Shown: positions 1 to 64,000, numbered from the stretch's first letter. The stretch: DNA of 64,000 nt from an uncultured delta proteobacterium (GCA_963841435.1 CAWJCS010000004.1:96001-160000); one strand, 5' to 3'. The notes: generated by a model not told the origin, from the letters alone. A program made the numbers and translations.

Positions 1-372
1 GGCTCTGAGCTCCGGCCGTCCATGCGCGCAACTCCCCTGTGTGTCGGTGACCTCGCCGTTCGGCTCGCCCTGGTCGTCAACGCAGTTCGGCGTGACGAGC
101 CGTTCGAGCAGCACGGGAACCGCCTGCGACAGGATTTGCTGCTTGTCGACCATCGACATCGAGTTATCGACCATGAACAAAAGGTCGAGCTTTTCGACGC
201 TGCGGTGCGGCACACTCCGCACGAGCAGATTCGTCGTCAACGGGCGGGTCAGCCCGACGGGGCGATCGAGACACGCCGCGACAAGCGGCGCGAAGGCGAC
301 GAGCGCGGCGACTCCGAACGGTGTGCGACGACGGTGGCGAGCGTGGAACGCGGGCGAATGAGCGAGCGACAT
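1..372 (-). CDS. vWA-type myxobacterial lipoprotein, N-terminal part (runs off left edge)
   Basis: Manual translation from ATG at 372 (not in ORF track): MSLAHSPAF...LVAAC (lipobox)...KLDLLFMVDNSMSMVDKQQIL; DxSxS MIDAS-like motif; frame open to position 1. Confidence 0.8.
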   Translation of the reverse strand, partial: MSLAHSPAFHARHRRRTPFGVAALVAFAPLVAACLDRPVGLTRPLTTNLLVRSVPHRSVEKLDLLFMVDNSMSMVDKQQILSQAVPVLLERLVTPNCVDDQGEPNGEVTDTQGSCAHGRPELRA

Positions 373-497
373 GAGACGCCCTGCTCGCAAGGCCCGTGCC
401 CTCTGCAATAACCGCACAAAGTCCGCTGACCCACGCGCCGGCGGTCGCCAACGGAGTTTCGCAGCGGGCCTGAACGGCCAACCCGGGTGGCGTCCGG

Positions 498-528
498 CAG
501 AGCGAGGCGCCGCCGCCTCGCGGCTCTG
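498..528 (-). terminator. GC-rich hairpin just downstream of the PEGA gene, possible terminator
   Basis: cgaggcg-ccgc-cgcctcg stem (503-520) extended by cagag/ctctg; no clear U-tract. Confidence 0.3.
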
Positions 529-538
529 TCGAGCCCGC

Positions 539-1579
539 TCAGAACGTCAGCCGGGCGTTGGCGCCGCCGCTCTTCGGGCCGACGTAGGGCACGAAGTCCA
601 GCCGCGCGCGTTCGAGGTGCCGCTGGTGCTGCGCCGCAGCCGGCGGGGGCTCGTCGTCGCTCGTGAGGAGCACGATGCCGGTCACCCCGAGCGTGATGGC
701 GACGCCGAACGCCATGTCGGCGATGAGCGCGCTACGCTCGGTGTCGTCGGCGGACTTCGTCGTCGGGGTCTTCTTGAAGTCGCTCTTGGAGCTCAGCGCC
801 TGGACGCCGAAGATCGTACCGACAACGGTGGCCGCGCCGGCGATGCCGAGCGTCACGTACGCAGGCACCATGCTCTTTTCCTCGCGCGGCGGAGGCGGCG
901 GCGGGGGAGGCGGCGGCGGGGGAGGCGCCGCGGCCACGACGGGCGGGGGCGCCTCGCGCACTAGCGAGATGGTCTGCTTGAGGCTGTCGCCTCCCTTGAC
1001 GTTGAGATCGACGTCCTTGGGCTGGTAGCCCTGAGCGGAGACGGTGATGCGGTGCTGGCCCGCGGTGAGCTTGAGGGTCATGGGCGGCTCACCGGGCACT
1101 GGGGTGCCGTCCACGGCGACCATCGCGACCATCGGGTTCGTGTCGAGGGTGACCTCCGCGATGAGCGTGGCCTTCAGAGCGTCGAGGCGCGTCTTGGCGT
1201 CCGCCAGCTTCGCATCCCCGGCTTTGGCGGCCTCAGGATTGGCCAGGAAGTCTTGATAGGCCTTGATGGCCTCGTCGACCTTGCGATCGGAGTCCAGCGA
1301 CTTGGCGATCCAGTAGTCGGCCTGCGGCGAAGGGATCGCATCGTTCGCCTGGTGGAAGGCGTCGATGGCCGCGGCGTAGTCCCCCGCGTTGAAAGCTTTC
1401 TCGCCCTTGGCGTAGGCCTTGCGAGCGGCGTCCTTCTGCTTCTTGGTCGGCGGTTTGGCGGCTTCCGCCTTGGCGGGAGCCTCGTCGCCCGCGTGTGCGA
1501 GCGGAATTGCCGAAAAAGTCAGACCGAGCCCGGCGAAGAGGCCCACGAGGACGTGTGCCGAGAGAGCCTTGTGCTGCAT
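539..1579 (-). CDS. Secreted TPR + PEGA domain protein
   Basis: Likely start ATG 1579 (MQHKALSAHVLVGLFAGL..AHA signal peptide), TPR (ARKAYAKGEKAFNAGDYAAAIDAF), PEGA (VAVDGTPV..LTAGQHRITVSAQGY), poly-Pro linker, hydrophobic C-terminal segments ending RLTF. Confidence 0.85.
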   Translation of the reverse strand: MQHKALSAHVLVGLFAGLGLTFSAIPLAHAGDEAPAKAEAAKPPTKKQKDAARKAYAKGEKAFNAGDYAAAIDAFHQANDAIPSPQADYWIAKSLDSDRKVDEAIKAYQDFLANPEAAKAGDAKLADAKTRLDALKATLIAEVTLDTNPMVAMVAVDGTPVPGEPPMTLKLTAGQHRITVSAQGYQPKDVDLNVKGGDSLKQTISLVREAPPPVVAAAPPPPPPPPPPPPPREEKSMVPAYVTLGIAGAATVVGTIFGVQALSSKSDFKKTPTTKSADDTERSALIADMAFGVAITLGVTGIVLLTSDDEPPPAAAQHQRHLERARLDFVPYVGPKSGGANARLTF

Positions 1580-1705
1580 GAGATGCCTCCGCCGCCCGAA
1601 ACCCCGAGCGGTACCCGAGAGGCTAGTCTGCACGGGACCGAGCGTACAAGCCCCGGGTTCGCCTATAGTGTTTCCAGGGCCGCCCCGGCCGAGCGCCCAG
1701 TATCC

Positions 1706-4700
1706 ATGCCGCCGCCCTCGCCACCTTCGGACAGCGAAGCCACCTCCGGCGACGAACGGGAGGGGAAGCCAGGAGCGCCCCGCCCCTCCGGGCATGCGCC
1801 TGCCGGTACGGTCCACCGCACGTTGCCGCCGCCCGAATGGCTGGGGCGTGACAGTCCGAGGTCGGCGGCGTCGCTCGCGCTCGAGCGCTATCAGCTCGGG
1901 GCGGCAGTCGCCCGTCGCAGCGGCCCTCGCGCCGAGCTGACGAGCCTGTTCGCGCGCATCGAGGGCCCACCGACCGACGAGCAGACGGAACGAGCTGCGG
2001 CGGTCGCGCTTTCGCGCGCTCTTGCGACGCGCGGCACGCAGCTCGATGTCGCGACGCGTCTCGCGCGCCGCGCGCTCTTGCTCGGTGACGATCCCGTGTT
2101 GCGCGAGGAGCTCGCGGGGTGGTTCGTGTCGCTCGGCGAGCCGGCGCTCGCGGCGGCGACGCTCAGGCCGCTCGTGGCGCCGACGGGTGGCCCCGAGGCC
2201 CAAGCCCTGCTCGTTCGCATCGGCGTGCTGCTCGCGCGAGCGGGGGAGGCCAGGGCCGCGAGCGATGCTTTGGCGGACGCCGTCGACGCCGATGCACAGG
2301 ATCCCGTGGCGGCGGAGCTGCGCGCGTCGATCGCAACCTGGGCGCCCGCGGCGGTGGCACCCGAAGAGGCGGCAGCCGCCTACCTCCTCGCGGCCAAGCG
2401 CCGCGAGGCGAAGGGGGACCGCTCGGGCGCCTTCGAGGCGTTGATGCGGGCGTTCGAGATTGCGCCCGCGCACGCCGACGCGGCCGAGACGCTCGCGAGC
2501 GCGCTGCTCGCACGCGGTCGTGCGGGCGCGGCCGACGAGGTTCGTCGCGAGCACGCGGACGCGCTCGACGAGGGGCGGCGCGGCGCGCACGTGCAGCGCC
2601 TCCGGCGCGCGGTCAAGGACGGCGACCTCGCGCGGGCGCTCGGCGCGGCATTCGACGCGCATCTCGACGCCGAGATCGACCTGCGCAGCGTGCTCGCGGC
2701 GATGGACCCCGAAGACGGCGCCGAGGGCGCGACGCTCGGCATCGACGGCCTGCTCGAGCGAGCGGGCATGCACGAGTTGCTCGCGGCGCGTGTCGAGGTT
2801 GCGTCGGATTTTCTCGCGGGGCGCGAGCTCGCGCGAGCGCGCGTGGCGCTCGGTTCGAACTCTACACGGGCCCGCTCGGTCGCCCCGACCGCGCCGTCGA
2901 GGCGTGGATCGAGGCGCTCGTCGCCGATCCCGGCTGCGACCTCGCGCACGACGCGCTGCGACGGCACGCGGTCGCGACGCGCGATCATGCGCCGCTCGTC
3001 GAGGCGCTCGTGCGCGTGGCGAGCCACCCGACGCCCGGCGCCCAGTCCGAGCGCGTGGCTTGCTTGCGCGAGCTCTTGACGCTCACCGAGGAGCGCATTC
3101 AGGACCCGGGTCTCGCGCTGTGGGCGACCGAACAGCTTCGGGGGGTGCTCGACGCGAGCTCCGAGCTCACGTCGGCCGCGGACCGGCTCGAACCGCGCGC
3201 CAAGCTGCAGGACGACGCGCTGTCGCTCGCCCGTGAGGAGCTTTCGCAGCTCAAGGGCGCCGAACGCGCGGGCCCGCTCGGCCGCATCGCCGCGATCTTG
3301 CGGGGGCGCCCCAACGCCGCGGACGCCTACCTCGAGACCCTGCTGGAGCTCATCGAGATCGCGCCGGACGACCGCAACCACGCGCAGGCGGCGGAGCGTG
3401 TCCTTGCACGGCTCGGACGGCATGCCGAGCTCGAGGGGTTGCTCGAGGGGTTCCTCGCTCGCGCGAGCTCGGCCGTCGAGCGCGGACGGCACCGGCTCGC
3501 GTTGGCGACGCTCAAGCGTCGCCGCGGCGACACCGACGGCGCGCTCGAGGAGCTGATGCCGCTGCTCGTCGAGCCGGGCGCGCATGGCGCTGCCTGGAAC
3601 TTGGCGCTGCTCCTCGCCGCGCAACGCGAAAAGCTCGCGCCCCACGCCCAGGCCCTCTTGCGCATCGCCGGGCAGCTCTCGCCGTCGCTCCGGGCGGTGC
3701 TGACGGCCGTGGCCGCGGAGGAGCTCCTCGAGGCCGGTGACATCGATGCCGCGAGGGCCGCCGCGGAGCAGGCTTGTCACGCCGATCCGTCGCTCGCGCG
3801 TCCCGCGGCCGCGCGGGCGCGCGTCGGCGTCGTGCTCGGCGGGCGGCTGGGCGCCGAATCGATCGAGCGCGCGATGAGCATTGTCGTGCCCCGTGCGTCG
3901 CTCTGTTCGGCGCTGGCGCGGTTCTACGACGACCTCGGCGAGTCCCCGCTCGCGGCCGCGTGGGCGCAGCGGCAGAGCGCGCTCCGTCCCGGAGATCTCG
4001 CCGCCGCCGAGTGGCGCCTCTCGCGCGCCACCGCCGGCGACGACGGTGCTCGACTCGCCGACACGCTCGCCTGGGTGCTCTCGCAACCTCAAGCGCTCGG
4101 ACCCGCCGCCAGCACCATCGCAAAAGGCCTCGCGCGGCTCTCCGTGCTGTCGCCCGGGCGAGCGGCCGCGCTCTCGCGCCGAGCGCTCGACGTGCTCGGT
4201 CCGCGCGACGCCGAGCTCCGAGGCGCGGCGCTCGGTGTCGCCGACACCGTGGGGGAAGGTGGGCTCGGCATTGCGGTCATCGAGCGCTGGCTCGGCAGCG
4301 GTTCACTCGGTGCGGAGCGCGGCGCCGTGCTGCTCGACCTCGCGCGCCGCCGAAAGTACGCTGGGGACGCCGACGGGGCGGCGCGGGCCCTGTACCGCGC
4401 GCTCGGCGAGGGCGCGTCCGCGCGGGAAGTGATGGAGGAGCTCGACGCGGCGCTGCCGACGCGCGGCTCGGACGGCGAGATTGCGCTTTTGCGAGCGCGC
4501 GCCGAGGCGCTGAGCGCGCTGCCCGAGGCCGATCAGCAGGGTACGGCGCGTGCGTGGCGCGAGCTCGGTGCCGCGCTCTTCGACCTCGCCTCCGACCCCG
4601 CGGGCGCGCAGCGCGCCTGGGAACGCGCGATGGCGCTCGACGCGGAGCATGGCGTCGAGAACTTCGCGAGCGATCTGATTGCGTGCGCGGGCGAGGCGGT

Positions 4701-7700
4701 CGCGCTCGAGCGCCTCATCGAGCACGGTAAGCGGCGTGGCGAGACCAGCGAGGCGGCCCGGTTCTTCGCGATCGCGGCAGGGATCGCCTTCGGGGCCGGC
4801 CGCTCGCGCGAGGCGTTCGAATGCGCGAAGCTCACGCTCGAGGCCGATCCCACGCGCGGCGACGCCATCGCGATCGCCGAGCGCGCCGCGAGCGAATCCG
4901 ATCTCGACGCGCTCGACGCACTCTACGATCGCATGGCGGGTGCCGCGCTCGGACGCTTCGGAGAGCGCGCCGTGCGTTACCGCGCGGCACGTCAGCTCGA
5001 GCGACGTGGCGCGCTTGCGCGCGCGCTCCACCAGGCGACCCTGGCATTCGAGTCCGTGCCGTCCGAGGGCGTCGTTTTCGTCACGCTCGCGCGCCTGGCC
5101 GACCGCGCCGAGCGGCGCGACGAGATGGTGCGTGCCATCGGGCGCGTCGCCGAGCGCAGCAACGCGGCCGAGCGCTCCGCCTGGCTGCGCCGAGCGGCGC
5201 TGCTTGCCGGCGACAGCGAGGAAGGTGAGCGCCAGCGCATCGACGTTTTGCTCAGGGCGCTCTCGGTGCGCGCCGAGGCCGACCTCATCGCTTCGCTCGG
5301 CACGGCGATCGGCAACTTGGTGCGCGTCGCGCCCGACGAGCGGGACGCAGCGGAGGTGCGCTTTCGCCGCGCCGTGCTGTCGGCGCTTTCGCGGGGCGAC
5401 GGTCCCGAAGGCGCGCGCATCGCCATCGAGGCGGCACGCACGGCCCTGAAGACGTTCGGTGCCGCAGGGCTCGCGGCGCAGGCGATCGAGCGCGCGTCCC
5501 TTTGCGACGGCGACCTCGACGAATTCGGCGCGCTCCTTCCCGACGCTGGGACGCTCGCCGCCGCACCGGAGTCGGAGGCGCTCGTCGCCGCGCTCGTCGA
5601 GCGCTCGAGCGAGAAGTTCGCCGGGGCCGGCGCCGTGCTGCTCGAGCTCGGCGCGGCGATTGCCACGGCGCGCGGCGACGCTGCGCGCGCGGCGGTGCTC
5701 TTGGTCGCGGCCGCGGAGCGCGATCCCGAGCGGCTCGAGCTCGTCCGCCGCGCGGAGCACGCAGCCAAGAAGACGGGGGATCGCGCGCTCGTCGAGCGGG
5801 TGCTCGACGCGATGCCGGACCGCGGCCGCTTCGCGCTGCTCATGGATCTCGCGGCGATGGCCGAGAAGTCGGGCGACGACGGGCGCGCGCTCGACGCGAT
5901 CGAGCGCGCGCGAGTGCTCGTCGATGTGCTGCCCGAGCAGCGCGCCGCGCTCTTCGACCGCTCGGTCCAGCTGCTTTCGAAGCTCGGGCGCCGCGACGAG
6001 CTCGAGGCCCTGCTCGCTAACGAGATCGAGCGTCCGGATTCTGACGCCCGCCCTCGTGCCGCGCGTGGCGCGCGAGCTCGCGTCGCTCATCGGAGCGCGG
6101 GGACGGCCGCTCGCGGCGCTCGAGGTGCTCGAGGCCGCGCTCGAGAAGCACCCCGACCATCCCGAGATGTTGAGCGACACCGCGACGCTGGCGAGCCAGG
6201 CGGGCGCGCGCGAGCGGCAAGCCTGGGCGCTCGGGCGTCTCGTCGATCTGGGCGTCGAGCCCGAAGAACGCGCCTCGCAGCTCCGCGAGCTCGCAGCCTT
6301 GCTCGACTCGCTGTCGGACGACGTGGGGGCCCTCTCGCGCTGGTCCGAGCTCTACGCCCTCGAACCGAACGACCAGGAAGCGCTCGCTGCGCTCGAGCGC
6401 GACGCCGAGCGGCGCGGTGACTTCGAAGCGCTCGCTCGCCTGCTCGATCGCCGAGCGACGCTCGTGGGCCGCGTCGAGGACGTGCGGCGCCTGCGCCTGC
6501 GGCGCGCCGCCGTGCTCGAGCAGCGGCTCGGGCGGTCGGACGAGGCTCGCGCGGACCTCGAGGCGCTCGTCGCCGCCACCGGAGACCACCTGAGCGAGCT
6601 GCGCGTGCTCGCCGATCTCGACGAGCGGCTCGGCGATCCGCTGCGCGCGGCGCCGCTCTGGCTGCGCGCGTCGGGCCTCGCCGCCGATCGCGACGAGGCG
6701 GCCGAGCTGTCACGCCGCTCCTGCCAGGCGTACCTCGCGGGCGGCGACATCGAGAGCGCACACCGTGTGCTCGAGGGCATGGGCACCTGGGTCGAGCGCG
6801 AGAAGCTGCTCGAGCTCGGCGTCGAGATCGAACGCCGCCGCGAGAACCCGGCCGGCCTTTCGGAGGCGCTCGACGAGCTCGTGACGCTCTCGCGCGAGCC
6901 GGAGGAACGTCGCGCGGCGTTGCTCGTGGAGGCTGCGCGCGCGTCGCTCGCGGCAAGCCAGCCCGGGCGCGCACTCGAGCTCGCGGGGCGCGCGGCGCGC
7001 CTCGCTCCGACGCTCGCCGACGCCCAGCTTCTCGCGCGCCACCTCGAGTACACGGAGCGCGGCCCCGACGCAGGCGGCGATCCTCGCGACGTGCTCGCGG
7101 CGTTGCGCGGCGTCCGTGGCACGCTCACGGCCGAGCAGGAGGAGCTCCGCAGCTTTCTCATCGCCGAAGCGCTGGAGCGCGCCGGAGACGGCGACGCCGC
7201 GCTGTCGTTTCTCGAAGGAGAGCGCGCGCGGCTCGGTCCGCGGCCACTGCTCGCGCTCGGTATCGCCGAGCGACGCGCCGCACGCGGCGAATCGTCCGCC
7301 GCTGTGGAAGCGTTCGAGCACGCTCTCGGCGGGGACCTCATGGGCCTGCGCCGACCCGGCGAGGTGGCGCTCGGCGCCGGCGAGGTGGCGCGCCGTGCGG
7401 GCGACTTCGATCGCGCGGAGCGCTATCTCGAAAGTGCGGCGCTCGACCCCGCGCTCGCGCCCGCGGCCGAGAGCGCGCTCGAGGTGTTGCGTGCCGACCG
7501 CGCCGCGGAGCGGGAGCTCGCACAGAGCGGAGCGCCGCCCAAGAAGGCCGGCGGCTCCGAGCCGCCTCCCATTCCTCTGGTGAGGACGGCGCCGTTCCGC
7601 TCCGAGCGCCCCTTCGCGGAGCCCGAGGTCGTGCGCGCCCATGTCGTCATCGACGAGGATGACGAGCCCCCAACGACGCTCAGCGAAGCACCGCCGGCCG

Positions 7701-9049
7701 CCCCGGATGCCGTCCGGGCTGCGCCCGCGATCGCTCCGGAGTCGCCGGGGCCCGCGTCGGCGGCGCCACCGACGAGCGCGCCGGCCCGCCTCGTTCCGGA
7801 GCTGTCCGTGCCGCCCATCGTTTGGGAGATGAGGCACCCGCCGAGCATCTCGGACGCGACCTCCGACGCGAGCGGCCTCGTCACACAGAAGCCGCCGAGC
7901 CCCCGTGCCGCGTCACTGAGCGGGACGTTCGTCGGCAACACCGAGACGGAGGTGAAGCTGCACATTGCGCTCTCCGAGGGCTCGCGCGAAGCGGGGCTCG
8001 AGCTCTGCCGGGTGCTCGAAGGGCAGACCGATCGCGTCCACGACCTGGTCTGGGTGTGCCGGCGGCTGGCGCTCGTCACGCCGGGCGATCCACTGGTCCT
8101 CGCGCGCCTCGCGCGCGCGGCACGCGACGACCGCCACATCGCGTACGCCGTCGCCGTCGAGCACGTGCTCGATCTCGTCCGCCCCGCGCCCTCGCCGCCA
8201 CGTCCGCCGTCGCTCGACGGGCTCGACGTGCATCCGGATGCCGTGCGGGGCCTGCTGTTCCGCGAAACGACGAGCCGAACGCTCGACGCCCTGGCGCTCG
8301 TCTGGGACACGGCGGAGCACCTGTTCCGGCGCGATCCCGGCGCCTACGGCATCACGGGGCTCGAACGCATCGCGCCAATGGCGCCCACGCCGCTCGCCCA
8401 CGCCTACGCCGGCGCGGCACGCGCGCTCGGGTCGCTGCGCACGCCGCTCTTTCAGCGCCGCACCGCCGGCCCCGTCACCGTCGGCGTCGCGCTCCTCACG
8501 CCGCCGTCGGTCGTGCTCTCGGGCGACGTGCAGGCGGAGACGCCCGAGCTCCACTTCCACCTCGGCGCGATGCTTGCTGCTGCGTCCCCGCAGCTCGTGA
8601 TGCTGTTCGGGTTGCCCGAGTCGCAGGCCCGCTCGGTGCTCTCGGCGCTCGGGTTCGCTTTCGGACCGACGCGGCCCGACGCGAGCCGGCTCGGGCCGGC
8701 ACTTCGTCTCGCGGAAATGCTCTGGGAAGCCATCCCCGCTCGCCCCCAGCGGCGGTTGCGCGAGCTCTGCGACGATCCGGAGACGCTCGCCTTCGACCAG
8801 GCGATGCTGCAGGCGCGGCTCGCGGTGCGCCGCGCGGGCCTGTTCGTGGCGGGTGATTTCGCCGTGGCGGCGCACGAGGTCTGCGCGGAGGAGGGACGCT
8901 CGCCCGACGGGCTACGCTCCCCTCAGGGGTTGTTCGAGCTTTGTGGGGAAAGTCCCTCCATCCAGAGCCTCTATGCCCTCGCGCTGAGCCCCGAGTACGC
9001 AGAAATGCGCTGGCATGGCGCGCGCGGCTCGAACCGCCCGGGCTCCTGA
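1706..9049 (+). CDS. Giant TPR/helical-repeat protein (~2,450 aa, AgmK-like architecture), split by two apparent indel errors
   Basis: Ala/Leu/Arg/Glu-rich helical repeats run through ORFs 1052..3079, 2119..6420 and 5459..9049; joins at ~2855 (ctcggtTcgaActctac, reconstructs LGRLYTG) and ~6040 (gatTctg, reconstructs DLTPALV); C-terminal RAGLFVAGD...LALSPEYAEMR resembles the ends of myxobacterial giant TPR proteins. Confidence 0.75.
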
Positions 9050-9115
9050 CGCGCCGCGCCGGCCCGCCGCGTCAGCTTTACTCCCCCGCTGTTTGCGACC
9101 ATTATTTCCCCCCGC

Positions 9116-9763
9116 ATGCGAGCTGCCTCCCGGGCCAAGACAGCGCTGTCACACCTGCGGGCGCCGCAGTGTCGTCCAGCGCCGCGACCCGCGTTGGCAC
9201 ACTCGTCGCATGGACGGCTCTTCATGCTCGCGCTCACGGCCATCACCCCGCTTTTCTCGAGCGGCTGCCTGGTCGCCGACGCGCCCGACTACGGCCCGCA
9301 GCAGCGCACGCCGCCCGTCATCGATCCGCTGAGCGTCATCCCCAATCCTGGCCTCTTCTTCACACAGACCTATCTCAAAAAGCGGTCGTTTTCCCTCACC
9401 GTGCATTCGGAAGACGCCGGTGAGGACCTGTGGGCACCGCTCTACGTCGACTATTCGGACCCGAAACTCCTGAGCTGGCAGATCGACTATCCCCTCGCGG
9501 CCTCCTCCGCGGACAAGGCCAAGTCGCTGAGCTTCGACTGGGGGCCGAACCAGCTCATCGCTCCTGGCTGCCATTCGCTCACGCTGCTCGTCGTGCACGA
9601 CAGTGGCTACGACTTCATCACCCGCCTGCCCGTCCCGAAGAAATCCGACGGCGACATCGCCCAGGTCACGTGGTGGATGACCATCCCCAAGGACCCGGAC
9701 GACCCCCGGGTTCCGAAAGAATGTCCCTCCCAGGAGACCGCGTCGTCCGGCGAGACGCCATGA
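9116..9763 (+). CDS. Hypothetical lipoprotein
   Basis: Lipobox SSGC after a hydrophobic stretch; start may be ATG 9224; stop overlaps next start (ATGA). Confidence 0.75.
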   Translation: MRAASRAKTALSHLRAPQCRPAPRPALAHSSHGRLFMLALTAITPLFSSGCLVADAPDYGPQQRTPPVIDPLSVIPNPGLFFTQTYLKKRSFSLTVHSEDAGEDLWAPLYVDYSDPKLLSWQIDYPLAASSADKAKSLSFDWGPNQLIAPGCHSLTLLVVHDSGYDFITRLPVPKKSDGDIAQVTWWMTIPKDPDDPRVPKECPSQETASSGETP

Positions 9764-11625
9764 GAGGCTGGGTCCGTCTCGCGCTACTCGCCCCGGTGCT
9801 CGGTGCCTGCGCCGTCACCGAGGTTCCCGCGCCGCAGAGCTCCATCTCGCAGAACCAGTGCGAGAGCGACGCCGACTGCCCGGGTGGCCGCTGCGGCGAC
9901 GGCGCCTGCGTTGCCGGCTCGAGCACGCTCACGAGCTTGCTCGTCGAGGTCACGCCTCCGGCGAGCTTCGGAGTCCTTCCGAGCGTGCCCTTTTACACGA
10001 CGCTCGGCACCAACTCGAAGCTCTGCAAGCACATCGTGCTCGATCCCATCGTCCACCTCACGGGCACGGTCACGCTCGATCCGAGCGACTGCACACCGCA
10101 CTTCGTAGACCCCGAGGATTCCGAACGCCTCATCGACCCCATCGACGGGAGCATCCCGGTACAGGTTTCGTTCTCGCCGAGCACGCGCACACGCGGGCTT
10201 CCGACGCAGACGTACCGTTCGCACGTCGTTTCCCCGGGTGCCATGCCGAGCGGCAAGCACGGGTTCGACATCCAGGTCCCGCCGGGCGACTACGATCTCT
10301 ACATCGAGCCGTTCGCCACGCAAGACACGGCCTGTCAGATCCCGCCGCGCCTCTTGTTGAAACAACACGTCGCCGCGAGCGGTCCGCTCGACATCAAGCT
10401 CGCGGCGCCGTCGGCGTTGACGGTTCCCGTGCACTGGCCCACCGGATCGCTCGGCGACTGGACCGTCGAGCTCGTCGATCCGATCTCGGGTCGCGTGCTC
10501 TCGGCGCCTGCCGCGCTCCGCGATCCCCCGAGCGACGAGCCGAGCGGCGCGCTCTACCAGGCGACGCTGTCGTATTCCCATGTTTTTGCCTACAATTCCA
10601 TGGGTCGGCTCGCCCCCATCGACGACGGCAGCGAGATCGTGCGTCTCCGGCCGCCGGCCGACCGCGTCGCGCCCACGATCCTCGGTCAGCTGAGCGCGGT
10701 TGGCGTCGTGGCGGGCACCGCGGGCGGCATCGCGCTCACCACCCCGCTACCGGCCAACGTCCGCCTCGAAGGCCAGACCGCGGAAGCGGGCACGACCCGA
10801 CCGGTCTCCGCCGCCGTCACGCTCGTCGCGACGCGCATCGACGGCATGGATCAGCAGGTGTTCGGATCCTTCTCGCGCACGGTCCAGGTCGGTACGGACG
10901 GTCTGTTCTCCGAGGTCATCCCGCCGGGCGAGTACCTGGTCGATGCCATCCCCAAGGTCGACTCGCTGTCGTGCGGCGAAGCCGGCTGCTCACGGCTCGC
11001 GGCGGTGCGCACCACCTGGACGGTTGGCGCCTCCCCCGACGTGCAGGCCGGCAAGCTGCTCGAGTTTCCCTTCGCCGCGAGCGTCAACGGCGACGCCGTG
11101 AGCAGCTCCGGAGGGTCCGTCGCAGGTGCCGCCGTCCGCGCCACGGCCTCCCCCTTCACCCTCCCCGACGACGTCTGGAACGCCGCCGATGGCCGGTTCG
11201 ACGTGAGCCCCCGGGGTGGGGCGGGTCTCGTGCGCGCCGACGGCCTCTTCGACCTCTACGCGGACTCCGGGACGTTCGATTTCTTCGTCCAACCGGACCC
11301 GAGCACCCGTTTCGGCTGGTACGTACGCCCCCTCTTGAAGGTCGATTCGAACGTTCATCTCCGTCGTGTCACCTTGCCCTTACCCCTCGTGCATCGGGGT
11401 CGCGTGCAGGTGGGGGGGGCGTGCGACGACGCAACGCAGCAAACCGTCGTGCCGAACGCGCTGATTCGCGCCTACGTGTTTCTCACCCCCGAGGGTCAGT
11501 ACTCTGCGGTGGCTCCGAGCGACGGGGCCGTGATCCAGGTTGCCGAAACACGCGCCGACGATAGCGGCACGTTCGAGCTCCTGATTCCAGCATCGTTGGA
11601 CTCACCCGAGCTGCCCTCGCCGTGA
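9760..11625 (+). CDS. Hypothetical lipoprotein with Cys-rich N-terminal motif and beta-sandwich (carboxypeptidase regulatory-like) repeats
   Basis: MRGWVRLALLAPVLGAC lipobox at ATG 9760; CESDADCPGGRCGDGAC; repeated PPGDYDLYIEP / PPGEYLVDAIP / SGTFDFFVQP motifs. Confidence 0.8.
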   Translation: MRGWVRLALLAPVLGACAVTEVPAPQSSISQNQCESDADCPGGRCGDGACVAGSSTLTSLLVEVTPPASFGVLPSVPFYTTLGTNSKLCKHIVLDPIVHLTGTVTLDPSDCTPHFVDPEDSERLIDPIDGSIPVQVSFSPSTRTRGLPTQTYRSHVVSPGAMPSGKHGFDIQVPPGDYDLYIEPFATQDTACQIPPRLLLKQHVAASGPLDIKLAAPSALTVPVHWPTGSLGDWTVELVDPISGRVLSAPAALRDPPSDEPSGALYQATLSYSHVFAYNSMGRLAPIDDGSEIVRLRPPADRVAPTILGQLSAVGVVAGTAGGIALTTPLPANVRLEGQTAEAGTTRPVSAAVTLVATRIDGMDQQVFGSFSRTVQVGTDGLFSEVIPPGEYLVDAIPKVDSLSCGEAGCSRLAAVRTTWTVGASPDVQAGKLLEFPFAASVNGDAVSSSGGSVAGAAVRATASPFTLPDDVWNAADGRFDVSPRGGAGLVRADGLFDLYADSGTFDFFVQPDPSTRFGWYVRPLLKVDSNVHLRRVTLPLPLVHRGRVQVGGACDDATQQTVVPNALIRAYVFLTPEGQYSAVAPSDGAVIQVAETRADDSGTFELLIPASLDSPELPSP

Positions 11626-11695
11626 CCCGGCGGCCCGCGTACCGCTGACAGCGAAAGAGCTAGCGGGAGCGCAAAGCCGCGCCTACCCTTGTCTC

Positions 11696-12823
11696 GTGAA
11701 ACGCTCGACCGCGCCGGCGAGCCCGCGGGAAGATCCTCCGAGTGGGGTGCATCCTGATCTAGCGGGCGCTCTGCACGAGGTGTCGAACGCGCTCACGGTC
11801 GTGCTCGGATGGCTCGACGTGGCGAGGCAACGCATGCCCGCGGGGCCCGCGCGCGATGCCGTCGAGGTTGCACGCACGCACGCGCATCTCGGACATCGCA
11901 TCGCGCGCTCTGCGATTGGCGCCGAGCTGCCCGCGCGCGGTAGCAGCCGCCGCCCCGCCCGCTCCGTGGCCCGCGCGGCCGTCATGGCGGTCAGCCCGCA
12001 GGCTGAAGGGCGTGGGGTGACGCTGGTTTTGGAGGAAGGCAGCGACGGTCACGGCCTCGTGCGCGACGTGGGCGCCGTGCTGCAGATCCTCACCAACTTG
12101 CTCCTCAACGCCATCTCGTTCACGCCGCCCGGAAAATCGGTGAGCGTCTCCATTCGCGAGGACGGTCCGACGGTCGTGTTCGCCGTGCGTGACGAAGGGC
12201 CGGGCATCGACGAGGTTCGCGCCGCCTCGCTGTTCTCGAGCTCGGCTTCGACGCGGGAGGGCGGTGCGGGTCTCGGCCTGCGTCATTCGGCCGACCTCGC
12301 GCGCAGCCACGGCGGCACGCTCGAGCTCGCTTCTCGCGGCCCCGGTGCCGTTTTCGAGCTTTCGTGGCTCGTGGGTGAAGCGCTGTCGCAAGCCGGGCGC
12401 GCGCTGCCGCCCCGCCAGCCGAGCGTTGCGGGCGCGCGCGTGCTCGTCGTGGAAGACGACGCGGCCGTGCGCTCGCTCGTCGAGTTCGCGCTCGAGGCCC
12501 GTGGCGCGCAAGCCATCGTCGTCGCGAGCGGTGACGAGTTCGATTCCATCGTCACGGCAGGCGCGCCGTTCGACGCCGCGCTCGTCAACTTGTCGCCGCT
12601 CGAAGGACGCGCGACGCAGGCGCTCGAGATCCTCAAGGCGACGAGCCCGTCGATCGTCACCATTCTCATTAGTGGCGTCGCGGGGGGCGTGCCGCCGGGC
12701 GCGGAAACCCTGGTCTCCGCGTGGGTGCGCAAGCCTTTTGAGATGTCGGAAGTACTGAGCGTGATGGGCACGCTGCTCGCCTCTCCTCGAGGCAAGCTCG
12801 ATTCCGTTCCGATCCTCGACTAG
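11696..12823 (+). CDS. Sensor-less hybrid histidine kinase / receiver protein
   Basis: H-box LHEVSNAL, N-box QILTNLLLNA, G1 DEGPG, G2 GAGLGL, receiver VLVVEDD...KPF. Confidence 0.9.
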   Translation: MKRSTAPASPREDPPSGVHPDLAGALHEVSNALTVVLGWLDVARQRMPAGPARDAVEVARTHAHLGHRIARSAIGAELPARGSSRRPARSVARAAVMAVSPQAEGRGVTLVLEEGSDGHGLVRDVGAVLQILTNLLLNAISFTPPGKSVSVSIREDGPTVVFAVRDEGPGIDEVRAASLFSSSASTREGGAGLGLRHSADLARSHGGTLELASRGPGAVFELSWLVGEALSQAGRALPPRQPSVAGARVLVVEDDAAVRSLVEFALEARGAQAIVVASGDEFDSIVTAGAPFDAALVNLSPLEGRATQALEILKATSPSIVTILISGVAGGVPPGAETLVSAWVRKPFEMSEVLSVMGTLLASPRGKLDSVPILD

Positions 12824-12868
12824 CGGCGCGTCGAAGCGCGCGCTGCCGTCTGCGACCCTGGCCGGTGC

Positions 12869-14743
12869 TCAGTCTGCCTGCGCCGTGCTCGCGAGCGCGG
12901 CCGCGCGATCGAGCATCGCGACGAGGTCTCGTCGTTCCGCGGGCGCGTCCGTGCCGAGCGCGCTTCTCAACAGGGCTCGCGCATCGCCGAGCGATTGCCC
13001 TGAAAGAGCGGGCGATCCGCGCAAAACGAGCGCGGCTTCCGCGACGGCTGCCGCGAAACGCTGATCGGCGCTCGCGCGAGCGAAGGGAACGACACTGTCC
13101 GCGACGGCACGTGACAGCTTCTTGCTGGTGTCGCCGCCCGGCGGCTTGTACCGCACCGAGACGGTGAGAAGCTCCCCGCGCCCAGCAGCCTCGGTGGGCG
13201 CGCCCGCCGTTTGGTATTTGAGCGGATCCACGGCCGGTGCCCCAGCGCTCGCCGGAACGCCGACCGGCACGACCTCGTAGAGCGCCGTCACGCTGTGTCC
13301 GGCTCCGAGATCTCCCGCGTCCTTGCGATCGTCGTTGAAGTCCTCGTTCGCGAGCAACCGGTTCTCGTAGCCGACAAGGCGGTAGCTCTCGGCGCGCGCG
13401 GGATTGAGTTCGACCTGGAGCTTCACGTCCTTCGCCACGGTGACGAGCGTTGCGCCGCCCTGCTGGACCAGCACCTTCCTCGCCTCGGCGAGCGAGTCGA
13501 TGTACGCGTAGTTGCCGTTGCCCTTGTCGGCGAGAAGCTCCATCGTCGAATCCTTGAGATTGCCGTCGCCGAAGCCGAGCACCGTCAGGAATACGCCGCT
13601 TTTGCGCTCGTTTTCGATGAGGCGAACGAGCTCGCCCTGGCTCGTCGTCCCGACGTTGAAGTCGCCGTCGGTCGCGAGAATCACGCGGTTGACGCCGCCT
13701 GGCTTGAAGCTCTGGCGAGCGACCGAGTAGGCGAGCCGGATGCCGTCGCCGCCGTTGGTCGAGCCGCCCGCGCCGAGCGCCTCGAGCGCATCGAGGATCT
13801 TGTCCTGCCGGAGCCCGGTCGTCGGCGGGAGCACGAGCCCCGAGGCGCCGGCGTAAACGACGATCGCGGCCGTGTCCTCGGGCCGAATGGTGCGCGCGAG
13901 CAGCGCGAGTCCACGCTTGAGTAGCGGTAGCTTGTTCGGCTGATCCATCGAGCCCGACACGTCGAGCAAGAACACGAGGTTGCGCGGCGGCGTGCTCTCC
14001 ATCGCGATGGGGCGCGTCCGGATGCCGATGCGCACGAGCCGGTGCTCCGGCGCCCAGGGGCAGCTCGAAACCTCCGTGTGGATCGCGACCGGGTCCTCGC
14101 CCGTCGGGGGCGCGTCGGCGTACGTGAAGTAGTTGAGCCACTCCTCGACCCGAATGCTGTCCTTCGGCGGTAGCCGCCCCTCGGCGAGAAAGCGCCGCGC
14201 GTTCGAGAACGACGCCGTATCGACATCGGCCGAGAAGGTGGAGAGGGGATGCTCCTTCACGCTGAGCAGGGAGCTTTCGACGATGGGCGCGTAGGCCTCG
14301 GTGTCGAACGGCGCATCCCCGCGGGCACCGAGCAGCACGCCGCGCGACGGCGGCGACGCAGCCTTCATGGCCATGCGTCGCGAAGCACCACCGAGCCTGC
14401 CGTGTCCCGAGCCGTACCCGATGCCGCCACCCGACGTGGCGCTGCCGAGCGCCCCGAGGCCGGTGGGCGCGGGCGACAGGGGCGCGGCCGGCGCGGCTTC
14501 AGCAACCGGCGGGGGCACGGCTCGCTGGTTGTCCTTCGGCCCGGCGACGGCGTACCGCTTTCCGGTCGAGCCCTCCTCACCCTTGGCGCGCGTCCCCGTA
14601 CCGCCTTCCTTCTGGTCCCGGGTCGCTTCCGCGGTGGTCGGCGCCGGAGCTACTGTGGTGCAGGCGACGGCCGTGGCCAGAACGAGGAAAAGACAGGTCG
14701 TGGGCGCACGTCGGCCGCGCCCCGGCATAGAGTTCGGGTACAT
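12869..14743 (-). CDS. VWA domain lipoprotein (YfbK-like, vWF_A + DUF3520)
   Basis: GGAGG RBS before ATG 14743; AVAC lipobox; PLSTFSADVDTAS, NLVFLLDVSGSM, NRVILATDGDFNVG, GYENRLLANEDF. Confidence 0.92.
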   Translation of the reverse strand: MYPNSMPGRGRRAPTTCLFLVLATAVACTTVAPAPTTAEATRDQKEGGTGTRAKGEEGSTGKRYAVAGPKDNQRAVPPPVAEAAPAAPLSPAPTGLGALGSATSGGGIGYGSGHGRLGGASRRMAMKAASPPSRGVLLGARGDAPFDTEAYAPIVESSLLSVKEHPLSTFSADVDTASFSNARRFLAEGRLPPKDSIRVEEWLNYFTYADAPPTGEDPVAIHTEVSSCPWAPEHRLVRIGIRTRPIAMESTPPRNLVFLLDVSGSMDQPNKLPLLKRGLALLARTIRPEDTAAIVVYAGASGLVLPPTTGLRQDKILDALEALGAGGSTNGGDGIRLAYSVARQSFKPGGVNRVILATDGDFNVGTTSQGELVRLIENERKSGVFLTVLGFGDGNLKDSTMELLADKGNGNYAYIDSLAEARKVLVQQGGATLVTVAKDVKLQVELNPARAESYRLVGYENRLLANEDFNDDRKDAGDLGAGHSVTALYEVVPVGVPASAGAPAVDPLKYQTAGAPTEAAGRGELLTVSVRYKPPGGDTSKKLSRAVADSVVPFARASADQRFAAAVAEAALVLRGSPALSGQSLGDARALLRSALGTDAPAERRDLVAMLDRAAALASTAQAD

Positions 14744-14970
14744 GAATCCTCCAGGGTGTGGGGCCGGCCGGGCCGAGGGACCTCGGTGGCTCGGGATTGC
14801 CTTTCGACGCCCGACTCCCCAAAAAGTTTCGAGCCCGGCCTTCCAGGCGCCCACCCCCCTTGCGAAGCCCCCACCGCCTGAGCTAGACCCCCGAGCCCTA
14901 ACCTAGCTGGAGACGCTCGAACCTCGGCCCTTCCCGGGCCTCCCGAATCCCGAAAAATACGACTCCCCTC

Positions 14971-15054
14971 GCGAAGGTGGCGGAATTGGCAGACGCACTA
15001 GCTTGAGGTGCTAGCGAGGTTACTCTCATGGGGGTTCAAGTCCCCCCCTTCGCA
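14971..15054 (+). tRNA. tRNA-Leu, anticodon GAG; CCA not encoded
   Basis: Acceptor stem GCGAAGG/CCTTCGC plus discriminator A; D-loop GGAATTGGCAGAC; anticodon arm CTAGC-TTGAGGT-GCTAG; long variable arm; T-loop GGTTCAAGTCC. Confidence 0.97.
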
Positions 15055-15070
15055 CTGTTCGACAACTGAA

Positions 15071-15664
15071 CACGCTGTTCACGCCCGGTGGCTCGGGGTT
15101 CGGTGGGGGGACTTGGAGCTTGCGGGTCACGGGGTCGAGCGCCGAGCGGCGATGCAGCTAGACGGGCGGAACCGTCTCGCCGCTGGCAAGTCCCCCACGC
15201 CGTTGTCGCGGTGAGGCGAGGGGTGCGAGAGACCACGCTGTTCACGCGCGGTGGCTCGGGGTTCGGTGGGGGGACTTGGAGCTTGCGGGTCACGGGGTCG
15301 AGCGCCGAGCGGCGATGCAGCTAGACGGGCGGAACCGTCTCGCCGCTGGCAAGTCCCCCACGCCGTTGTCGCGGTGAGGCGAGGGGTGCGAGAGACCACG
15401 CTGTTCACGCGCGGTGGCTCGGGGTTCGGTGGGGGGACTTGGAGCTTGCGGGTCACGGGGTCGAGCGCCGAGCGGCGATGCAGCTAGACGGGCGGAACCG
15501 TCTCGCCGCTGGCAAGTCCCCCACGCCGTTGTCGCGGTGAGGCGAGGGGTGCGAGAGACCACGCTGTTCACGCGCGGTGGCTCGGGGTTCGGTGGGGGGA
15601 CTTGGAGCTTGCGGGTCACGGGGTCGAGCGCCGAGCGGCGATGCAGCTAGACGGGCGGAACCGT
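15071..15664. repeat. Tandem repeat, 163-bp unit x ~3.6, with nested internal inverted repeats
   Basis: Units start at 15071, 15234, 15397 and 15560; only difference seen is C vs G at 15085 in copy 1; last copy breaks off at 15664. Confidence 0.97.
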
Positions 15665-16928
15665 GGCAGCGGGCGGCGGCCACAGTTGCGCCATCACCAC
15701 GACCGGCGACCTCGCGTGCTGGGGCTCGAGCACGTCGGGCGAGGCCTCACCGCCGACTGGCACGTTCCAGGCGGTCGCCACGGGCGCCGACCACAGCTGC
15801 GGCATTCGGACGGATGGCACGCTCGCGTGCTGGGGCCTCGACGATCAGGGACAGGCGAGCCCACCAGGAGGGACGTTCACGGAGCTCGCGCTCGGCGCCT
15901 CCCACGGCTGCGCCGTGCACGCCGACGGGACGCTCGCCTGCTGGGGCGGCAACGTCGAGGGCCAGGCGACGCCGCCGAGCGGGACGTTCGAGAGCGTGAG
16001 CGCGGCAACGGCGCATTCGTGCGCCATCGCGACCGGCGGGAGCATCGCTTGCTGGGGGACGACTCCGAGTGGACCGACGCCCTTTACCGGCAGCCTTGCC
16101 TTGCTCGCGTCGGGCGGTGACCGCTCCTGTGCGGTCCGAGCGGACGGGAGCGCTGTATGCTGGGGTAGCTCTGCGCCTCCGCCCTACGGCGTTTTTCGTA
16201 GCGTGGCGATAGGGCCGTCCGGTATGTGCCTCGTACGAGCGGACCGGCAGCTCACGTGTTTCGTGTCGGGCTCGACGCCTCCAAGCGGCACCTTCGACGC
16301 CGTATCAATAGGGGGGCTAAGATGCGGACTCCGCACCGACGGCACCATCGACTGCTGGTGGCTCCATTTCGGGCCCCCGCTACCGCCGAGCACGTACACG
16401 GCGGTCGCCACCGGAAGGGATCACGTCTGCGCCATCGACGCGACGAGCGGGCTTGTCGCCTGCGGTGGGTGGTTCGACGAGCAAGGCTATCCCCACTACG
16501 ACACGTTCACGCGTATCGCGGCCGGTGGGGACCGGACGTGCGGCATCCGCTCGGACGCGACCCTGGCCTGCTGGGCGGTAGACAGCTACCAAGAACCATT
16601 CGACCTACCGAGTGGGGCGTTCTTCGATCTTGCGCTGGGCAGCCAGCATGGCTGCGCGATCCGCACGGGCGGGCTCATCGCCTGCTTTGGCGACGACACC
16701 TACGGTCGAGCCACGCCGCCAAGCGGCCAATTTACCCACATCGCTGCCGGCGATTACCACAACTGTGCGCTGCGCCCGGATCAGTCGGTGACCTGTTGGG
16801 GCCGCAACCTGTACGGCGAGACCACGCCACCGGCCGGCACCTTCCGCAATCTGGAAATCGGAGCCGACTATTCCTGCGGCATCGACACCGACTTCCAGCT
16901 CCGTTGCTGGGGCGCGATCGTGCGCTGA
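15663..16928 (+). CDS. RCC1/BLIP-II-like beta-propeller repeat protein, probably 5'-truncated
   Basis: About 11 repeats of type AG..HSCAIR.DG.LACWG....GQA.PP.G.F; starts mid-repeat with no signal peptide; in-frame stop at 15648-15650 inside the tandem repeat. Confidence 0.85.
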   Translation: MAAGGGHSCAITTTGDLACWGSSTSGEASPPTGTFQAVATGADHSCGIRTDGTLACWGLDDQGQASPPGGTFTELALGASHGCAVHADGTLACWGGNVEGQATPPSGTFESVSAATAHSCAIATGGSIACWGTTPSGPTPFTGSLALLASGGDRSCAVRADGSAVCWGSSAPPPYGVFRSVAIGPSGMCLVRADRQLTCFVSGSTPPSGTFDAVSIGGLRCGLRTDGTIDCWWLHFGPPLPPSTYTAVATGRDHVCAIDATSGLVACGGWFDEQGYPHYDTFTRIAAGGDRTCGIRSDATLACWAVDSYQEPFDLPSGAFFDLALGSQHGCAIRTGGLIACFGDDTYGRATPPSGQFTHIAAGDYHNCALRPDQSVTCWGRNLYGETTPPAGTFRNLEIGADYSCGIDTDFQLRCWGAIVR

Positions 16929-17178
16929 GCACTCACTCCGTCAGGTGCGCTCTGCGCACAACGTTCGCACCCGGTGCCCCGCGATCCCCCGAAGCGCCGT
17001 TCGCACGCTTCACGCGGGGTAGGGGTCACATGAAGGAGGCCGGTCTCGAGCCCTCCGGGCCTTCGGCCGTCACTTTCGCGCGCCGAAATAGCGAGCGCGC
17101 AGGGCCTTTCGAGCGATATCCCAAATTTCCAGCATTGTCGCTATATCGCAAACGTTGCGCCAGGCGCGATCGAAATGA

Positions 17179-18963
17179 GCAGTCAGCGGGAATGCTCAGA
17201 GCACATGTGCGCACGTCCAAGCCTCGGAGCGCCGGGGGGATCGAACCCGGCGCGTTCACTCGTCGATCGTCCTTTTCACGCTCGCGGCTCTGTCGTGGCG
17301 GTGTGGTGGCGACCTGGCTGCGCCTCCGGCGCCGGCCAGTCTACTGCCGGAGAACGGGGGTGCGGGCGGGTCCGCGAGTGCCGGTGCCGGCGGGGGAGCG
17401 GGCACTTCGGATACTGGGGGCACGGGTCCGGGCGGCGCGACCGTCGTGGTGGTGCAGACGACGGGCGGAGCGGCGGGCACGGGCCCCGACCCGTCCAAGG
17501 AACCAATGTGCGGCGACGGCGCAGTCGACGCGGACCGTATGGAGGAATGCGACGACGGGGCCGCGACGAGCGGAGATGGCTGCTCGGACCTTTGCACGCT
17601 CGAGCCGGGCTGGGCCTGCCCGTTTCCGGGGCTCCCGTGCGAGGCGGCCGCGTGCGGGGACGGCATCGTTGCCGGCAAAGAGCAGTGCGACTTCGGCATG
17701 GCGCCGCCCGCCGGCTGCAATGCGACGACCTGCACGGTCGAGCCCGGGTACGCGTGCGACACGATGGATTGCCACGCGACGGTGTGCGGCGACGGCGTAG
17801 CCGAGGGCTCGGAGGGCTGCGACGACGGCAACCACGACTACGGCGACGCTTGCACGCCGGATTGCCAACGCGAGCCGGATTGTAGCGGCGCCTCCTGCGC
17901 GACGACCTGCGGTGACGGACTGCTCCTGCCCGGCGACATGACGGAAGCGTGCGACGACGGCAATGAAGCGTTGGGCGACGGCTGCTCCGCCGATTGCATG
18001 GTCGAGCCTGGTTACCTCTGCACGCCCGAAAGCTTGGCGCCCGCGGGCGAACTCGTGCTGCCGATCGTGTATCGCGACATGATCAACCGTCTGGATCCCG
18101 GCGGACACCCGAATTTCGAAGTCGATGCCGGGAGGATGGCCATGCTCGTGCCGGGCATCGTCGGTCCGCTCGGGGCACCGCTCGACGCCGACGGCAAGCC
18201 CGCCTACGCGGCCATGCCGGAGACGGACACGACCAACGCATCGAACGGCTGGACCACCAACGCGACCGACTTTTCGACCTGGTTTCGCGACTCGGACTAC
18301 AGCAAAACGGTGCTCGACACCCTCACGCTGACCGAGACGCCAGCGGGCAGCGGCACGTTCGTGTTCGCCGAGACGGAGTTCTTCCCGCTCGACGGGTTGG
18401 GGTGGAACGATCCGCCGATCAACGGCAGCGCGCACAACTATTCGTTCACCAGCGAGCTCCACTACTGGTTTCAGTGGGTGGGGGGCGAGACGCTCACGTT
18501 CTTCGGCGACGACGACGTGTGGGTGTACGTCAACAAGAAGCTCGCCGTGGACATCGGCGGGATTCACGGCCCCATCACGGCGAGCGTCACCCTGGACGAC
18601 GCCACGAACACTCAGCTCGGCCTCGGGCTCGTGGCAGGCAACGTGTACGAGATCGCCGTGTTCCAGGCCGAACGTCACGTCACGGGCTCGCAATACGAGC
18701 TCACGCTCAAAGGCTTCGACATTGGACGTTCCAACTGCATGAGCGTGTGCGGCGACGGTATCGTGACGCGGGACGAGCTTTGCGACGAAGGAACCGACAA
18801 GAACGTCGGGGGCTACGGGCACTGTTCGCCGGATTGCAAGACGCGCGGCGGCTACTGCGGCGACGGCATCGTCCAGGACGAAGGCGGCGAAGAATGCGAC
18901 GACGGCAACACCCTGTTGGGCGACGGCTGCAATTCGGTGTGCAAGAAGGAAGTCATCCGCTAG
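17179..18963 (+). CDS. Lipoprotein with Myxococcus Cys-rich repeats (CGDG..EECDDG) and a fibro-slime domain; start codon uncertain
   Basis: Frame open from 17179 with lipoprotein-like SIVLFTLAALSWRC upstream of the ORF-track start; start probably displaced by an indel near the G-run at ~17234; HNYSFTSE, FFGDDDVWVYVN, VDIGGIH, FQAERH. Confidence 0.88.
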   Translation, partial: AVSGNAQSTCAHVQASERRGDRTRRVHSSIVLFTLAALSWRCGGDLAAPPAPASLLPENGGAGGSASAGAGGGAGTSDTGGTGPGGATVVVVQTTGGAAGTGPDPSKEPMCGDGAVDADRMEECDDGAATSGDGCSDLCTLEPGWACPFPGLPCEAAACGDGIVAGKEQCDFGMAPPAGCNATTCTVEPGYACDTMDCHATVCGDGVAEGSEGCDDGNHDYGDACTPDCQREPDCSGASCATTCGDGLLLPGDMTEACDDGNEALGDGCSADCMVEPGYLCTPESLAPAGELVLPIVYRDMINRLDPGGHPNFEVDAGRMAMLVPGIVGPLGAPLDADGKPAYAAMPETDTTNASNGWTTNATDFSTWFRDSDYSKTVLDTLTLTETPAGSGTFVFAETEFFPLDGLGWNDPPINGSAHNYSFTSELHYWFQWVGGETLTFFGDDDVWVYVNKKLAVDIGGIHGPITASVTLDDATNTQLGLGLVAGNVYEIAVFQAERHVTGSQYELTLKGFDIGRSNCMSVCGDGIVTRDELCDEGTDKNVGGYGHCSPDCKTRGGYCGDGIVQDEGGEECDDGNTLLGDGCNSVCKKEVIR

Positions 18964-18978
18964 ACGCCGGCTTCCAGG

Positions 18979-19708
18979 TCACCACTCGACGTCGGGGAGC
19001 TGCCGGAACACCCTGCGCACGCCTTCGCTCCAGTGCTCGCTGAGCTTCACGAATTCGCTGTCACCGGGCTCGAAGCGCCGGCGATAGGCGACTTTCAGGC
19101 TGTCCTTTTCGTACCGAACAACGTCGATCGGCATGCCCACCGATAAGTTGCTACGCATGGTCGAATCGAACGAGACGAGCACGCACTTCGTCGCGTCGGC
19201 GAGGCTCGTTTCGGGGGTGATCACCCGATCGAGGATGGGCTTGCCATACTTGGCCTCACCCGTTTGCAGGTACGGTGTGCCCGGTCCGGCCTCGATGAAA
19301 TTGCCTTCGGCATAGGTGCGGAAGAGGCGCGGCGGCTCGCCCTTGATTTGGCCGCCGATGATGAACGATGCGTCGAAGCGCAGGGTGGCACGCTGGAGCG
19401 AAGGACCGTCTCGCCTCTCGAGATCGCGCGTCGCGTCGGCGACGAGGGTGACGCAATCGAACATCGTCTCCGCACTGTAAAGCGTGGGGCCCGCGTTCGG
19501 GTTCGCGGCGCGCTGCCGGAGCGTCGTGATGATCGCCTGCGTCCCGGCGAGATTGCCCGAGCTCAAGAGCACGATGACACGATCGCCCTCGCGCTCGAAC
19601 ACCGACATCTTGCAAAACTGCGAAAAATTGTCGAACACCCGCGTGAGTTCGCGAATCCGAAGCGAGCACGAGGCCGTCGTCGAGCAGCACCCCTACGCAG
19701 TAGGTCAT
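18979..19708 (-). CDS. anbu: Proteasome-type protease (Anbu family), one apparent +1 indel near 19635
   Basis: MTYCVGVLLDDGLVLASDSRTHAGV joins DNFSQFCKM; SGNLAGTQ, GGQIKGE, GEAKYGKPILDR, SFDSTMRSNLSVGMPID; N-terminal Thr nucleophile. Confidence 0.9.
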
Positions 19709-19957
19709 CGCTCATGCCGCGTGCGAAACGCGCGACACTTCCTCGGTAACAACGTCAACCTGCATTGGATGGCAATCCGGTATCCGGCTCGGATCGACAG
19801 GATACGGCCTTTTTTCGCAGGTCAGGGGGCTTTCGCGTCGGCAACGGCGCCGCGTGGCCTCCAGGCAAGTCCCGCGCCACCTTCTTGGCGCGCGGAGAGC
19901 TCGGCGAACTGCTGCGTTCTGCCCTTCGGTCACGTGCGGCAGCGCCGAGGTCGCCCC

Positions 19958-22900
19958 TCAGCGCGCACGCCGACGCCGACGGCGCGCCACCATCAATGCG
20001 AGAGCCGCGGCGGCGCCCATGAGCCACGGTTTCGACGGGCGGCGCGAGCCGAGGCTGCAGCCGGTGCCCTCCTTTTCGTCGCTGCTTTCCGAAGCGCCCG
20101 TGCTCACCTTGGCTGCACCTGCGAAGGTAGTCTGCGAAACGGTCCCGGGTGCGCTCCCCGTCGGGTCGAACAACAGGCCACCACCGCCCGAGCAGGTGAG
20201 CGTCACGTCCGGCCGGAGCTCGATCTCCTTGGCGATCACGCGGCCGCCGTAAGTGTGACTGTCACCGTCGCCGAGCACCGCCCGCGCCGAGCTCGCGAGC
20301 AGAGTGCCCGAGAAGTTCGACTCCAGGTAGAGCGCCGGTTGCCCGTAATACGCAACGAACGTCGAGGCGGGGGCACCCGTCGTACCCACGAAGGCACCGC
20401 GGTAGACCATCGAGCTCTTGACGAACAGGCGCGTTCCGGGAACCACCACGATGCTCGCCTGCGGCTCGACATCGAGGTTCTCGACCAGATAATCGCCGGC
20501 CGAGAGTGTGAGCTTCGAGCGTGAGTACGCGATGATCTGCCGGTGGGACCCCGGTGCCGCGCTGCCGATGGCGTCCGGCGCTAGGACAACGTCGGACGCG
20601 GGGAGCATGGTCGGGAACGAGAGCGGAGGGTTTTGCACTCCGCCGAGCGAGAGTGCCACGTGCTGCTGGATCGGCCCCGTCACGGTCGTCTGGTTTTGGC
20701 GTGTGACCACGCCGCTCGTTTTGATGAAGCCGTGGACGTTGCCGCGGTCACGGACGGATACGTTCGCGACGCTCGTGATGTCGCCGATGTGAGACTGCAC
20801 GCCGACTTCGGTGAGACCGTTTCCGGCGTTCACGATCGAGCCGTAGGCCGTCGGCCCGCTCATCACCTTCGCGCGATCGGCAACCAGGAACGACCCGCCC
20901 GCCGTCGTGCCGGACACGACGTAGACGGTTTGCTGGGTCGTCGTGACGCTGCCACCGGCCGTGATCGACCACCTGACGACGTGCGTGCCCGGGACCAACG
21001 AGATCACGCCGCTCGCGGGAATCGTTCGGGGTGGGTTCAGGGCCGCGCCGTTCGTCGAAATGACCTGGCCGGTCACGCTCGGCGACTCGGCGCAGCTTCC
21101 TTGAAGCGACGGCGGTGCGAGCGTGACGTTCTGCGCCGCGCCCGTCCCGCACACCGCCGCCGTCACGGCGGGCAGCGTGGTCGGGACCGGCTTGCACGTC
21201 GTGATGGCGGCGCCGTCCGTATTGCAGATAGTCGGGCCGAACGCGATGCCGAGCTGGTGGTGTCCGGTCGGCGCCGTGGAGGACACGGTCATGTCGAACG
21301 TCACCGTGCCGCTGCCGGTCGCGTCGTCGTAGGTGCTGCGCACGTTGCTCGTCGTGATGCCGGGACCCACGCCGACCGTCACGCCCTCCGAGCCGATCGG
21401 GCAATTGTGGACATCGACGGTGACGTCGTGAACGGCCGTTCCGGGGACGGCCTGGACCACGCCCGTCACGCTCGCGTGCTCTTGGGGGCAAAGGTTCGTC
21501 GAGGCGGTGCCACCGCACACGGTGCTCGGGTCATTGCAGCTCGAAACGGCGAGGACCTTCTCTTCGACGAGCGAGGCCGTGATAGCAGTCGCTCGAGGCA
21601 AGGAGTTCGGGCCGATCGCGGCGAGCACGTCCGTGTCCCGGCTCATCACGGGCACCGCCGTGCTCGCGTCGGACGAGAGCTCGACGACGAAACGGTAGCC
21701 ACCGGGTGGCAGGTTCGAGCTCGAGCAGGTCGGGTTGATGAACGTCGTGTACACGCCGTCGTTCGCCATTTCGTCGCCACCGCTGACGCCGTCGTCGTAC
21801 ATCGGGACGGAAATTTGCGTCGCACCGTTGACGAGCTTCGCCGCCACGGAGATGCCGGTCTCGAACGTGTTCTGAGCAATCTCGAGCCTCGCCGTGGCCT
21901 TCACGCGCTGGTTGGCGTGCGCGGTCAACGTGTCGAGCTCGATCTTCCCCCGAACTTCCGAATTCTTGTAGACGGCGAACATGGCGACCTCGGGCGCAGC
22001 CACGCTGCCCCCGACGACGCACGGTGTGCCGCCCTTCGCCCGCATCGTCCAGTGGCCGGGGATCGGGTTCGTGACGCGCCGGGTGCGCGTGAGGTATGCC
22101 GTTTCGGTGGCGGCGGGGACCACGTCCGTGCCGACGAGGTTCCCGTTCGGGTCAACGACTTCGAATCCGTAGTCTGCAAAGCGACACAGGACCGAGTTTG
22201 AGTTCGTGATGAACCCCGGCGCGCGCGCAACCTTCGGCTCGTCGATCACGGTGTATTCCGTCTGCTCGCCCATCCAGACGAACTCCGCCTGCGTGGTGCC
22301 GGGAGGCAGGTCGAAGCTACGCTCGAAGACAGACGGCTTGAGCTCCTGAACGAACATCGCTTCGCGGTAGTCGCGCACGCGGTACGCGAGCCGAGAAGCC
22401 GCCGCCTGGATGCTGACGGGCGTGGGCGAGCCAGGCGGCACTCCCGGCGGGACTGGCCCCATGCCGTTGCCGAAGTCGACCATGCGCAGATCGCCGCCGC
22501 AAAGCTGCGAAATCTGGTCGAGCAGATTGAAATCCGCGTCGCCGAACGCGAGTGAGGAAATCACCATTTGCTTGCTGCCATCGGCAGGCGTGCAGGCGGC
22601 GATGGCCGCGTTGCGCACGGCCTCGGCCGTGTCACAGCCCGTGACGGTCGGACGCCCGTCGGTGAGGAGCACCATGTGCCCGACGGCGTCGTTCGTGCCG
22701 CTCGCTCGGACCTGCGCCGTGGCGTCGTTGATGGCTTCGCACAAGTTCGTGAGGCCACTCGCGGCGAGAGGAAACTCGGCGAGCTCGTGAGGCGTGGTGA
22801 ACGCCGCGTAGGGAATCGAGCGGGTGACGGCGCTGTCGAACACCGAAAGGCCCGATTTGCGTCCGGGCGGCGTGCGGTTGAAGTGCGCGAGGCCGGCGGA

Positions 22901-24016
22901 GAACGCGTGCTCGAACGCGGTGAGATCGAGCGCCGTCAGCCGGTAGTTCATGCTGCCCGACTTGTCGACGACGACCACAACGTCGTTGACGACCTGGTTG
23001 GCGATCAGCGAACCGGTAAACTCGCAGACCGGATCGGTCGGCAGCGGCGCCCACGGCCCGATGGGGTTCGTGAAGCTCTCGTTCTGCGGCACCACGCCCG
23101 GCCCCTGCACGAAGGCGGGCCCCGGATCGTAGCTCATGAGATCCATCCACTGCTTTTTCGCAATGTCCCACTGATTGCCGTAGTTGAGCGCGTTACTGGA
23201 GCCGACGCTCGTCCCACTGGCAAACGGGCCATTGATGGCATGCAACGTCAGGTGGGTGTTCACGTCGCACCACAGATCGGCGTCGCGGGTGCCCATCACC
23301 GAGGTGTGCCACTCGGGGCCGTTCGAGCAGACGCGAAAGCCGTAGAAGAGCGGCTGCGCGCTATCGAGAAAGTACTCGTCCAAGAGATCGTACTTCGAGT
23401 GCCCGGCCTCGTGCGCGAACACGAAGGCGGATTCGGGCACCGACTCGAGCGGGGCCTTGCCGAGCGAATCGACGCAGCGCTCGCGGTTGACCCACTTGGG
23501 GTCCGGCACGATGGTAAACCCGTCGGGACACTTGGCGTGGATGCAGATGCCGCCCGAGCACAGCGTGTGCTCGGTTTGCGTATCGGTGACGCCGTCGGGG
23601 AAGGCTCCCTCGGCCCAGGTGTGCGCGGCCTGCACGACGGCGTCGTTCAGGGCGATCACGTTGCCGCCGGTCGCCACGCCGTCGTCGCGCTTCCACTCCA
23701 CGTCGTAGCGCATCGGCGCATCGCCGTAGACGAACTGGACTTGGTAGACGTAGTGCCGCCCGTTGGTGATGCGCCACATCCGCTCGGCAAAACCTTGCGC
23801 GGAACCGCAGTAATAGGTGATGTCTGCCTGGGTGAGCGGTGGCACCGAACCGTCGGCCACCTGCGGATTTAGCCACACGACGTAGCGATGCCCGCTGCGT
23901 GTGGTGTCCCCGTTGGGACCCTTTCCCTGCACGATGATTTCGGGATGATCGGCTCGCGCTGCCCCTGTGACGAGAATCAACCCTAGCCCGCACAACCCCG
24001 CGGCCACCCTGTTCAT
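19958..24016 (-). CDS. Secreted CLCA-like zinc metalloprotease + VWA + choice-of-anchor X protein with MYXO-CTERM-like tail (~1,350 aa)
   Basis: Signal peptide MNRVAAGLCGLGLILVTGAARA; HEAGHSKYDLLDEY; VVVVVDKSGSM and LLTDG (VWA); MYDDGVSGGDEMANDGVY; GCSLG..hydrophobic..RRRRRR C-terminus. Confidence 0.85.
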   Translation of the reverse strand: MNRVAAGLCGLGLILVTGAARADHPEIIVQGKGPNGDTTRSGHRYVVWLNPQVADGSVPPLTQADITYYCGSAQGFAERMWRITNGRHYVYQVQFVYGDAPMRYDVEWKRDDGVATGGNVIALNDAVVQAAHTWAEGAFPDGVTDTQTEHTLCSGGICIHAKCPDGFTIVPDPKWVNRERCVDSLGKAPLESVPESAFVFAHEAGHSKYDLLDEYFLDSAQPLFYGFRVCSNGPEWHTSVMGTRDADLWCDVNTHLTLHAINGPFASGTSVGSSNALNYGNQWDIAKKQWMDLMSYDPGPAFVQGPGVVPQNESFTNPIGPWAPLPTDPVCEFTGSLIANQVVNDVVVVVDKSGSMNYRLTALDLTAFEHAFSAGLAHFNRTPPGRKSGLSVFDSAVTRSIPYAAFTTPHELAEFPLAASGLTNLCEAINDATAQVRASGTNDAVGHMVLLTDGRPTVTGCDTAEAVRNAAIAACTPADGSKQMVISSLAFGDADFNLLDQISQLCGGDLRMVDFGNGMGPVPPGVPPGSPTPVSIQAAASRLAYRVRDYREAMFVQELKPSVFERSFDLPPGTTQAEFVWMGEQTEYTVIDEPKVARAPGFITNSNSVLCRFADYGFEVVDPNGNLVGTDVVPAATETAYLTRTRRVTNPIPGHWTMRAKGGTPCVVGGSVAAPEVAMFAVYKNSEVRGKIELDTLTAHANQRVKATARLEIAQNTFETGISVAAKLVNGATQISVPMYDDGVSGGDEMANDGVYTTFINPTCSSSNLPPGGYRFVVELSSDASTAVPVMSRDTDVLAAIGPNSLPRATAITASLVEEKVLAVSSCNDPSTVCGGTASTNLCPQEHASVTGVVQAVPGTAVHDVTVDVHNCPIGSEGVTVGVGPGITTSNVRSTYDDATGSGTVTFDMTVSSTAPTGHHQLGIAFGPTICNTDGAAITTCKPVPTTLPAVTAAVCGTGAAQNVTLAPPSLQGSCAESPSVTGQVISTNGAALNPPRTIPASGVISLVPGTHVVRWSITAGGSVTTTQQTVYVVSGTTAGGSFLVADRAKVMSGPTAYGSIVNAGNGLTEVGVQSHIGDITSVANVSVRDRGNVHGFIKTSGVVTRQNQTTVTGPIQQHVALSLGGVQNPPLSFPTMLPASDVVLAPDAIGSAAPGSHRQIIAYSRSKLTLSAGDYLVENLDVEPQASIVVVPGTRLFVKSSMVYRGAFVGTTGAPASTFVAYYGQPALYLESNFSGTLLASSARAVLGDGDSHTYGGRVIAKEIELRPDVTLTCSGGGGLLFDPTGSAPGTVSQTTFAGAAKVSTGASESSDEKEGTGCSLGSRRPSKPWLMGAAAALALMVARRRRRRAR

Positions 24017-24023
24017 GCGACGG

Positions 24024-24052
24024 CTCTTAGGCGTGCTAGCGTTCCTCGTCAA
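24024..24052 (-). promoter_or_regulatory. Sigma70-like promoter, probably giving a leaderless mRNA for the CLCA-like gene
   Basis: Minus strand reads TTGACG-N17-TAAGAG-N7-ATG(24016). Confidence 0.45.
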
Positions 24053-24062
24053 GGGTTTGGGA

Positions 24063-24638
24063 ATGCGTTCACGAAATCTGATCGCGCGGTCAACGGGCGT
24101 GACGTTGGCGTTCGCAATGTTGACGTCGTGTGGTGGCAGCTCCAAGCACGCCGGCACGAGCGCGGGCACCGGGGGAGGCTCGGGCGCGTCGGGCGGCGCA
24201 GGTGCCAGCGCAGGTTCCGGCCGGGCGGGCGGCACGAGCGGAGCCTCCGCGGGCGCGAGCGGTGCTCCGACGGGGGGCTCGGCCGGTTCGCACGTCATCA
24301 GCGACAGGCCCCAGAGCTGCACCACCAACGAGGGCGACCCGGGCATCCTGGTCAACGTGCAGCCGCTGCCTGATGGCCCACGTCCGGAATGCAATGCTCT
24401 CGCACAACCCGGCGATCCGGACGCGCGTTGCCCGAGCGAAGACCTCGTCGAATGCTCGCCGATGGACTGTTATTCGGCCGAAACGATGGCCGGCTGCTGC
24501 CGGCCGGACGGCTTCTGTGGCGTCCTGGAAATCGGCCACTGGGGTCAGGACATCGCGCTCGGCTGCATCAGCCGCGACCCCTGGATCGAAAAAGCCGACG
24601 CCCTCGGCCGCGAGATCGTTCCGATTCGCTGCGATTGA
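24063..24638 (+). CDS. Lipoprotein with Gly-rich linker and Cys-rich C-terminal domain
   Basis: MRSRNLIARSTGVTLAFAMLTSC lipobox; GCCRPDGFCG motif. Confidence 0.75.
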   Translation: MRSRNLIARSTGVTLAFAMLTSCGGSSKHAGTSAGTGGGSGASGGAGASAGSGRAGGTSGASAGASGAPTGGSAGSHVISDRPQSCTTNEGDPGILVNVQPLPDGPRPECNALAQPGDPDARCPSEDLVECSPMDCYSAETMAGCCRPDGFCGVLEIGHWGQDIALGCISRDPWIEKADALGREIVPIRCD

Positions 24639-24644
24639 CGAAAG

Positions 24645-24880
24645 GAGTAGAGCCCGCGCGACGTAGCGGCACAGCCGCTCGCGCTGTTGCCGATCGCGAC
24701 CGTCAACGACTTGCCGAGCATGCACGTTGATGCCGCGCACCTCGGCGACCGGCTCACCGGCGGGGGGCCGGTGTCGGCGCCGCGGTCGTCCTCCTCCGGC
24801 CCGAAGGTACGACCAGTTGCTCGAGGACTTTCTCGATGCGAGTGGCAGTGCGGCGCGCCACGTCTTTCACGTCCGCCATC
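24645..24880 (-). mobile_element. Degenerate IS91-family (Y2 rolling-circle) transposase fragment
   Basis: Two frames give ADVKDVARRTATRIEKVLE and EPVAEVRGINVHARQVVDGRDRQQRERLCRYVAR, resembling the G.N/S.HA...DR..LERLCRY..RP block of IS91/ISCR transposases. Confidence 0.65.
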
Positions 24881-25172
24881 TTCCTCCGAGTGAAGGGCGA
24901 TTCGACGTTACAGCTCGCCAGTCTCGTTCAGGGTCGGGTTCGCCGGCCGGATTCCGCCTCGCCGTCTCGCGCTGCTCCGGCTCGGCGGCTGGTCGATCGA
25001 GCTCCAATTCGCGAAATTTGACTACGTGCCGTTCGGCAGCAAAACGCGCTTGGATCACCCGACACCGAGCACCTCAAGTTGGTTTTGCTGGTCGCGATGC
25101 CCGTCAGGGTTCTAGGCTCGAGCGATTGTCGCTCTGCACACGTCGCTCTGCACATAGAGATGGGAGGATAGG

Positions 25173-26732
25173 ATGAAATACGGACAGCGAATCTCCAACA
25201 CCGCGCTCCGCGCCGCGCCCGCGATGCTGCTCATGTTGCTATGCGCCGGCGAAGCGAGGGCTGGAGATCTGCCCCCCGTGCTCACGATTGGTGGAGCCAG
25301 CTGCGGCTCGACCTACACGTATGCCGTCACCTCCCTGCAGATGTTGGGGACCGGCGATGACGCCAAGATCCTCACGGACAATGGTGGCAACAACGTGAAC
25401 TGGAGCCACAGTGGGTGCACCGTCGCTATCGACGGCAGCACGAGTTGCATCAACTTGGGCATAACTTTTCCGAGCAACCCGGCCTCGGACACGTCGGTCG
25501 TTCAGGCTACCGGAACGGCGAGTATGAGCGGTTCTGAAACGCTGACGGTCACCTCGACGGCCCTCGCCCCGGACAACACTCCTACTACTGATGTTTGCAC
25601 GGGCAACTTCACGTTTCACGTCACCTCTCTTGGCGGCGGCTGGGGTGATCCGCACCTGACCACCGTCAACGGCGTTCACTACGATTTCCAGAGCGCCGGC
25701 GAGTTCACGGCGCTACGCGGCGACAAGGTCGAAATCCAGACTCGGCAGAGTCCGGTGCCGACCGCGAAGGTGCCGATCACGAACGAGTACACCGGCATCA
25801 CGCACTGCGTGGCCATCTACACGGCCGTGGCGGCCAAGCTCGGCTCGACGCGCGTGACGTTGCAACCAAGCCCCGGCGCGGAACCCGACCCGAACAGCAT
25901 GCAGCTTCGCGTGAACGGCAAGCTGACGAAGCTCGGCAACGAGCCGCTCGTCGTGCGAGCCAAACCCGAGGCAGGGGCGAAGCAAGGCAAGGTCGAGGCC
26001 ACCATCACCCAGCACGCGGAAGGCCTCATCGAGATAACGGACGCCACCGGCATGCAGCTCGTCGTGACGCCGAAATATTGGGCCTCCCAGAAGGTCTGGT
26101 ACCTCAACGTCAACGTTTACCAGACTGCGGCGCACGAGGGCACGATGGGAAAGCTCGGCCAGCGGAGCTGGCTGCCCGCACTGCCCGATGGCAGCTCGCT
26201 CGGCCAAAAGCCCGCTTCCGAGAACGAGCGCTATCAGGTGCTCTACGAGAAGTTCGCCGACGCGTGGCGCGTGACGGATGCCACGAGCCTCTTCGACTAC
26301 GAGCCCGGCACCAACACGGCCACCTTCACGCGCGACGAGTGGCCCCGCAACCATCCGCAATCCTGCGACATCGAGGGGCAGACCGCCGTGCAGCCGGCGA
26401 CGGAACAGGTCGCCGAACAGGCGTGCGAAAACGTCGCCAACGCCGTTCAGCGGGCGGATTGCGCGTTCGACGTCATGATCACCGGAAACACCGAGTTCGC
26501 GAAGAGCTACGAGGTCATGCAGGGCTTCGGGCCGCGCGGCTCCGGCTGGTACACCCCCGAGCCTCCCAAGAAGTCGCCGCCCGCCAAGACCCCACCCGAC
26601 AAGACGCCGCCCGACAGGACCCCTGCACCTTGTCCAAGCCCCTGGTGCTGTTGGGCCCTCATCGTCCTCGGCATCGTGCAGCTCCTGCTCCTCGCCTTCC
26701 TCGTGAAACAGGCGCTCTCGAAGAAGTCGTAG
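25173..26732 (+). CDS. Secreted VWD (von Willebrand factor D) domain protein with C-terminal membrane anchor
   Basis: AGGATAGG RBS; signal peptide ending EARA; GWGDPHLTTVNGVHYDFQSAGEF; FADAWRVTDATSLFDY; DCAFDVMITG; Pro/Lys linker, TM helix, KK. Confidence 0.9.
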   Translation: MKYGQRISNTALRAAPAMLLMLLCAGEARAGDLPPVLTIGGASCGSTYTYAVTSLQMLGTGDDAKILTDNGGNNVNWSHSGCTVAIDGSTSCINLGITFPSNPASDTSVVQATGTASMSGSETLTVTSTALAPDNTPTTDVCTGNFTFHVTSLGGGWGDPHLTTVNGVHYDFQSAGEFTALRGDKVEIQTRQSPVPTAKVPITNEYTGITHCVAIYTAVAAKLGSTRVTLQPSPGAEPDPNSMQLRVNGKLTKLGNEPLVVRAKPEAGAKQGKVEATITQHAEGLIEITDATGMQLVVTPKYWASQKVWYLNVNVYQTAAHEGTMGKLGQRSWLPALPDGSSLGQKPASENERYQVLYEKFADAWRVTDATSLFDYEPGTNTATFTRDEWPRNHPQSCDIEGQTAVQPATEQVAEQACENVANAVQRADCAFDVMITGNTEFAKSYEVMQGFGPRGSGWYTPEPPKKSPPAKTPPDKTPPDRTPAPCPSPWCCWALIVLGIVQLLLLAFLVKQALSKKS

Positions 26733-26799
26733 GTGTAGCCTCCGCGTCTCGGCCGGGAGGTGGCGTGATGACCCCCCAGCTGCGGGTCATAGTGACCGC

Positions 26800-28650
26800 G
26801 TGGGCTCTTTGCGATTCACCTGGCTCGCTGTCGGCTGCATGAGCTGCACCACGGCACCGCGCCCGATCGCGCCCTCCGTCGCGCCGCCCCCCATCGCAGT
26901 GAGCTCCGTCGCTCCGCCCGCGGAGCCGCCCCCGACCGACACGGTGCCGCACGGCGACTGCAGCCAGGACGGCTGGTGCTGGGACAATCCGCTACCGTGC
27001 GGCGACGAGCTACGAGCCGTGTGGGGCTCCGCACCGAACGACTACTGGGCGGGCGGCAAGGGAGGCGCGCTGCTGCACTTCGACGGCAGCGGCTGGTCAC
27101 GTGTCGAAGGCGCCACGTCCTCCGACGTGCGCCAGCTCTTCGGACGCGGCCAAAGTGACGTGTGGGCACTAGGCGTCCCCTGGAGCGAGCCGCTGAGGCA
27201 CTGGGACGGAGCTGCCTGGTCCCGCCCGGCGCTCCCCCCGTCACCCCGTGTCGGCGGATTCGGCGAGAACGGGACGCCCTGGGTGATCGACGACAGCGGC
27301 GGCGTGTGGCGCTTCGACGGCTCGCGCTGGAAGGCCAGACTGCCCGCGTCCTGCCACGCCGACGGCTGCGGTTGGTACACGGCTCGCACCGCAAGCGGAG
27401 GCACGCTCACCGGACGCCCGACGGGTGCGGATTGGGACGGCACCCACACGTTCGAAACGCGCCTCCCGGCTCCGACGGGCCGCACCTTCGGCGGAACCCG
27501 CGAATCGCACGTCCTCTTGCTGCAGTACGCCACGGGCGGTTACGTCGAGGCATGGAGCGGGGGCCGCTGGGTGGAGCAGCCGGTACCGGACGCAACGACG
27601 CCGCGTGAGCAGCGGCCCGTCTTGCGCTCGGTCTGGGGAGCGACCGACGACAACGTCTGGGCGGTCGGTGACGGCGGCGCCCTCGCGCACTTCGACGGAA
27701 ACGCGTGGACGGCCTTCGACAGCGGGACGCGCGCCAATCTCACCAACGTCTGGGGAACCAGCCGTGACGACGTGTGGACCGTGGGCGGCACGGCCCTCAT
27801 CCACTGGGACGGGCACGCCTGGGCCCACGCGCGAGCCACCGTCACCGAAAACGCGCTCAACGCGGTCTGGGCGCTCGGCGGTTGCGCCGCGTTCGTCGCG
27901 GGTGATGCCGGCACCGTGCTCCGCCGCGACTGCAAGGCGTGGCAAACCTTGCCGAGCGGCCTGACCAGCGACCTTCTCGGTGTGTGGGCGAGTGACGCAA
28001 ACAACGTCTGGCTCGTGGGAACGCACGGCACGTTGCTCCACTTCGACGGCCGCACGTTCGAGCCGCTCGCCCCGCTGACGGACGCGACGCTGAGGGACGT
28101 GTGGGGTACGGGGCCGCGCAACGTCTGGGTCGTCGGCGACGACGCAACCACGCTTCACTTCGACGGCGAACGCTGGCAAAAAGCGCCGAACCCTTTCCGG
28201 GAGAACCAGAGGCTGTTTCACGTCCGTGGGACCGCACCCGACCACGTGGTCGTCGTCGGGGAGCGAGGCGCGTTCGCCGTCTGGGACGGCCGGAGCTTCA
28301 CCCACCGCCCCGGGCCACCCTGCTGGGGCGTCAACAACCGCTCCGACACGCTGAACACCGTGCTGCCGCTCGGCGTCAACGACTGGTGGGTCGCCTGCGA
28401 CCAGGGCGGCCTCCAGCACGGCGTGCTCGGTGCCTGGGTGAGCGAGAGCACCTCGACCCATCTCAACGGGCTCGCTCGGGTGGAGTCCGAGCTCTTCGCC
28501 GTCGGCCCCTACCAGCTGTGGCAGCGAACAGCCGAGCACTGGCGCCTCACGTCCACCCGCGCCCCCTTCCGCGCCCTCGCCGCCGCACCCGACGGACGCC
28601 TTTTCGCCGTCGGCGAGCACGGCGTGATCTCGTCGCGCGCGGCCGACTAG
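26800..28650 (+). CDS. Lipoprotein with repeated VWG...DVWAVG..G.LLHFDG..W beta-propeller units
   Basis: About 10 Trp-rich repeats; WCWDNPLPCG N-terminal motif; possible lipobox CMSC. Confidence 0.85.
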   Translation: MGSLRFTWLAVGCMSCTTAPRPIAPSVAPPPIAVSSVAPPAEPPPTDTVPHGDCSQDGWCWDNPLPCGDELRAVWGSAPNDYWAGGKGGALLHFDGSGWSRVEGATSSDVRQLFGRGQSDVWALGVPWSEPLRHWDGAAWSRPALPPSPRVGGFGENGTPWVIDDSGGVWRFDGSRWKARLPASCHADGCGWYTARTASGGTLTGRPTGADWDGTHTFETRLPAPTGRTFGGTRESHVLLLQYATGGYVEAWSGGRWVEQPVPDATTPREQRPVLRSVWGATDDNVWAVGDGGALAHFDGNAWTAFDSGTRANLTNVWGTSRDDVWTVGGTALIHWDGHAWAHARATVTENALNAVWALGGCAAFVAGDAGTVLRRDCKAWQTLPSGLTSDLLGVWASDANNVWLVGTHGTLLHFDGRTFEPLAPLTDATLRDVWGTGPRNVWVVGDDATTLHFDGERWQKAPNPFRENQRLFHVRGTAPDHVVVVGERGAFAVWDGRSFTHRPGPPCWGVNNRSDTLNTVLPLGVNDWWVACDQGGLQHGVLGAWVSESTSTHLNGLARVESELFAVGPYQLWQRTAEHWRLTSTRAPFRALAAAPDGRLFAVGEHGVISSRAAD

Positions 28651-28659
28651 GAACCGAAT

Positions 28660-28896
28660 TCACCCTTCCCTCCCGCGCGTCGCCCCCGCCGGCGTCAGCC
28701 ACGTCTCCGTGAACCCCACCTCACGCGGTCGCAGGCGCACGACCACGTAGTCGCCACCGAGGTACAGCGTGCCGTCCGCGTCGCGGACCTTCCACGTGCC
28801 ACCGAGCACGATCCTCCAGAAGGAGGCTTTCTCGTTCTGCATTTCGCGCCTGACGATGCTCAGGCAGTAGCGACGGGCGCGACCGCCCTTGCGCGA
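28660..28896 (-). pseudogene. Possible C-terminal fragment of a beta-propeller-like protein
   Basis: Short frame VRDADGTLYLGGDYVVVRLRP..GFTETWLTP with coding-like codons but no full gene. Confidence 0.3.
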
Positions 28897-28905
28897 CGCT
28901 CACTT

Positions 28906-29847
28906 TTGCTAAGCTCGTGGCGCGTGGCCCACTCGTCCCTCCTCTTCCCGGCGTCGGCGTGCTTTCTTGTGGTCTCCTGCGCGGCAGCGGGCGACGGGAG
29001 CGCGGGCTCGGGGCAGTTTTCAGGGGACGGCAGCAGCGGCGCGGTCGGCGGCAGCGGGAGCGTGCAGGTGGGCTCGGGCGGCAGCGGGGCAAACGGGGGG
29101 AGCGGCGCCGGGATCAGCGTGGGCGGAACCGACACGGGGAGCACCGACCCGGACTGCGACAACATCCTGGAGGTCACTTATCGCGACTTCGATGAGTCGC
29201 ACCCCGACATGGAGATGGCGTTCGCAGGTGACGTCGTGCGCATCCAGCTCCTCGAGCCCACGCTCGGCGCCGACGGCAAGCCCGTGTTCAAGAGCAGCAC
29301 CGGTTGTCCGCGGAGCGCCGACGACCCGCTCGCTTGCGACAACTGGCAGACGACCAACCCCGTCATCACCAGCGCGGCGACGTTCGACCAGTGGTACCGG
29401 ACTTCGGACGTCAACCGCGAGATCCCGGGGACGCTCGAGCTGACTCCCGACGCCAACGGCTACTACGTCTTCGACACCAACGCGTTCTTCCCGCTCGGGC
29501 CGGACGAAGGCTTCGGCATCACGCCGGCCAACAACGACCAGCACAAAAATTTCCTCTTCACGACCGAAATTCACGTGACCTTCACGTACCGCGCCGGGCA
29601 GGTGTTCTCGTTCCGGGGTGACGACGACCTGTGGATCTTCGTGAACGGGACGCTGGCGATGGACCTCGGCGGCATGCACAGCGCCGAGACCGGCACGATC
29701 GACTTCGACGCTCAGTCCACGCGGCTCGGCATCACGCCGGGCAGCGCGTACCCGATGGACATCTTCCACGCCGAGCGCCACACGCGCGACTCGAACTTCC
29801 GCTTCGAGACGAACGTCAGTTGTTTCGTGCCGGTCGTCGTTCGCTGA
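28906..29847 (+). CDS. Fibro-slime domain lipoprotein
   Basis: Lipobox VVSC; Gly linker; YRDF..SHPDME, FDQWYR, NFLFTTEIH, FRGDDDLWIFVN, FHAERHT; exact start uncertain. Confidence 0.9.
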   Translation: MLSSWRVAHSSLLFPASACFLVVSCAAAGDGSAGSGQFSGDGSSGAVGGSGSVQVGSGGSGANGGSGAGISVGGTDTGSTDPDCDNILEVTYRDFDESHPDMEMAFAGDVVRIQLLEPTLGADGKPVFKSSTGCPRSADDPLACDNWQTTNPVITSAATFDQWYRTSDVNREIPGTLELTPDANGYYVFDTNAFFPLGPDEGFGITPANNDQHKNFLFTTEIHVTFTYRAGQVFSFRGDDDLWIFVNGTLAMDLGGMHSAETGTIDFDAQSTRLGITPGSAYPMDIFHAERHTRDSNFRFETNVSCFVPVVVR

Positions 29848-29864
29848 GCTACTTCATCAGTGCG

Positions 29865-30512
29865 TCAATTGAGATGCAAACATTGTGCGTAGGGGGTGAC
29901 ATACCCCCAGTCGTACTGGTTGGCGTTATCGGCTCGCGCGGTCCAGCGACGCGAATTCGTCAACGTCGGCATGCTGGTAAATGTCCGTACTTTTTGGATG
30001 CTTGTTTCCGGGGTGGAAGTGACGACGGTGGTAAAGAACCCGCCGCCAATCGCGATGTCGCCCACGTTGCAGTCTACCGACGACGCTGCCCAACCGTTCC
30101 TCATGGACACCTGGGTGCCAATCCGCGGCGTGACGGTTGCATTTAGATTTTTCGTGCAGGTAATGAGTACGCTGAACGTTTCGGACATGTTCGTCGAGTT
30201 GTACTCCGCCGAATACCACTGATTCTGATAGGCCGGGTACGTCGCGATGGGAATGAGCTTCGCGGGATCAGGATAGTTCGAGTCGAAGCCACCGCCCGTC
30301 GGGATCCCTCCACTGGGGCAATAGGCGAGGGCACCGCCCCCGTTGTGACTCGGGACGTTGACCGAGCTCAGCGCATAGAAATAACTGGTGAGGCCGCTGA
30401 CTCCGCTCGCGCAGACCGCCCAACCCGTCAGGGCAAGGTACGCGGTGGGATGCTTGTTCACCGTCATGATCCGCCAGCCGTTGCCGACCTGCCTGCTCAC
30501 CCAGACCATCAT
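29865..30512 (-). CDS. Hypothetical protein with C-P/N-x-G-xxxx-GGGF repeats, probably 5'-truncated
   Basis: AYCPSGGIPTGGGF and VDCNVGDIAIGGGF units ending in LITC / YAQC; starts with half a unit (..GWAVCA); visibly more AT-rich than the flanks. Confidence 0.6.
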   Translation of the reverse strand: MMVWVSRQVGNGWRIMTVNKHPTAYLALTGWAVCASGVSGLTSYFYALSSVNVPSHNGGGALAYCPSGGIPTGGGFDSNYPDPAKLIPIATYPAYQNQWYSAEYNSTNMSETFSVLITCTKNLNATVTPRIGTQVSMRNGWAASSVDCNVGDIAIGGGFFTTVVTSTPETSIQKVRTFTSMPTLTNSRRWTARADNANQYDWGYVTPYAQCLHLN

Positions 30513-30579
30513 GTACTGGGCGTGCGTCCGCGCCTCCTCTTCGTAGCCAATCGCGTCGGCACCACTTCAATTCCCGGTG

Positions 30580-31087
30580 CGCGGAGGCCCGAATTCCCGG
30601 CGGCGACGGCAGGAGGGCGGCCGCGGCGGTGTTCCGTCAGCGGGCACCGGAGGCACGACTGGCCTCGCAGGGGGCGGTAGCGGCGACACGGCAGGCGCAA
30701 GCGGCCTGGGAGGGGCCGGCGGCATGGCAGGCGCAGGCGGCTCGGGAGTGGCCGGCAGCTCTGCGGGCGGGGGCGGTGACTCGGGGGGCGCAGTGCCCGA
30801 TGGGAACGAGCCGGTGCCCAGCAGTGGTTGCGAAAAGACGCGCACGCTTCAGAATGGCACCATCAACATCACGTATAAAGCCCTGCGCGGAAATGCATTC
30901 TGCGCGTGCCCGACGCGTACGCTAGCAGCCACCCCTATCGGCTGGTCCTTGCTTGCGCCTGGTCCGGGGGGTCCACCCGACCGAATACTGCGTCTTCAGC
31001 GGCGCACACGGATGGGAGCCGAAGGATCCAGGGCAATCGGCGAGCTGGAACGCCCCCGAAGCCTGGAAGTTCATCACGCAGCTCTGA
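30580..31087 (+). pseudogene. Internally deleted, frameshifted CE1/feruloyl-esterase-like lipoprotein remnant
   Basis: Gly linker + VPSSGC + VPDAYASSHPYRLVLACAWSGG joined at ~30970 to HPTEYCVFSGAHGWEPKD..SWNAPEAWKFITQL*; the GxSxG core present in the paralog at 54231-55647 is missing. Confidence 0.7.
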
Positions 31088-31106
31088 GGACGGCGCAAGG
31101 ACGACC

Positions 31107-33002
31107 ATGAGCATCTCGATGACAAGAGGCGCAAGCCGCAGCACGCCGGCCGCGCTGCTCGCCTGGGCGGTGACGGCGCTTTCCCCGGCCGCCTTGGCGG
31201 ACAACCCCATCGTGCAGACCAGCTACACCGCCGATCCCGCCCCCATGGTGTACGACGGCAGGCTGTATCTTTACACCTCGCACGACGAGGACGTCACGGT
31301 GAACGACTTCTTCACCATGAACGACTGGAGGCTCTACTCCACCGTGGACATGGTGAATTGGACCGACCACGGATCGCCGGCGGGCTACAAGACCTTCACT
31401 TGGGGGACGGGCGACGCGTGGGCGCCCCACGGCGTACCGAGAAACGGCAAGTTCTATCTGTACGTACCGATCAACAACTCGACTGGCGCCAAGATCGGAG
31501 TGGCCGTCGCGGACAGTCCCGACGGCCCGTTCACGGACCCTCTCGGGAAAGCGCTCGTCTCGACGGGAAGCGGGGACATCGACCCGACCGTGTTCATCGA
31601 CGACGACGACCAAGCGTATTTGTACTGGGGGAACCCCGACCTTTGGTACGTCAAGCTGAACTCGGACATGATTTCCTATCAAGGAAGTCCGACCAAGACC
31701 AACTTGACCACTGCCGGCTTCGGCACGCGCTCCAACTCCGACCGCGCGACGGCGTACGAAGAAGGCCCATGGTTCTACAAGCACGAGATGCTCTACTACC
31801 TCGTCTATCCGGCCGACGGCACGCCGGAGAAGATCAGCTACACGACGAGCAGCGGCCCGCTCGGCCCCTGGACGTTCGGCGGGGACATCATGGCGAAGGA
31901 GACGGGCGCCGGGTCGAGCTTCACCAATCACCCGGGTGTCATCGACTACCAGGGTAAATCGTACTTCTTCTATCACGATGGCGCGTTGCCGGGCGGTGGC
32001 AACTACAAGCGCTCGGTGTGCGTCGAAGAGTTCACTTACCAAACAGGCGGCAAGATCCCGACCATCCAAATGTCGACCGGGGGGCCCGCCCCGCTCACTA
32101 CCTTGGATCCCTTCCAGCAGGTCGAGGCCGAAACCATCGCGTTCTCGGCAGGCCTCAAGACCGAGACGTGCACGGACACGGGCGGCGGCATGAACGTCAC
32201 CTCGATCAGCAACGGCGACTACATCAAAGTGAAGAACGTCAACTTCCTGGATGGCGTCACGTCCTTCGATGCCAGGGTCTCCGCGTCAGCCGGCGTGGCG
32301 AACATCGAGCTTCACCTCGACAGTCAGAGTGGCACGCTCCTCGGGACCTGTGACGTGTCAGGCGCTTCGTCGTGGACCAAAAAGACCTGCTCGGTCAGCG
32401 GCGGTAGCGGCACGCATGACTTGTTCCTGAAGTTTACCGGGGGAAGTGGGGACCTGTTCAAGTTCAATTGGTGGCAGTTCACGGGTCCGACGACGTCGAA
32501 CCCGGATGGCGGCGCGGCCGGGAGCAGTGGCACGAGCGGAGCGTCGGGCGTCGGCGGCGCTCTTGGGGGCGCGGCTGGCTCGACGAGCGTGTCGGGTGGC
32601 GCTGCGGGTGTGACAGGTGGCTCGGCGGGCACGGGCGGCAGCGGCACCGTGACCGGTGGCACGGCAGGCGAGGTCGGAGGCGGCACCGGTGGCGCGGCCA
32701 GCGGCGCGGGCGGAGCGCAGGGCGCGGCGGGGGCCGGCCCGCCACTCGGAGGGAGCGGCGGGTCGACTGCCGGCCAGGGCGGCTCGAGCGCCGGCAGCGG
32801 CACTTCAGGCACGGGGGGTAGCCCCGTGGCCAGCGGCAGTCCCGGCGCCGCAGGTGACTCGACTGGCTGCGGGTGCCGAGCGAGCTCCGGTGCGAGTCAC
32901 GCGCCCATCATCACGGCCCTGTTGCTGCTTGGGCTCGGTTTGCGCCGCCGCTCCGCGAGAGCCGTGTCGCGTAGCCAAGCGGTCGAACGCCTTCCCTTTT
33001 GA
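31107..33002 (+). CDS. GH43 arabinoxylan arabinofuranohydrolase/xylosidase-like + CBM6 + Gly linker + MYXO-CTERM
   Basis: Signal peptide ending ALA; NPIVQTSYTADPAP, AWAP, IDPTVF, EEGPW, TNHPG; CBM6 (QVEAET...NGDYIKVKNVNF...GTHDLFLKF..FNWWQF); GCGCR..LLLLGLGLRRR. Confidence 0.92.
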   Translation: MSISMTRGASRSTPAALLAWAVTALSPAALADNPIVQTSYTADPAPMVYDGRLYLYTSHDEDVTVNDFFTMNDWRLYSTVDMVNWTDHGSPAGYKTFTWGTGDAWAPHGVPRNGKFYLYVPINNSTGAKIGVAVADSPDGPFTDPLGKALVSTGSGDIDPTVFIDDDDQAYLYWGNPDLWYVKLNSDMISYQGSPTKTNLTTAGFGTRSNSDRATAYEEGPWFYKHEMLYYLVYPADGTPEKISYTTSSGPLGPWTFGGDIMAKETGAGSSFTNHPGVIDYQGKSYFFYHDGALPGGGNYKRSVCVEEFTYQTGGKIPTIQMSTGGPAPLTTLDPFQQVEAETIAFSAGLKTETCTDTGGGMNVTSISNGDYIKVKNVNFLDGVTSFDARVSASAGVANIELHLDSQSGTLLGTCDVSGASSWTKKTCSVSGGSGTHDLFLKFTGGSGDLFKFNWWQFTGPTTSNPDGGAAGSSGTSGASGVGGALGGAAGSTSVSGGAAGVTGGSAGTGGSGTVTGGTAGEVGGGTGGAASGAGGAQGAAGAGPPLGGSGGSTAGQGGSSAGSGTSGTGGSPVASGSPGAAGDSTGCGCRASSGASHAPIITALLLLGLGLRRRSARAVSRSQAVERLPF

Positions 33003-33101
33003 CCCGCGCCCGGGACCCGGTGGCCGCGACCGATGAGCCTGTCGGCGGGCGGCGGCGACCCCTCCCGCGCTCCGCCACCCACCATCTTCGGGTGCGTGCT
33101 G

Positions 33102-34553
33102 CTAGGGGAACTTGAGCGACGGGTAGAACGCCTCGATGTTCGCTTTTAGTGCCGTCACGTTGCTCGCGCTCAGCAGGGCATTGGTAATGAAAGCCTCACG
33201 CATGAGAACTGGATCGGGCTGGCTCAGATCGCCCCCGCCACCGAGGTGGACGGCCGTCCCTGCGTTGATATTCGCCTTGGGGGGCGAGTGCGAGAGTACC
33301 TGGGTGCCGTTCATGTAGGTGATGACCGCGTTCGCGGATGGGTCGAACTGGGTGACGACGATGGCGTTTTCGATGGGCGACGAACCGTAGTCGAACAGAT
33401 CGTTGTTCTCCTCCTCCTCCGCCCCCACGCAGTAGCTGTTGTTCTTGCCGCAGTTGACGGCAATGCAGCAGCCTCCCGAATCCTTCCACCCGTACGCCAG
33501 GGCGACCATGAAATCGGTGCCGAAGGTGTCGTTCGCGTTGTACTTGTGGGCAATGCCGAAAACGCCGCAGCAATAGACCTGGTTGGGGACCGGCTTGCCG
33601 TTGTACCCGAGGCCAATGGCCTTCGACCCGCCGTTGACGCCGGTGGCAAAGGCGTCGCCCGAGAGCGCGTATTCCTGCGGCGCAACCGTCGTGAGGATCG
33701 GCAAGCCCGTCGCCTGCTCGATCGTGAACTTCGCGGCGCAGGTGTAGCCGCCGGCACTGCAGTTCGGACCCCAAGGTGCGGCCCATACGGCCGGCAAGAG
33801 GTCGTTGCTCCCGCTGTGGACCTGGGCGTAGATCTTCGAAACGACGCATTTCGACTGGGTGCCGCCGCAGTAGGCGCTCCATGTCGTCATGTCCGCCGTG
33901 TGCGCGTCGGTCTGGCCGATGTCGAGCGTCGTCGCGTTCTTGTCCGCGGCCATTCCGAGCTGGAAGAGCGGCCCCTTGTAGCTCGCCGTCATCGCCCTCG
34001 TCAGGCTGTACGCCTCCGCGCACCCGCCCGTTAGGAGGTCGCAAGGTCCCTGGTAGGTCGATGCGGTACCGGCGCTGCCGCTGGTTCCCCCGGAGGCCGA
34101 GCTTCCCCCGCTTTCGGTCCCTCCGCCGCCGGAGCTCGTTCCCGCTGTTCCTGCCTGGCCGCCCGTGCTGACGGTGCCACCCGCGTTGGCCATGCCGCCC
34201 GTGGGGGGGTCTCCGCCGGCGCCGCTGCCGCCAGTCGAGCTCGCGCCGCCCGTTGCGGTGGTTCCGCCGGTCATCGTGGCACTGCCAGCGGCGCCGCTCG
34301 CCCCGCCCGAGCTGATGGTGCCGCCGCTGTTGGCCGCGCCTCCCGAGCTGACGGTGCCGCCGCTGTTGGCAGCGCCTCCCGAGCTGACGGTGCCGCCGCT
34401 GTCGGTCGCGCCTCCCGAGCTGATGGTGCCACCGCTGTTGGTCGCACCCGCGGAGCTGTTGGTGCCGCCGCTACCAGCACCGTTGCCCGGGCCGGTGCAA
34501 TCCGTGAGGGTCAAGAAGACGGCTGCACCAAACAAAAGGATGCTGGTTCTCAT
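33102..34553 (-). CDS. Lipoprotein with Gly linker and GH54-like arabinofuranosidase catalytic domain
   Basis: LTDC lipobox; GPCDLL..CAEAYSLTRAMTASYKGPLFQ, CVVSKIYAQ, VYCC, LGGGGDLS, KANIEAFY resemble the AbfB catalytic domain. Confidence 0.75.
   Translation of the reverse strand: MRTSILLFGAAVFLTLTDCTGPGNGAGSGGTNSSAGATNSGGTISSGGATDSGGTVSSGGAANSGGTVSSGGAANSGGTISSGGASGAAGSATMTGGTTATGGASSTGGSGAGGDPPTGGMANAGGTVSTGGQAGTAGTSSGGGGTESGGSSASGGTSGSAGTASTYQGPCDLLTGGCAEAYSLTRAMTASYKGPLFQLGMAADKNATTLDIGQTDAHTADMTTWSAYCGGTQSKCVVSKIYAQVHSGSNDLLPAVWAAPWGPNCSAGGYTCAAKFTIEQATGLPILTTVAPQEYALSGDAFATGVNGGSKAIGLGYNGKPVPNQVYCCGVFGIAHKYNANDTFGTDFMVALAYGWKDSGGCCIAVNCGKNNSYCVGAEEEENNDLFDYGSSPIENAIVVTQFDPSANAVITYMNGTQVLSHSPPKANINAGTAVHLGGGGDLSQPDPVLMREAFITNALLSASNVTALKANIEAFYPSLKFP
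34306..34449. repeat. 36-bp tandem repeat x4 encoding a 12-aa linker unit ([N/D]SGGT[I/V]SSGGA[A/T])
   Basis: cccgagctga(c/t)ggtg.. units at 34306, 34342, 34378, 34414. Confidence 0.9.
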
Positions 34554-34665
34554 GGGGTCTGCTCCATCGGAGGGGTAAGGCGCTCGATGGTCGAGTGGCA
34601 AAGTCCAACCTACCGCGTGCGGCTGCCGCGGAGAAGCACAGCGGTCGATATGATTGTATTTCGGA

Positions 34666-34731
34666 TCATCGCAACTTCCTTTGCGATGAGAACATTGTGG
34701 GCCGGACAGAGGAGACTAAGGTGACCTTAGT
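34666..34731. promoter_or_regulatory. Two perfect palindromes (candidate operators) upstream of the GH54-like gene
   Basis: TCATCGCAA-N6-TTGCGATGA (34666-34689) and ACTAAGGT-G-ACCTTAGT (34715-34731) in an AT-richer intergenic region. Confidence 0.5.
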
Positions 34732-34774
34732 ACCCGGGTTGCCTAGCTCCTTGCGGAACTGGCGCTTCTTCGCA

Positions 34775-37135
34775 CTACCGGCGGAAGCGGCGCGCAACGA
34801 GGTACAGCGGGCCGGTCAGGGCGTAGCCCGCGGCGCCCATCAGGATCACGACCGAGAAGCCCAGGTTGGTAATGGCGGTCATGCCCCACGACGCGCCCCA
34901 CACCGACGACAGCGTAGCCATGGCGTAGGTGGCGGGCACGGCCCCGCGGCGCCCGGCCTCCACCACGCGCTCGACGCCGAACGGGTAGAACATCCCGAGG
35001 AACGTCCCCGCGGGCGCCACGCACAACGCCACGCAGAGGATCTTGAGTGGCAAGGGGAGTGAGAGCAGGCGCGCGTTGCATAGGTGCGTGGCGAGCACGC
35101 CCCACGCGATGGCGGCCACGGCCGGCAGCACGAGCGTCGCCGGGCCGCGGAACACGCGCAGGCGGCCCTGCAAGTACGCGCCGAGGGCGTTCGACGCCAG
35201 GAACAGCGCCAGGATCACGGCCACGGCGTAGAGCGGGCTGCCGAGAAACAGCTCGGCCTTGGCGATCAGCCCGATCTCCACGCACATGTACGACACGCCC
35301 GCCACGAAGAAATAAAGCACCCACGGCCAGGGCACGCGCCGCTCGCGGTCGCGTCGCAGGCCCACGAAGGCCATGACCGCGACCGAGACCGCGCCGAAGA
35401 ACAGGATGGTGAACACCTTGATCCAGCTCGAGGCGTAGAGCTGATCCACGAAGCGCGCCTTCGCGGGCAAAAGCTCGAAGTCGCGCCAGCTCACCTCGTG
35501 CACGAACGGGCGATCGTCCGTCACGAGCGGTCCGCGCGTGCGCCCCAAGACGGCGTCCACGAAGCTTGGCTCGCCCACGCCCGAGGGCGAGTAGAGCACC
35601 CTCCGCGGGTACGGCCACGACGCGATCTTCCGGTCGATGGCCGCGATCTCGTCCCGCGTGAGCCCGCCAGGCTCGACGACCATGCTGTCTTGCCCCCGGG
35701 TTGCCGGGGCGCCGAACGCGAAGACCGCCTTCCCGAAGTCGCCGAGGCCGCGCTCCGCGAAGAGCGACCGCAGGCTCTCGGCCTTGTTGAGCACGGGCTG
35801 GTTCTCGAACACAATCATCGAGCTTGCTCCCGGGGCCAAGTGGTCGAGGTACGACGCCATGGCCTCGTCGGTGTCGAGATACTTCCGTGTGTCGCCGGTG
35901 CGCTCGGCGTTGACCGAGCCGTTCGTGGCCACGAAGATGAGGTCGTAACGACCGCGGTCGTTGTTGAGAAAATCGCGCCCCTCGCGCACCACGAGGTGCA
36001 TGTTGGGCCGCGCGTGGAAGGCGCGCAGGTTCATGCCCGCGAGCAGCGGCTCCCGGTACAGGTCGACCACGGCGGGGTTCAGCTCCACGCCCGTGATGTC
36101 CGCCCTGCCCTCCGCCATGCGATCGAGCTCGACCATGTCGCGCCCCACGCCCGCGAAGAGCACGAGAATGCGCTTCGGCTCGTGTCCCATGAGGAACGGC
36201 AGCGTGGGGTGCAGGCGGTAGGGCAAAAGGTCCGCAGGCTTGTCCGCCGGATCCCAGCGCGGGACCTTCACGTTGCTGACCCCGTCGTCCTGCACGATGC
36301 CCCACGCCTCCCGGCCCGCCCCCGGGTTGCCGGTGCCGGCTCTGAGGAGGCTCGTGCGCGCGAGGTCGTTCCACCGCACGCGCACCTCCTCGATTTCCAT
36401 GCCCCCGCGGGCGTAACCGCCGAGCACGTAGCGCGACAGGCTCGCGGCGTCCGGGTGCTCCTCGAACACGCTCCCGCGGAACGCCAGGAACGCGATCATT
36501 AGATACCCCGTTGTACCGGCGGCCACGGCGAGGCGTCTGCGGACGAGCGGCGTGGCGGCGAGGAGCGCGAGCGCGCCGAAGAGCACCGTCATGATGGCGG
36601 GCGGCAGCCCCGCCCAGGTCAGCACGAGGGGCGCGAGGAGGCAGCCCGACGCCGCGCCCGCGAGGTCGAAGAAGTACAATCGTCCGATGCTCCGCGCGCC
36701 CTCGTCGAAGTACAGGGCCAGGAGCGCGCCGCAGATCGCGTACGACGGCAGGAAAATGCCCGAGTAGGAAAGCATGCGCGCCGCGTCCCCGTAGGGGTTC
36801 TCGAGCGAGACGTGGATGACCGGGAAGAACGCGTTTGCGATGGCGAAGAAGCCCACGAACGCGGCGGCGAGGACCGGCAGTAGTAGCACCTGCAGGATCG
36901 CGGTCAGGCGGCGTGCGTCCGGTGTTCGCTCGCGGTGCACGAGCAGCGAGCCGAGTGAAAGCCCGAAGAGCGCCACCGGGATGGCGAGGAAGTTCGAGAT
37001 GCTGCCGAGAAAGAAGGCCAGCATGCGGGTGTGTAGGAGCTCCACCATCAGGCACACGAGCCCGACGAGGAAGATCCCGATTTCGACCTCCCGGTTGGGG
37101 CGCGCGGGGGCCGCCCCTTCGGGGTTCTGCGACAT
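34775..37135 (-). CDS. Multi-pass membrane protein with spermidine-synthase-like SAM-binding domain
   Basis: About 7 N-terminal TMs (LYFFDLAGAASG); central ILVLFAGVGRD, ITGVELNP, VREGRDFL..YDLIF, LVTDDRPF; about 6 C-terminal TMs. Confidence 0.85.
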   Translation of the reverse strand: MSQNPEGAAPARPNREVEIGIFLVGLVCLMVELLHTRMLAFFLGSISNFLAIPVALFGLSLGSLLVHRERTPDARRLTAILQVLLLPVLAAAFVGFFAIANAFFPVIHVSLENPYGDAARMLSYSGIFLPSYAICGALLALYFDEGARSIGRLYFFDLAGAASGCLLAPLVLTWAGLPPAIMTVLFGALALLAATPLVRRRLAVAAGTTGYLMIAFLAFRGSVFEEHPDAASLSRYVLGGYARGGMEIEEVRVRWNDLARTSLLRAGTGNPGAGREAWGIVQDDGVSNVKVPRWDPADKPADLLPYRLHPTLPFLMGHEPKRILVLFAGVGRDMVELDRMAEGRADITGVELNPAVVDLYREPLLAGMNLRAFHARPNMHLVVREGRDFLNNDRGRYDLIFVATNGSVNAERTGDTRKYLDTDEAMASYLDHLAPGASSMIVFENQPVLNKAESLRSLFAERGLGDFGKAVFAFGAPATRGQDSMVVEPGGLTRDEIAAIDRKIASWPYPRRVLYSPSGVGEPSFVDAVLGRTRGPLVTDDRPFVHEVSWRDFELLPAKARFVDQLYASSWIKVFTILFFGAVSVAVMAFVGLRRDRERRVPWPWVLYFFVAGVSYMCVEIGLIAKAELFLGSPLYAVAVILALFLASNALGAYLQGRLRVFRGPATLVLPAVAAIAWGVLATHLCNARLLSLPLPLKILCVALCVAPAGTFLGMFYPFGVERVVEAGRRGAVPATYAMATLSSVWGASWGMTAITNLGFSVVILMGAAGYALTGPLYLVARRFRR

Positions 37136-37453
37136 GGGCGCAGCCTATCGCGCCAAGGACGACGGGGGCGCGAAGCTCGGTCGCGTTCGCGGGCGGGTGG
37201 GCTCGCCTGCGCGGGTCTGCTCGTCGTTGCGTCCGTCGGTGGCGAAGCGGGTGACGCAACGACGCCGGGCGATGCGGGAGCCCCGGCGGCCGGTACAGGA
37301 GGCACGGATGGCGGTCTCTCGCCGGTCGCGAGCCCCGGCTGCGCGCTGGCGAACCCCGACGTGCCAACCTTCTTCTGGCTACTTGAGCTCGCACGCCGGG
37401 TCACGTGGTCGCGCAGCAAACGCGCAGCGCGCGCGCCGCTCACGCCCCGGACG

Positions 37454-37621
37454 TTACTTGAGCTGCGCCAATTGCGCGCGGACCTTGTTCGGCGTGGCGC
37501 CGACCATCTTCACGGCGTTGCGCAGCTGCGCCTCGGAGCAGTGGAACTTCTGACACCAGTACGCCCGTTCCGAGGCCTCGTTGACGTCAACGCGTGCGCG
37601 AATTTTGGGGTTGTCCGACAT
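37454..37621 (-). CDS. DUF3606 family small protein
   Basis: MSDNPKIRARVDVNEASERAYWCQKFHCSEAQLRNAVKMVGATPNKVRAQL. Confidence 0.85.
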   Translation of the reverse strand: MSDNPKIRARVDVNEASERAYWCQKFHCSEAQLRNAVKMVGATPNKVRAQLAQLK

Positions 37622-37803
37622 GTGGCTCGTGCTTTGGCGGGACTGGAAAATGTTCCGCGCGGTTACAAAGGCGCACGGCGAGCCGCCTGCGTCAACCCTG
37701 TGCTGCGCCCCTCGGTCCAATGTCGCGCGAATGACCGGGTGATCCTTCGGAAGCTCCTCTTGGAGCTTTCGCGTCACGAGGTCGAACCGGCCGCGAGCCG
37801 GCT

Positions 37804-39351
37804 CTACGGGCTCGGCGTCGTGACGGGCCAGCCGGCGTCGTCGAAGTAGAGGTCGGACACGTGCATGGCGAAGACATTGCCCGACGCCGACGCGTCGTAC
37901 GCGTGGTACACGATGTAGGCGCGCGCGTCGTTGAACACGACGTTCGGCGCGCCGGGGCCGACCCAGCCGTTGCCGTCGCCCATCAGCTTGGTGCCGCCGC
38001 CGCTCAACAGCTGAACGCCGTCCTTGTCGACGAAACCGCCGGTCATGCTCGTCGAGCGGCCGACGCGGATGTTGTACGTGCTGCTCGCGCCCTGGCAGCA
38101 CTTGTCCCACGACATGAACAGGTAATAGTAGCCGCAGCGCCGCACCATGTAGGAATTCTCGACGACGTTAGAGCCCGAGCGCCGCGCGATGTTCGTGATG
38201 GGGCTCGCCCCGTCGATCGCTCCCGCCGTGGTCAAACCGACGATGTGGATGCCGTCCCACCCGCTGCCGAAGACGAGCCACGGTGCCCCGTCCGGATCGA
38301 GGATCACGGCAGGGTCAATCGTGTTCCAGTTGACGTTCGTGTAGCTGCCGTAGGCGGGCGAGTTGGAGCAGATGATCGGGCCGCCGCTGTCGGCCCAGGC
38401 CCCCGTGCTCATCGCCGCGCGCGTCGCATGGCCGAGGCACGACGTCTTGCTGCCGAACGTCGAAGCCGCGTAGTAGAGGTGATACTGCCCGCCGAAATAC
38501 GAAAAGTCGGGAGCCCAGAGGTCGCCGCCCGCCTGGTCGAAGGCGCTCACGTACGTCTTGATCCAGCTCGGGTTGGCGCCGCCGAGTCCCTGCTTGATGT
38601 TCGTCCAGGTCGTCAGGTTCGTCGAGCTTCGCGTCCAGAGGCTGAGGCCGCTGTTCGCCGAGTAATAGACGCCGTTCGCGAGAATGACCGTCGGGTCGTG
38701 CACGCTCGGGCCCCCGCTTACCGCATATGACTGGGGCGGCGTGAGCGCGTCGTAGACTGCGACGTTGCAGCGGTCATCAGAGGAGCCACCGCCGGTGCCC
38801 GAGGTGCCGCCACTCATGGCCCCACCGGTCGCGGCACCGGCCGTCAACGTCCCGCCCGTCGGAGCGCCACCGGACGCCGCTCCGCCGCTCATGGCGCCAG
38901 CAGCCGACGAGCCACCGGTCATGCTCGAGCCACCGTTCGCAGCTCCGCTCGCGCTGGTCCCGTCGCCCGCGGTCGTTCCACCGTTCGTGTCGCTACCGCC
39001 GGTCGCGGTCACGCCGCCGCTCGCGGCTCCACCCTGAGCGTCCGTGCCGGCGCTCGCCGAGGCGCCACCTTCGGGCGCGCCTCCACCCGAGCCGCCGGCG
39101 CCCGTTCCCGAGGCGCCGCCCGTGCTCTGGGCGCCCGCTCCGCCCGCGGACCCGGGCGCGCCGGACAGCGCCGCTCCGCCCCCGCTTGCCGCCGGCTGAC
39201 CGCCGGAGCCCCCACTCGTTCCGGCCGCGCCGCCCAAGAGAGTCGTCGTGTCAGTCCCGTTCGACGCGCAGCTCACGACCGGCAGGCCGAGAACCAGGGC
39301 CCACCATGCCCCTTGCGGAAGGGTCCATCGTTTAGCCACGGACAACGGCAT
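37804..39351 (-). CDS. GH43 endo-1,5-alpha-L-arabinanase-like lipoprotein with Gly linker
   Basis: VVSC lipobox; VHDPTV, LWAPD, NTIDP, FGSGWDGI, VENSYM, KCCQGASSTYNIRVGRS. Confidence 0.9.
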   Translation of the reverse strand: MPLSVAKRWTLPQGAWWALVLGLPVVSCASNGTDTTTLLGGAAGTSGGSGGQPAASGGGAALSGAPGSAGGAGAQSTGGASGTGAGGSGGGAPEGGASASAGTDAQGGAASGGVTATGGSDTNGGTTAGDGTSASGAANGGSSMTGGSSAAGAMSGGAASGGAPTGGTLTAGAATGGAMSGGTSGTGGGSSDDRCNVAVYDALTPPQSYAVSGGPSVHDPTVILANGVYYSANSGLSLWTRSSTNLTTWTNIKQGLGGANPSWIKTYVSAFDQAGGDLWAPDFSYFGGQYHLYYAASTFGSKTSCLGHATRAAMSTGAWADSGGPIICSNSPAYGSYTNVNWNTIDPAVILDPDGAPWLVFGSGWDGIHIVGLTTAGAIDGASPITNIARRSGSNVVENSYMVRRCGYYYLFMSWDKCCQGASSTYNIRVGRSTSMTGGFVDKDGVQLLSGGGTKLMGDGNGWVGPGAPNVVFNDARAYIVYHAYDASASGNVFAMHVSDLYFDDAGWPVTTPSP

Positions 39352-39521
39352 GCCATGAGCACAGTGTGCGCACGGGCCGCCCGCCAGTCACGACTGCTCG
39401 CGGTGTTCCGGTCCGGGGGGTCAGGGACTGAGAGCGCCCTTTCGCCCAACGCTCGCCGCCCGATCTGACGCGCACCATCGACCCAGTCTCGGCGGTCGAG
39501 AGCCGTGATAAGGCCGTCGTC

Positions 39522-39953
39522 GTGGCAACGCAACGTCGAAAGCCTGCGCGCGGCGATAACGACGATGCGCTCGTCGAGCGACTGCGCGCGATCTGCCTCG
39601 CGCTACCGGAAGCGAACGAGCGCAATTCGCACGGCGAGCCGACGTTCTTCGCGGGGCGTGGAAAGTCCTTCGCTTCGCTCAATCGGTACCATCACGGCGC
39701 GGAGCACCTGTCCGTGTGGCTCCCCCAACCGCTGGGGGTGCAAAAAACGCTCGTCGATGCCGAGCCGAAGCGCTTCTTCAGGCCGCCTTACGTTGGTTCG
39801 AGGGGCTGGGTCGGCGTCGTGCTCGATACGAAGGCCGACTGGAAGCTCGTCGAGCAGCTCGTGCGCGACGCGTATCACCACGTTGCCACGGCGAAGCTCA
39901 GGCGGAGGCTCGAGGAGGCGGCAGCCGAGCAGGGCAGGCGGCGGGAGGGCTAG
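39522..39953 (+). CDS. MmcQ/YjbR family protein
   Basis: RLRAICLALPEANERNSHGEPTFF...FFRPPYVGSRGWVGV..DW..VRDAY. Confidence 0.88.
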   Translation: MATQRRKPARGDNDDALVERLRAICLALPEANERNSHGEPTFFAGRGKSFASLNRYHHGAEHLSVWLPQPLGVQKTLVDAEPKRFFRPPYVGSRGWVGVVLDTKADWKLVEQLVRDAYHHVATAKLRRRLEEAAAEQGRRREG

Positions 39954-39997
39954 CCGAGCGGGGCCACCCCCGCGAAATAGTGGTACCCTGTGCTTTC

Positions 39998-40324
39998 ATG
40001 ACCTTCATCAAGTGTCTGTGGGTGATGGGTGCGAGTCTCGCCTTGTTTGCGGCCTGTGGCAGTGGCGATGACGACGACTCCGGGGGCTCGGCCTGCGACC
40101 GCGGGTGCACGGCCACGGTCGCGGCGGCGTGTCCGATTGGGCCCTCGAGCCAGTCGGAATGCGTCTCCCAGTGCAACGCGCTCAGCACGGGCTCCTGCAG
40201 CGCGGAGTACGCCGCGCTCCAGGCCTGCGCCGACGGCAAGCCCATCACCTGCGATACCACGGGCATTCCGGTCATCGAGGCGTGCTCGAGCGAGCAAGAC
40301 GCGTTCATCGCCTGCTTGAGCTGA
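39998..40324 (+). CDS. Small Cys-rich lipoprotein
   Basis: LFAAC lipobox; about 10 further Cys including CxxxC pairs. Confidence 0.8.
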   Translation: MTFIKCLWVMGASLALFAACGSGDDDDSGGSACDRGCTATVAAACPIGPSSQSECVSQCNALSTGSCSAEYAALQACADGKPITCDTTGIPVIEACSSEQDAFIACLS

Positions 40325-40355
40325 CCGGCGCGGCTCATATGCTCCGGGACGTAGG

Positions 40356-42081
40356 CTAGTTCGGGGCGCCGTTGAGCGCGTAGAGGTCGTCGATGAGAAA
40401 GGTGTTGCCGACGAGCTTGTTGTAATAGTCGTTGCCATTGTCAACGTCGAACTTCACGTAGAACACGGTTTTCTTGTCGGGCGTGATCTCGCGGATGGCG
40501 CCGCCCGCTCCGTAGTTGCCGAGGACGTTCCCGTTCGAGAGCTTGATGGCCATGCCGCGCGAGTAGGCCCATTCGGGGCCGTCCGTGGCGGCGTCACCGT
40601 AGAGCCACCTTCGGACCAGACGTTGGTTCGTCCGATCGATCTCGAACTCCTCGAAGGCGTGTTGGTTGGGCGCCGCCGTCGCAAAGCGACCGAAACCGGG
40701 CAGGTGCGACGAGACGAGCAGCGTTCCCTCGGGCGTGATGTTCGGGAAATGTTGCCAGAGCAGCGCCCACGGTTCGGGCGAGAACGCGTAGCTACCCTGC
40801 TGGTCCCCGTAGGTGGCGACGAGCGCGCCGCTTTCTCGGTCGATCTCCGCGATGGTGCCCTCTTCTGGGAACGAGAGCAGCACGGTGTCGGTCAGAGGAT
40901 CGTAGTTTACTGTGTTCGAGTAGCAGAGAAAGCTCGACCCGAACTCTTGGGTGCAGCTCCAGATGCTGCGATCCATCCCGCCCTTGCTCAGCTCGCGCAG
41001 CTCGGCATTGCCCTGGCTCCGCTCCTCGGTGTCGTAGAGCAGCGCGCCGTCGTTCGTCATGTCGACGCAGTCGGAGAGCAGCGGAATCGTGATCGTTTCG
41101 AAGTATTGTCGGTCGAGGCTCATCTCGAGCACGGCCGGGGTTCCGCCGGGTCCGAACGAGCGCTTCTCGGTGAACAGGTACTCGCCGTCGCGCGCGGGGC
41201 GGGGAAACGAAGACACGGCGTTCGTCGAACGGGTCGGCGTAGTACCAGACGATGCGTCCCTCGCGGTCCATGGCAAAGAGCCACCACGTGCCGTCGAAGT
41301 AACAGGCTTCGCTCGTGCACCCTCCCGTCGAATCCTCGACCGCGCCGACGAGCCAGCGCTCCTTGCTGGCGAGCGCCGCGTCGTACATCATCACCGTCAA
41401 CTTCGGCATGAGGCTCGGCACGGCGCCCGTCGTGCCCTCGTAGTCGCTCGTTTGGTAGTCCACGCCGCCTGCTTGGTTGACGATGCGCACCGTCACGGCC
41501 GTCGAACCGGGCACCCCGATCACAACGTCGCGATGGGCGCCGAGAGCGCCGATTTTCGGCCGGGACGTCATGACGGTGCCGCCGGCGAAGCTGAATTCGA
41601 GCCACGTCGCGTCAGCGGCCGTCGTTTGCGTCCACGTCACGTTGAGGAGCGTCTTCACGTCGGGGTGAACCGTGATGCTCACGTCCGACACGTAGGCGTC
41701 GCCCGAGCCGGCGCCCGCCGTCGCGGTGCCGCCGCTCGCGCCGCCCATCGCGCCGGCGCCTCCACCCGCGCTCGTGCCACCTGCGCTCAGGCCACCCGCG
41801 CTCAGGCCGCCCGCGCTGTCACCGCTCGCGCCGCCAACGGCCATGCCGGCGCCGCCCCCCACGCCGCCACCCGCAGACGCGCCGCCGCGCGTCGCTCCCG
41901 TCCCGCCCGTTCCGCCCCCCGCTGTCACGCCCCCGCCGCTCAATCCACCGGTGCCCTGGCTCCCGGCTCCGCCCATCGCGTTTTCGGGTGGACTATTTTC
42001 GCTCGTTTTCGGGGAGCAACCCAGCGCGAGCACGAGCGCCGGGAGGGGAAGGCGGATCCGTTGGAACGATGGCGTCAGCAT
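40356..42081 (-). CDS. Lipoprotein with Gly linker and arylsulfotransferase-like beta-propeller; apparent +1 indel at ~41228
   Basis: ALGC lipobox; MDREGRIVWYYADP joins STNAVSSFPR; YSNTVNYD, WQHFP, KLSNGNVL, IREITPDKKTV. Confidence 0.7.
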
Positions 42082-42100
42082 CCGGGGCTGTCCCGAGAGG

Positions 42101-42126
42101 TGACGTGCGCCTCGCTCCGAGGTTCA
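42101..42126 (-). promoter_or_regulatory. Classical ECF-type promoter candidate
   Basis: Minus strand TGAAC-N16-CGTCA ending ~19 nt before ATG 42081. Confidence 0.4.
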
Positions 42127-42156
42127 AAAGATTCGGCTCGACCTCGTTTCGAGGCG

Positions 42157-44019
42157 TCAGGCGCGGGTTCTGCGGCGGCGCGCCATGCCGAACGAGCCGA
42201 GCGCGAGCGCCAGCATGCCGACCAGATCCATCAGGCGGGAAGGTGACGAGCCTGCCGCGCGGCAACCGCAGCCAGCCGGGTCGTCCGCCGTCCCCAGCGT
42301 CGGGTCCGCACCCGTCACGTCGCTTCCTCCGACCGACGATCCCGCGCTGCCGCTCGCGCCGCCCGTGCCGATCGTCGAGCTTCCCCCGCCGCCGAACGCA
42401 TTGCCGCCCGAAGCGCCGGTGCCCGCCTGGGGAACGGTGCCTCCACCACCTGCAACGCCGCCTGTACCCGAAGCGGTTCCTCCGGAGCTCGTGCCCGCGC
42501 CGCCCGCGCTCTGTCCGGCGCCGCCCGCGGTGCCGCCTGCGCCTCCGCTGTCGGAGCCCGCGCCGCTCGCTCCGCTCGCGCCCGCGCCGCCACTGCCCGC
42601 AGCGCCGCCCGTGGAAGCGCCGCCCGTGGAAGCGCCGCCCATGCTGCCCGCAGCGCCTCCGTCGCTTGCTCCACCCGCGCCGTTGCCGCCGCTTCCGGCG
42701 CCGCCTGCACCGGCCATGGCGCCAAACTCGTAGGCACCGAGGTCCGGCGCCGAGCCGACGTAGGGAAGTGCAACGTCGGTGCCCTTGTCGATGAGTGGGC
42801 TACCGGACTTCAGCTTGAGAAAATCGATCGCCGGCATGCTGCCGTCGGCCTGTCGTGGCCCCGTGAAGCCGGTGTCGGAGGTGCTCGCGAAGTCGCCCGA
42901 GGCCTCGGAGATGCCGAGGTCCCACGTGTTGTGGTCCGTGTCGACCCCGTTCATGTTCGAGTTCTTGTTCGGGAAGCCGACGTTGTTTCTCATCCGGTGG
43001 ACGAGCGACCCCGATAGGGTGATGGTCGTGTTCGGGTCACCGGCGGGGCTTGCGAGCATGTTGTACTGCACGCCGTTGTTGTACGACGTGTTGTTGAACC
43101 AGTTGTTGCCGCCCGAGGAGTGGTTCGCGTAGAAGCCCGCCGCCTTGTTCTTCCACGCGACGTTGCGCTGCACGACGTGCCTCACGCCGGTGTCGCTGCT
43201 GCCCATCTTGAAGCCGTTGCCGTTGCCGTCGGGGGGACTCGTGGAACCGCCGTTGGCGTAGCCGTTCTGAATGGCCCAGCTGTCTTCGACGGTGACGGGA
43301 TATTCTTGTTGGATCAGGTCGTAGCCATCGTCGGAGTTGAGCCAGGCCCGGCAACCGCGAATGACGGTGCTGCTCCCGCTCATCTGGTAGTGCACGCCGA
43401 ACCCGTCGGCGTTCTGCCCGTCGCCCTGGCTGCCGTTCTTGTCGTAGTTGTCGTGCGAATCACAGTTCAAGATCAGGTTGCCGCCGTTGCCCTTGGAGAT
43501 GAAGAGCCCCGACCCGAACCCGTGGTGGAGGTTCAAGAGCTCGAAGACGTTGTTGCTCGCGCCTTCACTGCGCACGAGCGTGTACGAGTGGGCTCCGCTC
43601 GCGCCCAGTTTCGCGTTCGAGACCTCGAAGCCCCTCAAGTGCAGAAAATTCCCGGTCACGAGGATCACCGGCACGTCCGCAGCGGTGTTCGAGGTGGCGT
43701 ACTGGGAGCAATCGAATATGGGCAGCTCCGACTGATAGGCGAAATACTTGATGCGGTTCGTGTCCGACTGCCCGCTCTTCGAAAGCTTGACCTGCGTCTT
43801 CAGGGAGTACGTGCCACCGCGGATCCACACGGTGTCGCCTGCTGCGGCGACGTCGTTGCCCTTCTGCAGCGACGCGAACGGTTGATCGACCGTGCCCGGA
43901 TTGGAGTCGCTACCGGTCGGGGCGAGGTAGTAGTCCGCGGCGATCGCGAGTCGGGAGACGAAGCAGGGGAGCAGGCAGGCGGACGCCCCTGCCAACACGT
44001 TCATTGTCTTGTGTCTCAT
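42157..44019 (-). CDS. PL9-like (PelL-type) pectate/rhamnogalacturonan lyase + Gly linker + MYXO-CTERM
   Basis: YYLAPTGSDSNPGT, GDTVWIRGGTY, NADGFG, RAWLNSDDGYD, GNGNGFKMG, APDLGAYE; GCGCR..TM..RRRR tail. Confidence 0.88.
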   Translation of the reverse strand: MRHKTMNVLAGASACLLPCFVSRLAIAADYYLAPTGSDSNPGTVDQPFASLQKGNDVAAAGDTVWIRGGTYSLKTQVKLSKSGQSDTNRIKYFAYQSELPIFDCSQYATSNTAADVPVILVTGNFLHLRGFEVSNAKLGASGAHSYTLVRSEGASNNVFELLNLHHGFGSGLFISKGNGGNLILNCDSHDNYDKNGSQGDGQNADGFGVHYQMSGSSTVIRGCRAWLNSDDGYDLIQQEYPVTVEDSWAIQNGYANGGSTSPPDGNGNGFKMGSSDTGVRHVVQRNVAWKNKAAGFYANHSSGGNNWFNNTSYNNGVQYNMLASPAGDPNTTITLSGSLVHRMRNNVGFPNKNSNMNGVDTDHNTWDLGISEASGDFASTSDTGFTGPRQADGSMPAIDFLKLKSGSPLIDKGTDVALPYVGSAPDLGAYEFGAMAGAGGAGSGGNGAGGASDGGAAGSMGGASTGGASTGGAAGSGGAGASGASGAGSDSGGAGGTAGGAGQSAGGAGTSSGGTASGTGGVAGGGGTVPQAGTGASGGNAFGGGGSSTIGTGGASGSAGSSVGGSDVTGADPTLGTADDPAGCGCRAAGSSPSRLMDLVGMLALALGSFGMARRRRTRA

Positions 44020-44177
44020 TCACGACCTTTTTGCCGGGGACCGCAGAATTGATAGTTTACCTCTCCCGAGCCCCGAGGCTTCGTCCGAACGCAGGCCGCG
44101 CGGCGCATGCGCGGCAGTCAGCGTGAACAAGTGCAGGGTCACTCGAATGCCGGGGTGACGCGTGCACGCAGGCGGGG

Positions 44178-45509
44178 TCACTTGACGATGATGGTGCTTT
44201 CGCAAGTGAAGAGGACGTCGACGTGGGCGCTGTCGTCGGCCTGAACGACAGCGCACGCTTCGGGACAGAGGAAGATGCGATCGTTCTCGATGTAGAACGC
44301 GTCGGCCTGGCAATCGGAAGGCGTCGCCGCCTGCAGGAACTTCTGCTCGCCGGAGCCGCTGCCCGGCAGGTAATTGACCGCGACCTTGTCGAGCTCGAGC
44401 GTCTTGCCGGCGGGGACGGGCGGGATGTCGAAGTCGCAGGCGAGCGTCGTGCGCGTCACGACGTCGTTGGCGATGGTGCTGAAGACGACGTCGTAGGCAT
44501 CGAAGCGGCAGATGGGAAAACGGAGCCCCCCGGTGAGGATGCTGACCTCCTGATACGTGGCGCCCGCTGACGTCACATCGGGGCAGCGCATGTCGTTCAC
44601 CGGCTCGTCGGGCAGGTACGGGTCGGTGCCGTTCGGCTTTTCGGCGAGACCGACGATGCTGTGGAACACGAGTTCAGGGTGAGCGGGGTCGGTGCCGAAG
44701 TGCTCGGGGGCCATGCTGGTGAGCGCCGCCAAGAAGGCGCTCGCCGTCATGTCTTCGTTGTCGTCCGACATCTCCAAGAACACCTTCTTGGCGCCCGGGC
44801 GCAGCCACTCCGACCAGCCGAGCGGCGCCTGATCCGCGCGGTCCGCGTAGTCCGAAGGGATCGGCTGCTCGTACGTACCGAGGATGATGTCGAATGAGTC
44901 GTCGCTCTCGATCTTCGTGAAGTAGTGATAGAAACGCTCGGAGAACACGGGCGCGGGCGCGGGGCAGGCGGCAAGCCCACTGAGCGGCGCTTCCACACAG
45001 ATGGACGTGCTCGCCTCGGCGTTGGCGTCTCGCGCAGCCTTCCTGTGACGCGAGATGAGAATGACCCGGTAGTCAACCTCTGCGTCGTCCAGGATCTGGG
45101 CGAAGTTCACGTTGATGTTGCGCTCGACCGCGTCGAGCTCGTCGTCCATGCTGCCGGAATTGTCGAGCGCGACGATGATGTCGATCGGCTCGGTGACGAG
45201 GGTCGCTTGCGATTCAGCCTGAGCGCAGGTTTCGCCCTGGCCGGACGTGCCGCCCTGGCCGGACGTGCCGCCCTGGCCGGGCTCGATGTTCCCGCCGGTG
45301 CCGCCCGCGGCGATGGTACCGCCCGTTGCGCCGACGCCGCCGCTCCCACCCGTTCCGGGATCCACGGCCCCGCCCGTGCCGGGCTCAGCGCCAGACCCGG
45401 TGTTTGCGCCTGGGCCGGGGTCGATGGAAGTGCCCCCGCCCGCGCTGCAGGCGGCGAACGCCGCGACGAGCCAGAGGGGGCTCGAAAGAGAGACGAAAGA
45501 TCGACGCAT
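44178..45509 (-). CDS. vWA-domain myxobacterial lipoprotein
   Basis: FAAC lipobox; IDIIVALDNSGSM; FLEMSDD; C-terminal ACDFDIP..VAVNY..LCPEAC. Confidence 0.85.
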   Translation of the reverse strand: MRRSFVSLSSPLWLVAAFAACSAGGGTSIDPGPGANTGSGAEPGTGGAVDPGTGGSGGVGATGGTIAAGGTGGNIEPGQGGTSGQGGTSGQGETCAQAESQATLVTEPIDIIVALDNSGSMDDELDAVERNINVNFAQILDDAEVDYRVILISRHRKAARDANAEASTSICVEAPLSGLAACPAPAPVFSERFYHYFTKIESDDSFDIILGTYEQPIPSDYADRADQAPLGWSEWLRPGAKKVFLEMSDDNEDMTASAFLAALTSMAPEHFGTDPAHPELVFHSIVGLAEKPNGTDPYLPDEPVNDMRCPDVTSAGATYQEVSILTGGLRFPICRFDAYDVVFSTIANDVVTRTTLACDFDIPPVPAGKTLELDKVAVNYLPGSGSGEQKFLQAATPSDCQADAFYIENDRIFLCPEACAVVQADDSAHVDVLFTCESTIIVK

Positions 45510-45632
45510 CGGAGTGTATGCGCGAAGCAGGGCCGATCGATCGAGCTTCGCGCTTTTTCCCGGGAGCGGAATCGGCTGCGCCCACATTCGTGATGCGGCG
45601 CCCGTGGCGTGGCACCCCAAGGGAGCGTCGGC

Positions 45633-46643
45633 TCAAGGGAGCGTCGCGGAGTCCATCAAGAGCTGCCAGAAGCGGCCGGTTGCCGCCTCGCCGTTCGATT
45701 CGGTGACGACCCAGACGTTCCCGCCCGCGTCGGGGACCAGGAGCGGCTCGGTGCCGTCCCAGCCTGAAAACGAAAACCGCATCACGCCGACCGTGAAGGA
45801 CGGAATGCCGACGGCGAGCACGCCGATCTGGTCCGAAGCGAGCGGGGTGCCAAAAATATCGGGCTGCTTCGCGCGCATCCAGGCGCCGAGCGGATTGTCG
45901 GGAAGCGCGCCGAGCCGATCATCGGGCACGTCGGTGAGCTGGTCGTAGTAGGCGCTCACCTGCACGTAGCGGAGCCGCTCGGCGACAATCGCGTCGGCCC
46001 AAGGGTCCATCTCGCCATTGGGGATGCCCATGTGTGCCACCGGCTCGGCACCGAGCGACACCGTGCCCAGCGAGGCGACGACGACGATGCGCTCGGCCAC
46101 GGTGGGATCGATGAGGTAGGCGTCCGCGACGTCGGTGAGGCGCCCGCCCGTCACGACGACCGTCGGCCGGTCCGGTTGGCTCAGCCGCGAGGAGGTTTCG
46201 ACGATGAAGCGCGCGCCCTCGGAGTCATTCGGCGTCGTCGATTCGACGGTATCATCGTCAGGCCGCACGAGCGAGTCACCGACGCTTCGGATCGGATCCG
46301 GCAGCCCCGTGAGGCCGCTCGCGCGCGCGCTCGCCACGAGCTCTTGCCACCCGCTGAAATTCGCTTCGAGATCGTACCACATGCCGCCCGTGCTCACGAC
46401 GAGCCCCGTGAGCTCGGGAGCGCGCTTTTGAGCCAGGAGCACCGCGTACTCGCCCTGCCAGTTGTCGTACGCGCCGTCGTTGCAGAGGATGATCGGGTTC
46501 TCTGCACCGACCGGCAATAGCGCCTGCGTGCGGTCGGAGCCCGCGTCCAGCGTTCCGGAGCACGCAGTGACGCCGGAGCCCAGCGTGCACGACACGATCA
46601 GGCGAGCAATGGCGGACGCCGACGCGGCACTTCGCGGGCTCAC
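45633..46643 (-). CDS. Lipoprotein with nucleoside-hydrolase-like domain
   Basis: GTG start overlaps upstream stop (GTGA); VTAC lipobox; IILCND, SEGARFIV, VVVTGGRLTDVADAYLIDP..ERIVVVASLG. Confidence 0.7.
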   Translation of the reverse strand: MSPRSAASASAIARLIVSCTLGSGVTACSGTLDAGSDRTQALLPVGAENPIILCNDGAYDNWQGEYAVLLAQKRAPELTGLVVSTGGMWYDLEANFSGWQELVASARASGLTGLPDPIRSVGDSLVRPDDDTVESTTPNDSEGARFIVETSSRLSQPDRPTVVVTGGRLTDVADAYLIDPTVAERIVVVASLGTVSLGAEPVAHMGIPNGEMDPWADAIVAERLRYVQVSAYYDQLTDVPDDRLGALPDNPLGAWMRAKQPDIFGTPLASDQIGVLAVGIPSFTVGVMRFSFSGWDGTEPLLVPDAGGNVWVVTESNGEAATGRFWQLLMDSATLP

Positions 46644-47347
46644 GGAGCTTGCCGGATTGCTTGCTCGATACGGGGCAAGAGCACGCTGCGCGGGAACTGC
46701 GCGCGAAAGCGCTCCGCCGCCCGGCGAGCCTCGGCGGTTCGCCCGAGACCCGAAAGCGCGGTGACCCGCAGCGCTTCTCGCTCTTCCCGCAGGCGTCCCG
46801 TGGGGAAGCGCCGTTGATGCTCCGCGATCGCGCCGAGGGCAGCTGTGTGGTTGCCGTCGGCCACCGCCGCTCGCGCCTTCTGCAAAAGAGCGAGCTCGGC
46901 CCCGTAGGCGTCGCTCGAGGACGCTGGGCGCGGCGCAGCGGTCGCCTCGGCCTTCGGCACGACCTCGGGCCCTCGGTTGCTCGCTGCCGGGATGGGTACA
47001 CCGGTCGCGGGCGGAACCGGCGGTGCCGTATGGGTCGTCGCGTGCGGCTCGCTCAGGACAGTCGCCGAGGGTGCTCCCACCGGCGACTCGTCTCCCTGCG
47101 GACGGGACCGCTGCCAGGTCGCGTAGGCCGCGACCGCAAAAGCCGTCGTCGCGCCAATCGCGACGAGCTGAGGCATCCTTCGCCTCCAAAATCCCAGCGG
47201 CGGGGTCGCTGCGGCGTCGCGCAGCGCCGTGCGCGCGCGGGCCAGCGCCCGAAGACGCAACGCTTCGGATTCAGGAGGGATGCCCCGCTCCGCCGCTAGC
47301 AGGCGCTCGGTCTCGTCGGACAACGGCTCGATAGTGCTCGCCCTCAT
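46640..47347 (-). CDS. Putative anti-sigma factor (single TM, Pro linker, C-terminal TPR-like domain), cassette 1
   Basis: ATGA-coupled to the ECF sigma; YGAELALLQKARAA..EHQRRFPTGRLREEREALRV..FRAQFPRSVLLPRI. Confidence 0.8.
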   Translation of the reverse strand: MRASTIEPLSDETERLLAAERGIPPESEALRLRALARARTALRDAAATPPLGFWRRRMPQLVAIGATTAFAVAAYATWQRSRPQGDESPVGAPSATVLSEPHATTHTAPPVPPATGVPIPAASNRGPEVVPKAEATAAPRPASSSDAYGAELALLQKARAAVADGNHTAALGAIAEHQRRFPTGRLREEREALRVTALSGLGRTAEARRAAERFRAQFPRSVLLPRIEQAIRQAP

Positions 47348-47895
47348 CGCTCCACTCCCTTCTGCAGCGCCCGAACGGCGCCCTCGAACTCTCGCCGCGC
47401 CTTGCGCAGGCGCGAGTACCCGGTAAAGAGGGGCAGCGACAAGGCCTTTGCAATCTCGCGCATCGGGACTCCATCGATATCGTGCATCACGAAGACCGCA
47501 CGACGGGTGAGCGGCACGCGATCCAGGGCTTTGAGCACGAGAGCACGGGAGCGAGCTCTGTCGAGCGCCGCCTCGGGCCCGGGTGCCGGGCTTTCGAGGT
47601 CGTCGAGCGACCCCGGAATCTCACGCCGCGCACGTCGCCTTCGTGCTGCGACGACCCGGAAAGCGATGCCGAAAAGGTACGGGCGAAGCGGTCGGGACGC
47701 GTCGTATTCGACCCACTTGCGATGGAGCACCAGGAACACCTCCTGCACCTCGTCCTCAACGTCCTCCGGACGCACGCCGAGTCGCCGCAGAGTTCGGCAC
47801 AAGTAATCGAATTCCTTCTGGAAAGCATCGAAACAGGAACCTCGCTCAATCACGCTTGCCGCCGGAGCCGAAAAGACAAGCTGCGCCAAACCCAT
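47344..47895 (-). CDS. ECF RNA polymerase sigma factor, cassette 1
   Basis: Region 2 LRRLGV..DVEDEVQEVFLV..LRPYLFGIAFR; region 4 RRAVFVMHDIDG..EIA..TGYSRLRKAR. Confidence 0.93.
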   Translation of the reverse strand: MGLAQLVFSAPAASVIERGSCFDAFQKEFDYLCRTLRRLGVRPEDVEDEVQEVFLVLHRKWVEYDASRPLRPYLFGIAFRVVAARRRRARREIPGSLDDLESPAPGPEAALDRARSRALVLKALDRVPLTRRAVFVMHDIDGVPMREIAKALSLPLFTGYSRLRKARREFEGAVRALQKGVER

Positions 47896-47905
47896 TCTCT
47901 CATGA

Positions 47906-47933
47906 GATTGCTGCCCGGCCCGGCGAATTGTCA
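47906..47933 (-). promoter_or_regulatory. Candidate ECF promoter, motif A (TGACAA-N17-CAATC)
   Basis: Directly upstream of ECF1; same words and spacing at 53091-53118. Confidence 0.5.
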
Positions 47934-48932
47934 CTGGAAAAGTGCGGCAAGGTCGCCCCCAAGGCCGAGACTCACGGGGGGCATCCTCCACACGGCTTTG
48001 CCGTTCAAGGTCACGTCCCAGGAAACGAGTGGCGCGAGCGCTTCGATGCGGAGCAGAAGAAGCCCGTGAGACCCAAAGCGCTGGTGGACCGACAGGCGCA
48101 ACCCGACCTGCTCGACGAGCCCCGAGGGCGAGCGCGGCATGTCAACCCCGAAGCCTCGCACGCGCAGGACGCCGAGCTTGTTCACGACGCAGCCCGACCA
48201 CGGCTCGATGAACCCGCAGGCGGCAAACGTGCTTGCGAGGAGGCTTTGCTCGAAGCCTTGGTCGCTGGCGGTCGCGTGACGGGCCCACAGGCTCGCTTCC
48301 GCTCCGAGCTCGAGACCGAGCTCACCTCGTCCCACGCCAGCGAAGAGCCGTCCCTCGGGAACCGCACGGGGCGCCAGGCCGAAACCCACGCTGGGGCCAA
48401 GGCCGACAAGGAAGCGCCAGTTCGAATGCCTCGGAGGGCCGGGGTCGACAGGGCCATCGGCGACTCGACGCGCAGGATCGGGTCGCGTCGTCGTCGTCGC
48501 CTCTGCGGATTTCGCGTCGGCACGGGCGGGTGACGAGGGCCGTGCGGCGTCGGCGGCGGGAGTCTCCAGACTCAAGAGCTGGATCTGGACCGCGAGCGTG
48601 AAGCCCATCGCTTTGACGAAGGCAGCGCAGTCCGGGTCATCGGACGCAAGGTCTCGTTCGCCGCGTGAATTTCCCTGGTCATCGTACCAGCGCACGAAGC
48701 CCCGGATCCCGCGCTCCGCGGCTTCGGCCCGCGCCACGATCACCTGCGGTGAGTCGGCTCGGAACGGGTCGTAGCCGAGCTGCCTTTCGACCATGCCTCG
48801 GAACGTCTCCTCGTTCGGGCAGGCGCCCAAGCCAGCGTCGGTCTGGTATCGCAGGTCGACGAACAGCCTGGACTCCGCGTGGGCCACCCTCGAGCCGAGG
48901 GCCACGATGAGCATCGGCAACACCCGCGCCAT
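47931..48932 (-). CDS. Exported protein with beta-strand-rich C-terminus (possible small outer-membrane barrel), cassette 1
   Basis: Signal peptide ending AHA; CP...LGYDPF; MGFTLAVQIQLL; Pro linker; amphipathic strands ending LFQ; homolog at 58819-59856. Confidence 0.8.
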   Translation of the reverse strand: MARVLPMLIVALGSRVAHAESRLFVDLRYQTDAGLGACPNEETFRGMVERQLGYDPFRADSPQVIVARAEAAERGIRGFVRWYDDQGNSRGERDLASDDPDCAAFVKAMGFTLAVQIQLLSLETPAADAARPSSPARADAKSAEATTTTRPDPARRVADGPVDPGPPRHSNWRFLVGLGPSVGFGLAPRAVPEGRLFAGVGRGELGLELGAEASLWARHATASDQGFEQSLLASTFAACGFIEPWSGCVVNKLGVLRVRGFGVDMPRSPSGLVEQVGLRLSVHQRFGSHGLLLLRIEALAPLVSWDVTLNGKAVWRMPPVSLGLGGDLAALFQ

Positions 48933-49053
48933 GGGTGTGCCAAACCGCGAGATCGCGGGTCTTCGAGTCAGCGCGTCGGCCTGGGGTTCGGCTACCATCG
49001 CCCGAGGCCTGCAGGCTACACCATGGCGCTCCGCGAGCGCCGTCGCCCACAAA

Positions 49054-50199
49054 TCAGGGACGCCGAATGACGCTGGTCACGTCGAACTGGAAGAAGTCAC
49101 CGACGTACGGGGAGGACGGCAGCATCACCCCGGCAAGCACCGTGTTGTGGTTGTAACACTGATGCTCGTCCGAGCCGATGATGTAAAAGTCGAGCGTCGC
49201 CTGTCCTCCGATGGGGATCGTCACGCTGTAGTCGTAGGGGTAGACGGCGTGTGGGGGGCGGTCGCTGTCCTTTTCCGCCGTGTAGTTCAGGAAGTAGTGC
49301 TCCTTCGGAGCCGACACGGTCATGGCCACCACGTTGAAGCCGTTGAAGCAGTCGTCGGTCGGGGTGATCTCCGGCGGCAAAGGGAAGGGGAGCTGGTTCG
49401 TCTTGTTCTTGCAGGCGGAGGTGAACCCGCCCACGGTGGGCACGCCCGCCGTGTAGAAGGCGTTGCTCGAAGCATCGAGCGTGCCGCCCGCATACCAATA
49501 CCCTTCGAAGACGCCGCGTACGCGCAGCGTCACGTCGTAGATGGCGCCCGCGTCGCCGCCGAACGTGAGCATCACGTGCTGATTCTTCACGTCGTTCAGC
49601 TGGGGGCAGACGGCGCTCGGGCTCTGTTCCACCGTGTATGCGGTGAGGTCGCACGGGTCCAGCAGCTGGAATCCATCGAGGACCGCTGCCGCGGCCGTCT
49701 CGTCAACCATGCCGCCCTGCCCGGCGCTCCCCGCCGTGCCAGCGACGCCGGCGCCTGAGCCCCCCGCACCGGCAAGCGTGCCACCCGCGCCTGCTCCGCC
49801 GAGTCCGCCTGCTCCGCCGAGTCCGCCAACGCCGCCGGGTCCGCCAACGCCGCCGAGTCCGCCAACGCCGCCGAGTCCGCCAACGCCGCCGAGTCCCCCT
49901 CCGAGACCACCACCCCCGACGGTCCCTCCGTCGCCTGCGAGCGGCGCCGCCCCGCTGCCGCCATTGCCGGCTCCTTGACCGCCCGGGCCCACGCCTCCGC
50001 CAGCGTTCGCACCGGCCGCCTGGGAACCGCTGGACCCGCCGGCACCGCCGAGGCTCGACCCGCCGGATCCAGCGACAGCATCACCCGCCGTCGCGGCGGC
50101 GCCACCAGGGCTTTCCGAGCCCGTGCTGGACGTGCACCCCGCGAGCGCGCCCACCACGAGGCACGGAACGCCGCATGCGGCGCGGTATCGGTTCAGCAT
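49054..50199 (-). CDS. Lipoprotein with Gly linker and unrecognised ~230-aa C-terminal domain
   Basis: LAGC lipobox; alternative GTG start at 50295; domain FGGDAGAIYDVTLRVRGVFE...PYVGDFFQFDVTSV. Confidence 0.8.
   Translation of the reverse strand: MLNRYRAACGVPCLVVGALAGCTSSTGSESPGGAAATAGDAVAGSGGSSLGGAGGSSGSQAAGANAGGGVGPGGQGAGNGGSGAAPLAGDGGTVGGGGLGGGLGGVGGLGGVGGLGGVGGPGGVGGLGGAGGLGGAGAGGTLAGAGGSGAGVAGTAGSAGQGGMVDETAAAAVLDGFQLLDPCDLTAYTVEQSPSAVCPQLNDVKNQHVMLTFGGDAGAIYDVTLRVRGVFEGYWYAGGTLDASSNAFYTAGVPTVGGFTSACKNKTNQLPFPLPPEITPTDDCFNGFNVVAMTVSAPKEHYFLNYTAEKDSDRPPHAVYPYDYSVTIPIGGQATLDFYIIGSDEHQCYNHNTVLAGVMLPSSPYVGDFFQFDVTSVIRRP
49789..49896. repeat. 18-bp tandem repeat x6 encoding a GG[L/P]GG[V/A] linker
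   Basis: gcc(tgct/aacg)ccgccg(a/g)gtcc units every 18 bp. Confidence 0.9.
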
Positions 50200-50330
50200 C
50201 GGATTTCGCGCCCAGTTGGCTGTGCGGTTCGAGCGCCCACGCATTGGAGTCCGCTCGCTGCTCCTACCACCCCCGGCGGCCGCCAAACGGTTCACGTTTT
50301 TGCGAGTGGCTGGCGAAAGGGGCCGATTGC

Positions 50331-53084
50331 TCAGGGGGCCGTCACCATGGCGGCGGAGCCGTCGTAGGCGACCATTCGGTCAGCCGTTGCGGTGACGCCG
50401 ACGCCGGCGCCGTGACTCGCCGACACGAACACGACGTTGAAGGTTCGCGTCATCGGCATGCCGGTGTAGCTGCCCCCCCTCGCGCCGATGGCCAGCGTTC
50501 GGCTTGCCTCGTCCCAAGAGAACGGAATCTCGGAGTACTGGCCGTTTTCGTAGCCGTACCCATCTCCTTCGTCCTCGTAGAGCACGAAGCTTGCGTCCCG
50601 GCCCGGGTAGACCCGGATCTCGATGGGATCGACGCTCTGCGTCGCGTACTGAATGTTCGGTCCCATCGGGACGATCGAGCCCGCTCTGACGTAGAGCGGG
50701 ATCTGGCTCAGTGGCGCGCTCACCGACATCGTGCTTCCACCGGTCGTGGTCGAGCCGCTCCAGAAATCGTACCAGGTGCCAGCGGGGAGGTAGATCGAGC
50801 GGCTCGTGGCTCCGGCAGTGGTGACGGGGTTCACGAGGAACGCGGGGCCGAACATGAACTGGTCCTTGACGTTGAAGACGTTCGTGTCGCTCGGGTAGTC
50901 GAAGACCAGGTGTCGCATCATCGTGTACCCCTCGTTCGTGACCTTCCACGCGAGCGAATAGACGTAGGGCATCAAGCGGTAGCGCAGCGTATCGATCGCG
51001 AGGAGGTTCGCCTTGGTGGTGCTGCTCCAGCTGTTGCTGTAAAGCTCCCGGGTGCCACCGCCGTGGATCCGGAAGGTCGGGCAAAAGGCGCCGTACTGAA
51101 ACCAGCGCGTGAAAAGCTCGTTGTTCGCACTGGTCGTCCAATCTACGCTGTGGCCCCAGTAGCCGCCAATGTCGGTGGTCCAGTACGGCAACCCCGATAG
51201 CCCAAAGCCGAGGCCCGCCGGTATCTGCTTGATGAAAGTCGGAAAATCGCTATCGATGTCCCCCGACCAGCAGGTCGTCGCGTAGCGCTGTTGTCCCGCG
51301 AAGGCGCTACGCGTGAGGACGTAGACGCGCTTGCCAGTCGGGCCCGTGGCGCGCCAATTCTCGTAGAGGGCCCTGGCGTGCCCCAGCGGGTAGGCGTTGA
51401 TGTAGAGCGCGCCCTTGCCGAGCGCCGTGTTGGCCGCGCGCACGTTGACGCTGTCGGGGTAACCCTGGGGCTCGGTGTTGTCCGCCCAGATGCCGTCCCA
51501 GCCGTAGGGCTCCAGTAAGCGATCGTTGATCTGCTGGAAAACCAGGGTTCGCGCGGCGTCGTTCAGCGTGTCGTAGAAGTGGTGCGAGCCGCCGCTCGAG
51601 AAGAGCGCTCCGATTGCGTCGAGCGCGTTGAAGTTGTCCATCTCGCCGGCCTTGCGCGGGGAGGCGACCGACTCGTAGAGCGGCCAGATCGAGATCATGG
51701 TGTGCACGTTGGCCGTGTGCATTTCGGAGACGAGCGCCGCCGGGTTCGGGTAGCGCGTCTCGTCCATGAAATGGGAGCCCCACGCGTAGGGTGTCCAATA
51801 GTCCCAGTCCTGGACGATGCAGTCGACGGGGATGTCGTTGTTGCGGTAGCCGTTCTTGACGGCGAGGAGTTCGGACTGGCTACTGTACTTGTCCTTGGAC
51901 TGGAAGAGCCCGTACGCCCACTTGGGGAACAAGGGCGCCGCGCCGGTCGCCGTCCGGTAGAGCGCGATCACATGGTCGAGCTCGGGCCCGTAGAAGAAGT
52001 AGTAGTCGACCATTTCCCCGGCTTCGGAAACGTACCGGTACTTGGTGTTGTTGGTGTCGCCCCCGTAAAAGTCGGAAGTCGAGTAGTTGTCCCAGAAGAT
52101 GCCGTAACCCTTGTTCGAGACCAGCACGGGAACGTTGATCTCCGTGTTGGCGTTCAGGATGTGGCGGTTCGTCCCTTTCCGGTTCATCACGCTGTCCTGG
52201 TGCTGGCCCAGGCCGAACAGCGCTTCGTCGGTCGGTGAATCGAACACGGTCTGAATGCGGTTCGTGCTCGTTCCCTCCACCGTGGCGGAGGTGACGCTCT
52301 TGTCGTCCTCCGACAGGACCACGGCGTCGTCGAGATCCGTGTACGTGACGAGCCCGTCGCTCAAGCCGACCTTGGCCTTCATGCGTAACGTGGTGAGCGT
52401 CACGGTCCCGCCGGCCTCGGCGACACAGAAGCTCGACGGGCCCCACGGGTTGCTAACGGAGAGCGATGCCTTGTCGGGTAGGGACGATGCGGTCGTGTAT
52501 TCGACGCGGATGATGTCTGCCTGGCAAACCTGGAGGCGGAGCCGCCCGGAGCCGATCTTGAACGTGACCCCGCGGTCGTCCACCGCGTAGGCGTCGCTCG
52601 TGGGGGGAGGGTCGGGGCACGTGAGCTGCCCACCCTGGCCGCCCGCGCCACCCTGCCCGGAGCTTCCACCAGCACCAGCACCAGCACCAGCGCCCGCGCC
52701 GGCTCCAGCGCCACCGTCACCCGAGGCCCCGCCGACCGCACCGGCTGCGCCCCCCGTGCCGCCCGAGCCCGAGCCCGACCCGGCGCTCCCGCTTGCGCCG
52801 CCGGCCCCCAGGCCAGCCGCGCCGCCGGCCCCTGCGTTCGAGCCGGCAGAGCCGCCGGCCGGTGCGCCGCCCGAGCCGGAGCCCCCCGAGCCATTGGCCG
52901 CGAATCCGCCCGCGCCCGCGCCGGCGGAGACCCCCGCCGCGGCGGCGGTGCCCTGCGTGGGGGCGGCGGTATTGGAGCCGCAGGCAATGGCGAGAACCGC
53001 TGCCGAAAAGACGAGCGCCGGGGCTGCTAGGCTCGGGATTGCGGGACGAACGTGCCTGAAGCGCGCGGTTGGGCGGGTGGGCAC
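50331..53084 (-). CDS. GH31 alpha-xylosidase-like lipoprotein with Gly linker
   Basis: AIAC lipobox; FGLGQHQ, YGIFWDN, PKWAYGLFQS, DCIVQDW, WADNTEP (nucleophile), WSGDI, PYWTTDIGG, RWFQYGAF, LYEDEGD. Confidence 0.93.
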   Translation of the reverse strand: MPTRPTARFRHVRPAIPSLAAPALVFSAAVLAIACGSNTAAPTQGTAAAAGVSAGAGAGGFAANGSGGSGSGGAPAGGSAGSNAGAGGAAGLGAGGASGSAGSGSGSGGTGGAAGAVGGASGDGGAGAGAGAGAGAGAGGSSGQGGAGGQGGQLTCPDPPPTSDAYAVDDRGVTFKIGSGRLRLQVCQADIIRVEYTTASSLPDKASLSVSNPWGPSSFCVAEAGGTVTLTTLRMKAKVGLSDGLVTYTDLDDAVVLSEDDKSVTSATVEGTSTNRIQTVFDSPTDEALFGLGQHQDSVMNRKGTNRHILNANTEINVPVLVSNKGYGIFWDNYSTSDFYGGDTNNTKYRYVSEAGEMVDYYFFYGPELDHVIALYRTATGAAPLFPKWAYGLFQSKDKYSSQSELLAVKNGYRNNDIPVDCIVQDWDYWTPYAWGSHFMDETRYPNPAALVSEMHTANVHTMISIWPLYESVASPRKAGEMDNFNALDAIGALFSSGGSHHFYDTLNDAARTLVFQQINDRLLEPYGWDGIWADNTEPQGYPDSVNVRAANTALGKGALYINAYPLGHARALYENWRATGPTGKRVYVLTRSAFAGQQRYATTCWSGDIDSDFPTFIKQIPAGLGFGLSGLPYWTTDIGGYWGHSVDWTTSANNELFTRWFQYGAFCPTFRIHGGGTRELYSNSWSSTTKANLLAIDTLRYRLMPYVYSLAWKVTNEGYTMMRHLVFDYPSDTNVFNVKDQFMFGPAFLVNPVTTAGATSRSIYLPAGTWYDFWSGSTTTGGSTMSVSAPLSQIPLYVRAGSIVPMGPNIQYATQSVDPIEIRVYPGRDASFVLYEDEGDGYGYENGQYSEIPFSWDEASRTLAIGARGGSYTGMPMTRTFNVVFVSASHGAGVGVTATADRMVAYDGSAAMVTAP

Positions 53085-53090
53085 ACGAGT

Positions 53091-53118
53091 GATTGCCTCC
53101 CCGCACCTGCTTTTGTCA
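53091..53118 (-). promoter_or_regulatory. Candidate ECF promoter, motif A, upstream of GH31
   Basis: TGACAA-aagcaggtgcggggagg-CAATC ending 6 nt before GTG 53084. Confidence 0.5.
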
Positions 53119-53174
53119 TCAAAATGGTGTTGGGCGCCGCGCCCGGCGCACGAGCGCCCCGGTGGCGCGCGGCC

Positions 53175-54002
53175 TCACCCCTCGTAGGAGAGCTGCATCT
53201 GTTCGCGCAGGCCGGAGAAGAATTGCCGTGGACCGCAGCCGAGCTCGGTATGAAAGGTGCGGTGGCACTGCGAATACGAGCCGAAGCCCGCGGCGCTCGC
53301 AGCCGTCATCAAGTCGCGCGTCCCGGCGTCGAGCAGCCGGATGAAGTGGAGGAGACGGAGACGCATGCGATACCGGACGAGCGTCATGCCCATATCACGG
53401 TGAAAATGGCGACTGACCTCGCTCGGATGTGTTCTGAGCTCCGACGCCAATCCGCTCAGCGCGAGCTCGGGCGCGTTCGCCAAGAGCTTCAACGCGCGCC
53501 GCGTCAGGACGTGGGTCGCAGGCCTCGGGCGCTCGACGGCGCGCTGCCCCAACCAGTGGGCTCGCTGCCATAGCTCGGCGGCGAGTTGCTCGGCGCCGGC
53601 ACGATCGACGATCGCTCCGGCTCGAACGACCGCGTCGTCGAATTCGATCGCGCCGAGGCGCACGTGAAAGGGCGATGTCCCCTCACCGCTTTTGCTTAGC
53701 GCTTGCTCCGAGAGTTGGCGGTCCAGACCGATGGCAAAGAGATAGAGGTCCGGCGAGCCTTCGATCAGAACGTGATCCTGGCCCGGGGGGAAAGCGAGCA
53801 ACTCACCCCTGCCGGCTCGAACCACTCTGTCGCCGACCCCGAACGTTGCAGAGCCCTTGACGACGAGATTCAGCTCCGGCTCGTCGTGAAAATGACGCGG
53901 CCGCCGCCCTCCGACACAGCGCGAGTACTTCCAGACGAACGCGCGCTCGTCCCCCGCCGGCAGAAACCGCTGGTAGAGGGCGCTCTCTTCGACGTTGACC
54001 AT
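53175..54002 (-). CDS. AraC family transcriptional regulator (cupin + HTH)
   Basis: RHFHDEPELNLV cupin; SRHFHRDMGMT..YRMRLRL; AGFGSYSQCHRTF..GCGPRQF. Confidence 0.93.
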   Translation of the reverse strand: MVNVEESALYQRFLPAGDERAFVWKYSRCVGGRRPRHFHDEPELNLVVKGSATFGVGDRVVRAGRGELLAFPPGQDHVLIEGSPDLYLFAIGLDRQLSEQALSKSGEGTSPFHVRLGAIEFDDAVVRAGAIVDRAGAEQLAAELWQRAHWLGQRAVERPRPATHVLTRRALKLLANAPELALSGLASELRTHPSEVSRHFHRDMGMTLVRYRMRLRLLHFIRLLDAGTRDLMTAASAAGFGSYSQCHRTFHTELGCGPRQFFSGLREQMQLSYEG

Positions 54003-54230
54003 GGGGGCACCCAACGCACGCGTGGCCTGCGAGCACCGCGAGCTTTAAATCTCTGACACGCTCGCTCGGTGACCACCAGCGGCTGGCCGAGTTTCCCCAA
54101 AAAACGCGAACTTGGCCCGTAGCCAGCCAGCGGCGGTGGCCGGAGACCCGTGCGGCAGCCTTCGCGGACCATGCCGCCGGGGGGAGCTTCCCGAGCCGCG
54201 GGGGGACTTCCGCGCGGCCGATGCGTTCCG

Positions 54231-55647
54231 CTACAAGGACGTGAAGAACGACCGAGACGTCTTCGGGGACCCAGGTACAAGGGCACGTCAACGAGCAGCT
54301 CTTGGGTGGCGTCGCGCACGAATTGAACAGGTCCGAAGTCCCATCGACGATGGCGTTGCCGTGACCTGACTGGTGGACGCACCAACGGAGGGGGTGCCCG
54401 CTCGAGCATCCCGCGTAGTCCGTGCAGACATGCCCCCCGGGGCTCAAGTAGGGGGGAGGCTGAGCTGGCTGCGGTGGGTTCTGAACCGTGCAGCCGTTGT
54501 TCTTGACGAACCTGTCGCGTATCGGCGTTGCCAGGCTCATCGGACACGTCGTGTCCTCGAGGCCGACCATCTGCCACAACGCGATGGGGTCGTTGCCGCC
54601 GTCGCACCCGCTGAGCTGCGCACCTTCGTAGATCGCGGCCCCACGAAACGAGTTCGCGCGGGCACACGCGAGCTCGTACGTCATGCCGCCGCCGTAGCTG
54701 AAACCGTTGGAGAAAAGGTGCGTCGTGTCAACGCAGTAGTTTTCCTCGATCAACTGGATCATGTCGTCAACGAACTTCAGATCCTGTCCGCCAGAATTGG
54801 GCCAGCCGTTGCCGAGGCCCTGGGGCGCGACGAAGATCGCGCCGTTGTTCGACAGGCTCTGGAGTCCGAAATGGGCCATGATGTACCCATTCGATCCGCC
54901 GGTATCAACGTCCTTGGACGTGCCGCCGTTCCAGTGAAAACCGAAGATCAACCAATAGGGTTTGTTCTGATCGTAGTTGTCGGGAAGCCTCATGGCGAAG
55001 CCACGAGTCTGACCGCTACTCTGGATGGTGACGTAGCCGCCGTCACCGACGCCCACGGTCTGCCCGGACTCGCCCGGCACCGATCCGAACGTGATCGTCA
55101 ACGCCTTGCCGCACCCAGCGCTCGGCACGGCGCCGCCCGAGCCGCCGTTGCCACCCGAGCCGCCGCTCCCGGACACTCCCGCCATCCCGGCGCTCCCGCT
55201 TGCGCCGCCCGTCGAGCTATCTCCCGCGGACCCGGCGCGACCCGCTGCGGCCGCATCGCCGCCAACCCCGGCCATCCCGCTCGAGCCTGCGCCGCCGCCC
55301 CCGTCGCCCGAGCCCGCGGAGCCGCTCGAGGCTCCGGCGCCGCCTGACGCGAGCGTACCGCCCGAGGCACCCAGGCCGCCGGTTGCGCTCGTCCCGCCGG
55401 TACCGGGCAGACCGCTCGTACCGCCTGACCCCAGGGCAGCGGTGCCACCGACTGCGCCCGTGCCGGCGTTGCCCGCGGAGCCGCCGAGGCCGCCCCCACC
55501 GCCGAGCCCGCCGCTGGCAGAGGCTCCGCTCGAGGTGCCCGCGGTACCGCCAACGGGCACGGTGTCCTTGCTGCCATTGCAAGCCCCAGCCGAGATGACG
55601 ACCACCGCGGCGACGGCGCGGTGCAACCGGTGTGAAACGAGACGCAT
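54231..55647 (-). CDS. CE1/feruloyl-esterase-like alpha/beta hydrolase lipoprotein; apparent +1 indel at ~54254
   Basis: AGAC lipobox; VPSAGCG, LPDNYDQNKPY..FGFHW, FVAPQG, GFSYGG nucleophile elbow; removing one base gives the ending PEDVWSFFTSL*. Confidence 0.85.
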
Positions 55648-55666
55648 GCGCTCTCCTCTGAGGAGT

Positions 55667-55691
55667 CTGTCGGCTGGCAGAGGTTCTTGTC
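55667..55691 (-). promoter_or_regulatory. Candidate ECF promoter, motif B, upstream of the esterase
   Basis: GACAA-N12-GCCGACAG. Confidence 0.45.
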
Positions 55692-55758
55692 GAACAATCG
55701 CGGGGAACGTCGCTCCGAGGGCCCTTCGCCACTCGCCTCGGAAGCCGGCCTCTTTTTC

Positions 55759-55784
55759 GTCAACAGAGACCGGCTTGCCGACAG
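55759..55784 (+). promoter_or_regulatory. Candidate ECF promoter, motif B, upstream of GH29
   Basis: GTCAA-N13-GCCGACAG, same words and spacing as 60040-60065. Confidence 0.5.
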
Positions 55785-55839
55785 AAGAGCTCGACGAAGT
55801 ATTGCTCGCAAAGCGCGGCGCTTCGACGCAGTAGGCATC

Positions 55840-58514
55840 ATGGGTCCCCGTCGCTCATCATTTGGCTCGGCGGTGGTGGTGTCGGTGCTGCTCTGCCTCG
55901 CGGCATTCGGCGTCGGCGGTTGTTCGGAAGAGAGCCCGGCACCAGGGTCCCCGAGCGGCGTCGGCGCCAACGGCGGCGGCGGGGTGAGTGGTGGCGGTGG
56001 AGCAGCCACCGGTGGAAGCGCGGGCATTGGGGGCGCCGCCGCTGCGACGGGCGGGTCAGCTGGGACCGCGGGCGCGGCAGCTCAGGGCGGGGGTGGCGGG
56101 CAAGGGGTCGGAGGCAGCGCGGCGAGCAGCGCCGTCGGTGGCTCGAGCGGTTCAGGAAATGGCGGGGCGGGCGCCGCCGGCACGGGCGGCGTTGCGGGGA
56201 CCGGGGGTGCCGCGGGGGCCGCGGGCGCGGCCGGCATGAGTGGCGGATTCGCGCTGCCCGTGAAGCCAGACCCAGTCAACGGGGCATCGACGGTGACGGA
56301 CGGCGCCGCTTCCGGAGGCTCTTCGATTGGCCTGGTCAACCCGGGGCAGGGCGCTCAGGCCACGGGCCTGCCCGCCGCTAGCAAGCTGGCGATTCACTAC
56401 GCATCGGTGTCCGTGGGCACGATCAGCGTTTCGATCGATGGCCAGGCGGCGGTGAAGGTGAACGTTCATTCGACGGGTGCTCTCACCGGCTCGTTCATCT
56501 ACGCCATCATCAGCATCGCGATTCCAGCCGACGGGACGGTCACCATCAGCCGGGCCAGCGGTGACGTTGCGGTCAACATCGACGAGATCATCGTCGGCGA
56601 CGGCACGCTGGGGCTCCCGCCGGACATCTGGAACCTGCCGCCTTTCCCTGTCGCCGCAGGCCCCTACGTCGCCGACTGGAAGGCGCTGGGCCTGGCGTAT
56701 GCAACGCCCGAGTGGTGGCGTGACGCCAAGCTCGGGGCGTGGGCTCACTGGGATCCGCAATCGATGCCCGAGCAGGGCGACTGGTACGCCTACCGCATGT
56801 ACCAGGAGGGCTCGGCCGACTACACCTACCAGTGTGATCACTTCGGTCATCCGTCAACCTATGGCTACAAGGACATCTGCAAAACTGGGTGATCGACCAG
56901 TGGGACCCGAATGCCCTGATGGATCTCTACGTGCAGATGGGGGCCAAGTTCTTCATGGCGATGGGCGCGCACCACGACAACTTCGACTGCTGGGACTCGA
57001 CGTACCAGCCTTGGAACTCCGTTCGGGTCGGCGTGAAGGTGGACCTCGTCGGTACGTGGGAACCGATCGCGCGCCAGCGTGGCCTGCGTTTCGGCATCGG
57101 GTTTCACAACACGCCAGCGCGAACGTGGGGTCAGTGGATGCCGGTGCGCTACACCAGCGACAAGCAGGGGGCGAATGCGGGCGTTCCCTACGATGCGTTG
57201 CAAACCATTCTGGATGGAAAGGGAAAGTGGTGGGAAGGCATGGATCCGGTGGATCTCTACGGTCCGCTCCATGCTTCCAGCGACCCGTCAGCCACGTCGC
57301 CCTATGCGACTCAGTTCATGTACCGCGTCGATGAAGCCATCGACAAGTACCATCCCAACGTCGTGTATTTCGACGACCACGCCGGCGATTCCCAGGTCAA
57401 CCTGGGAGTCCACATGGGATTGGCGGCCCTCGCTCCGATGATCTTGGCAAACTACTACAATAAGTCCATGAGCTTCAAGCAGGGGAAGATGGACGTGGTC
57501 ATGAATATGAAGGGTGTGGGCGGCCAATACGACAGCTTCCAAAATAGCGCGGCGCTTCTTCCCTTCGCCGAGCGCGCCCTGGTCAGGAGCACCGAGGCGA
57601 GCACCGAGCCGCAGATCAGCGCCTATCCCTTCCAGACGGAGCTGAGCATTCAGGATTGGCACTATCAGACCGGGCAGGGATACACGGACGCCGCCACGCT
57701 GGTGACGACTCTGATGCAAAACGTTTCCCGAAACGGGAGCTTGTTGCTCAACCTCACCCAGCACGGCCGAGGGGATCTCGATTCCCAGTGCGTTCAAATC
57801 GCTCAGGACATCGGCGGCTGGCTGAAGATCAACGGCGAAGCAGTGTATGGGTCCCGCCCGTTCGAAGTCATGGGCGACACCACGGTCGCTTACACGCGCA
57901 ACAACGGCTACGTCTACGCCACACTGCTCGGCTGGAACGGCGGCGCGATCACGCTCAAGGCCTTGAGCAGCGGCGGGGCGACGCTCGGCACCGTATCCAA
58001 GGTCGAACTGCTCGGCTCGACCGTCCCGTTGACCTTCACGCAGAACAGTCAAGGGCTGACGGTAACCCCGAGCGGCACGGTTCCGGCGCAATCGGGGATC
58101 ACGAACCAAACCCTGGCGTCGAGGACCCGAGTGTTGCGCGTCACTCACGACAAGGGCTGGATCAACGACGACGATCCGGGCTCGACGGCTCCCGGATGGC
58201 TGCGCAAGTGCAACCTGGGTGCCGGTGACTACAACAACGATCTCACCACGAGCACCGCCGCGGGGGACGTTTGGACTTCAGCCTTCACGGGCACCGACCT
58301 CGCCGTGTACGCCCCGAAGGAAGCGGGGAGTGGGGAGATCGAGCTCCAGATCGACGGTCAAACCCGCGCAACGGTTGCTCTTTCGACCACTGGCGCTCGT
58401 CAGGCTCAGCAGTTGGTCTCCGAGGTGACCGGGTTGGCTGCGGGCAATCATTCCATCAGCATCGTCAACCGCGGCCCAGGGCCCGTGGCGGTGGATGCCA
58501 TCGTCGCTAGGTAG
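55840..58514 (+). CDS. GH29 alpha-L-fucosidase-like lipoprotein; apparent -1 indel in the A-run at ~56881
   Basis: VGGC lipobox; Gly linker; PEWWRDAKLGAWAHW, GYKDICK(N)W, GAKFF..AHHDNF, YHPNVVYFD, VSRNGSLLLN, WLKINGEAVYGSRP. Confidence 0.88.
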
Positions 58515-58571
58515 GCGCGACTCCCCGTCCGAGCGTGGACAGGGAGTCGCACCGCGCGCTTGCTGACGAGG

Positions 58572-58691
58572 CTAGGCGTGCGCGAGCCTGCGGGTCCCGT
58601 GCGACCGCAGTCGGATGCCGAGCACAATCAGCAGGGTTCCGAACATCATGGCGTAGGTGGCGATCATCCACGACACGGCCAGGGCGCCGGC
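58572..58691 (-). pseudogene. C-terminal fragment of a HdeD/DUF308-like membrane protein
   Basis: AGALAVSWMIATYAMMFGTLLIVLGIRLR..* resembles HdeD C-termini; rest of the gene absent. Confidence 0.55.
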
Positions 58692-58818
58692 ACGACTGCC
58701 GAAAGCCCGGCGGCAAACGGGCACGGGGCCCGAGGAGGCCGGCGCGGCGCGGGCCTCGGGGCTCAGCCCCGGGGGCCGACGGGCCCTGGGGCGCCGCGCC
58801 TGGGGTAAGGTCGGCACC

Positions 58819-59856
58819 GTGCGGAACGCGTGGTCGGTCGTGCTCGCCTTCGCCATGGTGCTCGGGGTGGGGCGTCTCGCCCACGCCCAGGCGAGCGCAC
58901 CGGAACCCATCTTCAGCGCATCGTTCGACTACGTCGCACCGCCCACGTGTCCGAGCTCCGGCGACTTCAAGGCGGTCGTCGTCGGTCGGCTCGGCTTCAA
59001 TCCGTTCAGCAAGGACGCACTGGAGCGCGTGCTCGTGCTGATCACGGCACGAGAGGAAAGGCTGGAAGGGCGAGTCGAATGGCGCGACGACAAGGGCGAC
59101 TGGGCGGGAGACCAAACATTTCCGGCACCCGATGACGATTGTACGAAGCTCGTGCACACCATGGGCTTTGCCCTCGCCGTGCAGATCAATCTGCTCGCCA
59201 CGGGTGGCCGTCCCACACGCTCGAAGGCAGCGCCCGCGGAAGGGGAAACGGGTGGTTCGCCGGAGAAGCGGGCAGCCAAGGCACCTCGACCCGCCGCACC
59301 GAAGACGAAGGCGCGGGCAGACGTCCCGCGAGCTCCGGGGGCGGACGACGAGCGGAAGCGTGCGCGCTGGGTGTTTTCGCTGGGCGCGGGCGGCTCGGTC
59401 GGCTTCGGCCTGGCGTCGAGCGCGCTACTGCTCGGGCGCGCGTTCGGCAGCGTCGCCAGGGGACGCGCCTCGTTGGAGCTTGGTGGGGAGGTCTCGACTC
59501 TGAACGTCACGCAGCGCGCCGACGGAGCGGGCTTTGCCCAGCGCGCGTTGCTGGCGAGCGCGGCCGCCTGCGGCACGCAAGAGCCGTGGAGCCTCTGTGT
59601 CCTCGCCAAGGCCGGTGTGCTGAAGATCACCGGGCGGGGCGTCGATGTGCCGGCGTCGCCGACCGGCACCGCGCTCCAGGCCGGGTTGCGCTTCGGCGCT
59701 CGGGAGCGGATCGCCGGCAGCGTCTTTTTCGCGCAGCGGCTCGACGGTCTCGTCAATCTGACGCGCTGGACCGTAACGCTCGACGGATTCCGGGTTTGGA
59801 GGGCCCCGACCCTCGCTGGAATGCTGGGTGTCGATGTAGGTGTGATCTTTCAGTGA
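58819..59856 (+). CDS. Exported protein with beta-strand-rich C-terminus, cassette 2
   Basis: Signal peptide ending AHA; CP...LGFNPF; MGFALAVQINLL; ACG..EPWS.C; ends IFQ; homolog of 47931-48932. Confidence 0.8.
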   Translation: MRNAWSVVLAFAMVLGVGRLAHAQASAPEPIFSASFDYVAPPTCPSSGDFKAVVVGRLGFNPFSKDALERVLVLITAREERLEGRVEWRDDKGDWAGDQTFPAPDDDCTKLVHTMGFALAVQINLLATGGRPTRSKAAPAEGETGGSPEKRAAKAPRPAAPKTKARADVPRAPGADDERKRARWVFSLGAGGSVGFGLASSALLLGRAFGSVARGRASLELGGEVSTLNVTQRADGAGFAQRALLASAAACGTQEPWSLCVLAKAGVLKITGRGVDVPASPTGTALQAGLRFGARERIAGSVFFAQRLDGLVNLTRWTVTLDGFRVWRAPTLAGMLGVDVGVIFQ

Positions 59857-60039
59857 ACACGGCACGCGGTCCCGACAATGTCGCATTGAAGGAGCACGCA
59901 TGTCGATCGGGCTGGGATTGGAACGTCGAACGGTTCTCGCTGGGGAGCCGCACCGCCCGGGCACGGCTGCCGAAAGCCCCCCCGGGACGGGCTTTCGTGG
60001 CGCGTCGGGAGCCTCGGGAGGCAGACGGGCGAGATTTCT

Positions 60040-60065
60040 GTCAAAAGGTAAGGGCCAGCCGACAG
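60040..60065 (+). promoter_or_regulatory. Candidate ECF promoter, motif B, upstream of ECF2
   Basis: GTCAA-N13-GCCGACAG ending 5 nt before ATG 60071. Confidence 0.5.
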
Positions 60066-60070
60066 TCAAG

Positions 60071-60628
60071 ATGAACGTGGGCTATCTCCGCCTCGTCCAG
60101 GCCCCGCCGACCGAGCCGGTCGCCGAGGATGCGTGCGTCCAGGCTTTCGATCGGGAGCTCGACTACGTCTTCGCAACGCTCCGTCGCCTCGGAGCGCCGC
60201 CGAGCGATGTCGAAGACCTCGCGCACGACGTGTTCGTGGTGCTGCTCCGGAACTGGGCAACGCTCGACACCGAGCGCCCGCTCCGGCCATACCTGTTTGG
60301 GGTCGCCTTTCGCATCGTGTGCGCGCACCGGCGCCGACGCGTGCGCGAGGTGCCGCATCCCGCGCCGGACTCCGAGGACGCCGGGCCCAGTCCCGAGCGG
60401 ACGCTCCAAGCGCACGAGGCGGCGGCGGTGCTTCAGGCAGCCCTCGAACGCGTTCCCCTCCCGCGGCGTGCCGTCATCATCATGCACGAGCTCGACGGTA
60501 TTCCGATTGTCGAGATAGCGAAGGAGCTGTCGATCACCCGGTTTGGCGCCTACGCGAGGCTGCACAAAGGACTCAAGGAGCTCGCTACCGCGGTGCGACG
60601 TCAAAAGCTGCACGGGGTACGGCCATGA
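60071..60628 (+). CDS. ECF RNA polymerase sigma factor, cassette 2 (alternative in-frame start at 59900)
   Basis: LRRLGA..DVEDLAHDVFVV..LRPYLFGVAFR; RRAVIIMHELDG..EIA..YARLHKG. Confidence 0.93.
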   Translation: MNVGYLRLVQAPPTEPVAEDACVQAFDRELDYVFATLRRLGAPPSDVEDLAHDVFVVLLRNWATLDTERPLRPYLFGVAFRIVCAHRRRRVREVPHPAPDSEDAGPSPERTLQAHEAAAVLQAALERVPLPRRAVIIMHELDGIPIVEIAKELSITRFGAYARLHKGLKELATAVRRQKLHGVRP

Positions 60629-61344
60629 GCCGGCGCGAGACCCCCGGCGAGGTCAGCGTGCAAGCGCTGCTCGACAGCGCCAAGGCGGTACCGCCACAGC
60701 CGCAGGCGGTGCGAGCACGCGTGCTCGAGCGCGCGCGAACGACGGCGGCGTCAGCACCGCCCGTGAACGTGGTCGCGCCGGCTGCGCGTCCCCGCTTCCC
60801 GAGTCACTGGGTGGGCAAAGCGGCAGCCGCTGCGGTTGGCGTGGGGATCGCCGGCACCGTGTACGCGCTCGGTGGTGGCTGGCCACGACCCGAAGCTCCC
60901 GTTCGAGCAGCGTCGTCGCCGGCCGTCAGCAGTCGTACGGCGCCGCCGGCCGTGCCGGTGCCCGCTCCGGCGCCGGTCGCGCCGCGACCCGAGCCCCCAT
61001 CCAAATCGAGCGTTCTACCCGCGGCCGAGCCCGCGGCGCCGAGCACGCCGCGTCAGGGCAGGGGACAACAGAATTACGGCGCCGAGCTCGAGCTCATGCG
61101 CAGCGCCCACACGGCGTACGCGGCCCACGAATTTGCGAACGCGCTCGTGTTGGTCAGCGAGCACGCGCGGCGCTTCCCGCGCGGGCTCCTCGCCGAAGAG
61201 CGCGAAGCGTTGCGCGTGCGGTGCCTCGCCGGCTCGGGGCGCGTGAACGAAGCGCGACGCGTCGCGGCGTCGTTCGCGAAGCGCTTCCCACGCAGCGTGC
61301 TTCTGCCGCGGCTCCAGGGGGACCTGGGGACGGGCGCCGAATAG
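60625..61344 (+). CDS. Putative anti-sigma factor (single TM, C-terminal TPR-like domain), cassette 2
   Basis: ATGA overlap with the ECF; YGAELELMRSA..EHARRFPRGLLAEEREALRV..FAKRFPRSVLLPRL. Confidence 0.8.
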   Translation: MSRRETPGEVSVQALLDSAKAVPPQPQAVRARVLERARTTAASAPPVNVVAPAARPRFPSHWVGKAAAAAVGVGIAGTVYALGGGWPRPEAPVRAASSPAVSSRTAPPAVPVPAPAPVAPRPEPPSKSSVLPAAEPAAPSTPRQGRGQQNYGAELELMRSAHTAYAAHEFANALVLVSEHARRFPRGLLAEEREALRVRCLAGSGRVNEARRVAASFAKRFPRSVLLPRLQGDLGTGAE

Positions 61345-61459
61345 ATCCCGGCGAACCCAAGCGGTCGTCAGAGCCTCGGAATACCGGCAGGGCGTAACCC
61401 GCGGTGCTCCCGCGATCTTTGCGGTGCACAGGCCCCTCGCCTCCGACAGTAGCTTCCTA

Positions 61460-64000
61460 GTGGATACTTTGCGATTCTCTGCGCGCTTTCGTTCGCGAGA
61501 AGGCACCGACCAAAGTGCCGTCTCCCGATCACGCGGGGCAGGATGGCTCGTCGCCGTGGCGATGCTCGTCGCCTGCGGGTCTCCCGAGGCGCCCGCGCCC
61601 GTAGAAGGCGCGGGCGGTCACACCGGAGGGAACGGAGGCGCCGCTGCAACGTCCGGTGCGGGCGCGGGTCAAGCGGGTGGACCGACGGGCGGCGCGGCGG
61701 CGCAAGCCGGGGCGTCTTCGGGGTCGAGCGCTGGAGGAAGCGCGAACGCCGGAGCGGCGGGGTCGGGAGGGAACGGTGCCGGCGGAACGAGCGCGGGCGC
61801 TGCAGGCCTGGCGAGCGGGGGTAGCGCGATGGGCGGGGCAGGCTCGGGAGGTGCCACCGGCGGTGTGGCGGGTGCCGGCGCTCTCGCCGGCGCGGGCGGC
61901 ACGGGCGGGGAGCCCGATCCCGGACCTGGCTACTACGTCTCGCCCGCGGGCAGTGACGACAATCCGGGCACCGCGAGCGCCCCGTTTCAGACGGTGGCGA
62001 AGGCGCGCGACGTTGTCCGCGCGCTCGGCGGCAGCATGACGGACGACCTCCACGTGTACCTCCGCGGCGGGACGTACCGTCTCGAGAGCACGCTCACTTT
62101 CGGCCCCGAGGACTCCGGGAAGAATGGGCACCGGATCCACTATCAAGCCTATCCGGGGGAGACTCCGGTTCTGAGTGGTGCGATCGCCGTCACCGGTTGG
62201 ACGCCGTACCAGGGCGGCATCTATCAAGCGAAGCTTGGCCGAACGACGAAGCTCCGCAATCTGTACGTGAACGACGCGCGCGCCAAGATGGCCAGCAAGT
62301 CCGCCACGGCGCGCGGCGGCTCCGGTACGTACTCCGTGACGGCTGGACAAGCGACCTGGGCCTGGGCGAGCGGGAGCGGGAGTGACGGCGTGAAATACGA
62401 CACGTCAGCCGTGTCGGCGGTGAGCACCAACAAAGACGACCTCGAGATCGTCAACGGCACGACCTGGAACGAGAACATCGTCTGCGTGCGGGACGTCGTC
62501 ACGACGACGGACAACTACCGAGGCCTCCTCCTGCAGCAGCCGTACGGCGCGATCGCGCAGCTGCCCGGTTGGGGAGCGGGGTTCAGCACGTCAGGCACAC
62601 ACACGCTCTTCAATGCACTCGAGTTCTTGAGTCAACCGGGGCAGTTCTATTTCGACAAGACCACGGGCACGCTCTACTACTACCCCCGGTCGGGAGAGGA
62701 TCTGACGCAGGCCAACGTCGAGGCCCCGGTGCTCGAAGAGCTGGTCGACGTCGCCGGCACGTCAACTTCCGAGCGCGTACAGAACCTCACGTTCCAGGGG
62801 CTCACGTTCGCGCACACGGACTACTCGCTCGTGAACGTCGGCGGCTCGTGCGGCAAGGCCAGCGTCCAGGGCGCCACCGTGTTCACCGCTTTCGGCGACG
62901 GCAACTGGCACAACAGCAAGTACCAGATCATCGACACGCTGCCGGCGATGATCCACGTCACGAGCGCGGACTCGATCCAGTTCGTCGGCAACGTCGTCAA
63001 GCACAGCGGCAACGAGGGCATCTCGTTCATCAACAACGTCGTCAACTCCGAGATCACGGGCAACTACGTGACCGATATCGCGGGTAGCGGCATCACCATC
63101 GGTCACCCACAGCACGTGTACCTCGGTGACGGTGGAGCCCACGAGAAGTACCCGCCGGGTGTCGAGGGCATCTGTACCAAAAATTCGATCTCGAACAACG
63201 TGCTCGTCAACGTGAGCTCGCTACCTGGTTTCGGCGGGCATGCGGGTATCACGGCGTTCTTCGTCAACACCCTCTCGATCACGCACAACCACATCCAAGG
63301 TACCGCCTACAACGGCATCAACCTCGGCTGGGGCTGGACCAACTTTTTGGACTCGAAGACCGCGAAGAACAACACGGTCAGCTCGAACCGGCTCTTCGAC
63401 ACGCTGAGTCGGCTTCACGATAGCGGTGCCATCTACACGATCGGGCAGAACCCAGGCACCAACATCAATCAGAACTACGTGAAGGGTATCCCGCCCGCGA
63501 CGTCGGGACCCACCTACGGTCTGCACAACGACGAGGGCAGCGCGTACATCACCGAGAACGATAACGTCCTCGACGTCGATCCAGGCGTCAAATACACGAT
63601 CAACTGCGAAGATTTCGGCAACAAGCACGATCTGACCATCCTTCGCACGTACGCGACGGTGAACAAGATGGGTGTGAATCCGCCGAACAGCACCATCGAC
63701 CCGCCCGTCGCCGTTCCGGACGCCGTGTGGGCGCCGACTCAATACGCGACCTGCGTTGCGGCGGGCGTCGAGGACGCATTCAGGAGCGCCCTTCCGAGCG
63801 GCTTGATTGCCGACGCCGACTACGTGTTCCCGGCGAGCTGTGCAACGTCGTCGAGCGCGACGCCGAGCTTGCCGATCCGGAGCCTCGGAGACTCCGCGGC
63901 GACGGTGTGGTTCGCCCCGGCCGGAACGACGCAATTCGCCGAGGGTGCGAGCATGACGCGCGCCGCCGGCGACGCGACGTCGCTCGGCGTACCGACGGCC
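61460..64000 (+). CDS. GH141-like right-handed beta-helix glycoside hydrolase lipoprotein (runs off right edge)
   Basis: Manual translation from GTG 61460 (not in ORF track): WLVAVAMLVAC lipobox, Gly linker, YYVSPAGSDDNPGT..VYLRGGTY, PGQFYFD, YNGINLGWGW, HDSGAIYT, LHNDEGS. Confidence 0.8.
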   Translation, partial: MDTLRFSARFRSREGTDQSAVSRSRGAGWLVAVAMLVACGSPEAPAPVEGAGGHTGGNGGAAATSGAGAGQAGGPTGGAAAQAGASSGSSAGGSANAGAAGSGGNGAGGTSAGAAGLASGGSAMGGAGSGGATGGVAGAGALAGAGGTGGEPDPGPGYYVSPAGSDDNPGTASAPFQTVAKARDVVRALGGSMTDDLHVYLRGGTYRLESTLTFGPEDSGKNGHRIHYQAYPGETPVLSGAIAVTGWTPYQGGIYQAKLGRTTKLRNLYVNDARAKMASKSATARGGSGTYSVTAGQATWAWASGSGSDGVKYDTSAVSAVSTNKDDLEIVNGTTWNENIVCVRDVVTTTDNYRGLLLQQPYGAIAQLPGWGAGFSTSGTHTLFNALEFLSQPGQFYFDKTTGTLYYYPRSGEDLTQANVEAPVLEELVDVAGTSTSERVQNLTFQGLTFAHTDYSLVNVGGSCGKASVQGATVFTAFGDGNWHNSKYQIIDTLPAMIHVTSADSIQFVGNVVKHSGNEGISFINNVVNSEITGNYVTDIAGSGITIGHPQHVYLGDGGAHEKYPPGVEGICTKNSISNNVLVNVSSLPGFGGHAGITAFFVNTLSITHNHIQGTAYNGINLGWGWTNFLDSKTAKNNTVSSNRLFDTLSRLHDSGAIYTIGQNPGTNINQNYVKGIPPATSGPTYGLHNDEGSAYITENDNVLDVDPGVKYTINCEDFGNKHDLTILRTYATVNKMGVNPPNSTIDPPVAVPDAVWAPTQYATCVAAGVEDAFRSALPSGLIADADYVFPASCATSSSATPSLPIRSLGDSAATVWFAPAGTTQFAEGASMTRAAGDATSLGVPTA

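Follow-up and report, generated by a model that had tools for sequence, protein, structure and literature searches.

A local CAZyme regulon around the sigma factor gene ECF2, driven by autoregulated promoters of the ECF type, is the best reading of the DNA analysed here, a stretch of 64,000 nt (the window) from an uncultured delta proteobacterium (GCA_963841435.1 CAWJCS010000004.1:96001-160000). We favour this reading because matches to a motif matrix are enriched in the window, the motif precedes the sigma gene itself in most related loci, motif type tracks the sigma phylogeny, and the sites are associated with glycoside hydrolase (GH) genes. The individual sites are likely to be ECF-type promoters, with -35 and -10 blocks at a fixed distance, read by RNA polymerase carrying ECF2, with its paralogue ECF1 in place of ECF2 at one or two of them. 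A first-pass annotation of the window had proposed such an ECF2 regulon on the strength of five sites, termed motif B, and the comparison with other loci now lends it in silico support. The same wiring of sigma factor to glycosidases very probably recurs in many related soil myxobacteria, as judged from their sequences. The genes and sites concerned are as follows; the scores are those of the motif matrix.

45636..48998, minus strand: paralogous cassette 1, with up1 (47931-48998), ECF1 (47344-47895), anti1 (46640-47347) and gene X (45636-46640), all on the minus strand
47905..47939, minus strand: ECF1's own promoter-like site, TTCCAGTGACAAT-N13-CAGCAATCT; score 16.3
53090..53124, minus strand: ECF1-type promoter-like site before a GH31 gene, TTTTGATGACAAA-N13-AGGCAATCA; score 19.1
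53803..55647, minus strand: esterase-like gene, 614 aa, with weak NCBIfam matches to PHB-depolymerase-family esterases
55664..55696, minus strand: promoter-like site before the esterase-like gene; score 16.3
55754..55787, plus strand: promoter-like site before the GH29 gene, TTTTCGTCAACAG-N12-CGACAGAAG; score 21.1
55840..58514, plus strand: GH29 alpha-L-fucosidase gene (Pfam Alpha_L_fucos), with a frameshift near 56885-56892
58819..59856, plus strand: up2, predicted outer-membrane protein (AlphaFold2 and Foldseek)
59848..59881, plus strand: P1, distal promoter-like site of ECF2, TTTCAGTGAACAC-N12-CGACAATGT; score 28.4
60035..60068, plus strand: P2, proximal promoter-like site of ECF2, TTTCTGTCAAAAG-N12-CGACAGTCA; score 28.1
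60071..60628, plus strand: ECF2, ECF sigma factor, 185 aa if started at ATG 60071 and 183 aa if started at GTG 60077
60625..61344, plus strand: anti2, putative single-pass anti-sigma factor, its start overlapping the ECF2 stop (ATGA)
61419..61452, plus strand: promoter-like site before the GH141-like gene, TTGCGGTGCACAG-N12-CGACAGTAG; score 19.9
61460..64000, plus strand: GH141-like beta-helix gene, running off the window (Pfam GH141_M, E = 1.3e-8, and Beta_helix)

Promoter-like sites in the window

Direct reading of the sequence and a regular-expression scan of the window located all five reported sites, and each faces a downstream start codon, as had been claimed. P2 includes GTCAA-N13-GCCGACAG at 60040-60065 on the plus strand, and the two candidate starts of ECF2, ATG 60071 and GTG 60077, lie 2 and 8 nt past the end of its block. 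The same pattern, GTCAA-N13-GCCGACAG, occurs at 55759-55784 (plus strand) upstream of the GH29 start at ATG 55840, while GACAA-N12-GCCGACAG at 55691-55667 (minus strand) is followed by a GAGGAG Shine-Dalgarno sequence and ATG 55647 of the esterase-like gene. Before the GH141-like gene, GTGCA-N13-TCCGACAG occupies 61424-61449 (plus strand), and GTG 61460 begins 7 nt past the block, an arrangement shared by the GH141-like gene of a related locus (L014). P1 includes GTGAA-N13-CCCGACAA at 59853-59878 (plus strand), with ATG 59900 and then ECF2 downstream. This site had been described as weaker; it is instead the best match to the family consensus in the whole window. P1 overlaps the TGA stop codon of up2 (59854-59856), and the same overlap is seen in most homologues and in cassette 1, where ECF1's own site covers the stop codon of up1. 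P1 is also conserved in L001, the closest relative, and occupies the ancestral position; P2 is a second, proximal copy common only to the ECF2 locus and L001.

The target sites in the window carry GTCAAC or GTGCAC in place of GTGAAC. All three CAZyme-gene sites are found between genes, in short gaps, each pointing at the gene next to it, and they have a CGACAG -10 in common. The site of the esterase-like gene combines this -10 with a GACAAG -35 and ECF1-like spacing, and is therefore a hybrid of both types. The GH31 site lies outside motif B and marks the edge of the proposed ECF2 regulon; GTG 53084 of the GH31 gene, 5 nt past the block, opens into a lipoprotein-type signal peptide. For comparison with ECF1's own site, the nearest relative, L072, has GTGACAAT-N13-CTACAATTT.

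The motif exceeds background as a two-block pattern and under an independent matrix, but not as the octamer by itself. Within the window, GCCGACAG alone is unenriched (7 found, 5.81 expected; at least 7 in 37 of 100 shuffles), and so is CCGACA alone (55 found, 53.2 expected). The pattern G[TA]CAA-N12/13-GCCGACAG, which was defined post hoc, has three matches on both strands of the 64 kb, all inside 55667-60065, against an expectation of about 0.02 (the product of 173 G[TA]CAA sites, 2 spacings and 7/128000). A two-block matrix trained solely on DNA upstream of ECF2 and ECF1 homologues from other genomes gave eight matches scoring at least 16 in the window versus 0.58 expected, and three scoring at least 20 versus 0.07 expected, the null being 100 first-order Markov shuffles with a top score of 21.3. 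The five reported sites rank among the eight best, and the ECF1 and GH31 sites were also found. Seven of the eight are intergenic or at the 3' end of a gene and face a gene start; the remaining one, at 31673 (score 17.5), lies within a GH43 gene. Because the matrix was built from sites upstream of sigma genes, its extra matches inherit a bias toward the T-rich 5' part.

Motif conservation and putative glycosidase targets across related loci

Of 75 loci with ECF2 or ECF1 homologues, 57 have the same bipartite motif ahead of the sigma gene (leave-one-out, score at least 16 within about 126 nt upstream of the gene). Such an orthologue-wide conserved -35/-10 motif upstream of the sigma gene is a signature of autoregulation. 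The N-terminal extensions of ECF2 homologues annotated as over-long are unconserved, except for the parts that translate the -35 and -10 blocks. Motif B had been presented as distinct from a motif A, yet both share the family consensus TTTC-N1-2-TGA(A)CAA ... CGACA(A/G)T and are better regarded as its variants. The type of motif at a locus depends on where its sigma factor falls in the phylogeny and not on the genome, with 12 label changes on the tree versus a shuffled mean of 28.9 (0 of 200 shuffles as low). The ECF2 clade (30 rows, SH-aLRT 100) comprises 29 type I motifs and one low scorer, and both types are present side by side in the window. Textbook ECF promoters have AAC in the -35 and CGT or CGA in the -10, with a spacer of about 16-17 nt. 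Type I has TGAAC and CGAC, with about 14 nt from GAAC to CGAC, below the textbook spacing; the distance becomes 16 nt, a better fit, if the -10 proper is ACAGT/ACAAT. The type II variant, cTGACA-N16-GACAAT, bears some likeness in sequence to a housekeeping promoter.

In 1.14 Mb of related loci, 118 matches score at least 18, of which 58 are own sites of sigma genes in 57 loci and 60 are others; the rate seen in shuffles of the window predicts a total of about 4.6 matches. Where the non-own sites have a downstream ORF, it encodes a glycoside hydrolase in 25 of 50 cases; among background ORFs the figure is 17 of 106 (odds ratio 5.2 and p = 1.6e-5 by Fisher's test). These targets comprise GH54 (eight), GH31 (four, in as many related loci), GH30 (three), GH10 and GH39 (two each), and GH127, GH141, GH51, GH2, GH3 and GH27 (one each). 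A further seven of the 50 ORFs are ECF genes. In the window, the Alpha_L_fucos match of the GH29 gene is divided over two ORFs, 55840-56892 and 56889-58514, with the break at model position 87; because of this frameshift, one target may be a pseudogene or carry a sequencing error. The two NCBIfam matches of the esterase-like gene (E = 2.6e-13 and 1.7e-5) are both under the curated cut-offs. CAZyme genes are abundant in the related neighbourhoods regardless of the motif, at 16% of background ORFs.

Cassette proteins and known systems

ECF2 has the Pfam domains Sigma70_r2 and Sigma70_r4_2 only; above NCBIfam cut-offs it matches just the generic ECF superfamily (TIGR02937, 64.2 bits, cut-off 42.9). 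With regions sigma-2 and sigma-4 only and a length within about 180-200 aa, it falls by its sequence among the group 4 sigma-70 factors. Most of the 120 homologues listed are 182-187 aa long and begin MGYLRL. A 242-aa form from ATG 59900 was rejected, as the extension is not conserved in homologues. The sigma stop codon overlaps the putative anti-sigma ORF (ATGA) in both cassettes. The sole family match of anti2 is weak (NCBIfam NF052375, E = 4.6e-4, 20.3 bits, cut-off 100), and all 19 aligned sequences keep one layout, in which a short conserved N-terminal region is followed by a hydrophobic segment, a linker rich in proline and, at the C-terminus, a conserved domain of about 85 aa. The up2 protein has no match in Pfam or NCBIfam. 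Its AlphaFold2 model (mean pLDDT 81.6) consists of a signal peptide, a periplasmic alpha/beta domain, a disordered linker and a small beta-barrel, with Foldseek matches to OmpA, OmpX, OmpW, NspA and Ail barrels (best E = 1.2e-6), and an up2-related gene is present in 55 of 78 loci. When the periplasmic domain of up2 was modelled in complex with the C-terminal domain of anti2, the score was 0.87, a level attained in 116 of 157 solved complexes and in 2 of 215 mismatched pairs, while the best of three controls scored 0.00. At least 94% of contacts agree between runs, and partner pLDDT is at least 88. The modelling supports a predicted docking of the two domains, and neither up2 nor anti2 has a PDB relative by sequence. 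Cassette 1 is paralogous (tblastn identities: ECF1/ECF2 49%, anti1/anti2 48%, up1/up2 39%), and its gene X shares 54-56% identity with its counterparts, also termed X, in L006 and L012.

The ECF2 module is similar to autoregulated ECF/anti-sigma modules as described in the excerpts of Casas-Pastor et al. (2021, PMC7826278) drawn on here: it pairs a two-domain sigma factor with a putative, probably co-transcribed membrane anti-sigma factor at +1, and a conserved bipartite motif upstream of the sigma gene is reused before neighbouring putative targets. In the same excerpts, promoter motifs are called "not conserved" for myxobacterial ECF210 (Sorangium, Sandaracinus, Chondromyces) and for ECF267, and the descriptions of ECF210, ECF216 and ECF267 mention no glycosidase targets or outer-membrane barrel partner. 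They also link Bacteroidetes ECF240 (formerly ECF10) modules to carbohydrate scavenging. The supplement, as excerpted, gives FecI-like groups without autoregulation, from which the ECF2 module differs in being putatively autoregulated by its motif. As in FecA-FecR-FecI and ECF240 systems, the gene of an ECF sigma factor stands together with those of an outer-membrane protein and of a putative anti-sigma factor that spans the periplasm, coupled to glycan-degrading genes, and contact between the latter two proteins is here predicted from the complex model. Unlike FecA, a TonB-dependent transducer with an N-terminal signalling domain, up2 is by its model a small barrel like OmpA and OmpX that also carries a periplasmic domain, and searches of Pfam and NCBIfam found no FecR domain in anti2 or anti1. 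Clostridial sigma-I/RsgI pairs, which sense polysaccharides and drive cellulosome genes, resemble the present system (PMC6056542, PMC10328401) in that several paralogous sigma/anti-sigma pairs in one genome are each tied to a set of polysaccharide-degrading genes. However, the sigma family is a different one, the host here is Gram-negative, an outer-membrane partner is present, and anti2 has only its helical domain of about 85 aa in place of the carbohydrate-binding or glycosidase sensor domain of RsgI.

Proposed mechanism and alternative explanations

In the proposed mechanism, anti2, as a co-transcribed single-pass anti-sigma factor, would hold ECF2 at the inner membrane. The periplasmic domain of anti2 would in turn, by prediction, be held by up2 in the outer membrane, which makes the envelope the probable point of entry for the signal. 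Upon inactivation of anti2, ECF2 would transcribe its own gene from the tandem P1 (59848) and P2 (60035), which would amount to positive feedback, and the freed sigma factor would also transcribe the flanking GH29 fucosidase and GH141-like genes and probably the esterase-like gene. The outcome would be a small local regulon for the debranching of plant cell-wall glycans. The analysis itself shows the sequence pattern with its statistics and conservation, the link to glycosidase genes and the folds; ECF2 recognition, the transcription starts, leaderless translation and the signalling route are what we infer here.

ECF1 and ECF2 could also read overlapping promoter sets, with the esterase-like gene, and perhaps P1, under ECF1 or both, and this would be cross-talk, not the insulation between cassettes that had been claimed for motif B. 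We hold this mixed assignment to be possible but rather unlikely. It agrees with the scores of the window sites under clade matrices (ECF2-clade type versus the other, ECF1-side type), by which the esterase site is ECF1-like (5.6 versus 16.6) and P1 nearly equal (27.5 versus 25.8), P2 scoring 27.0 versus 24.0; the esterase site and P1 are, on these scores, not clearly ECF2-specific. The core TTTC...CAA...CGACA(A/G)T is common to both types as well, and the -35 block and spacer of target sites match the local own site no better than chance (p = 0.41 and 0.52). However, the ECF2-clade matrix is far better for the GH29 site (23.2 versus 13.4, +9.8) and the GH141-like site (25.4 versus 6.5, +18.9), motif type changes with the clade of the sigma factor from genome to genome, and the -10 blocks of targets are more like the own -10 of the local sigma than like those of other loci (6.23 versus 5.64 +/- 0.23, p = 0.007). 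The clade tracking and the local -10 match hint at insulation between the paralogous cassettes, which is plausible but unproven because A and B are both versions of a single family consensus.

A housekeeping sigma factor might read the motif, or another regulator might bind it, such as the AraC-family protein at 53175-54044, and proximity to the ECF genes would then be incidental. By eye, the type II variant agrees with 5/6 and 4/6 of the sigma-70 hexamers, an AraC-family gene lies between both cassettes, and AraC-family genes occur in other loci too. Yet a sigma-70 consensus scan of 52900-61700 gave a single match, inside the ECF2 gene, and none at the motif sites; the motif is directional and non-palindromic, keeps a constant short spacing to start codons and recurs before the sigma gene; and neither a housekeeping promoter nor the site of a single regulator would switch type within the same genome according to the neighbouring ECF clade. 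This explanation is very improbable. Least probable is that the CAZyme-gene sites in the window are chance look-alikes and only sites directly upstream of sigma genes are functional. The CAZyme-gene sites do score below P1 and P2, within reach of the best shuffle or the in-gene match, but the excess of matches scoring at least 16, the shared intergenic placement, orientation and -10 of all three sites, and the GH-enriched surplus of non-own sites in related loci argue against it.

For the preferred reading, that ECF-type promoters connect ECF2 with the flanking CAZyme genes, the layout around start codons has a further implication. As the -10 block is very close to several start codons, the mRNAs concerned are probably leaderless or nearly so. 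In other loci, 7 of the 27 inspected targets have an ATG 5-7 nt past the -10 block that directly opens a lipoprotein-type signal peptide, and a like layout is found in the window, at 7 nt for the GH141-like gene, 5 nt for GH31 and 2 or 8 nt for ECF2.

Motif sites in the window

The gene map, built from a codon-position G+C screen together with Pfam and tblastn, places two paralogous cassettes in the window, cassette 2 on the plus strand and cassette 1 on the minus strand, each with a gene for a putative outer-membrane protein (up), an ECF sigma factor gene and a putative anti-sigma factor gene (anti).

Genes of the two cassettes and their neighbours (window coordinates)
58819-59856, plus: up2, cassette 2
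60071-60628, plus: ECF2, cassette 2
60625-61344, plus: anti2, cassette 2
47931-48998, minus: up1, cassette 1
47344-47895, minus: ECF1, cassette 1, 49% identical to ECF2
46640-47347, minus: anti1, cassette 1
45636-46640, minus: X, a weakly nucleoside-hydrolase-like gene of cassette 1, missing from cassette 2
50331-53084, minus: GH31 gene
53175-54044, minus: AraC-family gene
53803-55647, minus: esterase-like gene
55840-58514, plus: GH29 fucosidase gene
61460 onward, plus: GH141-like gene

The first-pass annotation had proposed that a motif of the type G[T/A]CAA-N12/13-GCCGACAG (motif B) links ECF2 to flanking CAZyme genes, and the five sites it named were all recovered, at the positions given, by reading the sequence and by a regular-expression scan. 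In this window of 68% G+C, the -10-like octamer GCCGACAG alone occurs 7 times against 5.81 expected and the CCGACA core 55 times against 53.2; both stand at chance frequency, which rules out octamer or hexamer enrichment and leaves the signal only in the pairing of two blocks. The strict pattern G[TA]CAA-N12/13-GCCGACAG occurs 3 times on both strands of the 64 kb, all within 55667-60065, against an expectation of ~0.02 estimated from octamer and pattern counts for a pattern picked post hoc. Because that choice was made after the data had been seen, we built an independent test, a two-block matrix (13 nt, a gap of 10-13 nt, 9 nt) refined on related loci of other genomes alone, with the window excluded from training. 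At a score of at least 16 it returned 8 matches in the window against 0.58 expected from 100 Markov shuffles, so that an excess over background holds for the two-block element and not for the octamer by itself.

Matrix matches scoring at least 16 in the window
59848, plus: P1, the distal ECF2 site, at the end of up2, score 28.4
60035, plus: P2, the proximal ECF2 site (60040 in the first annotation), before ECF2, score 28.1
55754, plus: GH29 site, before the GH29 gene, score 21.1
61419, plus: GH141-like site, before the GH141-like gene, score 19.9
53124, minus: GH31 site, before the GH31 gene, score 19.1
31673, plus: match within a GH43 gene, probably chance, score 17.5
47939, minus: ECF1 site, before ECF1, score 16.3
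55696, minus: esterase site, before the esterase-like gene, score 16.3

P1, which had been described (at 59853) as a weaker site, is instead the best match in the window. Upstream of up2 (58515-58818) the window scan found no motif of at least 12, and the L001 counterpart scores 17.5 (L001 being the locus of the closest relative, at 82% identity). Four further CAZyme genes of the window, within 30879-44019, have no upstream motif of at least 12 in the matrix scan.

Window CAZyme genes with no upstream motif of at least 12
30879-33002: GH43+CBM6 gene
33102-34715: GH54-like gene
37804-39387: GH43 gene
42157-44019: Pel9A-like beta-helix gene

Probable promoter types, targets and start codons across related loci

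Alignment of ECF2 relatives gave 78 loci from Polyangia and Myxococcota metagenome-assembled genomes, and the DNA upstream of their sigma genes carries, by eye, one conserved bipartite element. Its main forms are TTTCGGTGAACAA-N12-(A/C)GACA(G/A)TA and TTTCTGACAAG-N11-CGACAAT, and a third, TTTCTGAGAAGAC-N10/11-...CCAC(T/C)T, characterises one sigma sub-clade (5 rows, SH-aLRT 90). The third form occurs in L033, L035, L040, L041 and L043 and in the second cassettes of L055 and L057 near 10810; L035, L041, L055 and L057 have it in tandem with a cassette of the TGACAAG type. When each locus is scored with itself left out, a site of at least 16 lies no more than ~126 nt upstream of the sigma gene in 57 of 75 loci. 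TGAACAA is the form seen throughout the ECF2 clade (30 rows, SH-aLRT 100); ECF1 belongs to the other clade and is nearest to L072, the site of which reads GTGACAAT-N13-CTACAATTT. Motif-form labels change 12 times on the sigma tree against a shuffled mean of 28.9, and, judged by this tree, motif form tracks sigma phylogeny and not genome.

Autoregulated ECF genes are usually recognised by a conserved directional bipartite element in front of them. The supplement of Casas-Pastor et al. (2021; PMC7826278) reasons in the same way. Four lines of sequence evidence point to the motif sites being ECF-type promoters: this conserved element, the dependence of its form on sigma phylogeny, the failure of the sites to match sigma-70 promoters or RNA families, and a short and regular distance to start codons. 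A housekeeping promoter or the site of a single regulator is disfavoured because the motif form splits by sigma clade within one genome; a sigma-70-type promoter was dropped as a reading, since no motif site passes the sigma-70 consensus scan. An Rfam scan of 52000-62000 gave one sub-threshold match inside the GH29 gene and none at the motif sites.

The first-pass annotation had the -10 of motif B differ from that of a motif A; the two motifs proved to be forms of a single consensus. Matrices specific to each clade were built from other genomes, a positive difference denoting the ECF2 type. They assign the GH29 (+9.8) and GH141-like (+18.9) sites to the ECF2 type, place the ECF1 (-4.9) and GH31 (-2.4) sites with the other type, and leave P1 (+1.7) and P2 (+3.0) nearly neutral. 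The esterase site (-11.0) is clearly of the other type, having a GACAAG -35 and ECF1-like spacing, yet a CGACAG -10. Insulation between the paralogous cassettes, part of the first-pass annotation, was examined in 30 pairs drawn from 52 de-duplicated loci: the -10 blocks of targets agree with the local own -10 (that is, of the site upstream of the locus's sigma gene) better than expected (6.23 versus 5.64 +/- 0.23, p = 0.007), but the -35 block and the spacer show no significant local match (p = 0.41 and 0.52). Because the match lies in the -10 alone, insulation is plausible chiefly through that block. The esterase gene and P1 may well be open to cross-talk, given the other-type score of the former and the near-neutral score of the latter.

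P1 overlaps the stop codon of up2 (…ATC TTT CAG TGA ACA…), an overlap with the upstream gene that is also found in most homologues and in cassette 1, and it is conserved in L001; its position is therefore the ancestral one, and P2 is an extra proximal copy found only in the window and L001. The L001 cassette is flanked by a divergent site pair, one site before a GH54 gene (with a GH141-like gene next) and the other before up, resembling the back-to-back esterase and GH29 pair of the window.

The position of P1 also bears on the length of ECF2. The database form (P0001) has 242 aa from ATG 59900, in frame with ECF2, and an AAGGAG-N6-ATG (59900) sits 3' of P1, in the stretch 59886-60070. Most of the 120 homologues listed are 182-187 aa long with an MGYLRL start. 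The ECF2 extension is low-complexity and not conserved, and in over-long homologues the only conserved parts of the extension, "RFLS" and "TV", are the translated -35 and -10 blocks. We rejected the 242-aa protein as a conserved product on these grounds and because neither ATG 59900 nor its Shine-Dalgarno sequence is kept in L001. The database form is probably too long, it being possible that it represents a minor product of P1 transcripts, and gene callers seem repeatedly to start genes of this sigma family too far upstream. If the promoter reading holds, a recurrent annotation error, sigma genes stretched over their own promoter, would be corrected.

At a score of at least 18, the 78 loci (1.14 Mb) contain 118 matches, 58 of them own sites and 60 others, whereas ~4.6 in total would be expected at the shuffle rate of the window. 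Downstream ORFs of at least 100 aa follow 50 of the 60 non-own sites, and half of these (25/50) encode glycoside hydrolases: GH54 (eight), GH31 (four), GH30 (three), GH10 and GH39 (two each), and single members of GH127, GH141, GH51, GH2, GH3 and GH27. The other targets are 7 further ECF genes, 4 DUF1592/DUF1588 proteins, 1 other sigma fragment, 1 TetR protein, 1 protein kinase and 11 ORFs with no Pfam match. Compared with 17 glycoside hydrolases in a random 106 of 355 other ORFs from the same loci, the enrichment has an odds ratio of 5.2 (p = 1.6e-5), with E-value cut-offs of 1e-4 for targets and 1e-5 for the background sample and with a matrix search biased toward sites resembling own sites. 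This enrichment argues that the motif link between ECF cassette and glycosidase is a recurrent design and not specific to the window. DUF1592/DUF1588/DUF1595 (PSD/PSCyt) genes, which are 4 of the 50 motif targets (L011, L013, L027, L038), are common in the background too; L001 16711-16679 is also listed with these targets.

Among 27 inspected targets elsewhere, seven have an ATG 5-7 nt past the -10 block that directly starts a lipoprotein-type signal peptide, as in CGACAGTAA-cagctc-ATG MKS.... In the window, the GH141-like gene has GTG 61460 at 7 nt past the block, giving an N-terminus that resembles the L014 homologue, and the GH31 gene has GTG 53084 at 5 nt. For ECF2, ATG 60071 lies at 2 nt and GTG 60077 at 8 nt, and a start at the latter would yield the MGYLRL of the homologues. 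From this spacing we infer that several of the mRNAs are probably leaderless or near-leaderless.

The proposed signalling cassette and its significance

Anti2 and its relatives, which match anti-sigma families weakly in the case of anti2, share a short N-terminal region, a hydrophobic segment, a Pro-rich linker and a conserved ~85-aa C-terminal domain. In the up2 model (mean pLDDT 81.6), an alpha/beta domain in the periplasm is followed by a disordered linker and by a small beta-barrel with matches to OmpA, OmpX, OmpW, NspA and Ail. Up-like genes occur in 55 of the 78 loci; in 26 they immediately precede the sigma gene, and in the remainder they lie mostly ~1.1-1.7 kb upstream with one gene, X, between. 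X encodes about 330-380 aa, matches nucleoside hydrolases (IU_nuc_hydro) weakly and is present in 44 of 78 loci (for example, L006 8717-9865 and L012 8726-9865) and in cassette 1, but not in cassette 2 or L001; in many loci its place is between up and the sigma gene, in the window after anti1. By gene content, X is a fourth recurrent cassette member. That X might be a diverged up2 was rejected, the two having no similarity (hhalign probability 0.1), and X is a separate conserved gene.

Modelled as a complex, the periplasmic domain of up2 (residues about 29-130) and the C-terminal domain of anti2 (about 148-239) reached a score of 0.87 (best of 3 controls, 0.00), a mark reached by 116 of 157 solved complexes versus 2 of 215 mismatched pairs, with contact agreement of at least 94% between runs and partner pLDDT of at least 88. 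Modelling thus supports binding between these two domains. Sequence relatives of up2 and anti2 with E < 0.4 were absent from the PDB, so a known structure of the complex is an unlikely source of the score. As predicted from its parts, the cassette operates in the manner of cell-surface signalling, combining an outer-membrane protein with an anti-sigma factor and its ECF partner; it differs from the FecA/FecR type in having neither a TonB-dependent transducer nor a FecR domain. We tentatively propose, as a possibility rather than a probable account, that Polyangia hold a large family of paralogous envelope-spanning cassettes (a small outer-membrane barrel that docks through its periplasmic domain on the cassette's anti-sigma factor, an ECF sigma factor and, in many cases, a protein resembling nucleoside hydrolases), each switching on a private set of plant cell-wall glycosidases via clade-specific, often leaderless promoters. 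If true, the cassettes would be a TonB-independent counterpart of the trans-envelope signalling over polysaccharide utilisation loci in Bacteroidetes.

A full-text literature search turned up no account of ECF factors governing glycosidase genes in myxobacteria, and the regulation of the large plant-polymer-degrading enzyme sets of Polyangia appears undescribed. The 2021 ECF classification (PMC7826278) ties the Bacteroidetes group ECF240 to carbohydrate scavenging and treats the myxobacterial groups ECF210, ECF216 and ECF267 with little analysis, the promoter motifs of ECF210 and ECF267 being termed "not conserved". In a named-subfamily search for ECF2, the generic ECF model alone passed the cut-off. 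Clostridial sigma-I/RsgI pairs (PMC6056542, PMC10328401) are a functional analogue. The mechanism would be an ordinary one, an ECF regulon; the family is undescribed, and its outer-membrane partner and probably leaderless targets set it apart as unusual. If this reading holds, TTTC-N-TGAACAA/TGACAA ... CGACA(G/A)T near a start codon becomes a rule that predicts the pairing of glycosidase and sigma factor, usable across many uncultured soil and peat genomes; the cassettes would also offer a natural set of related, diverging sigma/promoter pairs in which to study the insulation of paralogous regulators, and would point to a novel type of anti-sigma partner in the outer membrane.

Gene structures around the cassettes

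The GH29 gene is frameshifted at an A run (56880-56895), where ORF 55840-56892 ends in TGA and ORF 56889-58514 resumes the Pfam Alpha_L_fucos match at model position 87; the split is either a sequencing error or the mark of a pseudogene. Just past its stop (TAG 58512-58514), a G+C-rich hairpin is visible by eye at 58517-58550 (13/14 pairs, 6-nt loop). Lacking a downstream T run, it was not listed by the terminator scan; it may set GH29 apart from up2. A 112-aa ORF over the 5' end of up2 (58572-58910, minus strand), with no Pfam match, is probably not a gene. The esterase-like ORF (stop 53803) and the AraC-family ORF (possible starts 54014 or 54044; cupin match from about residue 45) overlap by ~200 nt on the same strand, and the two genes may be co-transcribed. 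The left half of the window (9424-29847) contains genes for large proteins that are secreted or built of repeats (VWA/YfbK, RCC1 repeats, DUF4215, PA14), along with several long ORFs that match no family.
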